Source of the DNA: a virus
Lineage: Duplodnaviria > Caudoviricetes
Direction: 5' to 3' (one strand)
Virus record (IMG/VR): IMGVR_UViG_3300042934_000556
Span: 1-56,646 of that record
DNA length: 56,646 bases
Shown: positions 1 to 56,646 of the stretch, piece by piece
How the letters are laid out: the number at the start of each line of letters is the position of its first letter
Numbering within the stretch: position 1 is the stretch's first letter
Made by a program: the position numbers and the translations under genes
The notes under the pieces: generated by a model
Told to the model about the DNA's origin: nothing
The model's input: only the letters and a program-made list of their open reading frames with translations
Database searches by the model: none

Positions 1-176
1 TGCGGATCACTTTGTCGGCGAGCAGGCACGGTTTTCAACTCCTTTCGGTTGGGTTCATGTCAAGAAAGTTAGACTCCTGGGACCTCAGCCCTAGGTTTGT
101 TTGACCAAAAGTTCCCCCGGGGCTTTCCGGGGGTGTAAAACTTCTGCCGAAAAGTTCCCCCGGAGGAAAAATATGG
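1..176. repeat. Terminal direct repeat / circular assembly overlap, left copy
   Basis: 1-176 matches 56471-56646 except C128 vs T56598. Confidence 0.95.
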
Positions 177-256
177 AGGCGGGCGATGCAGACGGGGGGT
201 ACTTTTTGCGAGACCCCCTCCCCCCTCTAAATGAAGGAGGTGGGAATCTCACAATG

Positions 257-347
257 TGACTCGGGACCAGCCGTCGGGCTGCCCAAGAGTCTCGCCGTGA
301 TCCCTATAATCACGAGAAGCGAGAACCCAAAGGCTGGCCCCGAGTCA
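257..347. other. Long imperfect stem-loop in the intergenic region near the genome end
   Basis: tgactcgggaccagcc (257-272) pairs with ggctggccccgagtca (332-347) with one mismatch; inner stems tctcgc/gcgaga and cgtgat/atcacg. Confidence 0.6.
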
Positions 348-360
348 GTCAGTGGTAGAG

Positions 361-624
361 CTACGAGACGGACGCGAAGGGCTTCCAGTTCTCGGTCACT
401 CTGATGTGGAGGCCCGAAACGTTCTCGGTGATGATCTCCAGAATTGCGTCTTCGATGTCCGCATCCTGAAGTTCTTCTGGAAGTTCGTCGGACGTCCTGG
501 TCACCCGCGCTAGTAGGGCAAGGGAGTGGTGGCCCTGTTCCAGGTCATACTGGAGCCACTCATCCCAATGGGTGAAAGGGTTGTAAGGATTGTCGATGGT
601 GGTGAGCATGTGGTTCTCGCTCAT
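361..624 (-). CDS. Hypothetical acidic protein, translationally coupled to the RNA polymerase gene
   Basis: 87-aa ORF with ATGA overlap to the RNAP stop; motif LTTIDNPYNPF. Confidence 0.75.
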   Translation of the reverse strand: MSENHMLTTIDNPYNPFTHWDEWLQYDLEQGHHSLALLARVTRTSDELPEELQDADIEDAILEIITENVSGLHIRVTENWKPFASVS

Positions 625-3404
625 TCGCCACCTCCACTCAGGCCAGCCTTGAGAGTGGACACCGGGACACCGAGCTGGTCGGCTACCTCGGCAAGGGTGT
701 ACTTGTCACCACGAAGAAGCAGCATGGCCCTGTTCTTGAGGGCAGCGCTCATGACTGGCTTCTCTCTTGGCGTGGCCAGTTCCTTGATCTTTTCTACATC
801 GGTGTTGTCGAGAATCTGCTTCAAGACGTTGTTGCTGACGGCGCCAGCCTGGATCGCTTCCCACTCACGTGGTTCGATCGTGATCTTGTCCTTGCCAGCC
901 TGAAGTCTCATGCGAGCCTCAGCGAGAGCCTTCGACTTGAGCTTCTTCTGCTCGGCTTCCTCCATCTCAGGGTGCGACTCAAGCTTTCGCTTGTAGATGG
1001 CGTTTGCTACGACCTGGGCCTGTCGTTCACGGGGGGCGTTCATGAGTGCCAGGGTCAGCTTGTCCTTGAGCATCTGGACTTCCTTGGCATACACCTTTGC
1101 CGCAGAGGGGGAGCGCTCGATACCCTTGGTCTTGACAAGCTCCTTGCGAGCATCGTTAGCCAGGGACTTCAACCTGTTCGAGTGATCAGCGTAGATCACC
1201 TCGATGGGCTTGCGCTTCTCCGAGACAAGGTCATGAGCGTCGTCCGTCTCAGCAAGCTTTGTGGTCTTGACCATCTTAGGCTTGCCGGGGACGTACTCCT
1301 TACCCGTTTCCACCCACACAAGCTTGCCTGTTTCAGGATCGATCGGACCGCCATCCTTGGCTTTCCGAAGTTCCCTATCGAGAACCCGCTTCTGAGAAGT
1401 GGCCCGAGAGATGATGGTTGAAGCACCACCATCGGCCTGACCAGCAGGCTTGGGCTGATACTTCGACACCAAGGCAGGGATACCGTTGTCGATCGCCGAT
1501 TGCTTGTAATTGAGCTTGTGCTTCTCGGCATCGATGATGACCATGGAATGTCGGACTGCGCGAGCAAGCTCGTTGTCCGTGGCCCCATGAATCGTCATGT
1601 CGGTGATGAGGTTGGAGATCTTCCCCATCTCGGTACCCTTAGCTTTGGGGTTGGCCTTCTCGCCTTCGGCGAACTCGACCTTCTTTGTCTTGGCGTTGTA
1701 CGTGCCTCCGCCCAGAACTCGCATACCATCGTAGCCAGGGTACGCCGACTGAGGATCGAATCCCTTGAGACCCTCGAGTGGCGGACGGGACTTGACCTTT
1801 CCGTGGTTGTTCGGAATGACCAGAACCGTATCACCGTCGAAGTCAGCACCCGACAAGCGCTCTGCCACAGAGTGATGGATACCTACTGCGTCAGGAGCAT
1901 TGCCGAGAAGCTTATTCGCCTGAGGGTGGCGGTTGTTCACAATGAGTTCGGGGATCTCGAAGAGACCTCCGTGCGGGAAGCGAACAAGCGCTACTCGGTC
2001 ACCGTTGTCCAGGGTGGGTGCGTAGATCTCTCGAGGACTCATCGAGTTGATCGGCAGTATGACCTTGGTCGCCTGACGAGGAAGGTGTGCAGCCTTCAGA
2101 TGGACAGCCGACGAATCTGTTGAATCAGCGAACTTCTCCAACAGATGTGCCTTTACGGCATCGTTGGTGAGACTCATGATGGTGTCGAACTCGCTCTTCT
2201 TGGTCTCGTACGTGATGTCGAGTTGGTCCTTGGCGAGCGTCGGCTTCTGCTTGGACAGCATCTGAGATGACAGGCTCTTAGACCATTCATCCCAGTTACC
2301 TTCCTTGTTCACGATGTTCATCGCGGACTCGACGATCTTGTTGCCGTCCTTGTCGCGCATCTCAGTGCCGTCAGGGTTCTTGCGGTAGATCTGGTCATCG
2401 ATGACGGCTCCGAACGGGTCGTCCTCCATCACCTTGCCAGTGTTCTTGTCCCGCTTCATCTCCTTCATGGCGTCGAGCTTGTTGCCCGTGTTCTTCTTGT
2501 TGGTGTTGAACACGAGGTCTACGCCAGGCGGCATGTCGTCGTTGTACATCGCCATACCTTTGAGGTAATGCGTGCCATCGACAGCGATGCGAACCTGTGC
2601 ATAGTTCGACTTTCCAAGCGATACGTCGGGGACCCCGCGACGAACGTAGATGACACCGTCGGCGTCGGTTCCGCCTTCTTCAGCGTAACGGACTTTGACC
2701 CTCTTGGAGTCGATCGAGATCGGAGGACGGATACCGTCGTAGGTGCGACCGCCATCCTTCGACTTGACGAGGATCTGCTGGATCTGATCCCGATTGTCGT
2801 TGACCTCTTTCCAAGGGACTTCAGGACCCGCCAACACCTTCAAGGTCGTGAACTTGCCCGTACCGAGCTGTTCCACCTTGATGTAGTGCATCTTGTAGCC
2901 CTCGTCCTCGAGGAGCTTACGAGCGGCCCTGAGCTTCTCCTTGCTGATGTTCAGGTGAAGCTCGACACCAGCGCCGACGTCGATGTACTTCTTCTTGGCA
3001 ACCTGGTCGCGGAGCATGTCCGCAGTCGACTCGAGGATACTGTTCTCTTCAGCGGCGCCCGGCCTGATGAGCGTCCGGAACGTGGATTCAGGGACACCCA
3101 TCTTCTTGGCTGCAGCGACATTGGAGAGGCCTCGCTCCTTGAGTTGGTTGGCTCGAGCGATGTCAGCGGCCTTTCGGGCTCGCTTGGCCATGGCGGTGGT
3201 GTCACGCAGTTGGGTGGTAGTCATACCGAACCCTTCCGCGATGTCCTTCTCCTTGAGCTCCTGTCGCTTCAGGTCTGCAACCATGGACTGGAAGGTACCT
3301 GCACGCTCGTAAGGCGTCTCACCGGAACCCCAGGGGTAGCGGCCCGACTTGCGTCGGATGCCGTAGTGAACGAGAGCATCACGCTCTTCTGCTTCGATGT
3401 TCAA
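621..3404 (-). CDS. Single-subunit two-barrel (YonO/RdRP-like) RNA polymerase with N- and C-terminal HTH-like segments
   Basis: Catalytic LSGADFDGD, upstream RFPH, plus DADG and LKG motifs; HTH-like SNVAAAKKMGVPESTFR and TLAEVADQLGVPVSTLK; N-terminal LVHYG motif. Confidence 0.8.
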   Translation of the reverse strand: MNIEAEERDALVHYGIRRKSGRYPWGSGETPYERAGTFQSMVADLKRQELKEKDIAEGFGMTTTQLRDTTAMAKRARKAADIARANQLKERGLSNVAAAKKMGVPESTFRTLIRPGAAEENSILESTADMLRDQVAKKKYIDVGAGVELHLNISKEKLRAARKLLEDEGYKMHYIKVEQLGTGKFTTLKVLAGPEVPWKEVNDNRDQIQQILVKSKDGGRTYDGIRPPISIDSKRVKVRYAEEGGTDADGVIYVRRGVPDVSLGKSNYAQVRIAVDGTHYLKGMAMYNDDMPPGVDLVFNTNKKNTGNKLDAMKEMKRDKNTGKVMEDDPFGAVIDDQIYRKNPDGTEMRDKDGNKIVESAMNIVNKEGNWDEWSKSLSSQMLSKQKPTLAKDQLDITYETKKSEFDTIMSLTNDAVKAHLLEKFADSTDSSAVHLKAAHLPRQATKVILPINSMSPREIYAPTLDNGDRVALVRFPHGGLFEIPELIVNNRHPQANKLLGNAPDAVGIHHSVAERLSGADFDGDTVLVIPNNHGKVKSRPPLEGLKGFDPQSAYPGYDGMRVLGGGTYNAKTKKVEFAEGEKANPKAKGTEMGKISNLITDMTIHGATDNELARAVRHSMVIIDAEKHKLNYKQSAIDNGIPALVSKYQPKPAGQADGGASTIISRATSQKRVLDRELRKAKDGGPIDPETGKLVWVETGKEYVPGKPKMVKTTKLAETDDAHDLVSEKRKPIEVIYADHSNRLKSLANDARKELVKTKGIERSPSAAKVYAKEVQMLKDKLTLALMNAPRERQAQVVANAIYKRKLESHPEMEEAEQKKLKSKALAEARMRLQAGKDKITIEPREWEAIQAGAVSNNVLKQILDNTDVEKIKELATPREKPVMSAALKNRAMLLLRGDKYTLAEVADQLGVPVSTLKAGLSGGGE

Positions 3405-4009
3405 GCCGACTCTCCCATCCTCTGTTGCTTCACTTGAGCCCGGTACTCCTCGATGATCTGGTCATCGTGCCGGATCTTGTCGTAGACCGTCGCCAAGTAT
3501 GACCGGTCGATCGTCTCTGTCTGGTAGCCGTCGGCCTGGTAGATGCGGAGCTCGCCGTTGATCTCGAACGGCCTGAACTCGTACTCCAGACAGAATATGG
3601 CGGCGTACACATACAACTGATCGAACGAGGCCTTGGAGGTTCCGGTCTTGAGGTCATGAATCCGAAGGAACATGGCCACGGGATCGAACCCGATCGCGTC
3701 TACGGTGCCGAAGCAGTTGAAGGAGTAAAAGAGCTCCTTCTCCGGAAACAGACCCAAGTCCAAGGCGTCGTTGATGTAGTGACAGAGATAGTCACCGTCT
3801 CGAGGTTGGTAGCGCTCGAAGGTGATGGCTTCCGCAGCCCAGGCATGCAGCCTGGTGCCCCTCTCAGTGGCCCTGGCGTTCTCCAGACGGGCGATCAGCT
3901 TCTCAGGGTCGTCCCGGAGCCAGTGATACTTTGAGGGGCTCAGGAAGGCGTGTGTGCCTTCCACTTTCGGATGGGAGTTAAACCTGAAACTCTGCTCTGA
4001 GAGCATCAA
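3401..4009 (-). CDS. PD-(D/E)xK / Cas4-like exonuclease
   Basis: LSPS, GTRLH, GTVD, IHDLKTG and QLYVY motifs. Confidence 0.75.
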   Translation of the reverse strand: MMLSEQSFRFNSHPKVEGTHAFLSPSKYHWLRDDPEKLIARLENARATERGTRLHAWAAEAITFERYQPRDGDYLCHYINDALDLGLFPEKELFYSFNCFGTVDAIGFDPVAMFLRIHDLKTGTSKASFDQLYVYAAIFCLEYEFRPFEINGELRIYQADGYQTETIDRSYLATVYDKIRHDDQIIEEYRAQVKQQRMGESA

Positions 4010-4268
4010 GCACTTCCTGTTCGTTCGAGGGATGGATGAAGGCCGCGAAGGACATGCCGTTCAGCAACTCGACGTAGTAGTTCTGGTTCGGCCTACTGGG
4101 CGCCTTCGCATTGGCCTTGACTTCAAGCATGGCCCACCGGCCTCCATGAAGGATCAGGAGGTCCGGTACACCCTGCAGGTAGCCCGGGTCATTCTTGAGA
4201 ATGAAGCAGCCGGGGAACATGCGCTCGAGCTTCACGATGAGCGTTTTTTGGTAGTCCCGCTCCAGCAC
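3978..4268 (-). CDS. VRR-NUC domain nuclease
   Basis: GVPDLLIL...LEVK...RPNQ motif. Confidence 0.85.
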   Translation of the reverse strand: MLERDYQKTLIVKLERMFPGCFILKNDPGYLQGVPDLLILHGGRWAMLEVKANAKAPSRPNQNYYVELLNGMSFAAFIHPSNEQEVLDALRAEFQV

Positions 4269-4310
4269 GCTTCACTCCTTTCGCATAGAAAACCGCAGGC
4301 TTATTCTATC

Positions 4311-4341
4311 CCTTCTATTAAAGCACATGTATTGATCACGG
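4311..4341 (-). promoter_or_regulatory. Divergent copy of the cassette promoter motif upstream of the nuclease-RNAP operon
   Basis: Minus strand CCGTGATCAATACATGTGCTTTAATAGAAGG aligns with TCGCA-N5-TACATG-N3-TATAATGAG. Confidence 0.45.
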
Positions 4342-4359
4342 ATTGGTATCTACTCTCTG

Positions 4360-4869
4360 TTACCGGTCCAGCAATTTGAAGTGCTGGAAGATGGGCCATA
4401 CATAGCAGCGCGTCATGATGGACATCGCTATCTCCCGGTCTAGCAGCCCGAGCGTCGTTGCTGCGTGCCAGGAGGTCTCGTACACCTCCTCGGTCTCGAT
4501 CAGCACGATGGGTCGGCCGAAGCTTGGGCCGGATTGCTGGAACTGCTGGCCGTACTTGATGGCGAACCACCTCGGACGCCAGAGGATGTTCGACACGTTG
4601 TTGTTGAGTCGGTCGCCGTCGAGATGGATCGGCGTGTCGAACTCCTCGTTCGGACGAGGCAGGAACGCTTGCGCGACGAGGACGGCTATCGACCTCTTGT
4701 GCTGAGCCACGAGTCCGTCGATACCACGCTTGCATATACCGACGTAGGATATGCCTCGTCCGTTGGTCTGATGGGCCATCATTTTTCCGGTGGCTTCGTT
4801 TCGAACTAGACCGGTGTTGCTGACGTAGTAACCCGGGAACTCAGCGATCTCTCGCCACTCTTCTCGCAT
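4360..4869 (-). CDS. NUMOD4 / HNH homing-endonuclease-like protein
   Basis: EEWREI..FPGYYVSNTG (NUMOD4); HLDGDRLNNNVSNILW (HNH-like). Confidence 0.8.
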   Translation of the reverse strand: MREEWREIAEFPGYYVSNTGLVRNEATGKMMAHQTNGRGISYVGICKRGIDGLVAQHKRSIAVLVAQAFLPRPNEEFDTPIHLDGDRLNNNVSNILWRPRWFAIKYGQQFQQSGPSFGRPIVLIETEEVYETSWHAATTLGLLDREIAMSIMTRCYVWPIFQHFKLLDR

Positions 4870-4949
4870 GGGACCCCACCCTGATCACTTTCTTGGACGA
4901 ACTATGGTTCTTTGGAGCCGAGTCGGACATCTTGGAACGAATCCTCGCG

Positions 4950-5305
4950 CTGCCACTTTTGCGCGAAAACTCAAAAAAGTTTTTAAAACTTGCGTACACG
5001 GTATCTACTTTTTTTTTCGCGCATTATTTTTAAAAAAAAGTGGTAAAGTGGCAAGACTGGAAGAGCGAAACCCTCTGACCTGCAACGATGCCTGCGCGAA
5101 ACGGACAAAATAGGATGTCACTTTTGAATCAAAAGTGGCAGCCGAAGCCACAAAAGTGGCAGCGACCCATCCAAGAGCCGGGCGCCCCTGTCCGATTAGT
5201 GTGGCTATTCACACGTACGGCCGTAAGCGCCCGACTCACCCGGATGGCCCTATTCACTCGGGCCCCTTGCCACTTCTCTGCCACTTTTGACATCAGAAGT
5301 GGCAT
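4950..5305. other. Putative replication origin (AT-rich tracts plus AAGTGGCA iterons)
   Basis: Non-coding; poly-T/poly-A tracts at 4975-5040; AAGTGGCA/TGCCACTT repeated in both orientations. Confidence 0.55.
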
Positions 5306-5312
5306 GGGGTTT

Positions 5313-6497
5313 TCAGGCCGCAGCCCTCAGTTTCCGAGCGAACTTGACCTCATTAAAGCTGTGTTTCTTGATCAAAGCCGCCAAAACCCCACCATCAATA
5401 GCAGCTTCGGACATAAGCACGTAGTAGTGCAGTACGTCGAATGGGGTGTTCAGACGGTCGATTCGACCATGAGCCTGATGCCAGGCCTTGTACGAATACG
5501 TCAGCGAGTAGAAGAGCATCGCGTCCGTCGACGTACAGTTCCAGCCCTCCGATCCAGCCGTGTACTGGACCAGGTAGACCCATCGATCGGTGTCTGGGAT
5601 CTCCTCATGCTTGTGCCCATTCCACTCCGCCACGGGCACTTCCCCGGCCAGTGTTCGGAGCACCTCCAACTCGTAGTCGAAGTTGTAGAACACAACCAGT
5701 CTGGGATGTCGCTTCATCCGCTCCCGAACAGCCTCGAGACGAGACGGGTGGGAATATACGACTTTCCGCATGAGGTAGAAGAACTCAGCGAGGCTGCGGA
5801 TAGGCCTCTCTTCGTACGGATTCCAGCGCTCGTGAGTGATCAACCGCAGAGTGTCTGCATCGAACTCCACCTTCACATTGTGTGTGATCCTGGTGGTGTG
5901 TCGTTCGAACGGCATGTGCACGAGAAGCTCGTTGCGGAGTCGCTCAAGCTTGTGTTCGTTGTGGAACCGCTCGATCTTCGGGAACTTGGTGTAGCTGTTG
6001 AATTCGACGTGGTTGTCGATGAACTCTGTACGGTTCTTGTAGAAACCGTTGGCGATGAAGACCGGGATGTAGTCCATCCAGGTATCGCCGGGAGTGGCAC
6101 TTAGGAGTATCCAGGTGTTCTTCTTCTCCGCTTTGACAATATGGAGAAAGGCCTTACTCCAAGCGCCACTCCCGACGAGCCTCTGCTCATCGAAAATGAA
6201 GAACGCGTTCCGGACGTTCTTGTACTTGGCGATGTTGTTCCAGGAGTCCACCACGAGGCGGCCCGTAAGCGGCCCTGCGGCCTCTCCGACGCCGAACTTG
6301 ATGAACTCCTTCTCCCAGTCCAGGGAGTCCCTCTTCTTCGCCGTGGTGATGACGTAGACGTCTTTCGGCGCTTCCTTCTCGATGTAGTACGCGGCTGCAG
6401 TCAGTGACTTACCGGTACCCACATCACCCCACAGGATCTTGCCATTCGACATGTCGCCGATGGCTTTCTTCTGATGGGGGAACAGGGTAACGGACAC
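5313..6497 (-). CDS. Superfamily 2 (SNF2/DEAD-like) helicase
   Basis: Walker A GTGKS, FDEQ, SATP, EGWN and QAHGRIDR motifs. Confidence 0.9.
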
Positions 6498-6503
6498 TGT
6501 AAC

Positions 6504-7343
6504 TTACTCCTCATGACTGACCCACAGGGGCTTGACGGTGGACGTGCTGTCGGTGTTGTTGGAAGCAGCGTTCACGGACTCGTCAGTCTGCTCCGGGGTG
6601 GTGTCGTTCATCCCGTCCTTTCGGTCGATCGCTATGTAGGGCGGCACTGGGTTGAACTCATCGGGGTCTATCATCTCCGGGTCGCTCAGAGACTCGTTGC
6701 TCTCCCGGATCTCGTCGGCTATCCAAGAAGGCATGGTCTTCTCCGACATGGGCGGCACGAAGCGGTCGTCGTGGAGCTGTGCGGCCTTCTCACGGCCTTC
6801 CATGACACCGTGGTGGTAGAGGGCCAACTGACGCTGGCGGACGTCCTCAGCGACCATGTCGGTCTTGAGTTCGGACTGCACACGCTCGAAGGCGATGGGC
6901 TTGACGGGAGCAATGTAAATCTCGTCCTCGTCTGGGTCGCCCGACTGCCACTCGTCGACCCATGCCAGCTTGGGACGCATCCCGTTGAGCATCGCAACGG
7001 TGTCTGCAACGTCCTCCTTGACCGTCTGGACCGGAGGGACCATCACCTCGGCCTCGAGCATGAGCTCGCCAGTGTCGTCGTCCTTGACGACATCCATGGA
7101 CTTGATGAAGGACCCGGCAGGGGTACCCTCCAGAATCTGCATCGGCATCGTCTGGATGAACTCCTGGAGCTGCTTGGCGAACTCCGGGTCGGGCTCGGGG
7201 ACCTGGATGAGCTGGGCCACGGACCGCTTGGGCAGCGGCGCCTTCACCGGCGCCAGGAAAGGCGTGGACATGGTCTTGAGGATCTCGCTACCCTTCGCGC
7301 CGTACTCAGCGATGAGCGCATCGAAGAACGGGGTGTTGCTCAT
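6504..7343 (-). CDS. Hypothetical acidic protein
   Basis: 279-aa ORF with AAGGAG RBS and phage-typical codon usage. Confidence 0.7.
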   Translation of the reverse strand: MSNTPFFDALIAEYGAKGSEILKTMSTPFLAPVKAPLPKRSVAQLIQVPEPDPEFAKQLQEFIQTMPMQILEGTPAGSFIKSMDVVKDDDTGELMLEAEVMVPPVQTVKEDVADTVAMLNGMRPKLAWVDEWQSGDPDEDEIYIAPVKPIAFERVQSELKTDMVAEDVRQRQLALYHHGVMEGREKAAQLHDDRFVPPMSEKTMPSWIADEIRESNESLSDPEMIDPDEFNPVPPYIAIDRKDGMNDTTPEQTDESVNAASNNTDSTSTVKPLWVSHEE

Positions 7344-7394
7344 GGTGGTACTCCTTGCTGTGGAGCTGATGGTACGAGTGAAAAATAGACTGCT

Positions 7395-7440
7395 TGTGTT
7401 ACAGGGGCAGAGGCCCGAAGACCCCTACCCCTGCCTCACA
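7395..7440 (-). terminator. Stem-loop with UUCG loop, probable terminator
   Basis: Minus strand CAGGGGTAGGGGTC-TTCG-GGCCTCTGCCCCTG, with a T-run further downstream. Confidence 0.5.
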
Positions 7441-7535
7441 CTCCTTCCCCGACCCCGAAAGGACGGAGAATACATAATAAGCGCGTCTTCATGACGCAAT
7501 CACCTCCATTCAAATATGGTTGAGCCTTCCTAGGA

Positions 7536-7868
7536 CTAAGCGAGGATTTCGTTCTTGACGTCCAGGATGCTCCGGATCTCCTGGTATTCGCTCTCGCTCA
7601 GGTCGAACATGTAGTTCCAGAACTCGACCTTGAACTCGACCCACTCCTCCTCGGTCATGGAGTTCCGGAAGTGTTCGATCTCCCGGGGGTGCAGGTACTT
7701 ACCCTGCAAGCTGAAGAACGTGATCATGCGGGCGTACGTCGGGAGGTCCGGGCCGTTCATGAACGCACCCAGACGCTGGATCTCACCCTCGCTCATTGGT
7801 TCCCCCTCTATGGAATATGGGTCAGGACTCGGTCTTATCGAGGACGGCGTCGGGTCCTCGTCCACCAT
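7536..7868 (-). CDS. Hypothetical protein
   Basis: ORF in a coupled gene run; start uncertain. Confidence 0.6.
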   Translation of the reverse strand: MVDEDPTPSSIRPSPDPYSIEGEPMSEGEIQRLGAFMNGPDLPTYARMITFFSLQGKYLHPREIEHFRNSMTEEEWVEFKVEFWNYMFDLSESEYQEIRSILDVKNEILA

Positions 7869-8128
7869 CAGAGAGCCCCCTTCACGACGAGCAGGAGGCA
7901 GGTCGTGATCTTCTCGGCGACCTCGTGGCGGTCCGCCCCGCCGCTTCCGTACTCCTCCAGGCCGCAGAGAACCAGGGTGTGGAACTCGTCGTAGAGTGAG
8001 ACGTCGTCCTCCAGGAGGGTCCTGAGGTTCTCGATTTGCTCCGGAGTGATGTGCGGCAGTCCTGCCTCTCGCTTACGAAGACCCTCCGGACTCAGGATAT
8101 CGCCCAAGGCCATCTTGCGGTCGCTCAT
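7868..8128 (-). CDS. Hypothetical protein
   Basis: ATG at 8128 coupled (TGATG) to the upstream stop. Confidence 0.65.
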   Translation of the reverse strand: MSDRKMALGDILSPEGLRKREAGLPHITPEQIENLRTLLEDDVSLYDEFHTLVLCGLEEYGSGGADRHEVAEKITTCLLLVVKGAL

Positions 8129-8628
8129 CAGTCTTCCTCCCCGACTCCGCAGTTGCACTTGGTGGCGCGACCCTCGCGGTCCCAGTTGCCCACTCGCTTC
8201 GGGCAGTCCCAGGCGTGGGGCATGTAGTAGGCCTCGGCCTCGACCACCGTACGGATGGCCCTCAGACCGGCGCTCTCCAGCTCCCCGGTCTCGTACCCAT
8301 CGGCGTTGTAGGCCGTCTTCCCCATGGACTCCAGGAGGCTCTTGAGCTCCTCACGGACGATCCGGCGGAGTCGTCCCTCCACCTGCTTGGCGATCTCCTC
8401 CTGGATGACGTCGCCGACGTTGTGCTGCTTCGGCTTGGCGCCGTCCATGTAGTCCTTGATGCTCATGACCTCGCCGGTCTTGGTGATGCGGACCCAGTGG
8501 ATGTTGGCCGCCTCGAAGTCGGTGACCCCCTCGAGCCACAGGGACGTCTCGAACGGCGAGCCGGTGTACAGCACCTCCTTGTTCTTGTCGAGAACGGAGT
8601 GCCAGTTGGGCATCTTGGTCTCACTCAT
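8128..8628 (-). CDS. Hypothetical protein with C-terminal His/Cys cluster
   Basis: 166-aa coupled ORF; HAWDC...CNC. Confidence 0.7.
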   Translation of the reverse strand: MSETKMPNWHSVLDKNKEVLYTGSPFETSLWLEGVTDFEAANIHWVRITKTGEVMSIKDYMDGAKPKQHNVGDVIQEEIAKQVEGRLRRIVREELKSLLESMGKTAYNADGYETGELESAGLRAIRTVVEAEAYYMPHAWDCPKRVGNWDREGRATKCNCGVGEED

Positions 8629-9020
8629 CAGTCGTCCTTACCCATGTCGAGGATCTTCCGGGTGGTTCGCTCGATATACGCCTCGAGCCTGGCAGGGTCT
8701 CGCTTGTAGATGGCAAGGTCCTTCTTGCGAAGGAGCTCCTTGACCATGCCGACGGCCGTCTCCCACTTCTCCTGGTAGAGGTACTCGGAAATGGTGACAA
8801 CCTGTTTGGTCTCTCCGACCAAGACGAACTTCCACGGCTCGGGGTATGGCGACCTGAGCCTGCGTCGCACCTCGTCCGGCTCCCCGGGAAATACGGGGCG
8901 CATGAACTCGTTCAGTACGGTGTCCACTACGATTCTCTCCCCTCTTGAGGTCTCCTCCGGAAATATGCCGTCAGAGAAGCCCCAGAACCTACCTCGTGGA
9001 ACCCGTCTAGGCGCTGACAT
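8628..9020 (-). CDS. Hypothetical protein
   Basis: 130-aa coupled ORF. Confidence 0.65.
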   Translation of the reverse strand: MSAPRRVPRGRFWGFSDGIFPEETSRGERIVVDTVLNEFMRPVFPGEPDEVRRRLRSPYPEPWKFVLVGETKQVVTISEYLYQEKWETAVGMVKELLRKKDLAIYKRDPARLEAYIERTTRKILDMGKDD

Positions 9021-9089
9021 AGCTCGGCTCCGAATATGAAAGTATGTGGGTGGGCGGCTTTTAGCGTCTTCCGCCCACAGGACTGGTGC

Positions 9090-9569
9090 TCAGATGAACA
9101 GCTTGAGGATCTCCTCGGTGATGGCCTCGGCCGTCCCCTTGGTCTCGTCCGATCCCTTGCTGTAGTACGTCGCCAGGTCCTGCTCGGTCATCGCCCGCTT
9201 CACGAGCTGCAGCACCTGGTGGTTCCGGGCAGCGACCTCGGGTTCCGTCATGGCCTCCCGGTGGACCTTCTCCTCGCGGGTCTCGAACGTGGCCCTGTAG
9301 GCCTTGGTCTTGTAGACCATGAAGGAGGAGTCCTTCGGCGCGAAGACGATCCAGTCGCCGATGTACGCCCGGTCGACGTTCGTCACACCCTTGAAGCCGT
9401 GGACGATGAGGTCTATTCGCCGACCCATGACGCCGAGTTCGCTCGTGTGGTACATGCGGATATCGCCACCGCACCACCTGGCGACGGCCTCGATGTTCTC
9501 GTCGGTCACCTGAACAGCTCGTGCCGACCATGTCTTGCGGAAGACCTCGGTGGTCCCGATCTCGGTCAT
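9090..9569 (-). CDS. Hypothetical phage protein
   Basis: 159 aa; RAVQVT...IGDWIV...YRATFE pattern common in phage proteins. Confidence 0.7.
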   Translation of the reverse strand: MTEIGTTEVFRKTWSARAVQVTDENIEAVARWCGGDIRMYHTSELGVMGRRIDLIVHGFKGVTNVDRAYIGDWIVFAPKDSSFMVYKTKAYRATFETREEKVHREAMTEPEVAARNHQVLQLVKRAMTEQDLATYYSKGSDETKGTAEAITEEILKLFI

Positions 9570-9581
9570 CAGATCTCCATT

Positions 9582-9845
9582 CTAGGAGAAATCAAGCATG
9601 ATTGAAAGACGCTCCTCTTCAGTGAGAACGCCCCAGAACTGGAGGAGTTCGCGAGGCGTCAGCGGCTTCCATGGGACGTTGTCGAAGTAGAAGAACAGAG
9701 ACCACATGACTCCGGTGGCGTCCTGGCTGAATCCCTTCATGAGCTCGTAATCCAGGTACTCGTGGAACGAGATCTCGTTGGGAATATCAGCTTCTTCCCA
9801 GAGTTTCTTTAGGTCGTTCTGCCACTCCTCGAGGTTTTTTCCCAA
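9582..9845 (-). CDS. Hypothetical protein
   Basis: 87-aa ORF with GGAGG RBS. Confidence 0.6.
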   Translation of the reverse strand: MGKNLEEWQNDLKKLWEEADIPNEISFHEYLDYELMKGFSQDATGVMWSLFFYFDNVPWKPLTPRELLQFWGVLTEEERLSIMLDFS

Positions 9846-10006
9846 CCTGATCCTCCCCTTTCCAGACGTGCGCGACGGTATCTACGACGCTCTACCAGAA
9901 GACGAACCTCGTCGACCACCTTCAAGATCCCCAGCACGACGAGAGAAGCTCCGATGATGACCAAATAAGTCCAGAGCCAATTGAAGTCGGATATGAAGGT
10001 CTCCAT
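9809..10006 (-). CDS. Small membrane protein
   Basis: One hydrophobic segment followed by an Arg-rich tail. Confidence 0.55.
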   Translation of the reverse strand: METFISDFNWLWTYLVIIGASLVVLGILKVVDEVRLLVERRRYRRARLERGGSGWEKTSRSGRTT

Positions 10007-10007
10007 G

Positions 10008-10241
10008 TCAGGCGACCTTGTTGAGCCGGTGGGTGCCGGTGGGGTTCTCCCGAAGGGCCAGGCGGGCGTGGTTGATCTTGGCGATGGCGTAGGTGAGCCG
10101 CGCCTCGTGGACCTTCTGCTCGGCCTCCTTGCGCTTCTTCTCCGCCTTGCGCCGGGCGAGGATGTCCGTTCCGTTGTCGACGCACCAGGCCACGGCTACG
10201 ACCGCGACCCACATGAGGACGACGAAGGTCAGTATGTTCAC
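10008..10241 (-). CDS. Small membrane-anchored protein
   Basis: GTG start after AAGGAG; N-terminal hydrophobic helix and basic coiled coil. Confidence 0.65.
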   Translation of the reverse strand: MNILTFVVLMWVAVVAVAWCVDNGTDILARRKAEKKRKEAEQKVHEARLTYAIAKINHARLALRENPTGTHRLNKVA

Positions 10242-10342
10242 TTCGAGTTCTCCTTCTTGATCTGTGATATGGCGATGCCGGTTGTGATTCCGACAAGAGC
10301 CATGATGAAACCGAAAGCCGTTCCGATGGCGAATGCGATCAC
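10238..10342 (-). CDS. 34-aa membrane peptide
   Basis: VIAFAIGTAFGFIMALVGITTGIAISQIKKENSK; overlaps both neighbours by 4 bp. Confidence 0.55.
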   Translation of the reverse strand: MIAFAIGTAFGFIMALVGITTGIAISQIKKENSK

Positions 10343-11337
10343 CGGGACAGCACCTTCTCGTCGTCGAAGACCCACCCGGAGTCCGTGACGACCTCGGCCC
10401 CGTCCGGAGCCTCCAGGGCACGAACGCCACCCTCGAGGGGGATCTGCGGCGGTGCACCCTCGATCGGGATGTGGGCGTACTTCTTGTCGAGGTCGTCCTC
10501 GTGGAGGATGGCGAACATCGACTTCAGGTACGCGCTGACGCCCTGCTTGCCGCCGATGTTGTAGTTGTACGGGCTGATCTTGAGGTCGATGTTGTCGAAC
10601 TCGCCCCAGTCCATCATCCCGACGAGGTCCTCCTCGATCTGGGTGCGGCTGTTGGTCGACATGGTGACCAGGAAGATCCGGGGCGGACGCGGGCCGTCGA
10701 ACTTGACGTTGACCTTGAGGTGGTAGAAGGGCAGCTCGCCCTCCTCGCGCGGCGGCTTGACCTTGACGTTCCACCCGGCGGCCAGCATGGCCTCGCCCTG
10801 GACCGGGTCGAGGACCACGTGGAAGTTGCGGTAGCCCTTCGCGTTGTACATACCCTCGTTACCGGCGAAGTTCCGGTAGATGATCCGGGCTCCCTCCAGC
10901 GTGATCTCGTCGTCGACCCTGCGAACCAGTTGGCTCATGTTGCTCTTGCTCCTAAATATCTGGGTGTTGATACTGGCCTTCTCGGCCAGTTCACTGCAGT
11001 GTGTTGCACCGTTCGATTCGTTGTGAATGAACGCAAGGCAACGGTCCGCGCCGAGCTTTACCATCTCCGCATTCCGAGCGAAGCCAGCACCTCTCTTGCG
11101 CGGACCGTTCCAGTCTGCCGGGTGACGCTCGACGCCGATGAGATGGGGGAGTACAGAGCCTCGCACTCGCGCCCACTCATCAGCATGAGAATCAGCCCCG
11201 GTAGGGCAAGCCCCGTGAACAACAACGAATTCGTCTTCGTCACTCTCGAGGAAATATGTCTCGAACAGCCAGTCGAGCTCTTCGAAGACAAGTGACTTGT
11301 CCGTCCAGTCCCGACTACCTGTTACCAGGACTCTCAT
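10339..11337 (-). CDS. SLOG (YspA/DUF2493-like) domain in frame with a single-stranded DNA-binding protein (internal start at 10938)
   Basis: MRVLVTGSRDW...VVHGACPTGAD (SLOG); ITLEGARIIYRNFAG...AYLKSM (OB-fold phage SSB-like); AGGAG before the internal ATG. Confidence 0.7.
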   Translation of the reverse strand: MRVLVTGSRDWTDKSLVFEELDWLFETYFLESDEDEFVVVHGACPTGADSHADEWARVRGSVLPHLIGVERHPADWNGPRKRGAGFARNAEMVKLGADRCLAFIHNESNGATHCSELAEKASINTQIFRSKSNMSQLVRRVDDEITLEGARIIYRNFAGNEGMYNAKGYRNFHVVLDPVQGEAMLAAGWNVKVKPPREEGELPFYHLKVNVKFDGPRPPRIFLVTMSTNSRTQIEEDLVGMMDWGEFDNIDLKISPYNYNIGGKQGVSAYLKSMFAILHEDDLDKKYAHIPIEGAPPQIPLEGGVRALEAPDGAEVVTDSGWVFDDEKVLSR

Positions 11338-11482
11338 CGACGCTTGTACCTCACGACCGCACCGGGAGACCGAGAGTCGAGGTAGGCGTAAATGTAGGCT
11401 TGCGAGGGCGAATAGAATATCGACCCTCGCTTGGGACGGAATCCCTTTCGATAAAGCATTCGCCGAATCCAACCCATGTCGA

Positions 11483-11701
11483 TCACTCCTCCGACTGGTA
11501 CAGCGAGACGTCCCCCAGCGAAAAGCCCCGGCGGAGAATATCGGCCGTCTTACCGCGGAGGTTCATGTGGACGATCTGGTCTCCGCAGGGGAGTTCCTCC
11601 ACTATGCCCGTGCCTACGACCTGACCTTCCTCCTCGGTACCCTCGAGCCTGTTGATGATCGGGATCTCGCCGACGATCTTGGTTCTGCGCAGTGCGGCCA
11701 T
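11483..11701 (-). CDS. Hypothetical protein
   Basis: ATG at 11701 with GAGGGG RBS. Confidence 0.6.
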   Translation of the reverse strand: MAALRRTKIVGEIPIINRLEGTEEEGQVVGTGIVEELPCGDQIVHMNLRGKTADILRRGFSLGDVSLYQSEE

Positions 11702-11720
11702 GGTGGAATATCCCCCTCGG

Positions 11721-12155
11721 TCAGATCTTGACGGTGGTGTTCTTGGTCTTCTGGTACTCGTCGATGTAGGCCTCGTTACGGTCACCGTTGAAGGTGATCT
11801 CGTAGTACTTGCCGTCGGGCCGGTCGGTGGCGACGAGCGCCTTCCAGTGCTGCAGGACCTTGACGAACCAGACGACGTAGACCTCGAACACGGGCTTCTC
11901 GAACTCCGTGGAGTAGTGCGAGTCCACGTAGTCGATCAGCAGCCGCTTCGCCTGGGCCACGAAGTCGTCCGGGACGTTCATCGGAACGACCGTCTCCTTC
12001 GGGGTGACCGAGACGTTGTAGAGGTCGTGGAACTCCTTGACCTCCGCCCGACACCTGGGGCAGACCTTCAGACCACCGCAAAGTGTGGCGTCCGGCTTGG
12101 GGCCCTTCTCCACCGGCGATCCGGCGATCTCGTGGCCGTGGCTGGTGTAAGCCAT
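11721..12155 (-). CDS. Hypothetical protein, DUF6275-like C-terminal domain
   Basis: EVYVVWF.K.LQHWKALV.T...DGKYYEITFNGD..EAYIDEY pattern (recognised from memory). Confidence 0.7.
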   Translation of the reverse strand: MAYTSHGHEIAGSPVEKGPKPDATLCGGLKVCPRCRAEVKEFHDLYNVSVTPKETVVPMNVPDDFVAQAKRLLIDYVDSHYSTEFEKPVFEVYVVWFVKVLQHWKALVATDRPDGKYYEITFNGDRNEAYIDEYQKTKNTTVKI

Positions 12156-12436
12156 CAGTCCTCCTCGTATGAAGCAAAGATCTTCTTCACTTCGTCGATG
12201 ACGATCTCTTCTACTTCGTTGTCGGCCTTGATGAGCTTGTCGAAGATGAATTCAAAAGCCCTCCGAAGGTCCGACATCTCGACCTTGTGCCGGTTCAGAC
12301 TCTGGCTACCTGCGAATATGGCATAAGCTTCACACACGTAGTCGTCGCCGTTGTCGGCTAGATATGTCGCAGGTAGGTTGTGTGTTTCGCACCAGAGCTG
12401 ACTGTCTTTGAAATCCATCGCGTCACAGAACTTCAT
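12155..12436 (-). CDS. Hypothetical protein
   Basis: Start MKFCD with AGGAGAAGGA RBS; coupled to the downstream gene. Confidence 0.6.
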   Translation of the reverse strand: MKFCDAMDFKDSQLWCETHNLPATYLADNGDDYVCEAYAIFAGSQSLNRHKVEMSDLRRAFEFIFDKLIKADNEVEEIVIDEVKKIFASYEED

Positions 12437-12631
12437 CAGTCCTTCTCCTTGCTCTTCTTGGATCGCCACTCGACGACCCAGTCGGGAATATGATCGGGAC
12501 ACCAGGCATCGCCGTTCCTCTGGAGGAACCACCCTCTTTGGTGAGCGTCTATGGTTCCGTGCTTGTGGTTGGGAACGAGTTTGGACATTCCTTATTGGAA
12601 CAGAAGTGCTGGCCCGATACGCAATATGCAG

Positions 12632-12841
12632 TCACTCCCACTGATCTTCCCACTGCTTGTCGACCTCGGCGGCTGCGGCCTTTCGCCTCTCCGCGTCCCA
12701 CACGGAGTGGAAAATGAAGTCCGCTGCAGCGTCGCCCTGATCGGCGGCCTTGCAGATCTCGATGTCCGATGCGTTCGCCAGGAGGTGTGTGACCTCCAGG
12801 TTCTCAGCCTCGTCCAGTTCGTCCGAGTAGATCTCGTCCAT
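12632..12841 (-). CDS. Hypothetical acidic protein
   Basis: ATG coupled to the upstream stop. Confidence 0.6.
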   Translation of the reverse strand: MDEIYSDELDEAENLEVTHLLANASDIEICKAADQGDAAADFIFHSVWDAERRKAAAAEVDKQWEDQWE

Positions 12842-13170
12842 CAGTCCTTCGCCCCTCCGCAAGCCACGCATCCGTACCTTGTGGTGCAGCCGCAATATCC
12901 GGAACTCCGAAGCCGATGGAGCAACTCCGTGTGATCCGGAAGCGGGCCGTTCTGCTCGTCCATCCACTGGAATACGATGCTGAGGATGGTCTTGGCGTCA
13001 CTGCCGTCGAGGTGGTCGCCACGCTCGCGGAACCGAACGCCGTCCTCCAGCATCTCGAGCATGACGTTGTGTACTTCGGAGTCATCCAGACCGGAATCCT
13101 CCAAGATCCTGTGGACCCTGGTCATGACGTCCGGCACGTACCCCGGCGGGTCAGGATAGTGGATGGGCAT
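12841..13170 (-). CDS. Hypothetical protein with C-terminal Cys cluster
   Basis: 109 aa; CGC...CVAC. Confidence 0.65.
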   Translation of the reverse strand: MPIHYPDPPGYVPDVMTRVHRILEDSGLDDSEVHNVMLEMLEDGVRFRERGDHLDGSDAKTILSIVFQWMDEQNGPLPDHTELLHRLRSSGYCGCTTRYGCVACGGAKD

Positions 13171-13343
13171 CAGTTGAGCTCCACGAATCCGATACCGGCG
13201 TCCCGCAGCTCGTCGATGAGCTCCTGGGCCTCGCTCTGCGGCATCCCGAACAGGTCGTCGAGGATGACACGAACCCGATGCATCAGGTCCTCATGCGCCA
13301 CGAAGTTCTCTTCGCCCGACTCGAATACGTTCCTGGGGGCCAT
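13170..13343 (-). CDS. 57-aa hypothetical protein (not in ORF track)
   Basis: MAPRNVFESGEENFVAHEDLMHRVRVILDD...; GAGGAGG RBS; coupled at both ends. Confidence 0.65.
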   Translation of the reverse strand: MAPRNVFESGEENFVAHEDLMHRVRVILDDLFGMPQSEAQELIDELRDAGIGFVELN

Positions 13344-13507
13344 CACCCCTCCTCTACATCCAATTGGCCGAGCGTCTTCAGGGCACCTACGTATCTACTG
13401 AAGCCGATCGGATCGAATATGGGCCATGTGTCGTGGTACCACCGCTCGGCGAAGGAATACGGATCGAACTCCTCCGCCGAGTCGATGGGTTGTGCTCTGT
13501 TGCTCAC
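13343..13507 (-). CDS. 54-aa hypothetical protein (not in ORF track)
   Basis: GTG start directly after the polymerase stop; fills the gap exactly. Confidence 0.45.
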   Translation of the reverse strand: MSNRAQPIDSAEEFDPYSFAERWYHDTWPIFDPIGFSRYVGALKTLGQLDVEEG

Positions 13508-16500
13508 TCAGACCGAGCAGAACTCATCGGCGTTGCCGAACTGAGCGATGGACTGGTACGCCTCCTCGGCGACCTGGTTGTAGTACGCCACGTCGATGAT
13601 GTCCGCGATGGACCCGGTACCCGAGACGGCGTCGTCCAGGTTCTCGAACACCATCCGGTCGACGGCTTCGGGATACAGCAGACGGATGGCCTCCGCCTCC
13701 AGCCAGGAATATCCCTTGGTACCGCTGACCGCGAACTCCTTGCCGTCCTTGATACGAAGAAGCTCCCCACCCTTGACGACGTCCTGATCCGGGTTGATCG
13801 GGACGAACATGCCGGACCGGCCGACGTGCGTGTCCTCGTCCTCGGGAGTCTCCGTCGTGAGCGCCTCGTCCTTAGGCTCCCCGATCTCCTTCACGGCCCC
13901 GTTGAACCGGAGGTACATGGCACCCTCCTTGACCTGCTTGGTCTCACACAGATCCTTGAAGTAGATCGGCTCGCCGGTGAACAACTTCTTGAAGACGTAT
14001 GGGTGCTTGAACTCCGCGCCAGTAGCCGACCAGTAGCCGACCGGGTCGCCCTCCGGCGCCCATCCGACGTAGGCGATGTACACGGCGTCGTTGACGAGGC
14101 ACATCTTCTTGTAGGTGGACTCGTGCTTGAACTCGTAGCCGTACTTGGCACCGAAGTCCTTCACGAACTGAATGATCTCCGGAGTGGCCCCCGGGATCTT
14201 GACCGAGTCGGTCTTGATGTGGGCAACCGTGACGCCCTTCTCCTGGAGCGCGTGCTTCAGGTCGATCATGAAGAGCGCACCGCGCTTGGCGACGATGTTG
14301 TCCTTGTTGCGCGGGTCTCTAGCCGGGTTGTCGAACTTCGCCGACGTGTAGCCGTAGGTCGAGTTCGCCACCAGCTTCAGCGACTGCTCGAGGTTCTTGA
14401 AGGCCTTCTTGCGCTCCTTCGGGTCCTCGATCTTCTGAATCTCCTCGATATGCGGGCGGAGCTTGCCCTCCAGGAGACCCTTGGCGTACTCGTAGTCGCC
14501 CTCCTTGATGGAGAGACGGGCTTCGAGGATCGCGGAGTACTTCGCCGTGTAGGGGCCGAACAGGTTCAGCTTCACGATCGAAGTCGGGTGCATCGAGGCG
14601 ACGTCCAGGAGAGCGACGTTCTCGTACATGCCCGGTTCCGCGTAGACGTAGCCACCCTCGCCGACGACCTCACCCCGGTAGGTGCTCTTGTCGACCTTGG
14701 CGTACTCGTCGAACTTGTAGCCCGGGAACATCTTCGACAGGTCGGTGTACACAAACGACCGCTGCGGGTTCCGCTCGTTGCCGAACAGGATGCGCATGAC
14801 GTGCGTGCGAGTCGAGTGATTGACGGTGAGGCCGCTGAGGTCCGCCAGGATCTGCCGGGCGATGAAGTCCTGCTGGCAGTGGTTCCAGACTACCTCGAGG
14901 GCGTTGACGTCGTTCTTGCAGTATTCGACGACCTGCTTGATCTTGTTCTTCGGGACCGGCTTGTCCCAGGGAATATCCATCTCGACATGCGGGAAACCGA
15001 GCTCGATCTCCCACTTCTTCAGAGACTTCTTGTCCGAGGAGAAGTCGTACACGTCGGCGTAGGACGCGTTCCAGGCGCTGGCGAACTTCGCCGCGTTGTC
15101 GTTCTCGTTGATGATCCGCTGGGAGAGGTGGTAGAGCTCCTCGTTGTTCATGCCGAGCATCCGACCCCAGAGGATATGGTTGTCGTACCCCCGGTTGTTG
15201 AAGCCGACCAGCTTGAAGTTCTTGACGAGGTTCTCGACCTCCGACGGAGTCGGTTCGATCATCGCGGTGACGGTCGAGGAGCCGAGGTACTTCCAGCAGA
15301 TCACGAAGAGATTCTGGTAGACCTCGCAGTCGAAGAATACGATGCGGCCGTTCTCGGCACTCTCGTTCTTCACGATCTCCGGGCTGTCCTCCAGAGAGGC
15401 CTCCGACTGGAAGTCCATCCGGAAGACGGTCTTCAGGCAGATATCCTTCTGGTTCGTGCTGTTGTTGGCGAGCGTCATGAGATCAGACCTCATGTCGGTC
15501 AGGTCGAAGGGGACTCCCCTCCTCTTGGCTTCGCCGAGGATATGGGCGGCGAAGTCGATGTTCTGCTTGGTACTGCCGAACTCCTTCCTCAGGCATCGGA
15601 CGAGCATGTTCCGGAGACCTTGCTCAGTCTTGATGGTGTTGTCTGTCAACACAGTCTTCTTCTCCCTGATGGGCAGTCCACCGCTAAGGGTGGCTACCGC
15701 GACGTTATTGCACCTCGTCAGCTTCCGTCGGAGTGACGCGTTCCCCGTGTACACCTTGATCTCGATACCGGGGGCATACTCCTTGGCCAGCTCGTTGACA
15801 TCGCCGTCGTAGATATAGTGCAGGTGGACACCCTTGCCGCTCTTGCTGATCTCGGCGTAGGTATGCGGCCAACCGTCGGCAGCCGCCTCCATGCTCCGTT
15901 CGAGCGACTTGGTCTTACCGTCGTCTTCGGTCAGGTCGAAGTCGATGACGATGTGGTACTCGGGGACCTTGAGAAAATGGAGCTCCGAAGTGTCAAGATC
16001 ACCGAGGACCGTGGATACGACCTGGTTGGGCTTGGGGGTGAAGGTCTCGCCCTTCTTGTTGATGCGCTCGGAGTCATCCCAGTAGAGCTTCGGGTTGCCT
16101 GCAGCATTCGCATACTGCGCAGGATATCCGGCGTACATCTCATCCAGGATCGACTCGGTCTCGTCCATGGCCAGGGTAAAGGCCGTGCGCTTCGAGTTGG
16201 TAACCTGAGTTCGGTACTTCTGGGCTCGGAACACCTTGTAGACGCTCCTTACAGAACTCCCGTCGAAGACCGCTCGGTCGTGGAACTCTTCGAAGTAGTC
16301 CTTCAACTGCTCGCGGAAGTGGTACTTCTTCATGGACCAGCCGAGCTTGCTGTCTTCCGCCCAGTTGTTGAAGAGGGCCCAAGCTTGGGTGAGAGTTGTG
16401 CCGTCCTTTTCCTTGAAGATATCGAAGTGATCGTCGATGAAGTTGGCGAACGGATCGGTGTTGAGGATCATGCGCTCGGGCTTGTAGTCGTTGTATGCGC

Positions 16501-17521
16501 CACGACCGCCCTTCGCCTTGTAGACCTCCAGACAATGGTGGGCGATCGCACCCAGCTCGAACTCCACCCTCGCCATGAGAGATCGGTAGTGGTTGAACTC
16601 GAGCGTGATACCTGTCGGGTTCACGTCAATAAGACGACGGATCAGGCCTGACTTGGAGTCACTGATTTTGACAGGCTTGTTCGTCCCCATGAACAGGAAC
16701 GCGTCGATGACCATCTCGTAGCCGGGCTTGTGCTTTTCGTTGATGATCATCTTGTCGTGACCAATCACCGAGTTGAGCACGCTGTTGTCCTCGATCTTGG
16801 ACAAGTCCCCGTCGTGCTGGACCGCAACCAGGGGGTTTGTCTTGAAGACCGCCGTGGCGAAGGCGTTGTTAGAACCAACCAACGCCTTGGCCTCGAACAT
16901 GCCGACGTAGCCCTCGAAGAGCTTCTCGATGATCTTCATGATGGTCGACTTACCGGTGCCGGGCTCTCCGAAGAAGACCACGAACTTCTCGATCTTCTTT
17001 GACTCTCCGGATACGATGGCTCCGATCGACCATTCGATCTTCTCGCGTTCCTCGTCGGAATATAGAGTACCCACGAGTTCATCCCAGGCACTGAAGTCAC
17101 CCGGGGCGAGATTGTACGGAAGCCTCTTGCTGACGAAGTCGTTCTTCTTGACCTCCGTGTTAAGGAAGGTCAGTTTTCGGTCGAGCTGCTTGGCGTCGTC
17201 GCTAGCATTCTTGAGGTACTGCTTGTACTGCGTCCACTGCTTGGAGTTGTGCGAGCGGAGGAGTTTCACGTTGCACGGAGTGCCGGCTTCCTTCAACTGC
17301 CTAGCGTAGGCCAGAAGGGCTTCGTCCACCGCGTCCTTGACGTCGTACTCGCGGGTAGACCAGAGACCCTCCTTCTCGTTCCACATGGCGTAGAACGACT
17401 GCCCACGGACCATGAGGTCCTTGGAGTTCCCGACGATGAAGTCGGGGTAGATCTCCACCGGTTCGCCTTCCTTGCGGGGAGGTTTCGTGCACACCTGAAA
17501 GAAATCCAGTTTCGATTCCAT
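13508..17521 (-). CDS. Fused SF3 (D5-like) helicase / AEP primase-polymerase / 3'-5' exonuclease / family-B-like DNA polymerase
   Basis: GEPGTGKS; IDFD and SKSGKGVHLHY; FFDCE, GFNNRGYD, YCKNDV; DVASMHP, KLVANSTYG, KTDS. Confidence 0.85.
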   Translation of the reverse strand: MESKLDFFQVCTKPPRKEGEPVEIYPDFIVGNSKDLMVRGQSFYAMWNEKEGLWSTREYDVKDAVDEALLAYARQLKEAGTPCNVKLLRSHNSKQWTQYKQYLKNASDDAKQLDRKLTFLNTEVKKNDFVSKRLPYNLAPGDFSAWDELVGTLYSDEEREKIEWSIGAIVSGESKKIEKFVVFFGEPGTGKSTIMKIIEKLFEGYVGMFEAKALVGSNNAFATAVFKTNPLVAVQHDGDLSKIEDNSVLNSVIGHDKMIINEKHKPGYEMVIDAFLFMGTNKPVKISDSKSGLIRRLIDVNPTGITLEFNHYRSLMARVEFELGAIAHHCLEVYKAKGGRGAYNDYKPERMILNTDPFANFIDDHFDIFKEKDGTTLTQAWALFNNWAEDSKLGWSMKKYHFREQLKDYFEEFHDRAVFDGSSVRSVYKVFRAQKYRTQVTNSKRTAFTLAMDETESILDEMYAGYPAQYANAAGNPKLYWDDSERINKKGETFTPKPNQVVSTVLGDLDTSELHFLKVPEYHIVIDFDLTEDDGKTKSLERSMEAAADGWPHTYAEISKSGKGVHLHYIYDGDVNELAKEYAPGIEIKVYTGNASLRRKLTRCNNVAVATLSGGLPIREKKTVLTDNTIKTEQGLRNMLVRCLRKEFGSTKQNIDFAAHILGEAKRRGVPFDLTDMRSDLMTLANNSTNQKDICLKTVFRMDFQSEASLEDSPEIVKNESAENGRIVFFDCEVYQNLFVICWKYLGSSTVTAMIEPTPSEVENLVKNFKLVGFNNRGYDNHILWGRMLGMNNEELYHLSQRIINENDNAAKFASAWNASYADVYDFSSDKKSLKKWEIELGFPHVEMDIPWDKPVPKNKIKQVVEYCKNDVNALEVVWNHCQQDFIARQILADLSGLTVNHSTRTHVMRILFGNERNPQRSFVYTDLSKMFPGYKFDEYAKVDKSTYRGEVVGEGGYVYAEPGMYENVALLDVASMHPTSIVKLNLFGPYTAKYSAILEARLSIKEGDYEYAKGLLEGKLRPHIEEIQKIEDPKERKKAFKNLEQSLKLVANSTYGYTSAKFDNPARDPRNKDNIVAKRGALFMIDLKHALQEKGVTVAHIKTDSVKIPGATPEIIQFVKDFGAKYGYEFKHESTYKKMCLVNDAVYIAYVGWAPEGDPVGYWSATGAEFKHPYVFKKLFTGEPIYFKDLCETKQVKEGAMYLRFNGAVKEIGEPKDEALTTETPEDEDTHVGRSGMFVPINPDQDVVKGGELLRIKDGKEFAVSGTKGYSWLEAEAIRLLYPEAVDRMVFENLDDAVSGTGSIADIIDVAYYNQVAEEAYQSIAQFGNADEFCSV

Positions 17522-17532
17522 CTATCCTCCTT

Positions 17533-18072
17533 TCACTCAGCTCGCCCCCGCTCCAGTACGTAAGCACTCAGTTGATCCCAGAGTTCAACCGAACGCTGAT
17601 CCGTACGTGGATATCGCAGTGGGAAGAATCCGCCTTCCCCGGCCGGGCTGTAGTTCCTATGTATTACGTCCTCGAGGACGTTGCTGATGAATGATCTGGG
17701 CAGTCGTCGACGATCGTGATATCCCTCGAGCCCGATGTTGCTCATAAGAGTCCAGAACCAGTAGTGGACCGTCCCGTCAGCCTCAAACTCGAGGTCTTGA
17801 GCAAGACGGACCATCAGTTCAAACACCGAGCACCCCGTCTCCATCCATTCAGGGTCCTCGTCAACAGGAAGGCCCTGGTCCTCCAAAAATCGGAGTCGCA
17901 GAGCCTTCCCGCCTTCGATTCGGTTCTCGTCACGTTCGACGACAACCTCGAACTCCGTAGTGAAGAGAATACGGAGCAGACGCCAGTATGTCAGGGGTCC
18001 TTCGGGGATATCGGGATCGGCGACCTGCCGGTAGAGCCACTCGAAATATGGCTCGTCAAGGCGGACGCTCAT
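17533..18072 (-). CDS. Hypothetical protein
   Basis: 179-aa ORF; PYFEWL...DENR...GGFFPL...ELWDQ. Confidence 0.75.
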   Translation of the reverse strand: MSVRLDEPYFEWLYRQVADPDIPEGPLTYWRLLRILFTTEFEVVVERDENRIEGGKALRLRFLEDQGLPVDEDPEWMETGCSVFELMVRLAQDLEFEADGTVHYWFWTLMSNIGLEGYHDRRRLPRSFISNVLEDVIHRNYSPAGEGGFFPLRYPRTDQRSVELWDQLSAYVLERGRAE

Positions 18073-18087
18073 CCCGTAGTCACCCCC

Positions 18088-18759
18088 TTACTTGCCGATC
18101 ACGCTCTCGGAGTGGCGGCCGTCCCAGACGATCTCGAAGTCCATCTTGTACCGGTCGTTCCGGACGTAGATGGTTTTGCGGTGCTCGCCGAGCTGCTCGA
18201 GGTTGTAGTACCCGATGTGCCTCTGGACGAGCTCCTTCGAGAGCGTCTCGTCGTTCTCGTCGGCCACTTCGCTATCGGTGGCGAAATATGTCACTGTGGC
18301 CTGCTGGTAGTCGTTCTCGTTCGCGTCGTACATCGTGAAGTTGATGAGACGCGGACCGGGCTCATTGGTGTTGGTGGCGGCGTCCAGCTTCTCCGCCTCC
18401 TCGACCTTGGTACTGATCTGGGACTGAACCAGTTCCTGAGCGAGAACGGACGGCGCCGAGGAAATGCCCTGGTAGTTCGTCAGTGCCTCAGCGGCCTCCT
18501 CGGAAAGAATGCTGGCCGGGAGGTCATCGCTCGACACTTCGCTTTCAGCCTCGTCCTGCTCCACGATCACTTGGGTGTCATGAGCAAGCAACGCGGCCTC
18601 GATCTTCGCCTTGTACTTCTCCTCGAAGAAGTACCGGGAGACTTCGGTCTCCTTGCGGAGCCTCTCCACGTAGTGGTCGTGAAGTTGTGTCTTGGCGACG
18701 TAATATCCCGCCGCCGCTCCGAGCGCAGCCCACAGTAGCTTGGTGAACATTTCGATCAC
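18088..18759 (-). CDS. Hypothetical protein with N-terminal membrane anchor
   Basis: LLWAALGAAAGYYV anchor; C-terminal IYVRND...DFEI; start uncertain. Confidence 0.75.
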   Translation of the reverse strand: MIEMFTKLLWAALGAAAGYYVAKTQLHDHYVERLRKETEVSRYFFEEKYKAKIEAALLAHDTQVIVEQDEAESEVSSDDLPASILSEEAAEALTNYQGISSAPSVLAQELVQSQISTKVEEAEKLDAATNTNEPGPRLINFTMYDANENDYQQATVTYFATDSEVADENDETLSKELVQRHIGYYNLEQLGEHRKTIYVRNDRYKMDFEIVWDGRHSESVIGK

Positions 18760-18772
18760 TCCCCTCAGGTCC

Positions 18773-19699
18773 TCAGACCTGCTTCATCAGGCTGAGGATC
18801 TCGCCGTCGACGTTGAAGTCGAGAAGGATCGCCTGCTTGTCGCCGTTGATCCACTTCTTGCCCTCGTACACGCCCTCGTTCCAGACGCCGAAGTCGATGA
18901 CGCCGTCGCCACGGCCGTCCTTGGGGTTGATGACCCAGCCGACGACCTGACCGGCAGCGGTACGCTCGAAGCCGAGCATCTCGTAGACCTGGTTCAGCGT
19001 GACGAAGCCGTCGACGCGGAGAAGGGTGTTCGCCATGTTCTGGACGTTCTCGATGCGCGTCTGGTTCTGGTGCGGGAACTCCGACCAGTCATCGTGGTCC
19101 GAGTCGAACAGACGGGCGTAGACCGACCCGGCGTCGATCTCCTTCTTGATGGCCTCCTGGTCGAGACCCTTCAAGATCGTGGTGACCGGGCCGGTCTCGG
19201 TCTCCTCGACGACCTCCCTCTCGGCGGTGCCCCAGCGGTACTCGAGGTCCTTCTCGGTGCCCTGATCCTCGACGACACGCTTGCGGTAGTCCTGGAGCGT
19301 CTTGGTGGCGATGCCGAGAGAGGCGGTGAGAGCGGTGTTGCGACGCGTCAGGATGACATGAGCGCCGGTGAGAGCGGTGAGGGTGCCGAGTCCAATGGCG
19401 ACAGACGGGGCGTAGAGTTTGGCGACGCGGATGGCCACCTGCAGCTTTGCGCCGATCTTTGCCTTCTTCTTGACCTCCTCGCCCTCGTTCTCGGTCTTCT
19501 CGTCGACCTTGTTGAGGAGCTTGTTGCCCTCTTCGAGGACGTCGCTCAGCTTGAGGGTCGCTCGACAGGCGAGGACGACCGTTGTGGTGAATCCGACGGC
19601 GCCGAGGCCGAGCAGCAGGACGGGCGAATGGGTCTTGACAGTGAGGGTCTGCCGGGCCATGGCTCCGGTGACACGGTTCCTCATGGACTTGAGGCTCAT
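18773..19699 (-). CDS. DUF6353-like phage protein
   Basis: HSP.LL.GLG..G, KLY.P, LNQVYEMLG, GW, LDFN motifs. Confidence 0.75.
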   Translation of the reverse strand: MSLKSMRNRVTGAMARQTLTVKTHSPVLLLGLGAVGFTTTVVLACRATLKLSDVLEEGNKLLNKVDEKTENEGEEVKKKAKIGAKLQVAIRVAKLYAPSVAIGLGTLTALTGAHVILTRRNTALTASLGIATKTLQDYRKRVVEDQGTEKDLEYRWGTAEREVVEETETGPVTTILKGLDQEAIKKEIDAGSVYARLFDSDHDDWSEFPHQNQTRIENVQNMANTLLRVDGFVTLNQVYEMLGFERTAAGQVVGWVINPKDGRGDGVIDFGVWNEGVYEGKKWINGDKQAILLDFNVDGEILSLMKQV

Positions 19700-20151
19700 C
19701 GGTTGTTCTCCTGGGCGTTGGTGTAGGTGCGGATACAGTGCTCGGCGATCTCGTCCAATTCGGAGTCAATCATGTCCATGAGCACGTAGTACTTGTTGAC
19801 CGGCAGACGTTCGCCAGTGGTACGAACGAAGATGGTCCCGCTCAGCGCAAAGGGTTCGTTCAAAGCCTCAGCGAAAATGAACGGGTCACCCTCGATCGGG
19901 AAATAACCCTCGTGTTGGAAGACCACGTGTGGGGTTCGACGACCCGAATCCACGATGTTGAAGAGCTGAAGGCGGTGGATGATCCTCATGATGGTCGTCT
20001 TACCGCTGCCTCCTCGACCGCAAATGATTACGATCTTGGGTTCCCCGCCAGTGAGCATCGCACCGACGATGATCTCCAGCTTCCTCCGGTCTTCGGGCTC
20101 GAGCAGACGGTCCATCAGCTCATTGTAGGCCTTGGGAATATGGCCGTTCAT
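19696..20151 (-). CDS. Small P-loop protein, truncated paralogue of the SF3 helicase domain
   Basis: Walker A GRGGSGKTT; both ends align by eye to the 1337-aa protein. Confidence 0.7.
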   Translation of the reverse strand: MNGHIPKAYNELMDRLLEPEDRRKLEIIVGAMLTGGEPKIVIICGRGGSGKTTIMRIIHRLQLFNIVDSGRRTPHVVFQHEGYFPIEGDPFIFAEALNEPFALSGTIFVRTTGERLPVNKYYVLMDMIDSELDEIAEHCIRTYTNAQENNR

Positions 20152-20384
20152 CGTCGGTACCTCCTGTAGGGTCCGGGCTCGCTGTTCGTCTCGCCGTAGA
20201 TCTTCTCGTCGACGAAGGACAGCACGCTCTCGACGCGCCGAGCGACGAACTTGGCGACCATGTCGCTGCTCTTGTCGCCTACCTTCTGACGGATCGACTT
20301 CGGTACTACCCTTGCGGTGGTTCTGACGATGGTGCGACCGAACAACGTTCCCACCACGACACCGGCGGCGAATCGCATTCCCAT
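20148..20384 (-). CDS. Small membrane-associated hypothetical protein
   Basis: MGMRFAAGVVVGTLFG; GAGGAGGGG RBS. Confidence 0.6.
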   Translation of the reverse strand: MGMRFAAGVVVGTLFGRTIVRTTARVVPKSIRQKVGDKSSDMVAKFVARRVESVLSFVDEKIYGETNSEPGPYRRYRR

Positions 20385-20776
20385 TGGAGTTTCCCCTCCT
20401 CTTTCAACTTGCGTATTCGGTACGTCAGGGGGTCGTCGGATCGGTCGACGTTGAAATATAGAGGCTTGAAGTCGACTTTGCCGCGCGTCCAGTCCCGGCC
20501 CTCGGCGAATCCATGCGCCCATACACCGAAGTCGATGTACCCGTCGCCTTCATCCGAGTCTCGAATCCACCCGATCATCTCGCCCCATCGGTCTTTCTCG
20601 AAACCGAGGAGCGTCAGTACCTCGTTCAGCGAAACGTGACCACGGGTTCGGAGAATATGATTCGCCTTCTCCTGCGCGTCCTGTACGAACACCGCGTTCA
20701 ACCAGCGGTCCCTGCTGTTCCAGTTCGGATTGGTCCTGTCGAAAACTCTTTTGTGCCGAGAGGCACGGGACTTCAT
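20306..20776 (-). CDS. DUF6353-like C-terminal-domain paralogue
   Basis: LNEVLTLLGF...GW...GDGYIDFGVW...FNVD, similar to 18773-19699. Confidence 0.7.
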   Translation of the reverse strand: MKSRASRHKRVFDRTNPNWNSRDRWLNAVFVQDAQEKANHILRTRGHVSLNEVLTLLGFEKDRWGEMIGWIRDSDEGDGYIDFGVWAHGFAEGRDWTRGKVDFKPLYFNVDRSDDPLTYRIRKLKEEGKLQWECDSPPVSWWERCSVAPSSEPPQG

Positions 20777-20919
20777 CAGATCTTCCCCTGCCGTTTGAGT
20801 CTGAAGAATATGGCCACGACCTGGCCCTCGGGCATCTTGTTCACCTTCGAGGGCCAGGTCTTGCTGTGGGGGTAGGCCTGCTTGATCAGCTCCCTCTTCT
20901 GAAATATGTCACTGGACAT
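20776..20919 (-). CDS. 47-aa hypothetical protein (not in ORF track)
   Basis: MSSDIFQKRELIKQAYPHSKTWPSKVNKMPEGQVVAIFFRLKRQGKI; coupled to the next gene. Confidence 0.65.
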   Translation of the reverse strand: MSSDIFQKRELIKQAYPHSKTWPSKVNKMPEGQVVAIFFRLKRQGKI

Positions 20920-20932
20920 GGCCGTGGGGTGC

Positions 20933-21640
20933 CTAGCGTCCGGTGTCGATCGGCTCGGGCTCCGGGAAGGTGATCCCGTAACCGCCGTCGGACAGAGGCA
21001 CCGGGCGAGCGCGGTTGAGGTTGTACCAACCCCACTCCTCGTCGGTGCTCTTGGGGACCACCCCGGGGATGAGGTTGTAGTAGTCGCCGACGGTCGCGTG
21101 CCGGTACTTCTCGATCAGCCCCTCGAGGGAGAGGAGGATGTTGACGGCGTCCTGCCGGGACTCGAACGCGAACTGCTGAACGGAGTTCGACCGGCGAACG
21201 ACCTTCGGCTGATAGCTCCCGTTCTGAGAAACCGGGACGACGTTGTTCATCGTCCGGATGACCGGAGCGTTGGACGAGAAGCGGTTGTAGGGGACGTGGT
21301 TGCCCCCCATGGGCGGACTGGTGATACTGGGGCGCTCGCCGTGGTTCAACTTCTCCTCGAGCGCCTGCTGGAAGCCGGTCGTCACCTGACCGAACGCCGC
21401 GACGATCATCCCCCGGATCGTGGGCATCAGCATGTCCTTGACGAACCAGTCGCGGAGGTTCTCACCCTCGTCGACGAACATCTCGCGCATCTGACGTCCG
21501 ATGGACTTCTTGCGGGGCGTGACCTTGCCCTTGACGTCGACCGGTTCTATCTTCTTGGGTGCCTCGGAGTTTTCCGTGGTACCCGAGTCCTCCTTGGAGG
21601 CCTTGATGTGTGACAAGTGGCTGTTACCAGGGAAATCCAT
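20933..21640 (-). CDS. Hypothetical protein
   Basis: 235 aa; FPGNS...FESRQDA...TVGDYY...WGW. Confidence 0.8.
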   Translation of the reverse strand: MDFPGNSHLSHIKASKEDSGTTENSEAPKKIEPVDVKGKVTPRKKSIGRQMREMFVDEGENLRDWFVKDMLMPTIRGMIVAAFGQVTTGFQQALEEKLNHGERPSITSPPMGGNHVPYNRFSSNAPVIRTMNNVVPVSQNGSYQPKVVRRSNSVQQFAFESRQDAVNILLSLEGLIEKYRHATVGDYYNLIPGVVPKSTDEEWGWYNLNRARPVPLSDGGYGITFPEPEPIDTGR

Positions 21641-21654
21641 GGCTACCTTTCGAA

Positions 21655-21690
21655 AAACCCAAACCCCTTGCGGGGTTGGGAAATGAGTGT
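21655..21690 (-). repeat. Cassette 3' hairpin repeat (copy a)
   Basis: aaacccaaaccccttgcggggttggg. Confidence 0.8.
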
Positions 21691-21842
21691 TACGCGGTCA
21701 GTTCCTTCTTGGGCTCTTCGTCAGGGCCAAAGTACTCGTCAGCCTGCTTGTTTATCACCTTTTCGATCTTCCCGAGAAGAACGGCGGCGAGTCCAGCAGC
21801 GAGGAATTTGACGATATCCTTCTTATTCTGGGGCTTGAGCAT
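21690..21842 (-). CDS. Cassette gene: 50-aa membrane peptide
   Basis: Lies between promoter and hairpin repeats; hydrophobic FLAAGLAAVLLG. Confidence 0.7.
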   Translation of the reverse strand: MLKPQNKKDIVKFLAAGLAAVLLGKIEKVINKQADEYFGPDEEPKKELTA

Positions 21843-21861
21843 GAGAGGGCGTCCAATCGTT

Positions 21862-21895
21862 AGGGGTCTCATTATAGGCCTTGTGAAATATGCGA
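21862..21895 (-). promoter_or_regulatory. Cassette promoter repeat
   Basis: TCGCATATTTCACAAGGCCTATAATGAGACCCCT. Confidence 0.8.
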
Positions 21896-21908
21896 GGAGC
21901 CTAGGGTG

Positions 21909-22049
21909 TCACTTTCTCGGTCCCGTGTTGAAGATTCGACATACGTGGAGTGAGACCTCCCACCGCGAACAACGCTTCTTTCTTGCGCACTCTTCGTGGG
22001 TCTTCTTGCATCGCGGGCAGCAATTCGACGGAATGGATTCCTTCTGCAT
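21909..22049 (-). CDS. 46-aa Cys-rich peptide (not in ORF track)
   Basis: MQKESIPSNCCPRCKKTHEECARKKRCSRWEVSLHVCRIFNTGPRK; GGAG RBS. Confidence 0.45.
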   Translation of the reverse strand: MQKESIPSNCCPRCKKTHEECARKKRCSRWEVSLHVCRIFNTGPRK

Positions 22050-22089
22050 TATGTCGCTCCGATACCGAGTACGAATATGGCGCGATGAG

Positions 22090-22207
22090 CGGGGCGCATG
22101 TTCCTCACGTTGGGGGAGTCATGAGCTACGGCTGTCGTTTGGTCGACCAGCATCCGGAATATGGTTTCGGGAGACCCCTCCCACCGTCGCCATTGCTGGT
22201 CGCCCCG
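22090..22207 (-). ncRNA. Candidate structured RNA
   Basis: Intergenic; nested stems CGGGGCG/CGCCCCG, CGACCAGCA/TGCTGGTCG, ATGG/CCAT, GGGAG/CTCCC. Confidence 0.4.
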
Positions 22208-22222
22208 TTCATCATTGTTGCG

Positions 22223-22747
22223 TCAGGCCGCGTTGCCCGTCTTTCGCTTCATGGCGATCATGGTGTGATGCTTCGACCACTGCATCGGGTTCTTGCCTGC
22301 GACCTTCATGAAGTCCTCGTCGGACATGGCGAGGAGCTCGTCGTCGTTGTACTGACGCTCCTGGGTTTCGCTCTCGGCGATCTTCTTCTGGATGTCGGCG
22401 GGCATGATCGAGATGAAGAACGAGAACCCGGCGTCGGGCATCTCGACCAAATCGGCGAAGAACGCCTCGTAGGCACCACACCCCTTAAAGCGTCGTATGA
22501 CACCCGCGTCCTTGATGATGAGGTCGTCCTCGCGGATGCCGACCGAGCGGAACAGCATCTCCTGCCAGAGGTCCAGCATCCGACGGCTGTCCTCGTTCTC
22601 GACGATCTCCTTGAGGTACGTGCCGGGGTCCTTCATGTGGGCCAGTTCCATCTCGGCCATGTCGGTCTTGCCGAGGGAGAAGTACCACTCGGACTGGACG
22701 TCGGTTCCGTCGGGGGTCTGGTGGCTGATGATCTTGCGGACGGGCAT
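22223..22747 (-). CDS. Hypothetical phage protein
   Basis: MPVRKIISHQTPDG...WYFSLGKTDMAEMEL. Confidence 0.75.
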   Translation of the reverse strand: MPVRKIISHQTPDGTDVQSEWYFSLGKTDMAEMELAHMKDPGTYLKEIVENEDSRRMLDLWQEMLFRSVGIREDDLIIKDAGVIRRFKGCGAYEAFFADLVEMPDAGFSFFISIMPADIQKKIAESETQERQYNDDELLAMSDEDFMKVAGKNPMQWSKHHTMIAMKRKTGNAA

Positions 22748-22839
22748 TGCTTTCTCGTTTCTCTTCGATTTAACAAGCGGAAGGGGCGGCACGCAGAATA
22801 TGACTTCCACGTACCGCCCCGACCTTCAACGGGTGTTGA

Positions 22840-23214
22840 TCAGGCGTTCTCGGCGAGCACCTGCTCGTTCTCGCCGGTGATGACCTGGAGGTCGACCTCG
22901 TCCTCGCTGAGGGTCTCCTCGTCGGCCTGCTTCGCGGCGAACTTGGCGAAGGCCACGGCGGCCAGGGCCACGGAGACGGCGACTCCGGCGACGACCTTCT
23001 TGTTCTCCTTGAGCTTCTCGGTCACGGAGACCAGGCGCTCCTTGAAGGACTTCTTGCCGCCCTCGATGACCTCCAGCTCCGGGGCCTCGGTGGTCTCCTC
23101 GATGACCTCCAGCTCGGAGGCCTTCTCGCTCTGCGCCGGGACGACCAGGTTCTCCTCGGCGGCCTGGGCGGCGACGGACTCGGCGGTGACCTTGGTGTTC
23201 TTGTTGTTCGACAT
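22840..23214 (-). CDS. Membrane protein with duplicated ELEVIE
   Basis: AAGGAG RBS; hydrophobic VVAGVAVSVALAAVAFA. Confidence 0.75.
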   Translation of the reverse strand: MSNNKNTKVTAESVAAQAAEENLVVPAQSEKASELEVIEETTEAPELEVIEGGKKSFKERLVSVTEKLKENKKVVAGVAVSVALAAVAFAKFAAKQADEETLSEDEVDLQVITGENEQVLAENA

Positions 23215-23315
23215 GCTCTTGGGCTCCTTCAGTTTCCGAAAATATCGTTCGGGTGGCTTGTGTGGTACTCGTACGCGGCGATCCAATATGGATTACCGCG
23301 AGGGCCCCAATCTCT

Positions 23316-24095
23316 TCAATAGAGCTGGGCGTACCTGTGATTCGGTCGGTTGACGAAGTCGATGGCGAGACACGGGACGTTGTTCTTCGTGAGCGCCGAC
23401 GTGTAGTTGAGTTCGAGCTTGTCGTTGGAGTCCCAGCCGAGGTCGTCGGAGGCGCCGATGGGCGTCAGACCCAGAAGGTGGTAGAACTCCGTCAACGACA
23501 GGTGTGTGCTGTTGATCAGCTCGTGGTTGAAGTCGTTCACGGCCTTACGAATCGTCTCCATGTCACTGACGAAATATCGATCCGACCACTTGTCCCAACA
23601 TAGGACGCTTCCCTGCTGAGCGGCGAGAGCGAGTACCGTCTGGCCCGGAGGGTTCGCTGTGATGCGGTCCTGGACGATCTCGTCGCGGATCGCCTGCTCC
23701 TTGTTCTTACCGACCTTCTTCAGCGTCTTCTCGCGGTACTCCTTGAAGCTCTTCTCGGCGAACGCGTAGGCCGATGCCATGGCAGCCGCCCGGCGCTCAC
23801 TCACGCGGTTGGCGCAGATGGTCGCCGTGACGGTCATGGCCAGGCAGGTCGCTGCCGGGATGTACAGCTTCCAGGTGAGCTCGGCCTTTCCCTTGAACGT
23901 GTTGAAGTGTTCGGCTTCCTCGGTGGTGGAGATCTCCACTTCCGCTTCTCCGAGAACCTTGGCGGCCTGGAAAGCTGCCTTGGCGGCCAAATATACGGAT
24001 GTGACAGCGCCAGAGACGCTTAGTGCGGTCAGAATCGCCGGAGAGTTGTTTGCGGCGACCTTACCTGCACGCTGGAACAGCGCGCTGAAGTCCAT
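23316..24095 (-). CDS. DUF6353-like phage protein
   Basis: NSPAILTAL, KLYIPA, LTEFYHLLGL, LGW motifs. Confidence 0.75.
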   Translation of the reverse strand: MDFSALFQRAGKVAANNSPAILTALSVSGAVTSVYLAAKAAFQAAKVLGEAEVEISTTEEAEHFNTFKGKAELTWKLYIPAATCLAMTVTATICANRVSERRAAAMASAYAFAEKSFKEYREKTLKKVGKNKEQAIRDEIVQDRITANPPGQTVLALAAQQGSVLCWDKWSDRYFVSDMETIRKAVNDFNHELINSTHLSLTEFYHLLGLTPIGASDDLGWDSNDKLELNYTSALTKNNVPCLAIDFVNRPNHRYAQLY

Positions 24096-24186
24096 GATTG
24101 AAGCTCCTGTCGTGTCGCCGTGTTGGCGATTCTGATGCGTGGTTTGGTTCTACTTCTCGTTCTTGGGGAGAGGGGTGATCAGATTC

Positions 24187-24561
24187 TTACGCATTGTCTC
24201 TCTCCTTCTTCGCTTCCTCGAAGCGCTCGTTCGCCTCGTCGGAGAACTCGTTCGAACCCGTGTTGTACTGGGCGTAGACGTCATCGTCACTGATGCGAAC
24301 GTGGCGGTAGAGCATCGACTCACCAGCCTCGAGTTCCTCCATCGTCGATGGGGGAACCGGAATTGTCGACCAGCCGTCGCCGTAGTGGTCTGCCTCGAAC
24401 TTTTCGAGTTCGTTCTTATACTTCACCGCGAGAGACGTGGCGACGACCGTCCCGACGACTCCGGCGATGGTCGGAATATGGCGCTTGAGCTGTCGCAGCC
24501 TCATCTTCAGAACCTCGCGCCGGAGCTGGTTCTTCGTCTTACCCGTCACTTCACCGAACAC
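24187..24561 (-). CDS. Membrane-anchored hypothetical protein
   Basis: IPTIAGVVGTVVATSLAV hydrophobic segment. Confidence 0.7.
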   Translation of the reverse strand: MFGEVTGKTKNQLRREVLKMRLRQLKRHIPTIAGVVGTVVATSLAVKYKNELEKFEADHYGDGWSTIPVPPSTMEELEAGESMLYRHVRISDDDVYAQYNTGSNEFSDEANERFEEAKKERDNA

Positions 24562-24586
24562 AGGGGGCAGCCCTTCTGAATATGGC

Positions 24587-24636
24587 GAAACCCAAACCCC
24601 ATGCGCGGGTGCGCTGAGGCGTGGGTCTTGAGGTCA
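24587..24636 (-). repeat. Cassette 3' hairpin repeat (copy b, with insertion)
   Basis: gaaacccaaaccccatgcgcggg...gggtcttgaggtca. Confidence 0.8.
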
Positions 24637-24828
24637 GTTCTCGTCTTCGGGGGTGTAGAACTCGTTGTAGAGGCCCTTCTCCTTGAGGAACTCGTCGTGC
24701 TGCTTCAGACCGATCTTCAGCAGTACCGCCGCGCCGGTGGCGGCAACGGTGGTGACTGCGAGGATCTTGGTCTTGTTCTCGACGATCTTGTCCTTGGCGG
24801 AGGTAAGGGCCTTCTTGGCGGCGTTCAT
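24634..24828 (-). CDS. Cassette gene: 64-aa membrane peptide
   Basis: MNAAKK...ILAVTTVAATGAAVLL...EDEN. Confidence 0.75.
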   Translation of the reverse strand: MNAAKKALTSAKDKIVENKTKILAVTTVAATGAAVLLKIGLKQHDEFLKEKGLYNEFYTPEDEN

Positions 24829-24853
24829 AACACGTCCAATCTGGTTAGAGGGT

Positions 24854-24887
24854 AGGGGTCTCATTATAGGACGTGTAATTCTTGCGA
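24854..24887 (-). promoter_or_regulatory. Cassette promoter repeat
   Basis: TCGCAAGAATTACACGTCCTATAATGAGACCCCT. Confidence 0.8.
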
Positions 24888-24900
24888 GGGTAGGTTAACC

Positions 24901-25098
24901 CTACGAACGCCTCGACTTTCCGTACGTGCTGCTCTTGATGCGACGGTTGACGTCCTTGGCGTAGGCCCGGCGGCCCTGGTAAGCGCCGATCGCGTTGATC
25001 ACCTTTCCCGCCGCCGCGAGCGCCACGGAAATGACTCCGATGACGGCTACCGGGTTGTTGTTGAACTCTTCCTTGAGCCGCTTCAGACCTTCGTTCAT
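24901..25098 (-). CDS. Small membrane protein
   Basis: NPVAVIGVISVALAAAG. Confidence 0.7.
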   Translation of the reverse strand: MNEGLKRLKEEFNNNPVAVIGVISVALAAAGKVINAIGAYQGRRAYAKDVNRRIKSSTYGKSRRS

Positions 25099-25289
25099 GC
25101 TTCACTCCCCTTGGAATATGACTTGACCGACTTCGCCAGTTGCCGCATGGCGATTCCGGTGGCGACCTTGAGACCCAGTACGACGACCAGGTTGATAACG
25201 ACACGTCGGAACGGAGGGTCCCAGAAGGGCTCGTTCTCGATAACTTCTTCCTCTTTAGGAAGTAGCGTCACCAGCTTTGGTGGTTCCAT
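25095..25289 (-). CDS. 64-aa membrane protein
   Basis: MEPPKL...VVINLVVVLGLKV; coupled at both ends. Confidence 0.6.
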   Translation of the reverse strand: MEPPKLVTLLPKEEEVIENEPFWDPPFRRVVINLVVVLGLKVATGIAMRQLAKSVKSYSKGSEA

Positions 25290-25381
25290 TACTTGTACCA
25301 CCAATCCCAGATCCATCCGGCCAGCTTTCCCGCGCAACACCCGATCGCCAAACAGGATATGATCGTAACTAGAATGTCCAC
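25289..25381 (-). CDS. 30-aa hydrophobic peptide (not in ORF track)
   Basis: AGGAGG RBS, GTG start; MDILVTIISCLAIGCCAGKLAGWIWDWWYK; TAATG overlap. Confidence 0.55.
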   Translation of the reverse strand: MDILVTIISCLAIGCCAGKLAGWIWDWWYK

Positions 25382-25399
25382 TAACTGTCCCTCCTAGGC

Positions 25400-25438
25400 G
25401 AAACCCAAACCCCTTGTGGGGGTTCGGGCTTGAGGTCA
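25400..25438 (-). repeat. Cassette 3' hairpin repeat (copy c)
   Basis: gaaacccaaaccccttgtgggggttcgggcttgaggtca. Confidence 0.85.
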
Positions 25439-25624
25439 GTTCTCGTTGGTGGTCTTCTTGGTCTTCTTGGCCTCCTTCTTCTCCAGGTATTTCGCGTAGG
25501 CGAGGCCGACCGCGAGGAATCCGGCAGTGGTGGCAGCCGACATAGCGGCGCCCACGGCGAATGCCTTGGCGATCTCCTTGCCGAAATTGATGTCCTGGGA
25601 CTCGGTGGAGGTGTTGTTGTCCAT
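25436..25624 (-). CDS. Cassette gene: 62-aa membrane peptide
   Basis: Hydrophobic core, Lys-rich tail ending NEN. Confidence 0.75.
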   Translation of the reverse strand: MDNNTSTESQDINFGKEIAKAFAVGAAMSAATTAGFLAVGLAYAKYLEKKEAKKTKKTTNEN

Positions 25625-25648
25625 GAGAGGTTTCCAATCTAAAGGTTA

Positions 25649-25681
25649 CGGGTCTCATTATAGAGCATGTAATTCTTGCGA
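25649..25681 (-). promoter_or_regulatory. Cassette promoter repeat
   Basis: TCGCAAGAATTACATGCTCTATAATGAGACCCG. Confidence 0.8.
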
Positions 25682-25720
25682 GTTTTGCCCAAAATACCCG
25701 CTCGGGAAATTTTGGAAAAC

Positions 25721-25760
25721 GAAACCCAAACCCCTTGTGGGGGTTCAGGCTTTGAGGTCA
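25721..25760 (-). repeat. Cassette 3' hairpin repeat (copy d)
   Basis: gaaacccaaaccccttgtgggggttcaggctttgaggtca. Confidence 0.85.
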
Positions 25761-26048
25761 GTTCTCGATGTTGGTGTTGTTCATGATGGAAAGGTAGTAG
25801 ACGTCGTCCATCTCGCTCTGCTGGACGATCAGGTCCTCGCGCTCCAGGAGCGCCTTCTTGTCGTCGCCGGTCACCTCCGGAAGGGGCTCGAACTCGACCT
25901 CCACCTCGGGCGCCTGGGCGGCGTTCTTGATGGAGTTGAGCACGAGCACCGTGGAGGCGGCGGCTGCGGTGAAGGCGATCACGCTGGGGGCGTAGGTCTT
26001 GATCTTCTGCTTGAGGGTGGCGAACTTCTCGTTCTTCTTCTCGTTCAT
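25758..26048 (-). CDS. Cassette gene: 96-aa membrane-anchored protein
   Basis: Basic N-terminus, hydrophobic helix, ends IEN. Confidence 0.75.
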   Translation of the reverse strand: MNEKKNEKFATLKQKIKTYAPSVIAFTAAAASTVLVLNSIKNAAQAPEVEVEFEPLPEVTGDDKKALLEREDLIVQQSEMDDVYYLSIMNNTNIEN

Positions 26049-26067
26049 GGTAAGTCCAATCTAGAGT

Positions 26068-26101
26068 AGGGGTCTCATTATAGGGCATGTAATTCTTGCG
26101 A
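26068..26101 (-). promoter_or_regulatory. Cassette promoter repeat
   Basis: TCGCAAGAATTACATGCCCTATAATGAGACCCCT. Confidence 0.8.
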
Positions 26102-26110
26102 GGACATGTC

Positions 26111-26147
26111 GAAACCCAAACCCCTTGTGGGGTCGGGTCTGAGGTCA
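26111..26147 (-). repeat. Cassette 3' hairpin repeat (copy e)
   Basis: gaaacccaaaccccttgtggggtcgggtctgaggtca. Confidence 0.85.
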
Positions 26148-26390
26148 ATCTTGGTCGGCGCTCTTGGTTTTCTTGACGGCGATCTGACTCACGGTGTCGA
26201 TGGCCTTGACGGCGGCGTAGACTCCGATCGCGGCGAGAGTGACATGCTTCACCAACGTCTTTCCGTGGTCGGCGATGGCCTTGACGGTTTCGGGGTGAAG
26301 AATATGGGTCTCTTCGGGAGCGGAGTCGTCAGCCTTCTTGTTCTTGGGCTTGTCGACGAACGTGAGCTGAACGGCCTTCTTCTTGAACAT
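26145..26390 (-). CDS. Cassette gene: 81-aa protein
   Basis: MFKKKAV...VTLAAIGVYAAV. Confidence 0.75.
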   Translation of the reverse strand: MFKKKAVQLTFVDKPKNKKADDSAPEETHILHPETVKAIADHGKTLVKHVTLAAIGVYAAVKAIDTVSQIAVKKTKSADQD

Positions 26391-26407
26391 AGCGGGGTCC
26401 AATCGGT

Positions 26408-26441
26408 AGGGGTCTCATTATAGGCCGTGTAATATGTGCGA
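26408..26441 (-). promoter_or_regulatory. Cassette promoter repeat
   Basis: TCGCACATATTACACGGCCTATAATGAGACCCCT. Confidence 0.8.
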
Positions 26442-26448
26442 AGGCCTG

Positions 26449-26679
26449 TCAGAACAGCTCGTCGTCGACGATCTGCTTCCAGAAAATGACCGACTCTACC
26501 CGACGTTTCGGGTCGTCCTCGTACATCCGCATCTGATCTTCGAATGCCTTGTGGTACGTACGGATGCGAGCGTTCTTGTCGAAGCTTCGCTGGTACCTCC
26601 GCTGAGCAAGAACTGTCCCTATTGCCGATGACGCTACGGCTCCAACCACAACGAGTGCGAAGAAGAGCTTTCCGTTCAT
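26449..26679 (-). CDS. 76-aa membrane-anchored protein lying between cassettes
   Basis: GGGGAGGG RBS; LFFALVVVGAVASSAIG. Confidence 0.7.
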   Translation of the reverse strand: MNGKLFFALVVVGAVASSAIGTVLAQRRYQRSFDKNARIRTYHKAFEDQMRMYEDDPKRRVESVIFWKQIVDDELF

Positions 26680-26714
26680 GGTTCCCTCCCCGAAATATGA
26701 TGACCCCTGGCGGC

Positions 26715-26753
26715 GAAACCCAAACCCCATGTAGGGGTCCGGGCTTGAGATTA
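26715..26753 (-). repeat. Cassette 3' hairpin repeat (copy f)
   Basis: gaaacccaaaccccatgtaggggtccgggcttgagatta. Confidence 0.85.
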
Positions 26754-26969
26754 GTTCTCGATCTTGTCCAATGTCAGCTTAAGCTTGAAGCCTTCGCGCT
26801 TCACATTGAAGTGGTAGAGGCCGTCTTCAACGCTTTCGTTAATCCCACCCTGATTCTGCAGTACGCTATAAAGCCACTGGTTGCGAGGGGTGAGGTTTCC
26901 GATAGCGTCCCAACGACCGTTACCAACGATAATGGTGAGGGGCGTGAGGTCCTTCTTCTTGCGGAACAT
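26751..26969 (-). CDS. Cassette gene: 72-aa protein
   Basis: Lies between repeats; ends KIEN. Confidence 0.7.
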   Translation of the reverse strand: MFRKKKDLTPLTIIVGNGRWDAIGNLTPRNQWLYSVLQNQGGINESVEDGLYHFNVKREGFKLKLTLDKIEN

Positions 26970-26984
26970 AGTGATCCAATCGGT

Positions 26985-27018
26985 AGGGGTCTCACTATAG
27001 GACGTGTAATCCTTGCGA
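26985..27018 (-). promoter_or_regulatory. Cassette promoter repeat
   Basis: TCGCAAGGATTACACGTCCTATAGTGAGACCCCT. Confidence 0.8.
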
Positions 27019-27057
27019 GACCTCTAGAGAATCACTCTCATTTTGACCCCGAGCGGC

Positions 27058-27095
27058 GAAACCCAAACCCCATGCGGGGTAGGGTCTTGAGCTCA
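27058..27095 (-). repeat. Cassette 3' hairpin repeat (copy g)
   Basis: gaaacccaaaccccatgcggggtagggtcttgagctca. Confidence 0.85.
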
Positions 27096-27293
27096 CTCGT
27101 CAAACGTACCGTTGTCGACGAAGTAGTCCACGGCCACTGCGATCATCTCTTCGACACTCGTCACCTGTCCGGCCTTGAGCTTTTCGCTGAGGTGGGCGAT
27201 GTAGCCATTCACCATAGCGAACTGCTCGAGGTCTAGGTAACGGAGTCCGATGAGCTGAATCGAAGTGATCTCGAGGATCTGCTTGTGCAGCAT
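27093..27293 (-). CDS. Cassette gene: 66-aa protein
   Basis: MLHKQILE... after GGAAGG RBS. Confidence 0.7.
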   Translation of the reverse strand: MLHKQILEITSIQLIGLRYLDLEQFAMVNGYIAHLSEKLKAGQVTSVEEMIAVAVDYFVDNGTFDE

Positions 27294-27310
27294 TGGTAAG
27301 CCTTCCGTTA

Positions 27311-27343
27311 AGGGTCTCATTATAGGCCTTGTAAAGCTTGCGA
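27311..27343 (-). promoter_or_regulatory. Cassette promoter repeat
   Basis: TCGCAAGCTTTACAAGGCCTATAATGAGACCCT. Confidence 0.8.
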
Positions 27344-27358
27344 GACCCCTAACGGAGT

Positions 27359-27397
27359 AAACCCAAACCCCTTGCGGGGGTCTGGACTTTGAGGTCA
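27359..27397 (-). repeat. Cassette 3' hairpin repeat (copy h)
   Basis: aaacccaaaccccttgcgggggtctggactttgaggtca. Confidence 0.85.
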
Positions 27398-27700
27398 GTT
27401 CTCGTCGGGGACGGGGGTCATGATGAACATTGGTTCGTCGCGGCCGTTGTAGAAAGTGACGGAGTGACCGGTCTCGCGGACGTGCTTGGCAGCATCGTTG
27501 ACTTCTCGGATCTTCGCATCGGCGGCCTCCACGTCCTTGAGCGTCTCAGCGATGTCCTCTCGGACTTCGTCGATGCGCTTGATGACGTGGAGACAGAACG
27601 CTGCGGTGGCGAGGCAGCCAGCGACGATGGCAGCATCTACTGCGATCTGGTTCTCCTGGTACTTCTTCTTGGCCTTCTCGAACTTCTGCTTGATGTTCAT
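27395..27700 (-). CDS. Cassette gene: 101-aa membrane-anchored protein
   Basis: Basic N-terminus, hydrophobic helix, ends PDEN. Confidence 0.75.
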   Translation of the reverse strand: MNIKQKFEKAKKKYQENQIAVDAAIVAGCLATAAFCLHVIKRIDEVREDIAETLKDVEAADAKIREVNDAAKHVRETGHSVTFYNGRDEPMFIMTPVPDEN

Positions 27701-27721
27701 GAGCGGCTGTTCCTTTCGTTA

Positions 27722-27754
27722 AGGGTCTCACTATAGGGCGTGTAAAATATGCGA
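27722..27754 (-). promoter_or_regulatory. Cassette promoter repeat
   Basis: TCGCATATTTTACACGCCCTATAGTGAGACCCT. Confidence 0.8.
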
Positions 27755-27762
27755 CCCTCGAC

Positions 27763-27800
27763 GAAACCCAAACCCCATGTGGGGTCCGGGCTGAAACTCA
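27763..27800 (-). repeat. Cassette 3' hairpin repeat (copy i)
   Basis: gaaacccaaaccccatgtggggtccgggctgaaactca. Confidence 0.85.
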
Positions 27801-28016
27801 GTCCTTCTTGGTCTCAGATATGCTCTCGCACTGCGCGACGGTCTGGTCGATGGTCTCGAAGGCTCTGTCCCACCCAGCCGTGAACCCGTCGATGAACTGC
27901 ATACGGCCGAGGACTTCGAGGTCTTCAGCCTGATGACGGTTCTTCTTCCGGTTCAGGATATAGGGGGTGCAGATTCCTGCGATGACACCGAGCAGAGCAG
28001 CGATAGCGATGGTCAT
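27798..28016 (-). CDS. Cassette gene: 72-aa membrane-anchored protein
   Basis: MTIAIAALLGVIAGIC N-terminal anchor. Confidence 0.75.
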   Translation of the reverse strand: MTIAIAALLGVIAGICTPYILNRKKNRHQAEDLEVLGRMQFIDGFTAGWDRAFETIDQTVAQCESISETKKD

Positions 28017-28037
28017 AGCTAACAGCCTTTCTAGGTA

Positions 28038-28070
28038 AGGGTCTCATTATAGGCCTTGTAATATGTGCGA
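28038..28070 (-). promoter_or_regulatory. Cassette promoter repeat
   Basis: TCGCACATATTACAAGGCCTATAATGAGACCCT. Confidence 0.8.
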
Positions 28071-28106
28071 TACCGGCGTAAAGGGTCCCAGAGAGAGCTA
28101 TTAGGC

Positions 28107-28151
28107 AAAAAACAGACGGCGTGTAAACCTTGTTAGGGTCTACACGCCGTC
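28107..28151 (-). terminator. Intrinsic terminator
   Basis: GACGGCGTGTAGACC...GGTTTACACGCCGTC followed by TGTTTTTT. Confidence 0.8.
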
Positions 28152-28194
28152 CATCCGGTCGTCCTGGTTGGGACGCTTTCTCAGTTGATGAAGG

Positions 28195-28482
28195 TCACTT
28201 CTTGACGAGGCTGAATGCCTTCGTGGCGATCACGTGGGTGTGCTCGTAGCTGATGACGATGAGGATGCCAGCGAGAGACGACAGCGCAGCGACTACCTGG
28301 TCCTTGCTCACCTTCTGCTTGGAATCGACTTCCTGCAGCTTGTAGAGCTTGGCCAACTGGTCGCTTACGCGGTTGTACTCATCGCTGTCCTCCGGCGTGT
28401 TAGACAGCTTCTTGAACAGTCGCGCGATCTCCTTCTGGAGGTCGTTCGGCTCCGACGTCTTGAACTTCAGCATCTTGGGCAA
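28195..28482 (-). CDS. Cassette gene: membrane-associated hypothetical protein
   Basis: GGAAGGA RBS; SLAGILIVISYE..HVI.TKA. Confidence 0.75.
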   Translation of the reverse strand: MPKMLKFKTSEPNDLQKEIARLFKKLSNTPEDSDEYNRVSDQLAKLYKLQEVDSKQKVSKDQVVAALSSLAGILIVISYEHTHVIATKAFSLVKK

Positions 28483-28497
28483 AGCAGTTCCTTCCGT

Positions 28498-28531
28498 AGG
28501 GGTCTCACTATAGGGCGTGTAAAATATGCGA
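28498..28531 (-). promoter_or_regulatory. Cassette promoter repeat
   Basis: TCGCATATTTTACACGCCCTATAGTGAGACCCCT. Confidence 0.8.
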
Positions 28532-28628
28532 CCCCTGCGACCTAATGTTACGCCTCGTTGGTGGCCTTGCGGAACCAGAACCGGTTCTCGATCTCTTCTA
28601 CACCCATTACCACGAACATTCCTCTTCC

Positions 28629-29024
28629 CTAGGGCTTGACGATCGGATTGGTACCCGTGTCGCTGTTGACCTTGAACGTAGCAACATCCATAGTTTCGAG
28701 GTCCTCGGGGTCGCCGTCGACGACCAATGAGAATACCTTGCGGGTCCCGTCGTCCGAGTCTTCGACCTTTATCTCTCCCACGTAGGGGGCGTTGCTCGCG
28801 TAATAGGACTTCTTGGAGATCTGGACGAGAACGCCCAGAAAGGTGTTCAGTGCGGTGATCGACGCTACGACCTTCTCGGGCTCCGGGAAGTTCCAGAGCT
28901 GCGCCAGCGCGAAATATAGCGTGGCGAGTCCCGGAAGCACGATCGTTGCTGACTTCTTCACGACGTTGTAGGCGCCGTCACCCAACATGGGGGTCTGTGG
29001 TTTGGCGTGCGACGACACGGACAT
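28629..29024 (-). CDS. Holin (Dp-1-like) with acidic C-terminal extension
   Basis: YNVVK...VLPGLATLYFALAQLW...VVASITALNTFLGVLVQIS two-TM pattern. Confidence 0.75.
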   Translation of the reverse strand: MSVSSHAKPQTPMLGDGAYNVVKKSATIVLPGLATLYFALAQLWNFPEPEKVVASITALNTFLGVLVQISKKSYYASNAPYVGEIKVEDSDDGTRKVFSLVVDGDPEDLETMDVATFKVNSDTGTNPIVKP

Positions 29025-29373
29025 CGTTGATCTCCCTTGGTTCCCTGCTTTGGAATATCGATTCGTACTCGTCTTGCGGACCGAACGGAAGCTTATCCAC
29101 TTCATTCATGACCCGTTCGGCTGCACCGTTTCCACCGAGAGCCCGGTAAGGCTCGTAGAAGTACTTCCGGAGTTCCTCGTACTCGTCCCGGGTAGCCCAC
29201 CCACGGCGAATATACGCGACACCGAACGTCATGATGTGTTCGTAGGCGATACCCATCAGAAGGCGTACCGTTGCGGCCTTTGTGCGATCCTTGTGCTGCA
29301 AGTAGGCCCAAAAACCGGACGATGCGCCTAGTGTCACGAGTGAAGTGATGGCCAATTGCAGCCATGTTTCCAT
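28978..29373 (-). CDS. Membrane protein in the lysis region (holin-like)
   Basis: N-terminal TM ending ASSGFWAYL; YEPYRALGGNG motif. Confidence 0.65.
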   Translation of the reverse strand: METWLQLAITSLVTLGASSGFWAYLQHKDRTKAATVRLLMGIAYEHIMTFGVAYIRRGWATRDEYEELRKYFYEPYRALGGNGAAERVMNEVDKLPFGPQDEYESIFQSREPREINDVRVVARQTTDPHVG

Positions 29374-29398
29374 ACTCGCCCTCCCCTAAATATGTGTG

Positions 29399-30385
29399 TT
29401 AGGTAGTCCTCTTCCAGACCCCTACGGACTTGGTCCACGGTTCAGCGAGTTTCCACACCCCGTCGACCTTCACGTACGGAACTGCAAGTTTCCACTCAAC
29501 ACCTACTTTCACATAGGCACCCGCGAGTGTTCTGATACTGGTGGCCGCCGACCACGCACTCCATCCGACCGAACTCTTTGCCCGGGTTCGAAAATAGTAC
29601 AGCGTGCCAGGAGTGAGCCCGGCGACTGTCTTTGGAGACGTTGCGGGTATGGTCGTTGTTGGCGACCCCGATACGCTGGTGGAATATCCGACTTCATATC
29701 CCGTGATCGGCGATCCGCCGTTACCGTTAGCGCTCCATGCGGCATCTACACTGGTCATCCGAACAGCAGCCAATAGAGGAGCTGTTGGCGGATCTGGAAC
29801 TTTGAGCGTCTTTGTAGTTGCTCGACCGGACCACGCACTCCACCCCTCGGAGTTATGAGTCCGGGCCCAGAAGTAATACGTCGTTCCCGGAGTCAATCCG
29901 GATATGGTCGTAGATCGGTCGGAAGAGACGATGTGTTGCGCAGAGGTAGAACTCGTCCCGTAACCGATTTGCCTCGAATCAATAGCGTCACCGCCATTGG
30001 AACCATCCGAGAATGTTGCATGAACCGATGTAGACGTGACGTTGGATATGACCGGGGTGGATGGCTTAGACGGGATCGTGTCACGTTTGATGGCCTGACT
30101 GAACGTCGTAGGCCCGCCGATACCCGTGGCACTGGACTTCTCGAGCAGACGGAACGTTACCGTCTGAGAGTCCGCGACCCTGACCTCGCCAACCTTGTAC
30201 CAGTCGGCACCGGTCGGATAATTGATGGTTTTGTAGGTGGTGTTTCCATTAGCGGTCCAGTTGAACGGCATCCCGTTCCACCAGTCGCTGGAATATCCCG
30301 CCTTGAACCAGAACTCAACATCCGACCCGGTGTCTCGGATCATCATCGTGCCGTTGACGCCTGTAGTCTTCTTGTAGTCGACCAT
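29399..30385 (-). CDS. Minor tail protein with two fibronectin type III domains
   Basis: GLTPGTTYYFWAR and GLTPGTLYYFRTR FN3 signatures. Confidence 0.8.
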   Translation of the reverse strand: MVDYKKTTGVNGTMMIRDTGSDVEFWFKAGYSSDWWNGMPFNWTANGNTTYKTINYPTGADWYKVGEVRVADSQTVTFRLLEKSSATGIGGPTTFSQAIKRDTIPSKPSTPVISNVTSTSVHATFSDGSNGGDAIDSRQIGYGTSSTSAQHIVSSDRSTTISGLTPGTTYYFWARTHNSEGWSAWSGRATTKTLKVPDPPTAPLLAAVRMTSVDAAWSANGNGGSPITGYEVGYSTSVSGSPTTTIPATSPKTVAGLTPGTLYYFRTRAKSSVGWSAWSAATSIRTLAGAYVKVGVEWKLAVPYVKVDGVWKLAEPWTKSVGVWKRTT

Positions 30386-30393
30386 GGGCGTCG

Positions 30394-30633
30394 CTAACTG
30401 ATGATCTTGAAGTAGATGTCTCCGTCGTTCCCGCCGGTCGGATCAGCGGTTCCTGAGGATATGCCTGCTGCGGTTCGGAAACCGGCCTTGCCGGTTGGGA
30501 TGAGAGATTTCACCGCAGCGATGAGATCTCGGGTCCTGTTGATCTCCCTTGCTCCCCAGCGAACCCGGCCTTCTTCTCCGGTATCCGGGACCAACGGGTA
30601 CCCTGCAGCTTGCGCTGCGTCTCCGACAGCCAT
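30394..30633 (-). CDS. Small minor tail protein
   Basis: C-terminal GTADPTGGNDGDIYFK; tail position. Confidence 0.65.
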   Translation of the reverse strand: MAVGDAAQAAGYPLVPDTGEEGRVRWGAREINRTRDLIAAVKSLIPTGKAGFRTAAGISSGTADPTGGNDGDIYFKIIS

Positions 30634-30654
30634 TCCTAACCTCCCTTACAAATA

Positions 30655-31830
30655 TCAGGGCTGTTCCGACCAAGTCGTCGCGTCTGCGTCGAGGTCGAAC
30701 CAGGTCTTGTTGTTCATCCAGGACAGCCAAGAACCGGTGTTGATGAAGGTGTTGAGAGTGAGAGTCGGATATGACCGCTCTCCCTCTCGGTCAGACACAA
30801 AGATTTGTTCTGTCACCCGCATGTTGTTGGTAACACCATCCGTGTTACGCATCTCGACTATATCGCCGAGGTTGTAGTGAGTGCCGTACTTGTACTGGCT
30901 GAATTGGCTGATCTCACCGTCGAGGCTCTGGATTGCCTGGTTCTTGGAGAGTTCCTCCTTGCCTCGCTGAATAAGAGCCGACACCACGTCCGGGTTTTCG
31001 GCTGTGATGTCTGTTGCGTTTACGACCAGAACTCGGCGCTCGAACCCTTCGATCTCAGGGTCGATACCCACTGGGTATACCTTCTGGAAACCAGCAGGAG
31101 AATATACATACGCTACGTTCTTGGCCTTTTCGATGGTGGTGAGCTCTTTGACGTTCTGCAAGTTGTCGAGCTCGGGCGTGAAGACGACCGGCGCCAGTAC
31201 CGTCTGGGCAGTGGTCCGGTCGCTTCCGCTGTAAATATCGAAGTAGAGCTGTGACGAGTCGTAGTACCGCAGCATTCGGAACCCGAGGTTCCAGACACTG
31301 CAAATATCCTTGATCGCCGTGTAGACCGTAGTCGGGTCCAGCTCCACCGTGATGGGGTCAATCGGCTCCACGATGGTGTCCTCGGGCATGAACGTCCCCT
31401 CGATGATGAAGGGAATGACATCGCCTAGGTCGAGGACACCTGTGACGCAAATATCGTGGAAGATCTTCCTAGCGACGTTCCCGGGAGTGTCCGTGATGGT
31501 CCACTTTGGAGACGTCGTCAGATCAGACAATGATTCCTTGGCGATCCGGTCGTCGAGGATCGCCTCGAGTGAACGACCCTTCGCCGTGAGCATCTTACGG
31601 CCCTCGGCGTCGACCGAGTCCTCTACCGTCTCCACCGTCATGATCCGATGCGACTCGTTCATGGCGAGCATGGTTCCGGTCTTGAGGAGCATCCGGCTCT
31701 TGTTCGTCGAGTAAATATCGATCTGGAAGTCACCGTAATCCTGATACCGCTCGGTCCAGATGAGCGATTCGAACTGATCAATGACTTCCTGACGACGGAG
31801 GAGAGGATCGAGGGTGTAAGCCTCCATCAC
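30655..31830 (-). CDS. Minor tail / baseplate hub protein (ReqiPepy6 Gp37-like)
   Basis: FESLIWTERY..GDF and YNLGDIV motifs; follows the distal tail gene. Confidence 0.75.
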   Translation of the reverse strand: MMEAYTLDPLLRRQEVIDQFESLIWTERYQDYGDFQIDIYSTNKSRMLLKTGTMLAMNESHRIMTVETVEDSVDAEGRKMLTAKGRSLEAILDDRIAKESLSDLTTSPKWTITDTPGNVARKIFHDICVTGVLDLGDVIPFIIEGTFMPEDTIVEPIDPITVELDPTTVYTAIKDICSVWNLGFRMLRYYDSSQLYFDIYSGSDRTTAQTVLAPVVFTPELDNLQNVKELTTIEKAKNVAYVYSPAGFQKVYPVGIDPEIEGFERRVLVVNATDITAENPDVVSALIQRGKEELSKNQAIQSLDGEISQFSQYKYGTHYNLGDIVEMRNTDGVTNNMRVTEQIFVSDREGERSYPTLTLNTFINTGSWLSWMNNKTWFDLDADATTWSEQP

Positions 31831-32648
31831 AGTCCTCCGTACTTGTTGACGTACTCGATGGACACCGGTATTGCGTCTCCAGTCGCGTAGACCCGGAGGC
31901 CGTTGTTACCGCGCTTCAGCTCCAACCACTTCGACTGTGGAGATATGCCGTAGAGAACGGAGCTAATAGTTCCACCCCGATTGAGGGTTGCCCCCTTGTT
32001 GCCTTCGACTGTACTGATGGTCAGAATATCGCCAGCAATCAAGGGGGCGTTGTCGAACGTCAGCGTCTGTATTTCGCCGCTGGGAATGCGGTGATACACC
32101 GTCAGCTCATCGACGGCCCGGTCTGTGGTCACCGTGATGACGACACCCGTCTCGACTGTTCCCGGATAGTCGAAATATGTTTCGGTGAGATCGGTGGTCA
32201 GCAGACCGGGGATAGACTGAGTAGTGAGCTCGTAGAAGTCAGGCTTGAAGCACATGATGGATACATCCATCGTTGGCTCCTGCGTGAAATGATCGGGATC
32301 GCAGGATTCCACGATACCCAAGATCTCGACTACGAGCCCACTCTCAAGGAACCACTGTAGAGCGATCTCGGACTCAGGCATGAAGAAGTCGTACAGCTTC
32401 TGCCTGAGAGTCCAGACCGTTTCTGTTGCCGGATCAGGGTCGAGTTCCAGCTTGAACTTGACGTTCCGGGCTTCTCGTCGGCTCGACTGATATTGCTCTC
32501 CGTCGACACCGGCGAAACTAGACGACACAAGAGTCGCCTTGACAGGCCCGAGCCCGTCAATATCGGCCACGATGAACCCCTGAGGGTCTTCGAGGACCAG
32601 TTTGAACAGGTCGCCCTGAACGTTTCGAACTTCGACCCTTTCGAGCAT
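31827..32648 (-). CDS. Distal tail protein (Dit)
   Basis: Directly after the tape measure gene; IDGLGP...W.L..G.N. Confidence 0.75.
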   Translation of the reverse strand: MLERVEVRNVQGDLFKLVLEDPQGFIVADIDGLGPVKATLVSSSFAGVDGEQYQSSRREARNVKFKLELDPDPATETVWTLRQKLYDFFMPESEIALQWFLESGLVVEILGIVESCDPDHFTQEPTMDVSIMCFKPDFYELTTQSIPGLLTTDLTETYFDYPGTVETGVVITVTTDRAVDELTVYHRIPSGEIQTLTFDNAPLIAGDILTISTVEGNKGATLNRGGTISSVLYGISPQSKWLELKRGNNGLRVYATGDAIPVSIEYVNKYGGL

Positions 32649-35600
32649 TACGTCAGAGCTCCCTTCGTGGTTGACAGTTGATTCTTTGTCTGACGGTAGA
32701 TCTCCGCCGAAGACAGAGCCTTGGGCGAAGTGTTGTTTTGGATGTAGGTGATGGAACCGAGAGGATTGGTCTCGATCTCATCGGCTGCGGCTTGATTACT
32801 TGCGTAACCCGAAGCGACATACCTCGCCTTGGCATAGGCCGAGTCGATGGGAATATAGGAAGATCCGAACATCCCACTGATCCCAGCGACATCCCTACGG
32901 ACACTGGACAGGTCCAGAACCGGAGTGATTACTGGTTGCATGTCGTTCTCGTTGGTGATCAAGTCGGAGAAACCCGTGAGCGACTTCCTAAGAGATTCGA
33001 CGGCAGCCGTTCCAGTGCGGGCGGCAGACCGTTCGACGGAACCGGACATTTCGTCCAGGCCCTTGATGAGTCCCTGCGCGGAATATCCTCCCATCTCCAT
33101 GAATACACGAGATGGAGACTTGATCTTCAGCTTGGTCTTGATGGCCCTGATCATTGCCGCAGCAATGACATCCATCTGCTTCTCGATGAACTTCTGCTGA
33201 GACTTCAGACCGTTCAGAATACCCTTGGCCGAGTCGACACCTGCCTGGTAGAGAGCATCCGAACCCGTCTTACCAATATGAGCGCCTGCTGCGTCAAGAT
33301 CCTTACCGAGCTTGTTGACCTCGTTAACGCCCTGAATACCCTTGTCGAGAAGTTCGGTTACGAACGGCAGAGCACTGGGGCCCTGCTCCAGCAGATCCTT
33401 GTAGAGCTCGTCGTTGAGACCGAACCCACGCAGCTTCTGAAGCGCATTCGAGAACAGCTTGGTATCCTCGATCTGCTTCTTAAGCTCCTCCACGTAGCTC
33501 GAATATGTCGTCTCTGCTGTAGGGCTTGCAACGTCCGAGTACTTGTCGGTGATTTGCTTGCGGTAGTCGTCCCGAGTCTTGATGGCGGCTTGATATGCCT
33601 CGTCCGCCTTCTTGATCTTCTCAGTGAGGATGTCGTACTTGTCGGCGAGTTTACCTATAGCGGTCTTCTCGTCGTTGAGCGATTTGGTCAGGGCAGTATA
33701 GGCTTCTGCGGCCTTCTTGCGTTCCGATGAAGAAGCCTTAGAACTCTTTGAGAGATCTTTAAGCATCTTCTTCAGATCGTCAAATGCCTTGTAAACCTGA
33801 CCCTTGTTTCCGTCAAGCCCCTTTCTGAAACCATCGTTTACGTAGTTACCAAGCTTCTCGAATTCCTTGGAAGGAGAGTTGATTCCAAGGAAATCCTTAG
33901 CCGAATTGTACGCCGAGCTGGCAACTTCACGAGCTGCCGATGCTACAGCTCCTACACCGCTGGCAAGCCCCTTAACCATACCTTCGATGATTGCGCCAGC
34001 CAGATTTCGACCAGCTTGATTCATAGCGTCGGTGTTTTCGCGGATGGTTTTGGCCATACCATTTATGAAACTAATGATCATTTTGACGCCAGCGTCAATG
34101 ACCTTCGGAAGATTCCGCCCGATACCCTCGATGAACTTCACGACCACTCGAGTAGCCTGATCGATCACGTCACCGAGGTTGTTCGCAATGCCTCGGAGGA
34201 TACCCGTCAACAACTTGAGTCCGGCATCGACCATCTTCGGGACGTACTGTGCAAGCTTCTGAAGAAGCATCGTGAGCATACGCAGAAGTGCGTCCACGAT
34301 CTTCGGAGTAAGCCTGACGATCGCAGAGATGAGTGACTCCATCACTGTGACAATGGCCTTGGTGATGGAAGGACCGGCTGTGGCTATAACCTCAGCAAAG
34401 GCGATAAGTCCCAAGCCGATTTGCTTCATGACCTCCGGAATAAGACCTATGAGACCGGCCACGATCCCGATGATCATTGCTGTTGCAGCGCCACCAGCCG
34501 CAGCCAATGCCGTAAGTGCAGCAGCGAACAGAAGCACTCCTGCTCCAGCAGCCAACATGCCGACGCCCAGTAGAGCGACGCCCACGCCCAGACCGATGAT
34601 GGCTGGAACCACCGGGGCCAGAATAAGACCCGCCAGACCGATGACCACAAGGGCACCGGCCAGCATGACAAGACCCTTACCTATCTCCTCCCAGGTCATC
34701 CCGCCGAAAGCAACGAGCACGGGATGAAGAACCCACAGCGCCGCTGAAACGACGAGTAGAGCAGCCGCTCCGGGAAGCGCCCCGGTCATGAGGAACAGGG
34801 CCCCGGCGATCAAACCGAGGGTACCTGCCAACATGACCATGGACTTGCCGATTTCTTCCCAAGAGAACTCTGACATTTTGACGAGAACGCCGGTAACCTG
34901 CTGAAGAGCAAGCACTGTGATCAACATCGCAGCCGCACCGAGAGGAGCAGTCGGCGGAATGACGTACAAAGCTGCCGCCATCAAGCCGAGAGCACCTAGC
35001 ATAACTGTCAGACTCTTCCCGATCTCACCCCAAGACATCTTGGCCATGTCTTCGAGGGCGTCGGCGACCTGACCTAGTGACAGTGCCACGAGAAGAATAC
35101 CCGCGCCAGCAAGTGGTGCAGTAGGAGGGATGAGTTTGAGAGCTCCCGAGATGACGACGAGACCACCGGCCAAGGCCGCTAGACCCTTTCCGATTTCGCC
35201 CCAGGACATCTTAGAGAAGTCCTCTACGGCACTGGCGAGGATCTTGATCCCTGCCGCCAGCAATACGATTCCGGCCGCCTGAGCCAGTCCGCCCTTATTG
35301 GCCTTGGCGAACATGGTGAAGAGAGTTAGCGCTCCGAGAAGAGCACCGACTCCCACGAGACCCTTGGCAAGTTCGTTCCAGCCAAGGCTCGACAGGTCTT
35401 CTACCGCACTGGCCAGGATCTTGATCGCCCCGGCGAGAACGATCATAGCAAGACCTGTGGTTATGAGACCCTTGGGGTTCTTCATGAGTTGAGAAACCCC
35501 GACAAGGGCCCCGAGAAGACCAATTGTGCCGGTCAACCCCTTGGCCAACTCGTTCCAGTCCAGAGCAGCGAGGTCTTCGACGGCCTGGGCAAGAATAAGG

Positions 35601-38101
35601 ATTGCGACTGAGAGCAGGATCATCGAAGCGGCCACGAACGGCATCTTGGCGAAGCCCGCGAACCCCGACAGCTTCTCGAATATGAGAAGAGATCCGAGAA
35701 GTTGCGTGAACAGACCACCCATAGCGACAGAAGCTCGCGTCAAGCCGTCGGCATCGATCTTGGAGAGGATGTTCATGGCTGCTGCCAATATACCTACCGC
35801 AAGAGCAATCTGAAGAAGCGTCGCAGCTCGAAGGGTGTTTTGCATGGAACCGAGTACGCCGGTGAAGTTCTCGATGGCTTCACTAATACCGTCGAGCAAT
35901 CCTGGAGCTCCGCCACCGGCGAAGTTCTTGATGATCAGAACAAGACCTGCGAACAGACCCGTGTTGATCCCGGCGAGGACGTTCTCGAAATTGAGCCCGT
36001 CGAACATCGTGGAGACATCGATACCCAGCCCGCTGAAGAAGTCGGATATGCGACCACCCAGCTTCTGGAAGAAATTACCCACGTTCTCCATGACCGTGAG
36101 AGTCTTCTCCCAAGCCTTGGAGGCTACTTCACCCAACCGTCCGAGAGGCTCGAGTTTGGAGGATATACCCTCGACACTCTTCTCGACGCCCTTGGAATCG
36201 GTGTCCTTGAAGAGCGAACCGAGCCACTTGGCAAGCTCCTGTACGAGCTTGATCGGAATGGCGAGAACCACTCCGATCCCCTTGAAGAGATTCTTGAGCC
36301 CCTCTCCTTCTCGGATTCCGTTTCGGACAGCGACGAGAAAATCGCCGATCTTCGCAGTGAAGCTGAGGAACCCTCCGGAGCCTTGTGTCACCGCTCCGAA
36401 CAAGTCAAAGATTACACCAACAACACCCTTGATGATGTCGACAGCGATTCCAAATATCGCAAAGACACCGGCAAAGGTTCGCTTCAGTTTGTCTGCTGTT
36501 TCTCCCCCGACGATAAGTCGTTCGGTGAAGTCCCTGAAAGACTTCGTCATGTCGGCAAGCTGCTTGCCGGTGGTGGCCGGGAATATCTGGCGGAATGCAT
36601 CCTTGATCGGTTTGAGCACCGACATCAGGCCCTTGAAGACGTTCGTGACGCCTTCAACGAGTGCGTCTCTGCCGCCGAAAGATTTCCAATCCGACAACAT
36701 CTTGTTTCGGCCTTCGGCAGAACCTTGGATCATCTTGCCGATGGAATCGCTGATACCGGTGAACAGACCCTTGGCTTCCATGAAGTCGCCAAATATGATC
36801 TTCCAGGTCTGAGCCCACCCCGAAGTCATTTGCTCTTTGAACGTTCCGAAGAGCTGGGTGACGGTCTTTACTTCCGTAGCCGCTTTCTTGGCGGTTTCGG
36901 CCTGCTTCTGGATTGCCTTGATCTGCGACTTACTGAATCCTTGAGCCGCAAGATCAGCATCGGTGAGATCTCCAGTGAATTGCTGAAGAGTCGCCGTGAG
37001 AACTTCTGAATCCAACCATGACTCACCGTTCACAGCAGAAATCGAGTTTCGGAAAGACTTTCCGTTGACTTCGATATTCTTCATGGGACCGACGAGCTTG
37101 ACAGCACCATCCTTGAGTTTACCCATGGCTACGGCAGTGTCAGCCAAGGCTTGCTTAAATACGGCACCGCCCATACTGGCAGCTTCGACTGAGTTCCAGT
37201 CCTCGAGCGAAACAGTACCCGAGGAAATGGCCTGAGAAAGCTGATACATGGCGCCAGCGGCACGTTCAGAACTGGTACCTGACATCGCAGCAAGGTTAGC
37301 GATACCCTTGATGGCGCCAACCGACGTTTCGAGATCGACACCGGCAGCAGTGAACTGACCAATGTTCTTCGCCATTTCGGAGAAGTTGTAGATCGTCTGG
37401 TCGGAATAATGGTTCAGTTCATCCAAGGCCTTCGTGACGTCGTTCAGATTTGTACCTTGACGCTCTGTGTTCGCCAGGATGGTTTGGATCGAGTTGATGT
37501 TCGTCTCATACTCTCGAAAACCCTCCATGATGGGTCCGAAAGTGAATGAGTTGACGAGCCTCTGTCCTGCTTCGGCGGCTCGAGCACCAATGTTGTGAAG
37601 GGCTCCGGTGGCTACTTGTCCAAGAGCGGTGAATCGGCCAGCGAGACTCTGAACTCCACTCTCGAGATTCTTTAGGGCGTTAGAATTCTTGTTGGTTTCC
37701 TCGTTGCTCTTGTTCATCTTCGTGAGAAAGCCCTCAAGGGCCTTCTCACTGGACGAGACCTTCTGGCCGAACTGTTGAGCTGCAGTGGCCACCGTGCTGA
37801 CGCCACTGGAAAAACGCTCGAGAAATCCTCGTCCGGCTTCGACCTTCTGACCGAATTGCTGGGTTTCGGTGGCCACTTCCGAAACACCCTTTGTGAAGCG
37901 CCCAAGAGCATCTCGGTTGGTGACCATGTTCTGGTTGAAGCTCTGGCTGACCTGAGCGACCCCCGCGAGACCCTTCTGCGCCCCCTGGAGCTGGAGGCTC
38001 TTGTTGAGGACTTCGAGGGAGCGGATCGTCTGCTGAACGCCCTGTTGGAACTCGGCGTTTTGGAACTTCATCTGAACGACGCGTTCGTCGATGGTGCTCA
38101 T
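32648..38101 (-). CDS. Tape measure protein
   Basis: About 1817 aa, Ala/Gly-rich helical repeats (W.EIGK.L), two I.SPS motifs; ATGA overlap with the upstream gene. Confidence 0.92.
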   Translation of the reverse strand: MSTIDERVVQMKFQNAEFQQGVQQTIRSLEVLNKSLQLQGAQKGLAGVAQVSQSFNQNMVTNRDALGRFTKGVSEVATETQQFGQKVEAGRGFLERFSSGVSTVATAAQQFGQKVSSSEKALEGFLTKMNKSNEETNKNSNALKNLESGVQSLAGRFTALGQVATGALHNIGARAAEAGQRLVNSFTFGPIMEGFREYETNINSIQTILANTERQGTNLNDVTKALDELNHYSDQTIYNFSEMAKNIGQFTAAGVDLETSVGAIKGIANLAAMSGTSSERAAGAMYQLSQAISSGTVSLEDWNSVEAASMGGAVFKQALADTAVAMGKLKDGAVKLVGPMKNIEVNGKSFRNSISAVNGESWLDSEVLTATLQQFTGDLTDADLAAQGFSKSQIKAIQKQAETAKKAATEVKTVTQLFGTFKEQMTSGWAQTWKIIFGDFMEAKGLFTGISDSIGKMIQGSAEGRNKMLSDWKSFGGRDALVEGVTNVFKGLMSVLKPIKDAFRQIFPATTGKQLADMTKSFRDFTERLIVGGETADKLKRTFAGVFAIFGIAVDIIKGVVGVIFDLFGAVTQGSGGFLSFTAKIGDFLVAVRNGIREGEGLKNLFKGIGVVLAIPIKLVQELAKWLGSLFKDTDSKGVEKSVEGISSKLEPLGRLGEVASKAWEKTLTVMENVGNFFQKLGGRISDFFSGLGIDVSTMFDGLNFENVLAGINTGLFAGLVLIIKNFAGGGAPGLLDGISEAIENFTGVLGSMQNTLRAATLLQIALAVGILAAAMNILSKIDADGLTRASVAMGGLFTQLLGSLLIFEKLSGFAGFAKMPFVAASMILLSVAILILAQAVEDLAALDWNELAKGLTGTIGLLGALVGVSQLMKNPKGLITTGLAMIVLAGAIKILASAVEDLSSLGWNELAKGLVGVGALLGALTLFTMFAKANKGGLAQAAGIVLLAAGIKILASAVEDFSKMSWGEIGKGLAALAGGLVVISGALKLIPPTAPLAGAGILLVALSLGQVADALEDMAKMSWGEIGKSLTVMLGALGLMAAALYVIPPTAPLGAAAMLITVLALQQVTGVLVKMSEFSWEEIGKSMVMLAGTLGLIAGALFLMTGALPGAAALLVVSAALWVLHPVLVAFGGMTWEEIGKGLVMLAGALVVIGLAGLILAPVVPAIIGLGVGVALLGVGMLAAGAGVLLFAAALTALAAAGGAATAMIIGIVAGLIGLIPEVMKQIGLGLIAFAEVIATAGPSITKAIVTVMESLISAIVRLTPKIVDALLRMLTMLLQKLAQYVPKMVDAGLKLLTGILRGIANNLGDVIDQATRVVVKFIEGIGRNLPKVIDAGVKMIISFINGMAKTIRENTDAMNQAGRNLAGAIIEGMVKGLASGVGAVASAAREVASSAYNSAKDFLGINSPSKEFEKLGNYVNDGFRKGLDGNKGQVYKAFDDLKKMLKDLSKSSKASSSERKKAAEAYTALTKSLNDEKTAIGKLADKYDILTEKIKKADEAYQAAIKTRDDYRKQITDKYSDVASPTAETTYSSYVEELKKQIEDTKLFSNALQKLRGFGLNDELYKDLLEQGPSALPFVTELLDKGIQGVNEVNKLGKDLDAAGAHIGKTGSDALYQAGVDSAKGILNGLKSQQKFIEKQMDVIAAAMIRAIKTKLKIKSPSRVFMEMGGYSAQGLIKGLDEMSGSVERSAARTGTAAVESLRKSLTGFSDLITNENDMQPVITPVLDLSSVRRDVAGISGMFGSSYIPIDSAYAKARYVASGYASNQAAADEIETNPLGSITYIQNNTSPKALSSAEIYRQTKNQLSTTKGALT

Positions 38102-38475
38102 GCGGATGTCACCGCCTTCCATACTTGATCTGCGATGTGGTCAAATATCGGTTTCATCGCGGGGTTGATGTAGTCCCGACCTTGGACGTAACCACCGGTT
38201 CCGGTACCATAGCCGTACTGAAGCATGATGGCTACGGGAAATCCGTTTTCAACATCGTTGTTGGTCCATGTTATGGAAACGGACCCCCGGGAGTGTTCGA
38301 CTGTGTAATCCCAGGAGTCCGATGCCAAACCGGAGTCTTTAGGTACTGCTGAAGCCAAAGCGTTTACTCCCATTTTGGCTGCTGCGTCCAACGACTTATA
38401 GATGTCGCTGCTTCGCATCTTCCGAATGGAGTCTTCCGTTCGTAGGCCCGAACGTTTGACTACGAACGAAATCAC
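38098..38475 (-). CDS. HK97 gp10-like neck/tail component
   Basis: PKDSG...SW...LQYGYGT...YINPAM. Confidence 0.7.
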   Translation of the reverse strand: MISFVVKRSGLRTEDSIRKMRSSDIYKSLDAAAKMGVNALASAVPKDSGLASDSWDYTVEHSRGSVSITWTNNDVENGFPVAIMLQYGYGTGTGGYVQGRDYINPAMKPIFDHIADQVWKAVTSA

Positions 38476-38489
38476 TTTGGCTCCTTTGG

Positions 38490-38768
38490 TTACTCCAGGC
38501 CGGTCATCTTCCGACCAGCATCGAAGGCGTTGGTGTTGGCGTTCTTGATCGCGTTGAAGGTCTCGAAGTAGAACCGGAGCGCGTATGCCTCATCGGCGTC
38601 ATACCCGAAGGGTTCAGAGGTCAAAGGGTCGACCCCGTCGATCACTGCGTGATTTGCGAGCCATGCTGCGATGGCTTCGACATCTTCGAACGCCTCTCGG
38701 AGACGAATGACCGCCTGAGCGGCCTTCATGTCGAGTACCTGCTTGTTGACTTCTAGACCGATGGCCAT
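38490..38768 (-). CDS. Hypothetical tail-region protein
   Basis: 92-aa ORF with AAGGA RBS. Confidence 0.65.
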   Translation of the reverse strand: MAIGLEVNKQVLDMKAAQAVIRLREAFEDVEAIAAWLANHAVIDGVDPLTSEPFGYDADEAYALRFYFETFNAIKNANTNAFDAGRKMTGLE

Positions 38769-38785
38769 GCGTTTGTATTCCTTAG

Positions 38786-40159
38786 TTATGCGGAAGAGGA
38801 AGCTTCATAGGAGAAATGGCCCTTGATGCCACTGCCCGAAACCCATGTGAATGGTGTCTGGGAGTCAACATCTCCGGTATTGGTGTTTGATCCGTTCACC
38901 TGCCCAGAAACGACGCCTATACGGAATGCGTTCGCCGTGACCATACGTGCACGGCCCAGACAAACAGCCGAGTTGCTGTTGTTGTTCAACTCCACGAAAC
39001 CGAGACTATCTGAACTTCGGGCACCAGTTAGAGGAAGACTGAACTGCCAGTTGTCCGCAGTCCCTCCTCCACCGAAATTGGTTGTAGAGCCGAACTCGAT
39101 TTCGAACCGGACTTCGACCTTTCGACCTATCTTGATGTAGCGACAACTGATCGTCGCGTTACCGAAAGACGGAAGAGCAGCACCACTCGATGTTGTCCAC
39201 GTCGGCGTATAGGACGTCCAGACACCAGGATCGTTGAGGAGACGTCTCCAGGGGGACCAACCATTCGCAGCGTTTGCTGTGCGATGCCAGATGTCGGATA
39301 CCGTGCTCGAACCACCAACGTGCTTGGTGAAGGTCTGCTTGGCGAAATCAGTCCCATCCACGTACGTCAACAATTCACCCGCGCTACCCGCGAAATCCCA
39401 GCCCGTTGAATCGGTCGAGGTGAAATACGATCTCGACCATCCATTGGGATATGAAGTGATTGCAGTCGTCTGCGTGATCGTTCCTGATGCCAGCGTCAGA
39501 AGAGTACTAACCAGAGACCATCCGGTCCATCCACCACCACCAACTGAAGTATGGTAGGTTCTGGTCCACATGCGCGAACCACGTGATCCCCCGTCAGTAC
39601 CGACCAAAGTCTGGTAGCATCGGTCCGATTCGAGTTTGTACGTGGTGAGGGTGCCGAATCCCGCACCAACTGACCAACCAGAATTTGTGGTCAGATTCAT
39701 CTGCGAGATACCACTAGGATATGCGGTCGGTGTTGCAGTCTCGGTGTTTGCGTTCGAGGCGAGAATCTGAACCTTGTTACCGGGAACCGCAGCAAGTCCC
39801 GCCGGGGTTACTGCACGAGTCGTGTCCGTGCCAGATATGGTCTCCGCCGAAGTGGCGAGCTCTACTAGACCCTTCTGGATTTCACTTGCGTAGGGCCCGG
39901 CCAGATCGTTTGTGTCCAACCACACCGAACCATCCGGAACGGCACCAGGGTCGGCATCTCCGACATACGTGAAGGCATCTACCTTGGAATATGAAGTTCC
40001 GCCATAGATCTGCATTCCTGAAACGGCTCCGACATCGATTGGCGTTCCATCATGCCGAACGAGAACGAGGTGGCCAGACTCGTTGACCGAACCGGAAACG
40101 ATCGATGTGGATTCGATTTCAAGTGTTCGCTCTGCGGTTACTACAGTTACCGTAGCCAC
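38786..40159 (-). CDS. Tail fibre / receptor-binding protein
   Basis: KGLVELAT...RAVTPAGL fibre repeat; W.R...WTGW / WSPW motifs; C-terminal beta-rich domain. Confidence 0.75.
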   Translation of the reverse strand: MATVTVVTAERTLEIESTSIVSGSVNESGHLVLVRHDGTPIDVGAVSGMQIYGGTSYSKVDAFTYVGDADPGAVPDGSVWLDTNDLAGPYASEIQKGLVELATSAETISGTDTTRAVTPAGLAAVPGNKVQILASNANTETATPTAYPSGISQMNLTTNSGWSVGAGFGTLTTYKLESDRCYQTLVGTDGGSRGSRMWTRTYHTSVGGGGWTGWSLVSTLLTLASGTITQTTAITSYPNGWSRSYFTSTDSTGWDFAGSAGELLTYVDGTDFAKQTFTKHVGGSSTVSDIWHRTANAANGWSPWRRLLNDPGVWTSYTPTWTTSSGAALPSFGNATISCRYIKIGRKVEVRFEIEFGSTTNFGGGGTADNWQFSLPLTGARSSDSLGFVELNNNSNSAVCLGRARMVTANAFRIGVVSGQVNGSNTNTGDVDSQTPFTWVSGSGIKGHFSYEASSSA

Positions 40160-40187
40160 GAGGCCACCTTTCTTACTCGACGAAATA

Positions 40188-40922
40188 TCAGATCATAGGG
40201 TCCCAAGCCCCATCGATACGAGGTTTGGGGGCTGCCGGAATCCATACTTCTCCGGTACGAACTCGAGGCGTCGCCGGAATCCATTTACCACCCCAACGGA
40301 CCTTTCGTGTCACAAAAGTCTCGGACTCGTTAGCCCAATATGATGCATCATCGAAGTTCGCTACGAGGTTAGGGGTGGTCCCATTCCAGACACCGGCCAT
40401 AAAGACCATTCCAACAGACGTCTTGTTGAACGTCCCTCCGACGGTGCAACGAGCCATCTCGTTCCAGACCTGACCGTCAGTGGAGTTATACATCCGCACG
40501 ACGTTGTTGCCGTCCATGTTCCCGATACCCCACCAGGCACTCGGAATCCAGTCCCACCCGATACCAACAGTTGTATCGGTCACGACTTCATCGCTGAAGG
40601 TGGTGAGGCCTCCAGGTTGGAACGTGATGTAAGCACCGTTCGGACCACCAAGGGCCGAGATATGGTTACCAGCCCCGTCGTGAGCTCCGATGTAGAACTC
40701 ACAACCTTCGGCTCGATCGCCAGTCACGGACAGTTTAGCGGCGAAAATCCCCTGTGTGAGATCGAAGCTGATATCACCTTCGATTCTTGGGTAATCAGCA
40801 ACGCAGGCCAAATTCAGAGTCCCGCCAGATTCGATGGCCCCCGGGCCCTGTGTTTCGGTCCACTTGGTTGAATCAAGATTTCCATCATCAAAATTGTCGA
40901 TGAGCGTTTGCTTGTATACCAC
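40188..40922 (-). CDS. Minor tail protein (beta-sandwich / lectin-like)
   Basis: DNFDDG.LD..KW start; YNSTDGQVW; Trp-rich C-terminal repeats. Confidence 0.6.
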   Translation of the reverse strand: MVYKQTLIDNFDDGNLDSTKWTETQGPGAIESGGTLNLACVADYPRIEGDISFDLTQGIFAAKLSVTGDRAEGCEFYIGAHDGAGNHISALGGPNGAYITFQPGGLTTFSDEVVTDTTVGIGWDWIPSAWWGIGNMDGNNVVRMYNSTDGQVWNEMARCTVGGTFNKTSVGMVFMAGVWNGTTPNLVANFDDASYWANESETFVTRKVRWGGKWIPATPRVRTGEVWIPAAPKPRIDGAWDPMI

Positions 40923-40934
40923 AGGGCCTCCCTT

Positions 40935-41723
40935 CTATCCGTCGCTGATGGTGTAAGTGTTCTCGTCGATTGAAACGACTGTCGGCCAATCGAATTGAAG
41001 GTAAATATCGTCCAGTTTCTCGATGGCTTCATCCGGACCGGAGATAGTGAACGTACGATCCCCGTTGTCGGTGACAACGAATACAAAGAACGCGTCGTAC
41101 ATTTCGACTAGTTCCGAGAAAGATGGCAGTCTGGCTGCGTTTTCCTCATCCCCGTAAAGGGCGTTTTCGATGAGCTCTAGCACCTGCGAATCGGTGGTAC
41201 GAGAATCGATCTCTACGTGAGAAGTCCTCTTGTAGCCCGAAACAACAGGTGGTCGAGTTGTCACGTTCCAACTGAACTCTACGGGATCTGTTGAGTCACT
41301 AAGGGACGAATATGACCGTTGGGTTGGTTCGGCCAAGGCATTGTATACGATGTGTATCTTATACCCTAGATCACCGTTGAGGTCACTCCCCACCAGTGTT
41401 CGGTAGGAGAAGCCGAATGACTTTCTACGTTGTTGAGTGAGACGAAGACCAGTGCGGATCTCGGCCGTACCATCGCACCGAGCAAATAGATCAGGATATG
41501 TGAACGCATTGATCGTAGCTCCGAACTCCTCGGCGGAAGACGCGATCAAGTACTTGTTACCGTCGAGGTAGTACGATTTGGTCCCTCCTCCAGTGGGATT
41601 CATCTCAACTGAAGTCAAACCGGTCCACGGCACTCCTGGGAATCCATCTACATAGAGGACTCCACGGTCAATTCCGGCTTCGTAGAGTCTAGTTCCGGAA
41701 ACACTCCATATGAGTCGAGCCAC
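40935..41723 (-). CDS. Second tail-tube-like protein (paralogue of the major tail protein)
   Basis: LYEAGIDRGVLY...EEFGATINAFTYP closely parallels 42309-43193. Confidence 0.75.
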   Translation of the reverse strand: MARLIWSVSGTRLYEAGIDRGVLYVDGFPGVPWTGLTSVEMNPTGGGTKSYYLDGNKYLIASSAEEFGATINAFTYPDLFARCDGTAEIRTGLRLTQQRRKSFGFSYRTLVGSDLNGDLGYKIHIVYNALAEPTQRSYSSLSDSTDPVEFSWNVTTRPPVVSGYKRTSHVEIDSRTTDSQVLELIENALYGDEENAARLPSFSELVEMYDAFFVFVVTDNGDRTFTISGPDEAIEKLDDIYLQFDWPTVVSIDENTYTISDG

Positions 41724-41736
41724 TCGTTTCCTCCTC

Positions 41737-42279
41737 TCAACCTCTAGTTCCGAACTGTTGCTTCCTCTGAGCGTTGAGCTTCTGACGCTGTGAAAGCATC
41801 TCCCGCTTACCCATCTTCTTCGGAGGAGCGCTCTTCAGATTGATCACTCGGATCAACGTCAACAACCGGTTTAGATGCCAGTGTTGACACTCGAACGGGA
41901 CGCCCGCCGCGATCATCCAGTGGTAGACGATCTCCGCAGTGATCACCTCACGGTTTTTCTTGGGGGCGCCCTGATCGTTGAATGTCGTTGCGGTCATCTT
42001 CGAATCGATATAGTTTCGAATCGCCTCGACGTTGTCCTTTGTGAGACTGGCGAAAACCTCCGGAGGAACATTCGGAGTGAGCGTCATCATCTTGATGTAC
42101 TCGAAAACTTCCTCCGGGGCTTTCTCCTTGTCACTGAGGAACGGTTTCTCGAAGAATGACTCCCATTTTGACAGAGAGACAAGAGAGTGCTCCAACTCGA
42201 GCACGCAAGACTTAACAACAACAAACTTCTGGTTCTCTTCGTCGAAGCCTTCTTCGAGAACGACTTCGATGGTGAGCAC
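41737..42279 (-). CDS. Tail assembly chaperone-like protein
   Basis: Follows the major tail gene; LEHSLVSLSKWES...WHLNRLLTLI. Confidence 0.6.
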   Translation of the reverse strand: MLTIEVVLEEGFDEENQKFVVVKSCVLELEHSLVSLSKWESFFEKPFLSDKEKAPEEVFEYIKMMTLTPNVPPEVFASLTKDNVEAIRNYIDSKMTATTFNDQGAPKKNREVITAEIVYHWMIAAGVPFECQHWHLNRLLTLIRVINLKSAPPKKMGKREMLSQRQKLNAQRKQQFGTRG

Positions 42280-42308
42280 TCTCTAGCCTCCTTCTGTCGA
42301 TGGGTTGA

Positions 42309-43193
42309 TTACGAGTAGGTGATGAGCCAGTCGTTGTCTACGTTGGACGGGAACTTGTAGCCCTTGGCCGGACGGGCCTCGACGATGGTGTCCTCAGAGA
42401 TGATGACCGGGCCGGGGGCCTGGAGCTCACCGCCGATGTAGTAGTTGACGCCCGTGACAGTCGGGATGGTGATGGTGTCGGTCGCCGCGTCGTACGACGG
42501 CTCGGTCGGAGTCGCTTCGAGAACGGTTCCGGAGAACATGGCGATGACGGTGGCCGGGTCCGGGAGCGATGGGTCGGTACCCTCGGTGCCGTAGAGGAAC
42601 TCCTCCAGGGTGTCGAGTGCTCCGGCGTCTACCTTGGTGGAGTCGATCGTCAGGGTGGCCGTTGGCTTGTAGTCGACACCGGCGATCTGGCCGACCTCGA
42701 CGGGGGTAGTGGTGAACTCCCACGAGAACGTGATCGCCTCGGGCGAGTCATTGACGGTGGCGTACGCCTTCTCCGACGGGGCCGCGAGGGCGCCGTAGAC
42801 GAGGTGCAGCTTGTATCCGTGGTCCTGGCCGTCCAGGTCGTTGCCGAGCTTGGTGCGGTAGGACAGACCGAAGGCCTTGCGAGACTGCTGACCGACGAGG
42901 ACGCCCGGCGTGGGCGCTGCGGTACCGTCACACTGGCCGAACTCGTCAGGGTAGGTGAAGGCCTCGATCGTGCCGCCGAACTCCTCGGCCGAGATGAGGT
43001 TCAGGTACTTGATGTTGTCGGCGTACTGCGGGTTGGACTCGGCACCCGACGGCGACTCGGTGACGGTGGTGAGACCGTTCCAAGCGTAGCCGCTGGTGTA
43101 GGCACCTGCGCCGTTGGGGATGTAGAGGACACCGTGGTCGACGCCGGTCTCATAGTACCGCTCGCCACTCTTGTCCCAGGTGAGCTGGGTCAT
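42309..43193 (-). CDS. Major tail (tube) protein with C-terminal accessory domain
   Basis: YETGVDHGVLY, YADNIKY motifs; strongly biased codon usage. Confidence 0.85.
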   Translation of the reverse strand: MTQLTWDKSGERYYETGVDHGVLYIPNGAGAYTSGYAWNGLTTVTESPSGAESNPQYADNIKYLNLISAEEFGGTIEAFTYPDEFGQCDGTAAPTPGVLVGQQSRKAFGLSYRTKLGNDLDGQDHGYKLHLVYGALAAPSEKAYATVNDSPEAITFSWEFTTTPVEVGQIAGVDYKPTATLTIDSTKVDAGALDTLEEFLYGTEGTDPSLPDPATVIAMFSGTVLEATPTEPSYDAATDTITIPTVTGVNYYIGGELQAPGPVIISEDTIVEARPAKGYKFPSNVDNDWLITYS

Positions 43194-43209
43194 ATTTGGA
43201 GACTCCCTC

Positions 43210-43533
43210 TCAGAAGTACAGGTTGTAGACGTAGTGATGGAGATTGTCCGCCGTGAATATACGATTCAGGTTGGACAATCGCAACAAAGCGATCTTGTCC
43301 GGGACGTCCCAATCCGGACTCCTGGATATCGCCGTAACCTGGTATCGCTTGGCGTAGCTGTATGGCTTGTTGCCCGCGAATTCGACTTTTGCATTGTCCT
43401 GGGCGTAGATGATACAGGGATACTTCATCCCTGTGTTGGGGGGTTGTTGGAAATATACGTTCGCACTTCCCAACACCCCCTCCAGGAGCGTCTGAAGCTC
43501 AAGACGTTTCGGGTCTGGGGCCGTTGTAGACAC
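43210..43533 (-). CDS. Tail completion / terminator protein
   Basis: NVYFQQP...MKYPCIIY motif. Confidence 0.7.
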   Translation of the reverse strand: MSTTAPDPKRLELQTLLEGVLGSANVYFQQPPNTGMKYPCIIYAQDNAKVEFAGNKPYSYAKRYQVTAISRSPDWDVPDKIALLRLSNLNRIFTADNLHHYVYNLYF

Positions 43534-43828
43534 CCCCTAGCCTCAGGAGAAGGCGGGGATTCTGCACCTCGACCTCAGAAACGGTCCACAGAGTCCCCGC
43601 CCACTCGACATAGCGAATGGCAAAGAAATGCTCGTTCGCGTAAGCATCTGCAACAACACTTATGGAGTTGCTCACCGAGAGGTCATTGTTGACACTCTCA
43701 CCTTCCCTGAACTTCAGCGAATTCCTGACCACGTCTCCAAAATATGAGAACTCTGTGATCTGGTCTTCGTGCACGCCGGGGGAGGTTTCAACAGTTACGC
43801 CGTATCCCACCTTTCCATAGAATCTCAT
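43499..43828 (-). CDS. Head closure / head-tail joining protein
   Basis: Position after the capsid gene; ISVVADAY...W.V..VEV..PRL. Confidence 0.7.
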   Translation of the reverse strand: MRFYGKVGYGVTVETSPGVHEDQITEFSYFGDVVRNSLKFREGESVNNDLSVSNSISVVADAYANEHFFAIRYVEWAGTLWTVSEVEVQNPRLLLRLGGVYNGPRPETS

Positions 43829-43846
43829 TTTGACGCATCAGTCCGA

Positions 43847-45895
43847 TCAGGCAGACTTGCGCTTGAACGTCCAGGAGTCCTCCGCCGTGTTGGCGAAGTA
43901 GTAGCCGTCCAGGGCGACCGCGTAGACGGTCGTGGAGGCACCGGCCGCCAGAGCGGGCTGGGCACCCGGGGTCAGGACCGCGTCGTTGCTGTCACGGTAC
44001 TCCACGCCGGTGACCGTCGGGATGGTCACGACGCCGGTGGTCGAGTTGAAGGTCGGCTGAACCGGCTCGACGAGGTTGTCGGCAGACGCCACCGTCTTGA
44101 TGACCAGAGCCGACTTCGGTCGGATGAGGGCACCCGATGCACGGGTCTCCATCAGGTACTTGTACTGGTTGTAGTCGATGTCGAAGTCGTCGAACATCGT
44201 CAGCTCGCCACCACGGTCGGTGCCGACGTTGTAGTCCGCCAGGTTGACGATGATTCCGATCAGGTCGGAGATCTCCTTCATCGGCTCGACGGTGACGATC
44301 TTGTCGACGCCCAGCGCGTCCGCGACCTCGCCTCGGTTCTTGTAGAGCCGCTGACCGTTCAGGTCACGGGCCTGCAGGAACTTGTTGAGCTGGGGGATCG
44401 TGGTGAAGAACGTCGGGGTACCGGTCCCCTTGTAGTACTCCATGCCGTCCATGACGCCGTCGACGACGACCTCGTAGCCCAGGTCGTTTCCGGTGGCCGT
44501 CGGGTTGACGAACAGCGTGGTGACGAACAGCTCGTGGTCGTTGAGAATCGACCGGATGCCGGAGCCGCTGGAGGCGCCCATCGGGTCCTTGACCTTGTCC
44601 TCGTCGGCGATGTCTCGACCGTCACCGATGAGGACCGCACGTGCGAACTCCTCCTCGGTCATCAGACGCATCTCGCCCTTGAGGAAGGCGACCATGTCGA
44701 AGTCGGTGATGTCGAGCAGGTCGTCGCGGTCGAGCTTCTGCTTCTTGTAGATTGTGGTCGGGTCGGTGGTCCGCTTGGTGACGCCGAACCACTCCTCGCG
44801 CTTGTAGTTCCCCTTGATGTAGCCCTTGGCACGGGCCTCGTCCTGGGTCAGGTCGGCGGCGAAGGTCTTGATCCGGGAGAACGGGGTGTGTCGGGTGCTG
44901 TTGAGGACCGTGGCAACCCACTCGGTCCGACGCTTGTCGAGCTCGATGACGCCGGTCGCGGCCTTGGCGTCCGGGAACAGGATGTCGATGTTCTCGATGC
45001 CGTGCTGCAGGTTGTCCTTGGCGTACTGCTCGACAGCCGCCTTGAGAGAGCCGCGCTTCTCGGCGTCGGCGAAGATGCCCTTGAGGGCGTCGTGGGAGAG
45101 CTCGTGCTTGGCACTGCCCTTGTCGTCGGTGTTGGTCTGGTCGAAGACGTTGCGCGACATGTGGTTGCCGGCTCCTTCCTGGTGGGTGAGGTCGCCGCCA
45201 TCGGCGGACTTGTCGGAGTGCTCGGCGGAATTCGCCTTTGCTGCGTCCTGGAGTGCGACGCCGATCAGATAGTGGACGACGTTCTTCTGCTCTTCGTCGA
45301 AGGTCTCGTAGACGTCGTTGATGGTGAGATCGTCGTCGTCCTCGTCACCATCGGCGTGCTGAAGATCCTCGTCGTCCTCGTCACCGTCTTCCTCGTCTTC
45401 CTCGTCTTCCTCGTCGGAGTTTCCGGCGTGGTCGAGCTCGAGTCCCGTGTGGATGACGGCTTCGTCCTCAAGTGTCTCGAAGTCGCCATCGCCGTGGTTG
45501 ATGTTGACGAAGTCGATCTTGGCGCCGGGATTGGCCCCGGCCAGGACCAGGCTGACCTCGCGGATGATTCCGTGGAGGACTTCCTTGCCCTTCTCCACCA
45601 GGTTGTTGGCGTAGATGGAGAGATGCTTGATGTCACCGTGCTCGACGAGGCTTCGGGCGTTCTTCCCCTGCTCGGTGTCGTTGAAGAACGCGTAGGCGTA
45701 GACACCCTCGTCGCGGTGCTCGAGGACCGCGTGACCGAGGACGTTCTTCGCGTCGCTGTGTCCGTGCTGCCAGACCAGAGGAACCTGCTGGTGGTGCATC
45801 TTCTCGAAGGCACCGCGCATAATGGTCCGACCGTCGGAGCACCTGAGGCCAGCCTTGGTGGCCCAGCCGCCGAAGTCAGCTTCGATTACTGCCAT
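43847..45895 (-). CDS. Prohead protease - scaffold - major capsid fusion (HK97 fold) with C-terminal accessory domain
   Basis: N-terminal FGGWAT...PLVWQH...LSI...EVSLV..GANP protease; acidic linker; capsid domain. Confidence 0.88.
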   Translation of the reverse strand: MAVIEADFGGWATKAGLRCSDGRTIMRGAFEKMHHQQVPLVWQHGHSDAKNVLGHAVLEHRDEGVYAYAFFNDTEQGKNARSLVEHGDIKHLSIYANNLVEKGKEVLHGIIREVSLVLAGANPGAKIDFVNINHGDGDFETLEDEAVIHTGLELDHAGNSDEEDEEDEEDGDEDDEDLQHADGDEDDDDLTINDVYETFDEEQKNVVHYLIGVALQDAAKANSAEHSDKSADGGDLTHQEGAGNHMSRNVFDQTNTDDKGSAKHELSHDALKGIFADAEKRGSLKAAVEQYAKDNLQHGIENIDILFPDAKAATGVIELDKRRTEWVATVLNSTRHTPFSRIKTFAADLTQDEARAKGYIKGNYKREEWFGVTKRTTDPTTIYKKQKLDRDDLLDITDFDMVAFLKGEMRLMTEEEFARAVLIGDGRDIADEDKVKDPMGASSGSGIRSILNDHELFVTTLFVNPTATGNDLGYEVVVDGVMDGMEYYKGTGTPTFFTTIPQLNKFLQARDLNGQRLYKNRGEVADALGVDKIVTVEPMKEISDLIGIIVNLADYNVGTDRGGELTMFDDFDIDYNQYKYLMETRASGALIRPKSALVIKTVASADNLVEPVQPTFNSTTGVVTIPTVTGVEYRDSNDAVLTPGAQPALAAGASTTVYAVALDGYYFANTAEDSWTFKRKSA

Positions 45896-45912
45896 TTTGA
45901 CTGTCTCCCTCC

Positions 45913-46407
45913 TTACTTCTTAGATGTTGTGTTCCGGGCTCCGACGGAGCCGTTCTTGCGCATCTTCTCGATCCGCTCCTGCATGGTCTTGATCTTCGCC
46001 TTTAGCGACTTGACCTCGTCTTCGAGAAGCTTGTCCTTGTTCTTCTCGTAGTACTCCTTGGACGCCTTTGCAGCCTTGGATTTCTGAGCTGCAGTCTGCT
46101 TAGTCGATGACTTCGCTGCGGACGAAGCCTTCTTCTCTGGCGTCTTTTTGGTTTCAGCGCCACTTCGGGCTTTGGCCTGCTCGGTCAATACCGTCAGAGC
46201 CTTACGAAGCTTTTCCAACCGACTTTTGAGGGCTGTCACTTCGGCCTCGAGCTTCTTGCGCCTTTCGGCTTGACGCTGGGCTCTGGTCTTGGTCGCTGGC
46301 TTGAGTGTGACGCCCTTCTTCGTACGACCCTTCAACTGACGGGTCTTCAAGTAGTAGGCGCGTCGTTTCGCCGGGTCGTACTCGTGGACGATCTCGTCAG
46401 CCATCAT
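45913..46407 (-). CDS. Basic coiled-coil hypothetical protein
   Basis: EIVHEYDPAKRRAYY...; Lys-rich; lies between portal and capsid genes. Confidence 0.7.
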   Translation of the reverse strand: MMADEIVHEYDPAKRRAYYLKTRQLKGRTKKGVTLKPATKTRAQRQAERRKKLEAEVTALKSRLEKLRKALTVLTEQAKARSGAETKKTPEKKASSAAKSSTKQTAAQKSKAAKASKEYYEKNKDKLLEDEVKSLKAKIKTMQERIEKMRKNGSVGARNTTSKK

Positions 46408-47753
46408 TCGGCCCCAAGGCTCTGGAGCATGGAGTCGATCATCGCATTGGCTTCAGCGATTCCGCTCTGAACCAGATCTTCCCCTTCGTCTTCGGAGTCC
46501 TCCTCTTCCAAGGCAGAGCCCGAATCGACCGGAGATGTTGTTGGATCTCCGGCCTGAGGCATGTTGCTGTTGACAAGCTGGTCGGCCTTCGGGTCCTTGG
46601 AGGGTTTGAAGCCGATGCCCTGTCGGATCTCGTTGGCGGAGAGGACTTCGTTTCGAGTGAACTTGTCGGCGATCTCAGCGATCTGCTCCATCGGAACGAG
46701 CTTGAACGGGTCGCGGAAGTACATGATCGACTGCTTCTGAGACCGGGCCGTTTTGGTCAGGAAGGTCTTCTTCATGGCCTCCGAGATCGCCTGAACGACG
46801 GGCTCGATGGTCCGGCTGAAGTAGTTCAGCATGGCCTTCTCGTCAGCCGTGCCGTTCATGACCTCCTCCGTCAGACCAAGCTGAGCGTAGAGGATGCTCG
46901 TGAGGTACTCGATCTGCTTGAGGAGATTGTTCTCGACCGGCCGGTTGAGCTGCGTGATTTTCTCGGTACCATCGGTATAGGCGATACCGTACTGACTCCC
47001 CTTGAGCTGGAACTCAATATCCTTACGCCTTTGTTCGGCTTGCTGCCGTCTGGCTTCGGATTTGATCACGTAAGGAAGCTGAATGATCATGTCGAGCTTA
47101 CCGGAACTCGACTGCTCGTCCACCGAGTCCAACATGTTGAGCTTGTGAATGAGTCGTTTAAGTGTCGAGTTCGGTTCGTTCATCACCGAATATAGGGGGT
47201 TCTCGACGATCGCGGTGTACTTCTTTTCGACCGTGACTTGCTTCCTCTGCCCAACCCGGTCGTCGTAAAGACTTACTGTTACGTGTCGGGGATGCCATGC
47301 CACGATCTCGCCGACTCGAAGACTCCGGATGGTATAACTCGCCGACTCGGACGGATTAATATCTGTCTCTACCGGAACGATCGCCGCCGTACCATGTTCG
47401 AACAGCGTCATTGCTATGTCCTGACGGAACTGTCGGGCGCCCTGGTCGATGTTGGGTTCAACCTGGAGACAATCCTGGAGTCCGCTGTCCATGTCTTCGA
47501 GGTAACGTCCCTCCTCGTCGGTTCGGACGTGTCGAATATCGACACCAGCGACATCGATACCGAGCCTGGTGTAGATTGACGAGATGATGGATCGTTCGCT
47601 GGAATATGACGACCGACTACGACTCGAAGGAGAGTAGTAGTACCCTGTACTCTCGTGTCCGCCGAAGGAGCGGACGCCGGTGTAGTTGTCATCGAGAAAG
47701 ACGTTCCAACTGTGCTTGAGAGTCCTCTTTACTCGCGAAAGCAAACCTGCCAT
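46404..47753 (-). CDS. Portal protein
   Basis: 449 aa; HK97-like LQVEPN and LSANEIR..IG..P motifs. Confidence 0.88.
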   Translation of the reverse strand: MAGLLSRVKRTLKHSWNVFLDDNYTGVRSFGGHESTGYYYSPSSRSRSSYSSERSIISSIYTRLGIDVAGVDIRHVRTDEEGRYLEDMDSGLQDCLQVEPNIDQGARQFRQDIAMTLFEHGTAAIVPVETDINPSESASYTIRSLRVGEIVAWHPRHVTVSLYDDRVGQRKQVTVEKKYTAIVENPLYSVMNEPNSTLKRLIHKLNMLDSVDEQSSSGKLDMIIQLPYVIKSEARRQQAEQRRKDIEFQLKGSQYGIAYTDGTEKITQLNRPVENNLLKQIEYLTSILYAQLGLTEEVMNGTADEKAMLNYFSRTIEPVVQAISEAMKKTFLTKTARSQKQSIMYFRDPFKLVPMEQIAEIADKFTRNEVLSANEIRQGIGFKPSKDPKADQLVNSNMPQAGDPTTSPVDSGSALEEEDSEDEGEDLVQSGIAEANAMIDSMLQSLGAE

Positions 47754-47789
47754 TGGTCACCTCCTTCCTGAAAATATGGCCCGGAGAGT

Positions 47790-48446
47790 CTAACCGATCC
47801 CCATGTTCTTGAGCATCTCCTGGGCAGACTTTTGACCGTTCGGATCGGTAGCCTTCTTGTAGGCCTTCTTACCAGCGTCGGCAATGGTCTTGTCGATACC
47901 GGCCTTGTGGGCCCAGAGAGCGCCTCCGACCACGATTGCCGTTGCCGCCGAGGCATACTGCGAATTACCTCTGAGGATATGGCTCGTGCCTCGAATACCC
48001 TTGCGGGTGCTGTTTGCAACGTTCTTGCGTTTACGCTCGCCCTTGGCCTTGTCTGCGTGCTTGGACATGTCCTGATTGGACAGATGAGCGTCGAAGGCCT
48101 TCTTGTACGCCGGATTCTTACTCTTGCCCTCGACCTTGGCTTTGATCAGCTTTCGTCGAGTACCAGCGCCTTCGCCGTAGAACATCTTGGCTCGGGCGAA
48201 CTCCTTGGCATCCTTGGCGGCGTCTCGGTTGATCGATCTGGACACTCCGTTGGGGCGGGACTTACGGATGCCCCATTTCATACCCTTGACACCGTAGTGA
48301 ACAAGTTCGCCGTTTACATAAGAGTGGAAGAACTCATCGTCCAAGATAACAGCTCCCGGAGCATTGCGAATCTCTTCGAGTCTCCGCGTCATACTCTCCT
48401 CATCGGGGATTTGAGAGGGCAATATGAAACCGGGGGACCTGTACAT
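47790..48446 (-). CDS. HYGVKGMKWG-motif protein, basic
   Basis: ELVHYGVKGMKWGIRK. Confidence 0.8.
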   Translation of the reverse strand: MYRSPGFILPSQIPDEESMTRRLEEIRNAPGAVILDDEFFHSYVNGELVHYGVKGMKWGIRKSRPNGVSRSINRDAAKDAKEFARAKMFYGEGAGTRRKLIKAKVEGKSKNPAYKKAFDAHLSNQDMSKHADKAKGERKRKNVANSTRKGIRGTSHILRGNSQYASAATAIVVGGALWAHKAGIDKTIADAGKKAYKKATDPNGQKSAQEMLKNMGIG

Positions 48447-48447
48447 G

Positions 48448-49281
48448 TTACTTCACCTCCTTAAAAGGTGTTGGGTCGACACCCATCTCTTTGTGTAGAG
48501 TTTTACCCCATTCCTGAACGTACCTTGGCGGGTTGGTCCCCCAGTGATATGCACTGAAGAGTTCAGCTTCCAACTCGCCTCTCTCCATGGTGCTCATCGC
48601 GTAATCGGATACGTCCCAGATTTGGCGTCCCTCGCGAGCGGCTACTTTCTGAGCAACCTTCAGAGCCTTGTTTCGAGCTTCGATGTTCCCACCCGAGACC
48701 TTTTGCCTACCACGAGAATCGGTAGTCAATTGCTGGGTGGAATGAAATATGGCGTGAGAATTCTCATGAGTGATCAGACCCTTCACGTTACCGGTACCCG
48801 CGTGGTTCCAATTCCCATCGGCATCTTGGAGCTCACGGCGCATGTCTCGAGCGCCGACGAAGATTGTACCTTCGTTAGCCGAACCGAGTTCCTGAGTGTT
48901 CTCTACGAAAGCGAGGAAACTCTTCTCGAGTTCAGGCGTGTATATCGGGTGACTTTTGTCGAAGACCTTTACGTCCTTGACTGTGTAACCGTACCGATCA
49001 TGCATGAGACGAGCAACTTCGAGAGCACCCGAGGCAGTGCTACTGTGAACTCGAGAATCAATTCTAGGCGGTGTGAAAGGCTGCCTAGAGGTCGTCTCCT
49101 CGTCCTTACGAACACCCCACTTCATACCCTTGACACCATAGTGAACAAGTTCACTGTCGAAGTCGCTGAATTCGAATAGAGTAAAACCCGTAGTTTCCTC
49201 GGATCGCCTTCGAAGATCGTCTTTGAGTTCTTCCTGGGAAGAATATGCCGACGGAAGGACGAATCCAGGCGTTCTGGACAT
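48448..49281 (-). CDS. HYG-motif protein with zincin-like (HExxH) domain
   Basis: ELVHYGVKGMKWGVRK; THENSH...SDYA...ELEAELF. Confidence 0.8.
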   Translation of the reverse strand: MSRTPGFVLPSAYSSQEELKDDLRRRSEETTGFTLFEFSDFDSELVHYGVKGMKWGVRKDEETTSRQPFTPPRIDSRVHSSTASGALEVARLMHDRYGYTVKDVKVFDKSHPIYTPELEKSFLAFVENTQELGSANEGTIFVGARDMRRELQDADGNWNHAGTGNVKGLITHENSHAIFHSTQQLTTDSRGRQKVSGGNIEARNKALKVAQKVAAREGRQIWDVSDYAMSTMERGELEAELFSAYHWGTNPPRYVQEWGKTLHKEMGVDPTPFKEVK

Positions 49282-49284
49282 CGG

Positions 49285-49989
49285 TCACTTCCTTTCCTTG
49301 AATGGGGTCGGGTCGATCCCCATTTCTGCGTGAAGAGTCTGCCCCCATACCGTTACGAAAGAAGGCGGTTTCGGATGCCAGTGGTACTGTGAGAAGAGTT
49401 CGGCTTCGATCTCCTCATGGCCGTGCGAGGAAGCTGCGTAACCAGACAGCTTCTCCAATAGTCTGTGTTCTGATATACCCTTACGCTGTGCCTCGTCGAC
49501 CATGGCTTGGAGAGCCTTCATTCGGGCTTCTTTCTCCCCACCAACTACCTTTCCATTCTCGTCGTACTTCTCCCGTGAATGGAATATCGCGTGTGCAGAT
49601 TCGTGGGTGATGAGCCCTATCGGGTTCCCCAAACCTTTCCCTACCCAGCCCGTCTTCTCGGAGGCCTTCATCTCTCGAGTGGGATCACGTATGGCGAGGT
49701 AAATATCACCTTCGAGTTTTTGCTTACCATTGTTCGCAACGTAACCGAGGGTGCCTCTCGAGTATTCTTCGTGACCAGGAGCGATGGCTTTGATCTCTCG
49801 AACCTTGTAGCCGTATCGCTCTTGGATCAGAGCTGCGACCTCACGAGCGGCTTGCTGGGAAACCACATGGACTCTAGAGTCCATCTTGGGGCTTTCGCCA
49901 ACGGACTGAAAACGTCCAGCGACATCATCATCCTTACGGACGCCCCACCGCATACCCTTGACGCCATAGTGGACGAGTTCGTCGGTCAT
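49285..49989 (-). CDS. HYG-motif protein with zincin-like (HExxH) domain
   Basis: ELVHYGVKGMRWGVRK; THESAH...SGYA...EIEAELF. Confidence 0.8.
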   Translation of the reverse strand: MTDELVHYGVKGMRWGVRKDDDVAGRFQSVGESPKMDSRVHVVSQQAAREVAALIQERYGYKVREIKAIAPGHEEYSRGTLGYVANNGKQKLEGDIYLAIRDPTREMKASEKTGWVGKGLGNPIGLITHESAHAIFHSREKYDENGKVVGGEKEARMKALQAMVDEAQRKGISEHRLLEKLSGYAASSHGHEEIEAELFSQYHWHPKPPSFVTVWGQTLHAEMGIDPTPFKERK

Positions 49990-50960
49990 GACCCCAGCTT
50001 GTGGTCGCTCTTCTTGTGGGCGGCGAGAGCGAGGCTAGAGAGGCTTACTGTTCCGTAGGCCTTCAGAATATCCGAGGTCTTGGCCTTGCCGGTGGCCAGA
50101 CGCTTTTCCTGATCTCGAAGCTTCTTGGCTCTACGAGCTGCCTCGTTCTTGAGGCCACCGCTCCGGACGAGGTTGGCGGCCGTGGAGTTCATGGCGGTTG
50201 CGAACTTCTCCATCTTCGTAGCCGTGCCGTCTGCCACTCTTTCTAGACGGGCTGCGCGGAGATTCAAGTCGCCGGTTCGAGCCTTGCGGACGCCCCACTT
50301 CATACCCTTGACGCCGTAGTGCTTGAGTTCGGAATGCTTCGCTTCATCGAAGTTGTATTCCATGTTCGTCAGACCTCCCCACATTCCGGCGCCAGATCCT
50401 GTCACTTCTCCGGTCACCTTGAAGCCGAGCTTCTCATAGATATGCCTAGCGTCGGGAGAGATCCCGGGTACTTCGAGGGTCATCTTCTTGAAGCCCTCCT
50501 GCTTACCAAAATCCCGTCCAGCCTGCATGACGGCTGTAGCATAACCTTTACCACGAGCGGACTTGTCGATCCCAAGCCAATTGAGATAAAGCTCGTCCTT
50601 GTTTCGCTTCGTGACGTAGGCATCTCCGACCTTTTTACCGGAGCCATCCAAGATGTCGAGACTGGCGTTCTTCGAGTACCACTCGCGATACTTCTTACTC
50701 ATCCTACCCGTGAGTTCAGCGACCTTGGTGGGCGGGACTTTCTGGAGTGTGATGGTCTCTCCCGAAGCCGTCTTACGACTTACCGTGTCCGGTCCGAGAG
50801 ATTTGAGTGGTTCTCGCGTTGGCTTGTCGGACTTCCGAACACCCCACTTCATACCCTTAACACCGTAGTGCTTGAGTCCCTCGCTCATTTCGGCAATGTT
50901 GCTCTCGATGAGATCGAGGAGGTCTCCGTACTCCGCTTCGAGATTGAAATCACTACTCAT
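49986..50960 (-). CDS. Double HYG-motif protein with GNAT acetyltransferase domain
   Basis: LKHYGVKGMKWG twice; ARGKGYAT and ARHIYEKLGF GNAT motifs. Confidence 0.8.
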   Translation of the reverse strand: MSSDFNLEAEYGDLLDLIESNIAEMSEGLKHYGVKGMKWGVRKSDKPTREPLKSLGPDTVSRKTASGETITLQKVPPTKVAELTGRMSKKYREWYSKNASLDILDGSGKKVGDAYVTKRNKDELYLNWLGIDKSARGKGYATAVMQAGRDFGKQEGFKKMTLEVPGISPDARHIYEKLGFKVTGEVTGSGAGMWGGLTNMEYNFDEAKHSELKHYGVKGMKWGVRKARTGDLNLRAARLERVADGTATKMEKFATAMNSTAANLVRSGGLKNEAARRAKKLRDQEKRLATGKAKTSDILKAYGTVSLSSLALAAHKKSDHKLGS

Positions 50961-50989
50961 TTTGACAGGACCTCCCTTCGAGGTCTCGT

Positions 50990-52030
50990 TTAGTACTTAC
51001 GATTCTCCAACTCGATGAGGCTGGCTTCGGCGAAGTTGATGTCGTCCTTGGTGAGAGGTTCATTCGACTTCTTACCGACAAGCTCACGAGCGAAGATGAC
51101 GAGAGGAGTCTCTCCGATGACGCCAGCGTCCATCTCATCGACAATTGCTCCATAACCCTTCTTACGGAGTGCGTCGAACATTCCCATGGCGTGGCCGTCA
51201 CTCCAACTACCACCACTGAGCTCTTGATACTTGGCCAAGACTCGTTCATCCGTGTACCAAGCCTCGAACTCTTTCTTACCGCCTATCAGAGATTCTTTCA
51301 GTGCTTCGAGTGTGGTCGACAGCTTTGGAACTCGAATGTCTTGCTCGGCTTGAAAGGTTACATGGTGAAGTGGTCCGAGCAGCTCTTGGCGGAACTGAGA
51401 TACATATCGATGGTAGTCTTCCAGGCTGTGAGTGGAATACGTCGCATCTCGAAACTCGGTTTCCGCTTTTTGTGAGAGTCGATGAAACTCGTGACCAGCC
51501 GGAAGGGTGAACTCGTCCCGCTCCCAAGAACTGTCTTTGATGTAGTCGTTACTACCCCAAGTTTTGATCTTGGAATGCATGACGTGCTTATGGAACGTCT
51601 CTGGACTGATCGACTTTCCGCGAAGTTCCTCAATGGACTTTACGGTCTTGGCTTCAGCAATCGCATTTGCTGCGATCAGACCAGCAATGGCACCGGTGAA
51701 TATCAGAGCTTTCTTGTGTCTGGCAACAAAGCTCTTCTTGGTTGGCTTCTCGTCTGAACCTTCGAGCTTGGCCTGAGACTTCTTCTCGTTGGCCTCCAGG
51801 TTTTTCTTGATCTGTTTGGCGTTGGGTTCCTTCTTGGGCTTGTGCGCCTTCTTCCACTTCTTGTCAGCGGAAGTCATGCGGTACTTGCCGGTCTCCTCGT
51901 CCTTTCGGACACCCCACTTCATACCCTTGACGCCGTAGTGGGTAAGAAACCTCTCGCTTCGGAGAATATCGTCAATGGCCGAGGCACCATGCTGAAGTAT
52001 CCGAGCAATCTCGTCTTCCGAACTACTCAT
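50990..52030 (-). CDS. HYG-motif protein with unknown C-terminal domain
   Basis: FLTHYGVKGMKWGVRK; hydrophobic segment; FHRLS...KGYGAIVD. Confidence 0.8.
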   Translation of the reverse strand: MSSSEDEIARILQHGASAIDDILRSERFLTHYGVKGMKWGVRKDEETGKYRMTSADKKWKKAHKPKKEPNAKQIKKNLEANEKKSQAKLEGSDEKPTKKSFVARHKKALIFTGAIAGLIAANAIAEAKTVKSIEELRGKSISPETFHKHVMHSKIKTWGSNDYIKDSSWERDEFTLPAGHEFHRLSQKAETEFRDATYSTHSLEDYHRYVSQFRQELLGPLHHVTFQAEQDIRVPKLSTTLEALKESLIGGKKEFEAWYTDERVLAKYQELSGGSWSDGHAMGMFDALRKKGYGAIVDEMDAGVIGETPLVIFARELVGKKSNEPLTKDDINFAEASLIELENRKY

Positions 52031-52042
52031 TTCACCTCCTTC

Positions 52043-53788
52043 CTACTCGAACTGTTCCTTGTTGAGCTTGTAAGCGATGAAAGCATCCATCATCGCAGCA
52101 ACGTTGTCGATCTTGGCTTCCTGACGCTTCTTAAGAAGCTTTCGGTTGCCGTTCGTGTCCTCCATGGTAATGGCGTTACCCATGGCAAAGGTCATCAGTG
52201 CCTGATCAAATATGAGCAAACGTTCGCCACTCAGAGCCTTGAGTTCCCCAAGCGGGACCGACTCTGTCTTCGCCCCCTGAATCACTTTCTCGATGCCGTA
52301 AGGCCCGTTCTCCGCTTCCCAGCGGGCTACAAACTCCTTTGCGTTGTAGGGGTCGAAACCAAGTGCGCGCACATCATAGTTACAGTCCTGGATATGGACG
52401 TCCAGGTCGTCGTAGACCTCCATCATGTCGAGGATCGTTCCCTCAAGAACGTGGAGGCTGCCCTCGTCTATGAACTCGTTGTACTTTTGGCGCATAGCTC
52501 CATGGAGCTTGAGCAAGGTCAACGAGGAAATGTAGCTGCGGGTCTTTACGCCAAATCCTCCGCCTCGCAGAGGGAAGATGAATGTGAACGCACAGAAGTC
52601 GTCACCCTGAGAGAGGTCCGCTCCAAGAGCGCAAGGCATTCCCCAGAAGGTTCGAGGATGGTGAGGCAGAGTCTCTTCGTAAGTGAAGAAGTACGTATAC
52701 CCCTCCATCGGAATCCCGAAACGCTTTGCCAGAATATCGTTCCGGGAAGCAGGAGCCTTCTCGGCTCGTTCAACGTCGAGTTGGTAGGTGTCATAGGTGA
52801 CGGTCTTCCCGAGATTGGGATTGGCCTTCAACCACATCGCCGGGTTTCCGACCTCTTCCAACTCATCCAATCGGTAATGCCAGATCGAAACGTGAGGTGC
52901 TTGATACTCGCCCTTGAGAATATCGGCAAGCTCGAGCTTGATGGTGTCACCGCTGCCGTTTCGAACGGTTCCCTCGGAGCTGACGGCTACAATGAGATAG
53001 TCGTCCAGCTTGGAAGAACCCTGTTCGATGGCGCCAATGACGTCTTCCCGGAGATCTCCCGAAAGCCACTCGTCGACGGTCGCTACCTTGGTTCGGAGGC
53101 CTTGGAGCTTGTTGATGGTCATTGGCCGGACCTCGAGCATCGATCCCGTGAGGAAGTTCTCGATACCCTTCTTGGTGGCAGCCAGTTTGACTCGGTTGGC
53201 CTTGGAACCAGTCGTGTTCTGTAGTGACCCTTCGGTCATGAACGAAAATAGCGGACCGCGACTTCTGGTGATTGCGGTCCTGATCGGCTGCATGACCTCT
53301 TCGGCTTGCTTCATGGTCGGAGCCGTGGTGATCTGGTGAGTCGTCGAGGTGTCCACGTTCAGAAAATAGCTCTGAAGACACGACTCATAGAGCGACTTGG
53401 CGGCGCCTCGTGCAACGATGAGGTACTGCTTGGTTGTCAACCGCTTCTTGATAACCTTGTCGACGTACCTACCCCCATGGTTGTCGGGATCGGGTTCGTA
53501 GACGCTCCGGTTGATGAAGTAGTACCAGCAGAATATCTGTTCGGCCCAGAGCTTGAACGAGTCGAGCAGATGAAGGTCACTCCCGTCGGTGAGAGTTAGT
53601 TCCTTCTCACAGTAGAGGACGAAGCCCTCGACCGGAGCAGGATCGTAGTAGATGTTCGGGTTGGCGATGAGTGCGTCGATGCGGTTCATCTCCAAGGAGA
53701 CTTCTCGGTTGACCGGAATATCACCGCGCATCACCGCCTCACGGAACTTGCCGTAGTAGTACGGTGTTGCCGTGTTCGACAGAGCCAT
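52043..53788 (-). CDS. terL: Terminase large subunit
   Basis: VARGAAKS (Walker A), VDE (Walker B), KANPNLG, GADLSQGDD, KIDNVAA. Confidence 0.93.
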   Translation of the reverse strand: MALSNTATPYYYGKFREAVMRGDIPVNREVSLEMNRIDALIANPNIYYDPAPVEGFVLYCEKELTLTDGSDLHLLDSFKLWAEQIFCWYYFINRSVYEPDPDNHGGRYVDKVIKKRLTTKQYLIVARGAAKSLYESCLQSYFLNVDTSTTHQITTAPTMKQAEEVMQPIRTAITRSRGPLFSFMTEGSLQNTTGSKANRVKLAATKKGIENFLTGSMLEVRPMTINKLQGLRTKVATVDEWLSGDLREDVIGAIEQGSSKLDDYLIVAVSSEGTVRNGSGDTIKLELADILKGEYQAPHVSIWHYRLDELEEVGNPAMWLKANPNLGKTVTYDTYQLDVERAEKAPASRNDILAKRFGIPMEGYTYFFTYEETLPHHPRTFWGMPCALGADLSQGDDFCAFTFIFPLRGGGFGVKTRSYISSLTLLKLHGAMRQKYNEFIDEGSLHVLEGTILDMMEVYDDLDVHIQDCNYDVRALGFDPYNAKEFVARWEAENGPYGIEKVIQGAKTESVPLGELKALSGERLLIFDQALMTFAMGNAITMEDTNGNRKLLKKRQEAKIDNVAAMMDAFIAYKLNKEQFE

Positions 53789-53803
53789 CGTCGACCCTCC
53801 CTT

Positions 53804-54352
53804 CTACGGTCTCCGTTCGCGCTCTCGTGCGATGTTCCTAGCAATGGCTCCGGCTCCTGCGGCTACGGCAGCAGAAGTGCCGCCAGTCGCGTAAGCAGCT
53901 CCTGCCGAAAGGGCCGTACCGAGACCCGTCTTGACGGCCTTTCCGGTTTCCGTCTCCAGGAATTTCCGAACCTTCTCGACGGTCTCGCCGTAAGCGAGAA
54001 CCTTCTTGACCTGATCGTGGCCCTTGTCGACAGATGACTTCTGGGGAGACCCAGGCGGGGGTGTCACAATATTCCGGTACTGGCGTTCCAGGTTCATGCG
54101 GGTCAGAAGACCTTGGAGTTCCTGGTTGCTGAGCGAATGTGTCCCGCCTTCGGCAATCTTGCGCTGGGCGTCCATGGCAGCCTTGACGTCGGCCGAGACC
54201 TTGGGTTTCGAAGCCGATCGAGACTCGGATGATCCGCCGGAACCGCCCGCTCGAGCGAGTTCTGCATCGGAGCGACGTACGCCCCACTTCATGCCCTTGA
54301 CACCGTGATGACTCAGGCTGCCGGAATAACCTCCGGGTCGGGATCGATCCAC
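53804..54352 (-). CDS. HYG-motif protein
   Basis: SLSHHGVKGMKWGVRR; LSNQEL...RMNLERQY; probable GTG start at 54352 after GAGGAGG. Confidence 0.75.
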   Translation of the reverse strand: MDRSRPGGYSGSLSHHGVKGMKWGVRRSDAELARAGGSGGSSESRSASKPKVSADVKAAMDAQRKIAEGGTHSLSNQELQGLLTRMNLERQYRNIVTPPPGSPQKSSVDKGHDQVKKVLAYGETVEKVRKFLETETGKAVKTGLGTALSAGAAYATGGTSAAVAAGAGAIARNIARERERRP

Positions 54353-54690
54353 TGGTCCTCCTCTCGCAGGACGTTGAGGCGCCACTCAAGTTCGGCGGCG
54401 GTCTTGTTCATGGCATCGAGGGCGAACGAGGTCCCTGGAGGATCGAAGAGAAGTCGTACCTTCAAGTACAGATACGACTTCACCATGTTCATCCGTGAGT
54501 CGCCCCCGATGAAGCTTTCCCACGTGGCCGTAGAGTCCTCGATCATGAACCCTTCGGTCGGACCTATCCCGACTTGGGTCAGGACTGAGATCATGCTGTT
54601 AAGATGAAGCATGATGTCGAGGTCGAACGAGGTGTCAGCCTCACTGAGACCGATGAGCTTCTTCGTTGACGTAAGGATGCTCTGCGCCAC
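54313..54690 (-). CDS. Head-tail connector/adaptor protein
   Basis: SIL...KKLIG...FD.DI...YLKVRLLFDPP...ELEWR. Confidence 0.7.
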   Translation of the reverse strand: MAQSILTSTKKLIGLSEADTSFDLDIMLHLNSMISVLTQVGIGPTEGFMIEDSTATWESFIGGDSRMNMVKSYLYLKVRLLFDPPGTSFALDAMNKTAAELEWRLNVLREEDQWIDPDPEVIPAA

Positions 54691-54727
54691 GTGGGAAACC
54701 TCCTTTCATTTTGACGATGTTGCGTGT

Positions 54728-55612
54728 TCAGTCTCGACGATTGACCTCGGCCTGTACGGCGTCGTAGTTGTAACCCGCCTTCGTCAGCCGGGACTTGCGC
54801 TCGGCACCGTCACCCCAGTCGCCTCGGATGACCTGCGTGGCGACCTGGCTGACGGTCAGCTTGGGCTTGGTCTCGCCCTTGGGCGTGAGCAGCCGGTTGA
54901 CCTCGGCTTGGACCTTCTTGGCGTCGTAGCCCGCCTTCTTGAGACGAGAGACGCGGTCCGTTCCGTTGCCCCAGCCGCCTCGGCCCTCGATGATCTCGTT
55001 GGCGATCTGGCTGACGGTCTTCTTGACCGGCGGGTCGCCCGCCTTAAGACGACGAACCTCAGCCTGGACGACGGAGTAGTTGTAACCGGCTGCCCTCAGA
55101 CGGCTCTCTCGCTCTGGACCGTTCCCCCACTCACCCTTGATGACAGACTTTACGATCGCGTCGAGACTCAGGGGGCCGTCGTTCTTGTCGGGGGTGGAGG
55201 GGTCCGGGGAGGAGGGGGTGGGCTTTTGGTAGCTGCCCGAGAAGAACAGTGCGTGGACGTGGTCCTTGTGGTTCGCCGTGCTGTTACCTCGGTCAGCCAT
55301 GCCACGTACGACGCCGGGGCTGGTGACGGTCGAGGTGATCTTCTGGTACCAAATGACGTGCTGTAGGCGGAGCCGCTTACGGTTCTTCCAGATGTAGTTC
55401 CGAACCCAGTCACCGGCCGCCTTGTTGCGGACCATGAAGTCCAGGGCTCGGCCGCTGTGGTGCTCGGTGTTGCTGGCGTTGCCGTCGTACCCCCACATGT
55501 ACCAGACGTCGTGTCCGGCTTCCTGGGCAGCGTCGAAGACCTCCCGGGAAATGGACTTGGTGGTGGCGGTGATCTTACCGAGCTTGGCGCTGGCGTGGCT
55601 GTAGGTGGTCAT
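54728..55612 (-). CDS. Endolysin: M15/DD-peptidase-like catalytic domain plus three Cpl-7 (CW_7) repeats
   Basis: EHHSGRALDF...HKDHVH; three (V/I)I.G..WG.G..R..RL..AGY....VQAEV repeats; ATG at 55612 coupled to the upstream stop. Confidence 0.85.
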   Translation of the reverse strand: MTTYSHASAKLGKITATTKSISREVFDAAQEAGHDVWYMWGYDGNASNTEHHSGRALDFMVRNKAAGDWVRNYIWKNRKRLRLQHVIWYQKITSTVTSPGVVRGMADRGNSTANHKDHVHALFFSGSYQKPTPSSPDPSTPDKNDGPLSLDAIVKSVIKGEWGNGPERESRLRAAGYNYSVVQAEVRRLKAGDPPVKKTVSQIANEIIEGRGGWGNGTDRVSRLKKAGYDAKKVQAEVNRLLTPKGETKPKLTVSQVATQVIRGDWGDGAERKSRLTKAGYNYDAVQAEVNRRD

Positions 55613-55746
55613 GCGGACTGGTCCTCCTCGGCGTCGAAGTCGGCCGCGCTCTCTTCGGCGAGAACGGTGTCGGCCAGCTCGTCCTCGCTGACGTCGTTGA
55701 TCGGCGGGCAGGGCCCGGTGGGCTCGTCGGTCTTCTTGGTGGTCAT
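55609..55746 (-). CDS. 45-aa acidic peptide (not in ORF track)
   Basis: AGGAGGAG RBS; MTTKKTDEPTGPCPPINDVSEDELAD...; ATGA overlap with the endolysin. Confidence 0.65.
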   Translation of the reverse strand: MTTKKTDEPTGPCPPINDVSEDELADTVLAEESAADFDAEEDQSA

Positions 55747-55754
55747 TGCTCCTC

Positions 55755-56174
55755 CTACCAGAGCTTCGTGTCGCCGGGCTGTCGGGCAACGAGCGGACGG
55801 GGAAGTAGTCTCTCGTCGCCGTAGTGGATGGCGTTGTGCGTTCGGTGAGTAACCGTGATCAGGTTGTCCGGGTCGATGAGACAGGGGTCTCCGGATTCGA
55901 GTTGTTGGAGAGTGATGGGATTGATGTGATGAATATAGACCCGATCATGGATCTCATAACCCTCGATCCCAAGATCGCAACCTTCATCTCGGACGATGAT
56001 CCTGTCCCGAGCTTGGCGCCACTCTCGTGAGGTGTAGAACCCTTGGTTGACCCATCGGTCAAAACCAAAGGTCGCTTGTCCTACGTTCCCTCGAAGAGCG
56101 AGGTAGCGAAAACGTTCGGCGAACGTTGTCAGCTTACGAAGCTCTCGGTAACTCCTATTCATCGGGCTGCTCAA
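55755..56174 (-). CDS. HNH endonuclease (packaging-associated)
   Basis: FYTSREW...RD..C...IHHI.P...NL...THNAIH. Confidence 0.85.
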   Translation of the reverse strand: MSSPMNRSYRELRKLTTFAERFRYLALRGNVGQATFGFDRWVNQGFYTSREWRQARDRIIVRDEGCDLGIEGYEIHDRVYIHHINPITLQQLESGDPCLIDPDNLITVTHRTHNAIHYGDERLLPRPLVARQPGDTKLW

Positions 56175-56499
56175 ACGGTTGCTGACCGGAATAAGCCCGC
56201 ATGGCGCTGATCGCGTTAGTGTACAGTTCCTCGATCCGCTGCTGAGACTCGTAGGCCTCGCGCTTGACCTTGAGTAGTTCGTTCTCGTGTCTGAGACGCT
56301 CCTGCTCGAGGATCTCTCGGGTCGAACCTAGCTTCAGGAAATGGGTGATCACCTGAGCTGAGGCTGTACCATCTTCCAACTGCTGTTCAGCGAGCCTGGC
56401 GGCCTTAGCCACGAGCTGACTCTCCCGAGCCTCGGGAGTTGCGGCCGGTTTATGTCGACTAGGTCTCGGTTGCGGATCACTTTGTCGGCGAGCAGGCAC
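56155..56499 (-). CDS. Probable terminase small subunit
   Basis: First gene of the packaging operon; GAAAGGAG RBS before GTG at 56499 (alternative TTG at 56508); function inferred from position. Confidence 0.55.
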   Translation of the reverse strand: MPARRQSDPQPRPSRHKPAATPEARESQLVAKAARLAEQQLEDGTASAQVITHFLKLGSTREILEQERLRHENELLKVKREAYESQQRIEELYTNAISAMRAYSGQQPFEQPDE

Positions 56500-56646
56500 G
56501 GTTTTCAACTCCTTTCGGTTGGGTTCATGTCAAGAAAGTTAGACTCCTGGGACCTCAGCCCTAGGTTTGTTTGACCAAAAGTTCCCCCGGGGCTTTCTGG
56601 GGGTGTAAAACTTCTGCCGAAAAGTTCCCCCGGAGGAAAAATATGG
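56471..56646. repeat. Terminal direct repeat / circular overlap, right copy
   Basis: Matches 1-176 with one mismatch. Confidence 0.95.

What the first reader, a model, noticed from the sequence alone, without database searches (positions are those of the whole stretch)
47790..54352. Seven HYGVKGMKWG modules fused to varied cargo domains in the head module
Seen: L-x-H-(Y/H)GVKGM(K/R)WG(V/I)R occurs seven times in six proteins flanking terL and the portal gene. The downstream domains differ: two HExxH zincin-like, one GNAT, several unknown. The ~29-bp coding DNA is nearly identical among copies (near 48271, 49115, 49943, 50293, 50842, 51912, 54282). Inference: a conserved capsid-loading tag with interchangeable effector payloads injected with the DNA, organised like a polymorphic-toxin system. 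The DNA identity would allow payload swapping by recombination.
Basis: partly seen in the sequence, partly recalled or inferred. Interest (0 to 1): 0.85.

Follow-up and report, generated by a model that had tools for sequence, protein, structure and literature searches.

The report
Shared head-cargo tag on phage proteins
A Streptomyces phage puts one short peptide tag on six otherwise unrelated proteins beside its DNA-packaging genes, and a variant of it on its own RNA polymerase, most likely to load them into the virus head for delivery with the DNA, though nobody has measured this.

Summary
Seven L-x-H-[YH]-GVKGM[KR]WG copies sit in six minus-strand genes around terL and upstream of the portal. 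All pass Pfam DUF7211 (PF23847, function unknown).

The window is a complete Rimavirus genome, from a supercluster spanning actinobacterial and Lactococcus phages.

New here:
- The RNA polymerase and a coiled-coil head-module protein carry variants of the same leader.
- Hydrophobic-x-His is enriched and conserved in the spacer of the protease-capsid fusion, from Streptomyces to Lactococcus phages.
- Cargoes are two zincin-like proteins, a GNAT, an ADP-ribosyltransferase-like fold and three basic proteins.
- One relative's gene is a chimera with its crossover inside the tag.
- The GenBank record of Lactococcus phage 1706 labels its tag protein orf7 'structural protein'. I could not read the source paper.

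Best reading, about 0.5: a head-loading and processing tag for internal, probably ejected, proteins. It works like T4's capsid-targeting sequences but is unrelated to them.

No held paper mentions the motif. This scan flagged the same tag earlier on at least nine other genomes. No virion measurement exists for this phage.

The parts
53804..54385 (-). p193: tag protein between the connector gene and terL. It is basic (pI 10.5) with a Gly/Ala-rich C-terminal segment. It is the positional and weak sequence counterpart of Lactococcus phage 1706 orf7.
   Evidence: PF23847 41.8 bits; phrog_11022; 25% over 87 aa to 1706 orf7, pairwise E 3e-5
54272..54316 (-). tag copy 1 (L-S-H-H-GVKGMKWGVRR)
52043..53788 (-). 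large terminase
50990..52030 (-). p346: tag, then a basic stretch, a long hydrophobic helix and a C-terminal domain with an ADP-ribosyltransferase/RES-like fold
   Evidence: (phrog_7502)
51902..51946 (-). tag copy 2 (L-T-H-Y-GVKGMKWGVRK)
49986..50960 (-). p324: a two-module protein, made of tag + GNAT acetyltransferase followed by tag + basic C-terminal module (phrog_17496). In DrGrey only the second module is present, as a 117-aa gene.
50832..50876 (-). tag copy 3 (first tag of p324)
50283..50327 (-). tag copy 4 (internal tag of p324). It marks the edge of the GNAT indel relative to DrGrey.
49285..49989 (-). p234: tag at residues 5-19, then a zincin-like domain with invariant T-H-E-x-x-H and E193/E195/E197
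49933..49977 (-). tag copy 5. Identity to DrGrey-type phages drops here.
48448..49281 (-). p277: 44-residue acidic leader, tag, then a second zincin-like domain that is 47% identical to p234. GirlPower lacks it.
49105..49149 (-). tag copy 6. It is one edge of the 788-bp segment that GirlPower lacks.
47790..48446 (-). p218: 47-residue acidic leader, tag, then a basic cargo (pI 10.1). This is the most widely conserved cargo and sits directly upstream of the portal gene.
   Evidence: (phrog_6291)
48261..48305 (-). tag copy 7. It is the other edge of the segment that GirlPower lacks.
46404..47753 (-). portal protein
45913..46407 (-). 164-aa basic coiled-coil protein. Its N-terminus carries I-V-H followed by a conserved E-Y-D-P-x-K block, and relatives show the same pattern after leaders of different length.
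   Evidence: (phrog_12541)
43847..45895 (-). prohead protease (S78), acidic spacer and HK97-type capsid protein fused in one 682-aa precursor. The spacer (residues 131-298) holds 8 hydrophobic-x-His sites. The last one, L-Q-H, sits directly before the conserved start of the capsid domain.
621..3404 (-). 927-aa YonO/crAss-type RNA polymerase (DFDGD loop)
3321..3374 (-). tag variant at the RNA polymerase N-terminus (L-V-H-Y-G-I ... W-G-S-G), conserved in 6 of 6 phages compared
   Evidence: (sub-threshold half hits in 2 relatives)
54313..54690 (-). head-tail connector protein (PF24829). Its gene overlaps the start of p193.

Best explanation
DUF7211 is a head-incorporation and processing tag. The phage makes its capsid from a protease-spacer-capsid precursor, and the protease trims the spacer at hydrophobic-x-His sites. 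Six accessory proteins, the phage RNA polymerase and a coiled-coil protein each carry a short, variable and mostly acidic leader, then the same hydrophobic-x-His, then a conserved basic peptide. In the six tag proteins that peptide is YGVKGMKWGVRK. I propose that this floppy peptide docks the proteins inside the assembling prohead and that the head protease cuts after the His. Two-module proteins such as p324 would thereby be split. The mature cargoes would stay in the head and leave with the DNA at infection. The cargoes are two zincin-like hydrolases, an acetyltransferase, an ADP-ribosyltransferase-like protein, three small basic proteins and perhaps the RNA polymerase. Cargo sets change between relatives by recombination within the tag. 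What is shown: the tag, its modular distribution, its strict link to this head module, the conserved His sites in the spacer, and the chimera. What is inferred: docking, cutting after His, residence in the virion, and ejection.
For: (1) Position. All 7 copies here lie in the head-module genes upstream of the portal, as do all 20 over-cut-off copies in five relatives from four host genera.
(2) Co-occurrence. By genus, the records holding the tag match the records holding this terL type: Arthrobacter 95 and 95, Gordonia 55 and 55, Streptomyces 54 and 54, Curtobacterium 7 and 7, Microbacterium 4 and 4, Rhodococcus 4 and 5. None of the 21 Streptococcus records with a distant terL holds the tag.
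(3) His sites. In the spacer of the capsid precursor, 8 of 11 His (window), 6 of 6 (phage 1706), 7 of 7 (P118) and 5 of 6 (Crocheter) have L/I/V/M/F at position -2. Binomial p values are 8e-5, 1.4e-4, 1e-5 and 1.3e-3. The figure for the capsid domains is 0 of 2 to 4 His. Across 43 homologues, H134, H180, H238 and H298 are invariant in a spacer that is otherwise 50% conserved. The last site abuts the conserved capsid start.
(4) The same hydrophobic-x-His follows leaders of variable length in three protein classes.
(5) The tag is disordered in two confident models. pLDDT is under 50 at the tag and 87 overall.
(6) Module boundaries. The tag sits between modules in fused forms and at the N-terminus when the same modules are separate genes. 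Fused forms are GNAT+cargo, 2H-phosphoesterase+cargo and 2H-phosphoesterase+zincin.
(7) Phage 1706 orf7 holds two tags and is labelled 'structural protein' in its record, as are orf62 and orf71 outside the structural module. That suggests the label came from an experiment. p193 is its positional and weak sequence counterpart.
(8) The cargo types parallel known packaged proteins. The best Foldseek neighbour of p346 is a cyanophage A4 pre-ejectosome chain (E 4.2e-3). T4 packages the ADP-ribosyltransferase Alt and basic internal proteins through a cleaved tag (PMC9026906, passages). Giant phages package their RNA polymerase (PMC10052503, passages).
Against: No virion proteome or N-terminal sequence exists for this phage or, in what I could read, for any close relative. 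The only experimental hint is a database label, and its source paper (Garneau 2008) is not held. In that same record the RNA polymerase orf75 is not labelled structural. The best-conserved part of the tag lies after the proposed cut and would stay on the cargo, unlike T4's removed targeting peptide. Cutting after His is not documented for S78-type proteases in anything I read. The one fused protease-scaffold-capsid with a solved head that I found, Nocturne116, appears to cut between Arg and Ser (PMC13595954, passage). p346, p218 and p193 have hydrophobic or Gly/Ala-rich segments, and annotators of some relatives call such genes 'membrane protein', which would also fit a role at the membrane of the infected cell. 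The fold assignments of the cargoes rest on middling scores (Z 6.6 to 7.8).
Confidence: 0.5

Rival explanations
1. The tag proteins enter the prohead but act only in assembly. They would serve as scaffold-like or size-determining helpers that the protease degrades and that leave before or during DNA packaging. Nothing would be delivered to the next host.
For: The coiled-coil protein with the same His leader looks like a scaffold. Relatives are described as having prolate heads (abstract in the listing; PMC5513430 and PMC7302621, passages), and such heads need length control. The conserved core cargoes p218 and p193 are small, basic and non-enzymatic, while the precursor is acidic (pI 4.6).
Against: This reading does not explain why a zincin-like protein, a GNAT, an ADP-ribosyltransferase-like protein, a 2H phosphoesterase and the RNA polymerase would carry the tag. 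The 1706 orf7 label implies presence in finished particles.
Confidence: 0.15
2. The tag is a binding peptide used inside the infected cell and has nothing to do with the capsid. It might recruit a set of late accessory enzymes to a common phage or host partner such as the phage RNA polymerase, the terminase, DNA or a host protein. On this reading the His motif in the spacer is unrelated.
For: The RNA polymerase carries a variant. The tag is basic and could bind nucleic acid. No direct virion evidence exists for this phage.
Against: The tag is confined to genes inside the head module in all six genomes examined. It co-occurs one-to-one with this head-module type. It shares hydrophobic-x-His with the spacer at a level that chance does not give.
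Confidence: 0.15
3. The tag proteins are membrane or envelope proteins of the infected cell, acting for example in lysis timing or superinfection exclusion. The tag would be a cytoplasmic anchor or sorting peptide.
For: p346 has a hydrophobic helix (Kyte-Doolittle 1.71 over 19 residues), and p218 and p193 have Gly/Ala-rich segments. The lysin gene lies in the same left-end block. Some relatives carry 'membrane protein' annotations.
Against: p234, p277 and the GNAT module have no hydrophobic segment. No tag protein shows a signal-peptide-like N-terminus, since the leaders are acidic. Hydrophobic helices are also usual in ejection proteins that build a channel (P22, abstract of PMC8402733 in the listing).
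Confidence: 0.08
4. The repeat is primarily a DNA element, such as a recombination or regulatory site, and the peptide is incidental.
For: Break points of mosaicism fall at the repeat. One non-orthologous pair is 42 of 42 bases identical.
Against: The peptide is kept in AT-rich Lactococcus phages as well as GC-rich Streptomyces phages. Synonymous sites vary freely. The repeat is always in frame inside a gene.
Confidence: 0.02

Closest known systems
Phage T4 capsid-targeting sequences on internal proteins IPI-III and Alt (PMC9026906, passages read)
   Same: Both are short N-terminal peptides shared by unrelated, non-conserved proteins. Both are linked to a prohead-protease site of the form hydrophobic-x-specific residue. 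The cargo includes small basic proteins and an ADP-ribosyltransferase, and the repertoire varies between relatives.
   Different: I noted no sequence similarity, though I ran no comparison. The host phage is a siphovirus of Gram-positive bacteria with an S78 protease fused to its capsid protein. The proposed P1 residue is His, not Glu. The conserved block lies after the proposed cut, so it would stay on the cargo. Packaging has been shown for T4 and not here.
MuF (SPP1 gp7-like) minor head proteins fused to toxin domains
   Same: Both are head-module genes next to terminase and portal that combine a constant N-terminal part with swappable enzymatic C-terminal parts. [quoted passage not shown] The polymorphic-toxin study of Jamet and colleagues is recalled, not seen.
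   Different: None of the six proteins has a MuF domain. The constant part here is a disordered peptide of about 20 residues, not a folded domain of about 100 residues. There are several tagged genes per genome, and half of the cargoes are not enzymes.
Ejection proteins and virion RNA polymerase of giant phages SPN3US and PhiKZ (PMC10052503, passages read)
   Same: Many head-internal proteins, including the phage's own RNA polymerase, are processed by the prohead protease at a short motif that also recurs many times inside long propeptides.
   Different: Those are jumbo myoviruses with a multisubunit RNA polymerase, no common tag has been described for them, and they use a different cleavage motif. 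Packaging was measured by mass spectrometry there and not here.
Encapsulin cargo-loading peptides
   Same: A short disordered peptide on diverse cargo enzymes that directs them into a shell built from an HK97-fold protein.
   Different: Those peptides are mostly C-terminal and bind the shell protein directly. No protease is involved and nothing is delivered to another cell. No binding partner for the present tag is known.
Pfam PF23847 (DUF7211)
   Same: The seven copies are members by the family's own threshold.
   Different: The Pfam entry carries no function. The RNA polymerase variant and the E-Y-D-P variant fall outside the model.

Membership tests
Pfam PF23847 (DUF7211) | HMM score at or above the 27-bit gathering cut-off | tested here: met
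   6 of 6 proteins score 40.2 to 77.9 bits. The genome scan gives 7 of 7 copies over the cut-off. The RNA polymerase N-terminus does not hit the family. In relatives it gives only 14-bit half matches.
T4-type capsid-targeting sequence system | The tagged proteins are present inside the mature head | not testable with these tools
   The only support is a GenBank label 'structural protein' on the tag protein orf7 of Lactococcus phage 1706. The source paper is not held.
T4-type capsid-targeting sequence system | [quoted passage not shown] | tested here: inconclusive
   Hydrophobic-x-His opens every tag. It is enriched and conserved in the spacer of the precursor in four lineages. No cleavage has been measured.
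T4-type capsid-targeting sequence system | The tag alone is sufficient to load a foreign protein | not testable with these tools
   This needs reporter fusions.
MuF-fused polymorphic toxins of phages | An N-terminal MuF / SPP1 gp7 domain (Pfam Phage_Mu_F) | tested here: not met
   The six proteins gave no such hit at E up to 0.01.
MuF-fused polymorphic toxins of phages | Variable C-terminal toxin domain with a cognate immunity gene downstream | tested here: inconclusive
   The C-terminal parts are variable. The genes follow each other with gaps of 1 to 30 bases or small overlaps, which leaves no room for immunity genes. Toxicity was not tested.
Zincin metallopeptidases (p234, p277) | HExxH with a third metal ligand on a zincin fold | tested here: inconclusive
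   T128-H129-E130 and H133 are invariant, as are E193, E195 and E197, in 46 sequences. The model has pLDDT 87. The neighbour list is dominated by zinc peptidases but scores are middling: anthrax lethal-factor catalytic domain Z 7.5, 4l7a 6.7, PPEP-2 6.2, Wss1 6.1. Foldseek found none at E up to 1e-3. There is no Pfam family.
GNAT acetyltransferases (p324, residues about 100-190) | Pfam Acetyltransf_1 above its cut-off | tested here: met
   42.1 bits against a cut-off of 20.7.
ADP-ribosyltransferase / RES superfamily (p346, residues about 170-340) | ART fold with its catalytic residues | tested here: inconclusive
   The model's C-terminal domain has pLDDT 96 to 98. Of the 25 best structural neighbours, 22 are ART- or NAD-using toxin folds: MbcT Z 6.6, diphtheria-type 5.2, ParT 5.2, RES 5.1, PARPs and pertussis toxin. 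All are under Z 8. R184, R208, Y209, D298 and D301 are invariant but were not mapped to a catalytic triad. There is no sequence-level hit.
HK97-type prohead protease fused to the major capsid protein | Peptidase_S78 and Phage_capsid domains in one chain | tested here: met
   S78 scores 26.9 bits against a cut-off of 21. Phage_capsid scores 20.9 bits, below its 24.2 cut-off, but phrog_3270 matches at E 4e-260 and the 1706 orthologue passes both domains. The fusion is described for clusters AM, AU and EL (PMC5513430 and PMC7302621, passages).
YonO/crAss-type single-chain RNA polymerase | DxDGD catalytic loop; profile match to RdRP PF05183 | tested here: inconclusive
   DFDGD is present. Pfam did not report PF05183 at E up to 0.01. 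The profile match and motifs are reported for this protein family in bioRxiv 10.1101/842583 (passages).

The most novel reading that the evidence does not exclude
A widespread lineage of siphoviruses of Gram-positive bacteria, with at least 7,999 capsid-precursor relatives in metagenomes, uses one universal peptide tag to load a freely swappable set of enzymes into the capsid and inject them ahead of or with the DNA. The head protease reads the tag at hydrophobic-x-His. The enzymes include a protease, an acetyltransferase, an ADP-ribosyltransferase-like protein and a 2H phosphoesterase. The phage's own YonO-type RNA polymerase would be loaded the same way, so early transcription would be independent of the host, as in N4 and crAss-like phages. 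The tag would then be a ready-made handle for packaging foreign proteins into phages of actinobacteria and lactic acid bacteria.
Probability: 0.25. Interest if true: 0.85.

Novelty: new variant of a known kind. Interest (0 to 1): 0.62.

Why it matters
If the reading holds, it explains a block of 'hypothetical' genes present in every member of a very large phage lineage. That lineage covers more than 220 cultured phages of Streptomyces, Arthrobacter, Gordonia, Rhodococcus, Microbacterium and Curtobacterium, relatives in Lactococcus and the gut, and thousands of metagenomic contigs.

It would give siphoviruses of Gram-positive hosts an equivalent of T4's internal-protein system. It would predict a new cleavage specificity (after His) for a common prohead protease family. 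It would also raise the possibility that a YonO-type RNA polymerase travels in the virion.

All of this can be tested with routine virion mass spectrometry on phages that already sit in teaching-lab freezers. A tag that works could be used to package reporters or enzymes into these phages.

Tried and rejected
Complex prediction. I submitted the protease domain (1-135), the capsid domain (298-682) and the first 40 residues of p234, each with an alignment. The result was 'no answer', score 0.00 against a mark of 0.32, and the controls were not run. It counts neither for nor against binding. The portal and the spacer were not tried as partners because the cap is one job.

Literature. 'DUF7211' is in 0 papers. 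Six motif strings matched 1 unrelated paper. 'Rimavirus' matched 8 papers, none on these genes by listing. A search for capsid-targeting or ejection-protein terms together with actinobacteriophage gave 8 papers, none on such a tag by listing. The search returned only unrelated ORF7 papers, and one search failed on a formatting limit. The two papers that might hold virion proteomics, Garneau 2008 on phage 1706 and Summer 2011 on the Rhodococcus equi phages, are not held, so nothing from them was seen.

Sequence searches against solved structures gave nothing usable for p234 or p346 (best E 0.51 and 0.46). Foldseek against the PDB gave no match at E up to 1e-3 for either model. The Atlas search for p346 returned only other tag-bearing clusters and one weak lead, ART-PolyVal on 24% of a cluster at score 0.83.

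Rejected ideas:
- The DNA near-identity to Gordonia and Arthrobacter phages (41 of 42 bases and similar) is not evidence of recent transfer. With an identical peptide, this codon bias and hundreds of copies, such matches are expected.
- The c2-type phage Nocturne116 is not a guide to the cleavage site. It is a different lineage with a different junction.

Full report
OBSERVATION. A six-frame scan of the whole window finds GM[KR]WG seven times. All are on the minus strand between 48270 and 54295, and there are none elsewhere. The copies read L-x-H-[YH]-G-V-K-G-M-[KR]-W-G-[VI]-R-[KR]. They sit in six ORFs: p193 (53804-54385), p346 (50990-52030), p324 (49986-50960, two copies), p234 (49285-49989), p277 (48448-49281) and p218 (47790-48446). 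TerL (52043-53788) lies between p193 and p346, and the portal (46404-47753) follows p218. All six proteins pass Pfam PF23847 (DUF7211, a 25-position family of unknown function) above its cut-off. The other eight neighbours scanned do not. The genome-wide scan gives the same seven copies.

The DNA claim needs qualifying. The seven coding stretches differ at synonymous positions. Identical-codon pairs number 134 of 232, against 105 expected from the phage's own codon usage. The DNA likeness is therefore mostly a consequence of the identical peptide.

WHAT THE WINDOW IS. The window is a complete phage genome (CheckV 100%) in reverse orientation. Its TerL is 99.8% identical to that of Streptomyces phages DrGrey, Soshi and Psst4, genus Rimavirus. 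The gene order is HNH, lysin, connector, tag protein, terL, tag proteins, portal, a small coiled-coil protein, then a protease-capsid fusion. The same order recurs in Gordonia phage Crocheter, Arthrobacter phage Makai and Rhodococcus phage ReqiPoco6. A reduced form occurs in Lactococcus phages P118 and 1706. A preprint describes this supercluster: Streptomyces BI, Arthrobacter AM/AU/AW, Gordonia DJ, Rhodococcus CC and Microbacterium EL, plus Lactococcus and Faecalibacterium phages. It also describes the supercluster's signature RdRP-like RNA polymerase with a DxDGD loop (10.1101/842583, passages). The fused protease-capsid gene is noted for clusters AM, AU and EL (PMC5513430 and PMC7302621, passages).

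THE TAG IS TIED TO THIS HEAD MODULE. I searched a 27-residue piece around the p346 tag by tblastn at E up to 1. It found 225 phage records and 862 places. By genus these are Arthrobacter 95, Gordonia 55, Streptomyces 54, Curtobacterium 7, Microbacterium 4, Rhodococcus 4, Faecalibacterium 2 and a few others. TerL of this type is found in Arthrobacter 95, Gordonia 55, Streptomyces 54, Curtobacterium 7, Rhodococcus 5 and Microbacterium 4. It is also found in 13 Lactococcus records and 21 Streptococcus records, the latter at only 26-28% identity. The Streptococcus phages have no tag match. The Lactococcus phages were missed by tblastn but do carry diverged tags by Pfam. In five relatives scanned whole, all 20 matches over the cut-off lie upstream of the portal gene (with the gene tables).

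TWO MORE CARRIERS OF THE LEADER. The 927-aa RNA polymerase (621-3404, with a DFDGD loop) begins with an acidic stretch. It then reads L-V-H-Y-G-I, a basic run and W-G-S-G. The same arrangement, L-x-H-Y-G-[IT]-x-R-basic-S-G-R-Y-P-[WY]-G-S-G, opens the polymerase in 6 of 6 phages compared: the window, Makai, ReqiPoco6, Crocheter, 1706 and P118. Pfam does not score it in the window's protein. In Crocheter and ReqiPoco6 it gives 14-bit half matches.

The 164-aa basic coiled-coil protein between the portal and the capsid precursor (45913-46407) starts M-M-A-D-E-I-V-H-E-Y-D-P. Its homologues in DrGrey, Crocheter and ReqiPoco6 keep [LI]-x-H-E-Y-D-P-x-K after leaders of different lengths.

So three protein classes share one layout: a variable leader that is mostly acidic, then hydrophobic-x-His, then a conserved block. 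The leaders before the tag range from 4 to 47 residues. They have pI 4.1-4.6, except for p193 at pI 11.5.

THE SAME SITE STUDS THE CAPSID PRECURSOR. The 682-aa precursor (43847-45895) has an S78 protease domain, an acidic spacer and an HK97-type capsid domain. Of its 22 His residues, 14 have L/I/V/M/F two residues before them. In the spacer (131-298) the figure is 8 of 11, against a background of 17% such residues (p 8e-5). In the capsid domain it is 0 of 2. The same test on three distant relatives gives 6 of 6 for phage 1706, 7 of 7 for P118 and 5 of 6 for Crocheter, with p values 1.4e-4, 1e-5 and 1.3e-3. A His in the first two positions of the slice was left out of the count. In the capsid domains of those three, 0 of 4, 0 of 3 and 0 of 2 His have it.

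In all four phages the last site sits directly before the conserved start of the capsid domain, [GA]-[IL]-x-[ND]-[IL]-D-[IV]-L-F-P. I aligned the window with 42 of the 120 listed homologues. The spacer is 50% conserved against 76-77% for the flanking domains, yet H134, H180, H238 and H298 are invariant and have a hydrophobic residue at -2 in 98-100% of sequences. Spacer His residues are 72% conserved, against 49% for other spacer residues. In 8 of the 43 sequences sampled, the motif occurs 6-8 times per spacer and 0-1 times per capsid domain.

This is the pattern expected of a maturation-protease site that chops up a scaffold-like spacer. T4 does this at L/I-x-E and SPN3US does it at its own motif (PMC9026906 and PMC10052503, passages). 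It is comparative evidence only, since no cut has been measured. A c2-type phage with a similar fusion appears to cut Arg|Ser (PMC13595954, passage), so the specificity would be particular to this lineage.

THE CARGOES.
- p234 and p277 are paralogues, 47% identical. In 46 of the 77 listed relatives, T-H-E-x-x-H and three downstream Glu residues are invariant. The p234 model is confident (pLDDT 87.2) apart from residues 1-29, which include the tag. Foldseek finds nothing at E up to 1e-3. The exhaustive aligner lists mainly zinc peptidases at middling Z: Certhrax N-domain 7.8, anthrax lethal-factor catalytic domain 7.5, 4l7a 6.7, YbeY 6.6, PPEP-2 6.2 and Wss1 6.1. This is a zincin-like fold with no assigned family.
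- p324 carries a GNAT domain between its two tags.
- p346 was modelled with 68 of the 150 listed representatives, out of 1,318 at E up to 1e-3. The model has pLDDT 87.5. It is 96-98 in the C-terminal domain and under 50 at the tag. Its neighbours are almost all ADP-ribosyltransferase or RES-type folds: MbcT Z 6.6, SAIP 5.6, diphtheria-type toxins 5.2, ParT 5.2, Xre-RES 5.1, then PARPs, pertussis toxin, Tse6 and DarT. The best Foldseek row is a chain of the cyanophage A4 pre-ejectosome (E 4.2e-3). The scores are middling and I did not map the catalytic residues.
- p193, p218 and the C-terminal module of p324 are basic (p193 pI 10.5 and p218 pI 10.1; whole p324 pI 9.8) with Gly/Ala-rich or hydrophobic segments. 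They were not folded.
- In relatives, a 2H phosphoesterase module precedes an internal tag (ReqiPoco6 gp015 and Crocheter gp15).

Cargo distribution in the phage collection is uneven: p218 cargo 150 records, p193 cargo 102, GNAT 42 (about 31 of them in this supercluster), p346 cargo 33 and zincin 13. So there is a conserved core and a variable shell.

MODULES ARE SHUFFLED AT THE TAG. Relative to GirlPower, the window carries an extra 788 bases (48314-49101). This is the zincin cargo of p277, and it is bounded by the p277 and p218 tags. GirlPower gp11 is a chimera:
- Before the tag, it matches the p277 leader at 106 of 125 bases (85%) and the p218 leader at 49 of 122 (40%).
- After the tag, it matches p218 at 35 of 44 (80%) and p277 at 12 of 25 (48%).
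- Across the tag itself, it matches both at 43 of 53.

Relative to DrGrey, the extra segment 50331-50957 (leader, first tag and GNAT) ends at the second tag of p324. High identity to DrGrey-type phages also stops at the p234 tag, at 49934. One non-orthologous pair, the window's p346 tag and GirlPower's gp11 tag, is identical over 42 of 42 bases. By my rough hand estimate from the codon frequencies this is unlikely by chance, on the order of a few in a hundred over the 49 pairs. It hints at exchange between copies.

In the large collections the same modules occur fused through internal tags. GNAT-tag-p218 cargo appears in 3 of the 120 listed p218 relatives. 2H phosphoesterase with the zincin appears in 2 of 77.

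EXPERIMENTAL HINTS. Lactococcus phage 1706 orf7 sits between the connector gene and terL, as p193 does. It contains two tags (PF23847 41.8 bits) and is labelled 'structural protein' in its record. So are orf11, 12 and 17, and also orf62 and orf71 in the non-structural region, which suggests that the labels come from virion analysis rather than from homology. p193 aligns with orf7 beyond the tag (25% over 87 residues, pairwise E 3e-5), and both hit phrog_7021. ReqiPoco6 gp020, another tag protein, is called a virion structural protein only by similarity to 1706 gp07. I could not read either source paper. The 1706 RNA polymerase is not labelled structural.

MECHANISM. Taken together, I think the tag is the handle by which this head module takes in accessory proteins. 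The disordered basic peptide would dock in the assembling prohead. The partner is unknown; the candidates are the acidic spacer, the capsid interior, the portal and the coiled-coil protein. The fused protease would cut after His, removing the leader and splitting two-module proteins. The cargo would stay in the head and leave with the DNA. The core basic proteins may condense or escort DNA or build the exit channel. The variable enzymes would act on host targets early in infection. If the RNA polymerase travels the same way, early transcription would not depend on the host.

Only the sequence-level facts are shown. Docking, cutting, virion residence and ejection are inferred. I put the whole chain at about 0.5, virion residence of at least the core tag proteins somewhat higher, and packaging of the RNA polymerase at about 0.25.

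RIVALS. There are four:
- An assembly-only role, as scaffold helpers that are degraded.
- A cytoplasmic docking peptide unrelated to the capsid.
- Membrane proteins of the infected cell.
- A DNA-level element.

The last is close to excluded, because the peptide is kept across AT-rich and GC-rich phages while synonymous sites drift.

COMPARISON AND NOVELTY. The system works like T4's capsid-targeting sequences on IPI-III and Alt, and like the processed ejection proteins and virion polymerase of giant phages. It is not a member of either. I noted no sequence similarity, though I ran no comparison. The protease type and proposed P1 residue differ, and the conserved block lies after the cut. It is not a MuF-toxin system, since it has no MuF domain. 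It resembles encapsulin cargo peptides only in principle.

The tag is catalogued in Pfam without a function. None of my searches of the held literature found it described. This scan has already flagged the same tag, with the same reading, on at least nine other genomes. From those notes I took the leads on the His site and the polymerase, and I tested both here. What this window adds is a cultured, easily tested phage group, the recombination junction, the four-lineage statistics for the His site, the third leader class, the ADP-ribosyltransferase-like cargo and the 1706 label.

Noticed in passing
window 621-3404 (-): A 927-aa single-chain RNA polymerase of the YonO/crAss type (DFDGD loop) with helix-turn-helix regions at both ends. 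It is annotated 'RNA-dependent RNA polymerase' in relatives. It sits at the far end of the genome from the head genes.
   Followed up: partly
window 45913-46407 (-): A basic coiled-coil protein between the portal and the capsid precursor. It has a conserved [LI]-x-H-E-Y-D-P N-terminal block and is a possible scaffold or internal protein. Arthrobacter phage Makai has no gene at this position.
   Followed up: partly
L001 (GirlPower) about 11674 (-), record position about 205; Crocheter record 1004-1069: Further tag copies at the extreme left end of relatives' genomes, upstream of annotated gene 1. In GirlPower the copy is in an unannotated frame. The window has no counterpart there.
   Followed up: no
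window 51899-51940 versus L001 3472-3513: 42 of 42 bases are identical between two non-orthologous tag copies (the window's p346 and GirlPower's gp11), while the orthologous flanks are about 83% identical. This may reflect gene conversion between tag copies.
   Followed up: partly
window 54728-55789 (-): Endolysin with three CW_7 repeats. The longest ORF starts about 59 residues upstream of where the PHROG endolysin profile begins, in an Arg-rich stretch, so the real start is probably further in.
   Followed up: no
window 54313-54385: The p193 ORF from its GTG start overlaps the end of the connector gene by 73 bases. DrGrey shows the same overlap in its annotation. The true start may be downstream.
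   Followed up: no
window 34001-36000: AT skew turns positive (+0.16) only in this 2-kb bin, inside the 1824-aa tape-measure gene, while it is negative in every other bin.
   Followed up: no
Arthrobacter phage Paella MT771347.1 (hit H230): A 113.7-kb phage, twice the size of the others, also holds 7 tag places. One lies in a gene annotated 'membrane protein'.
   Followed up: no
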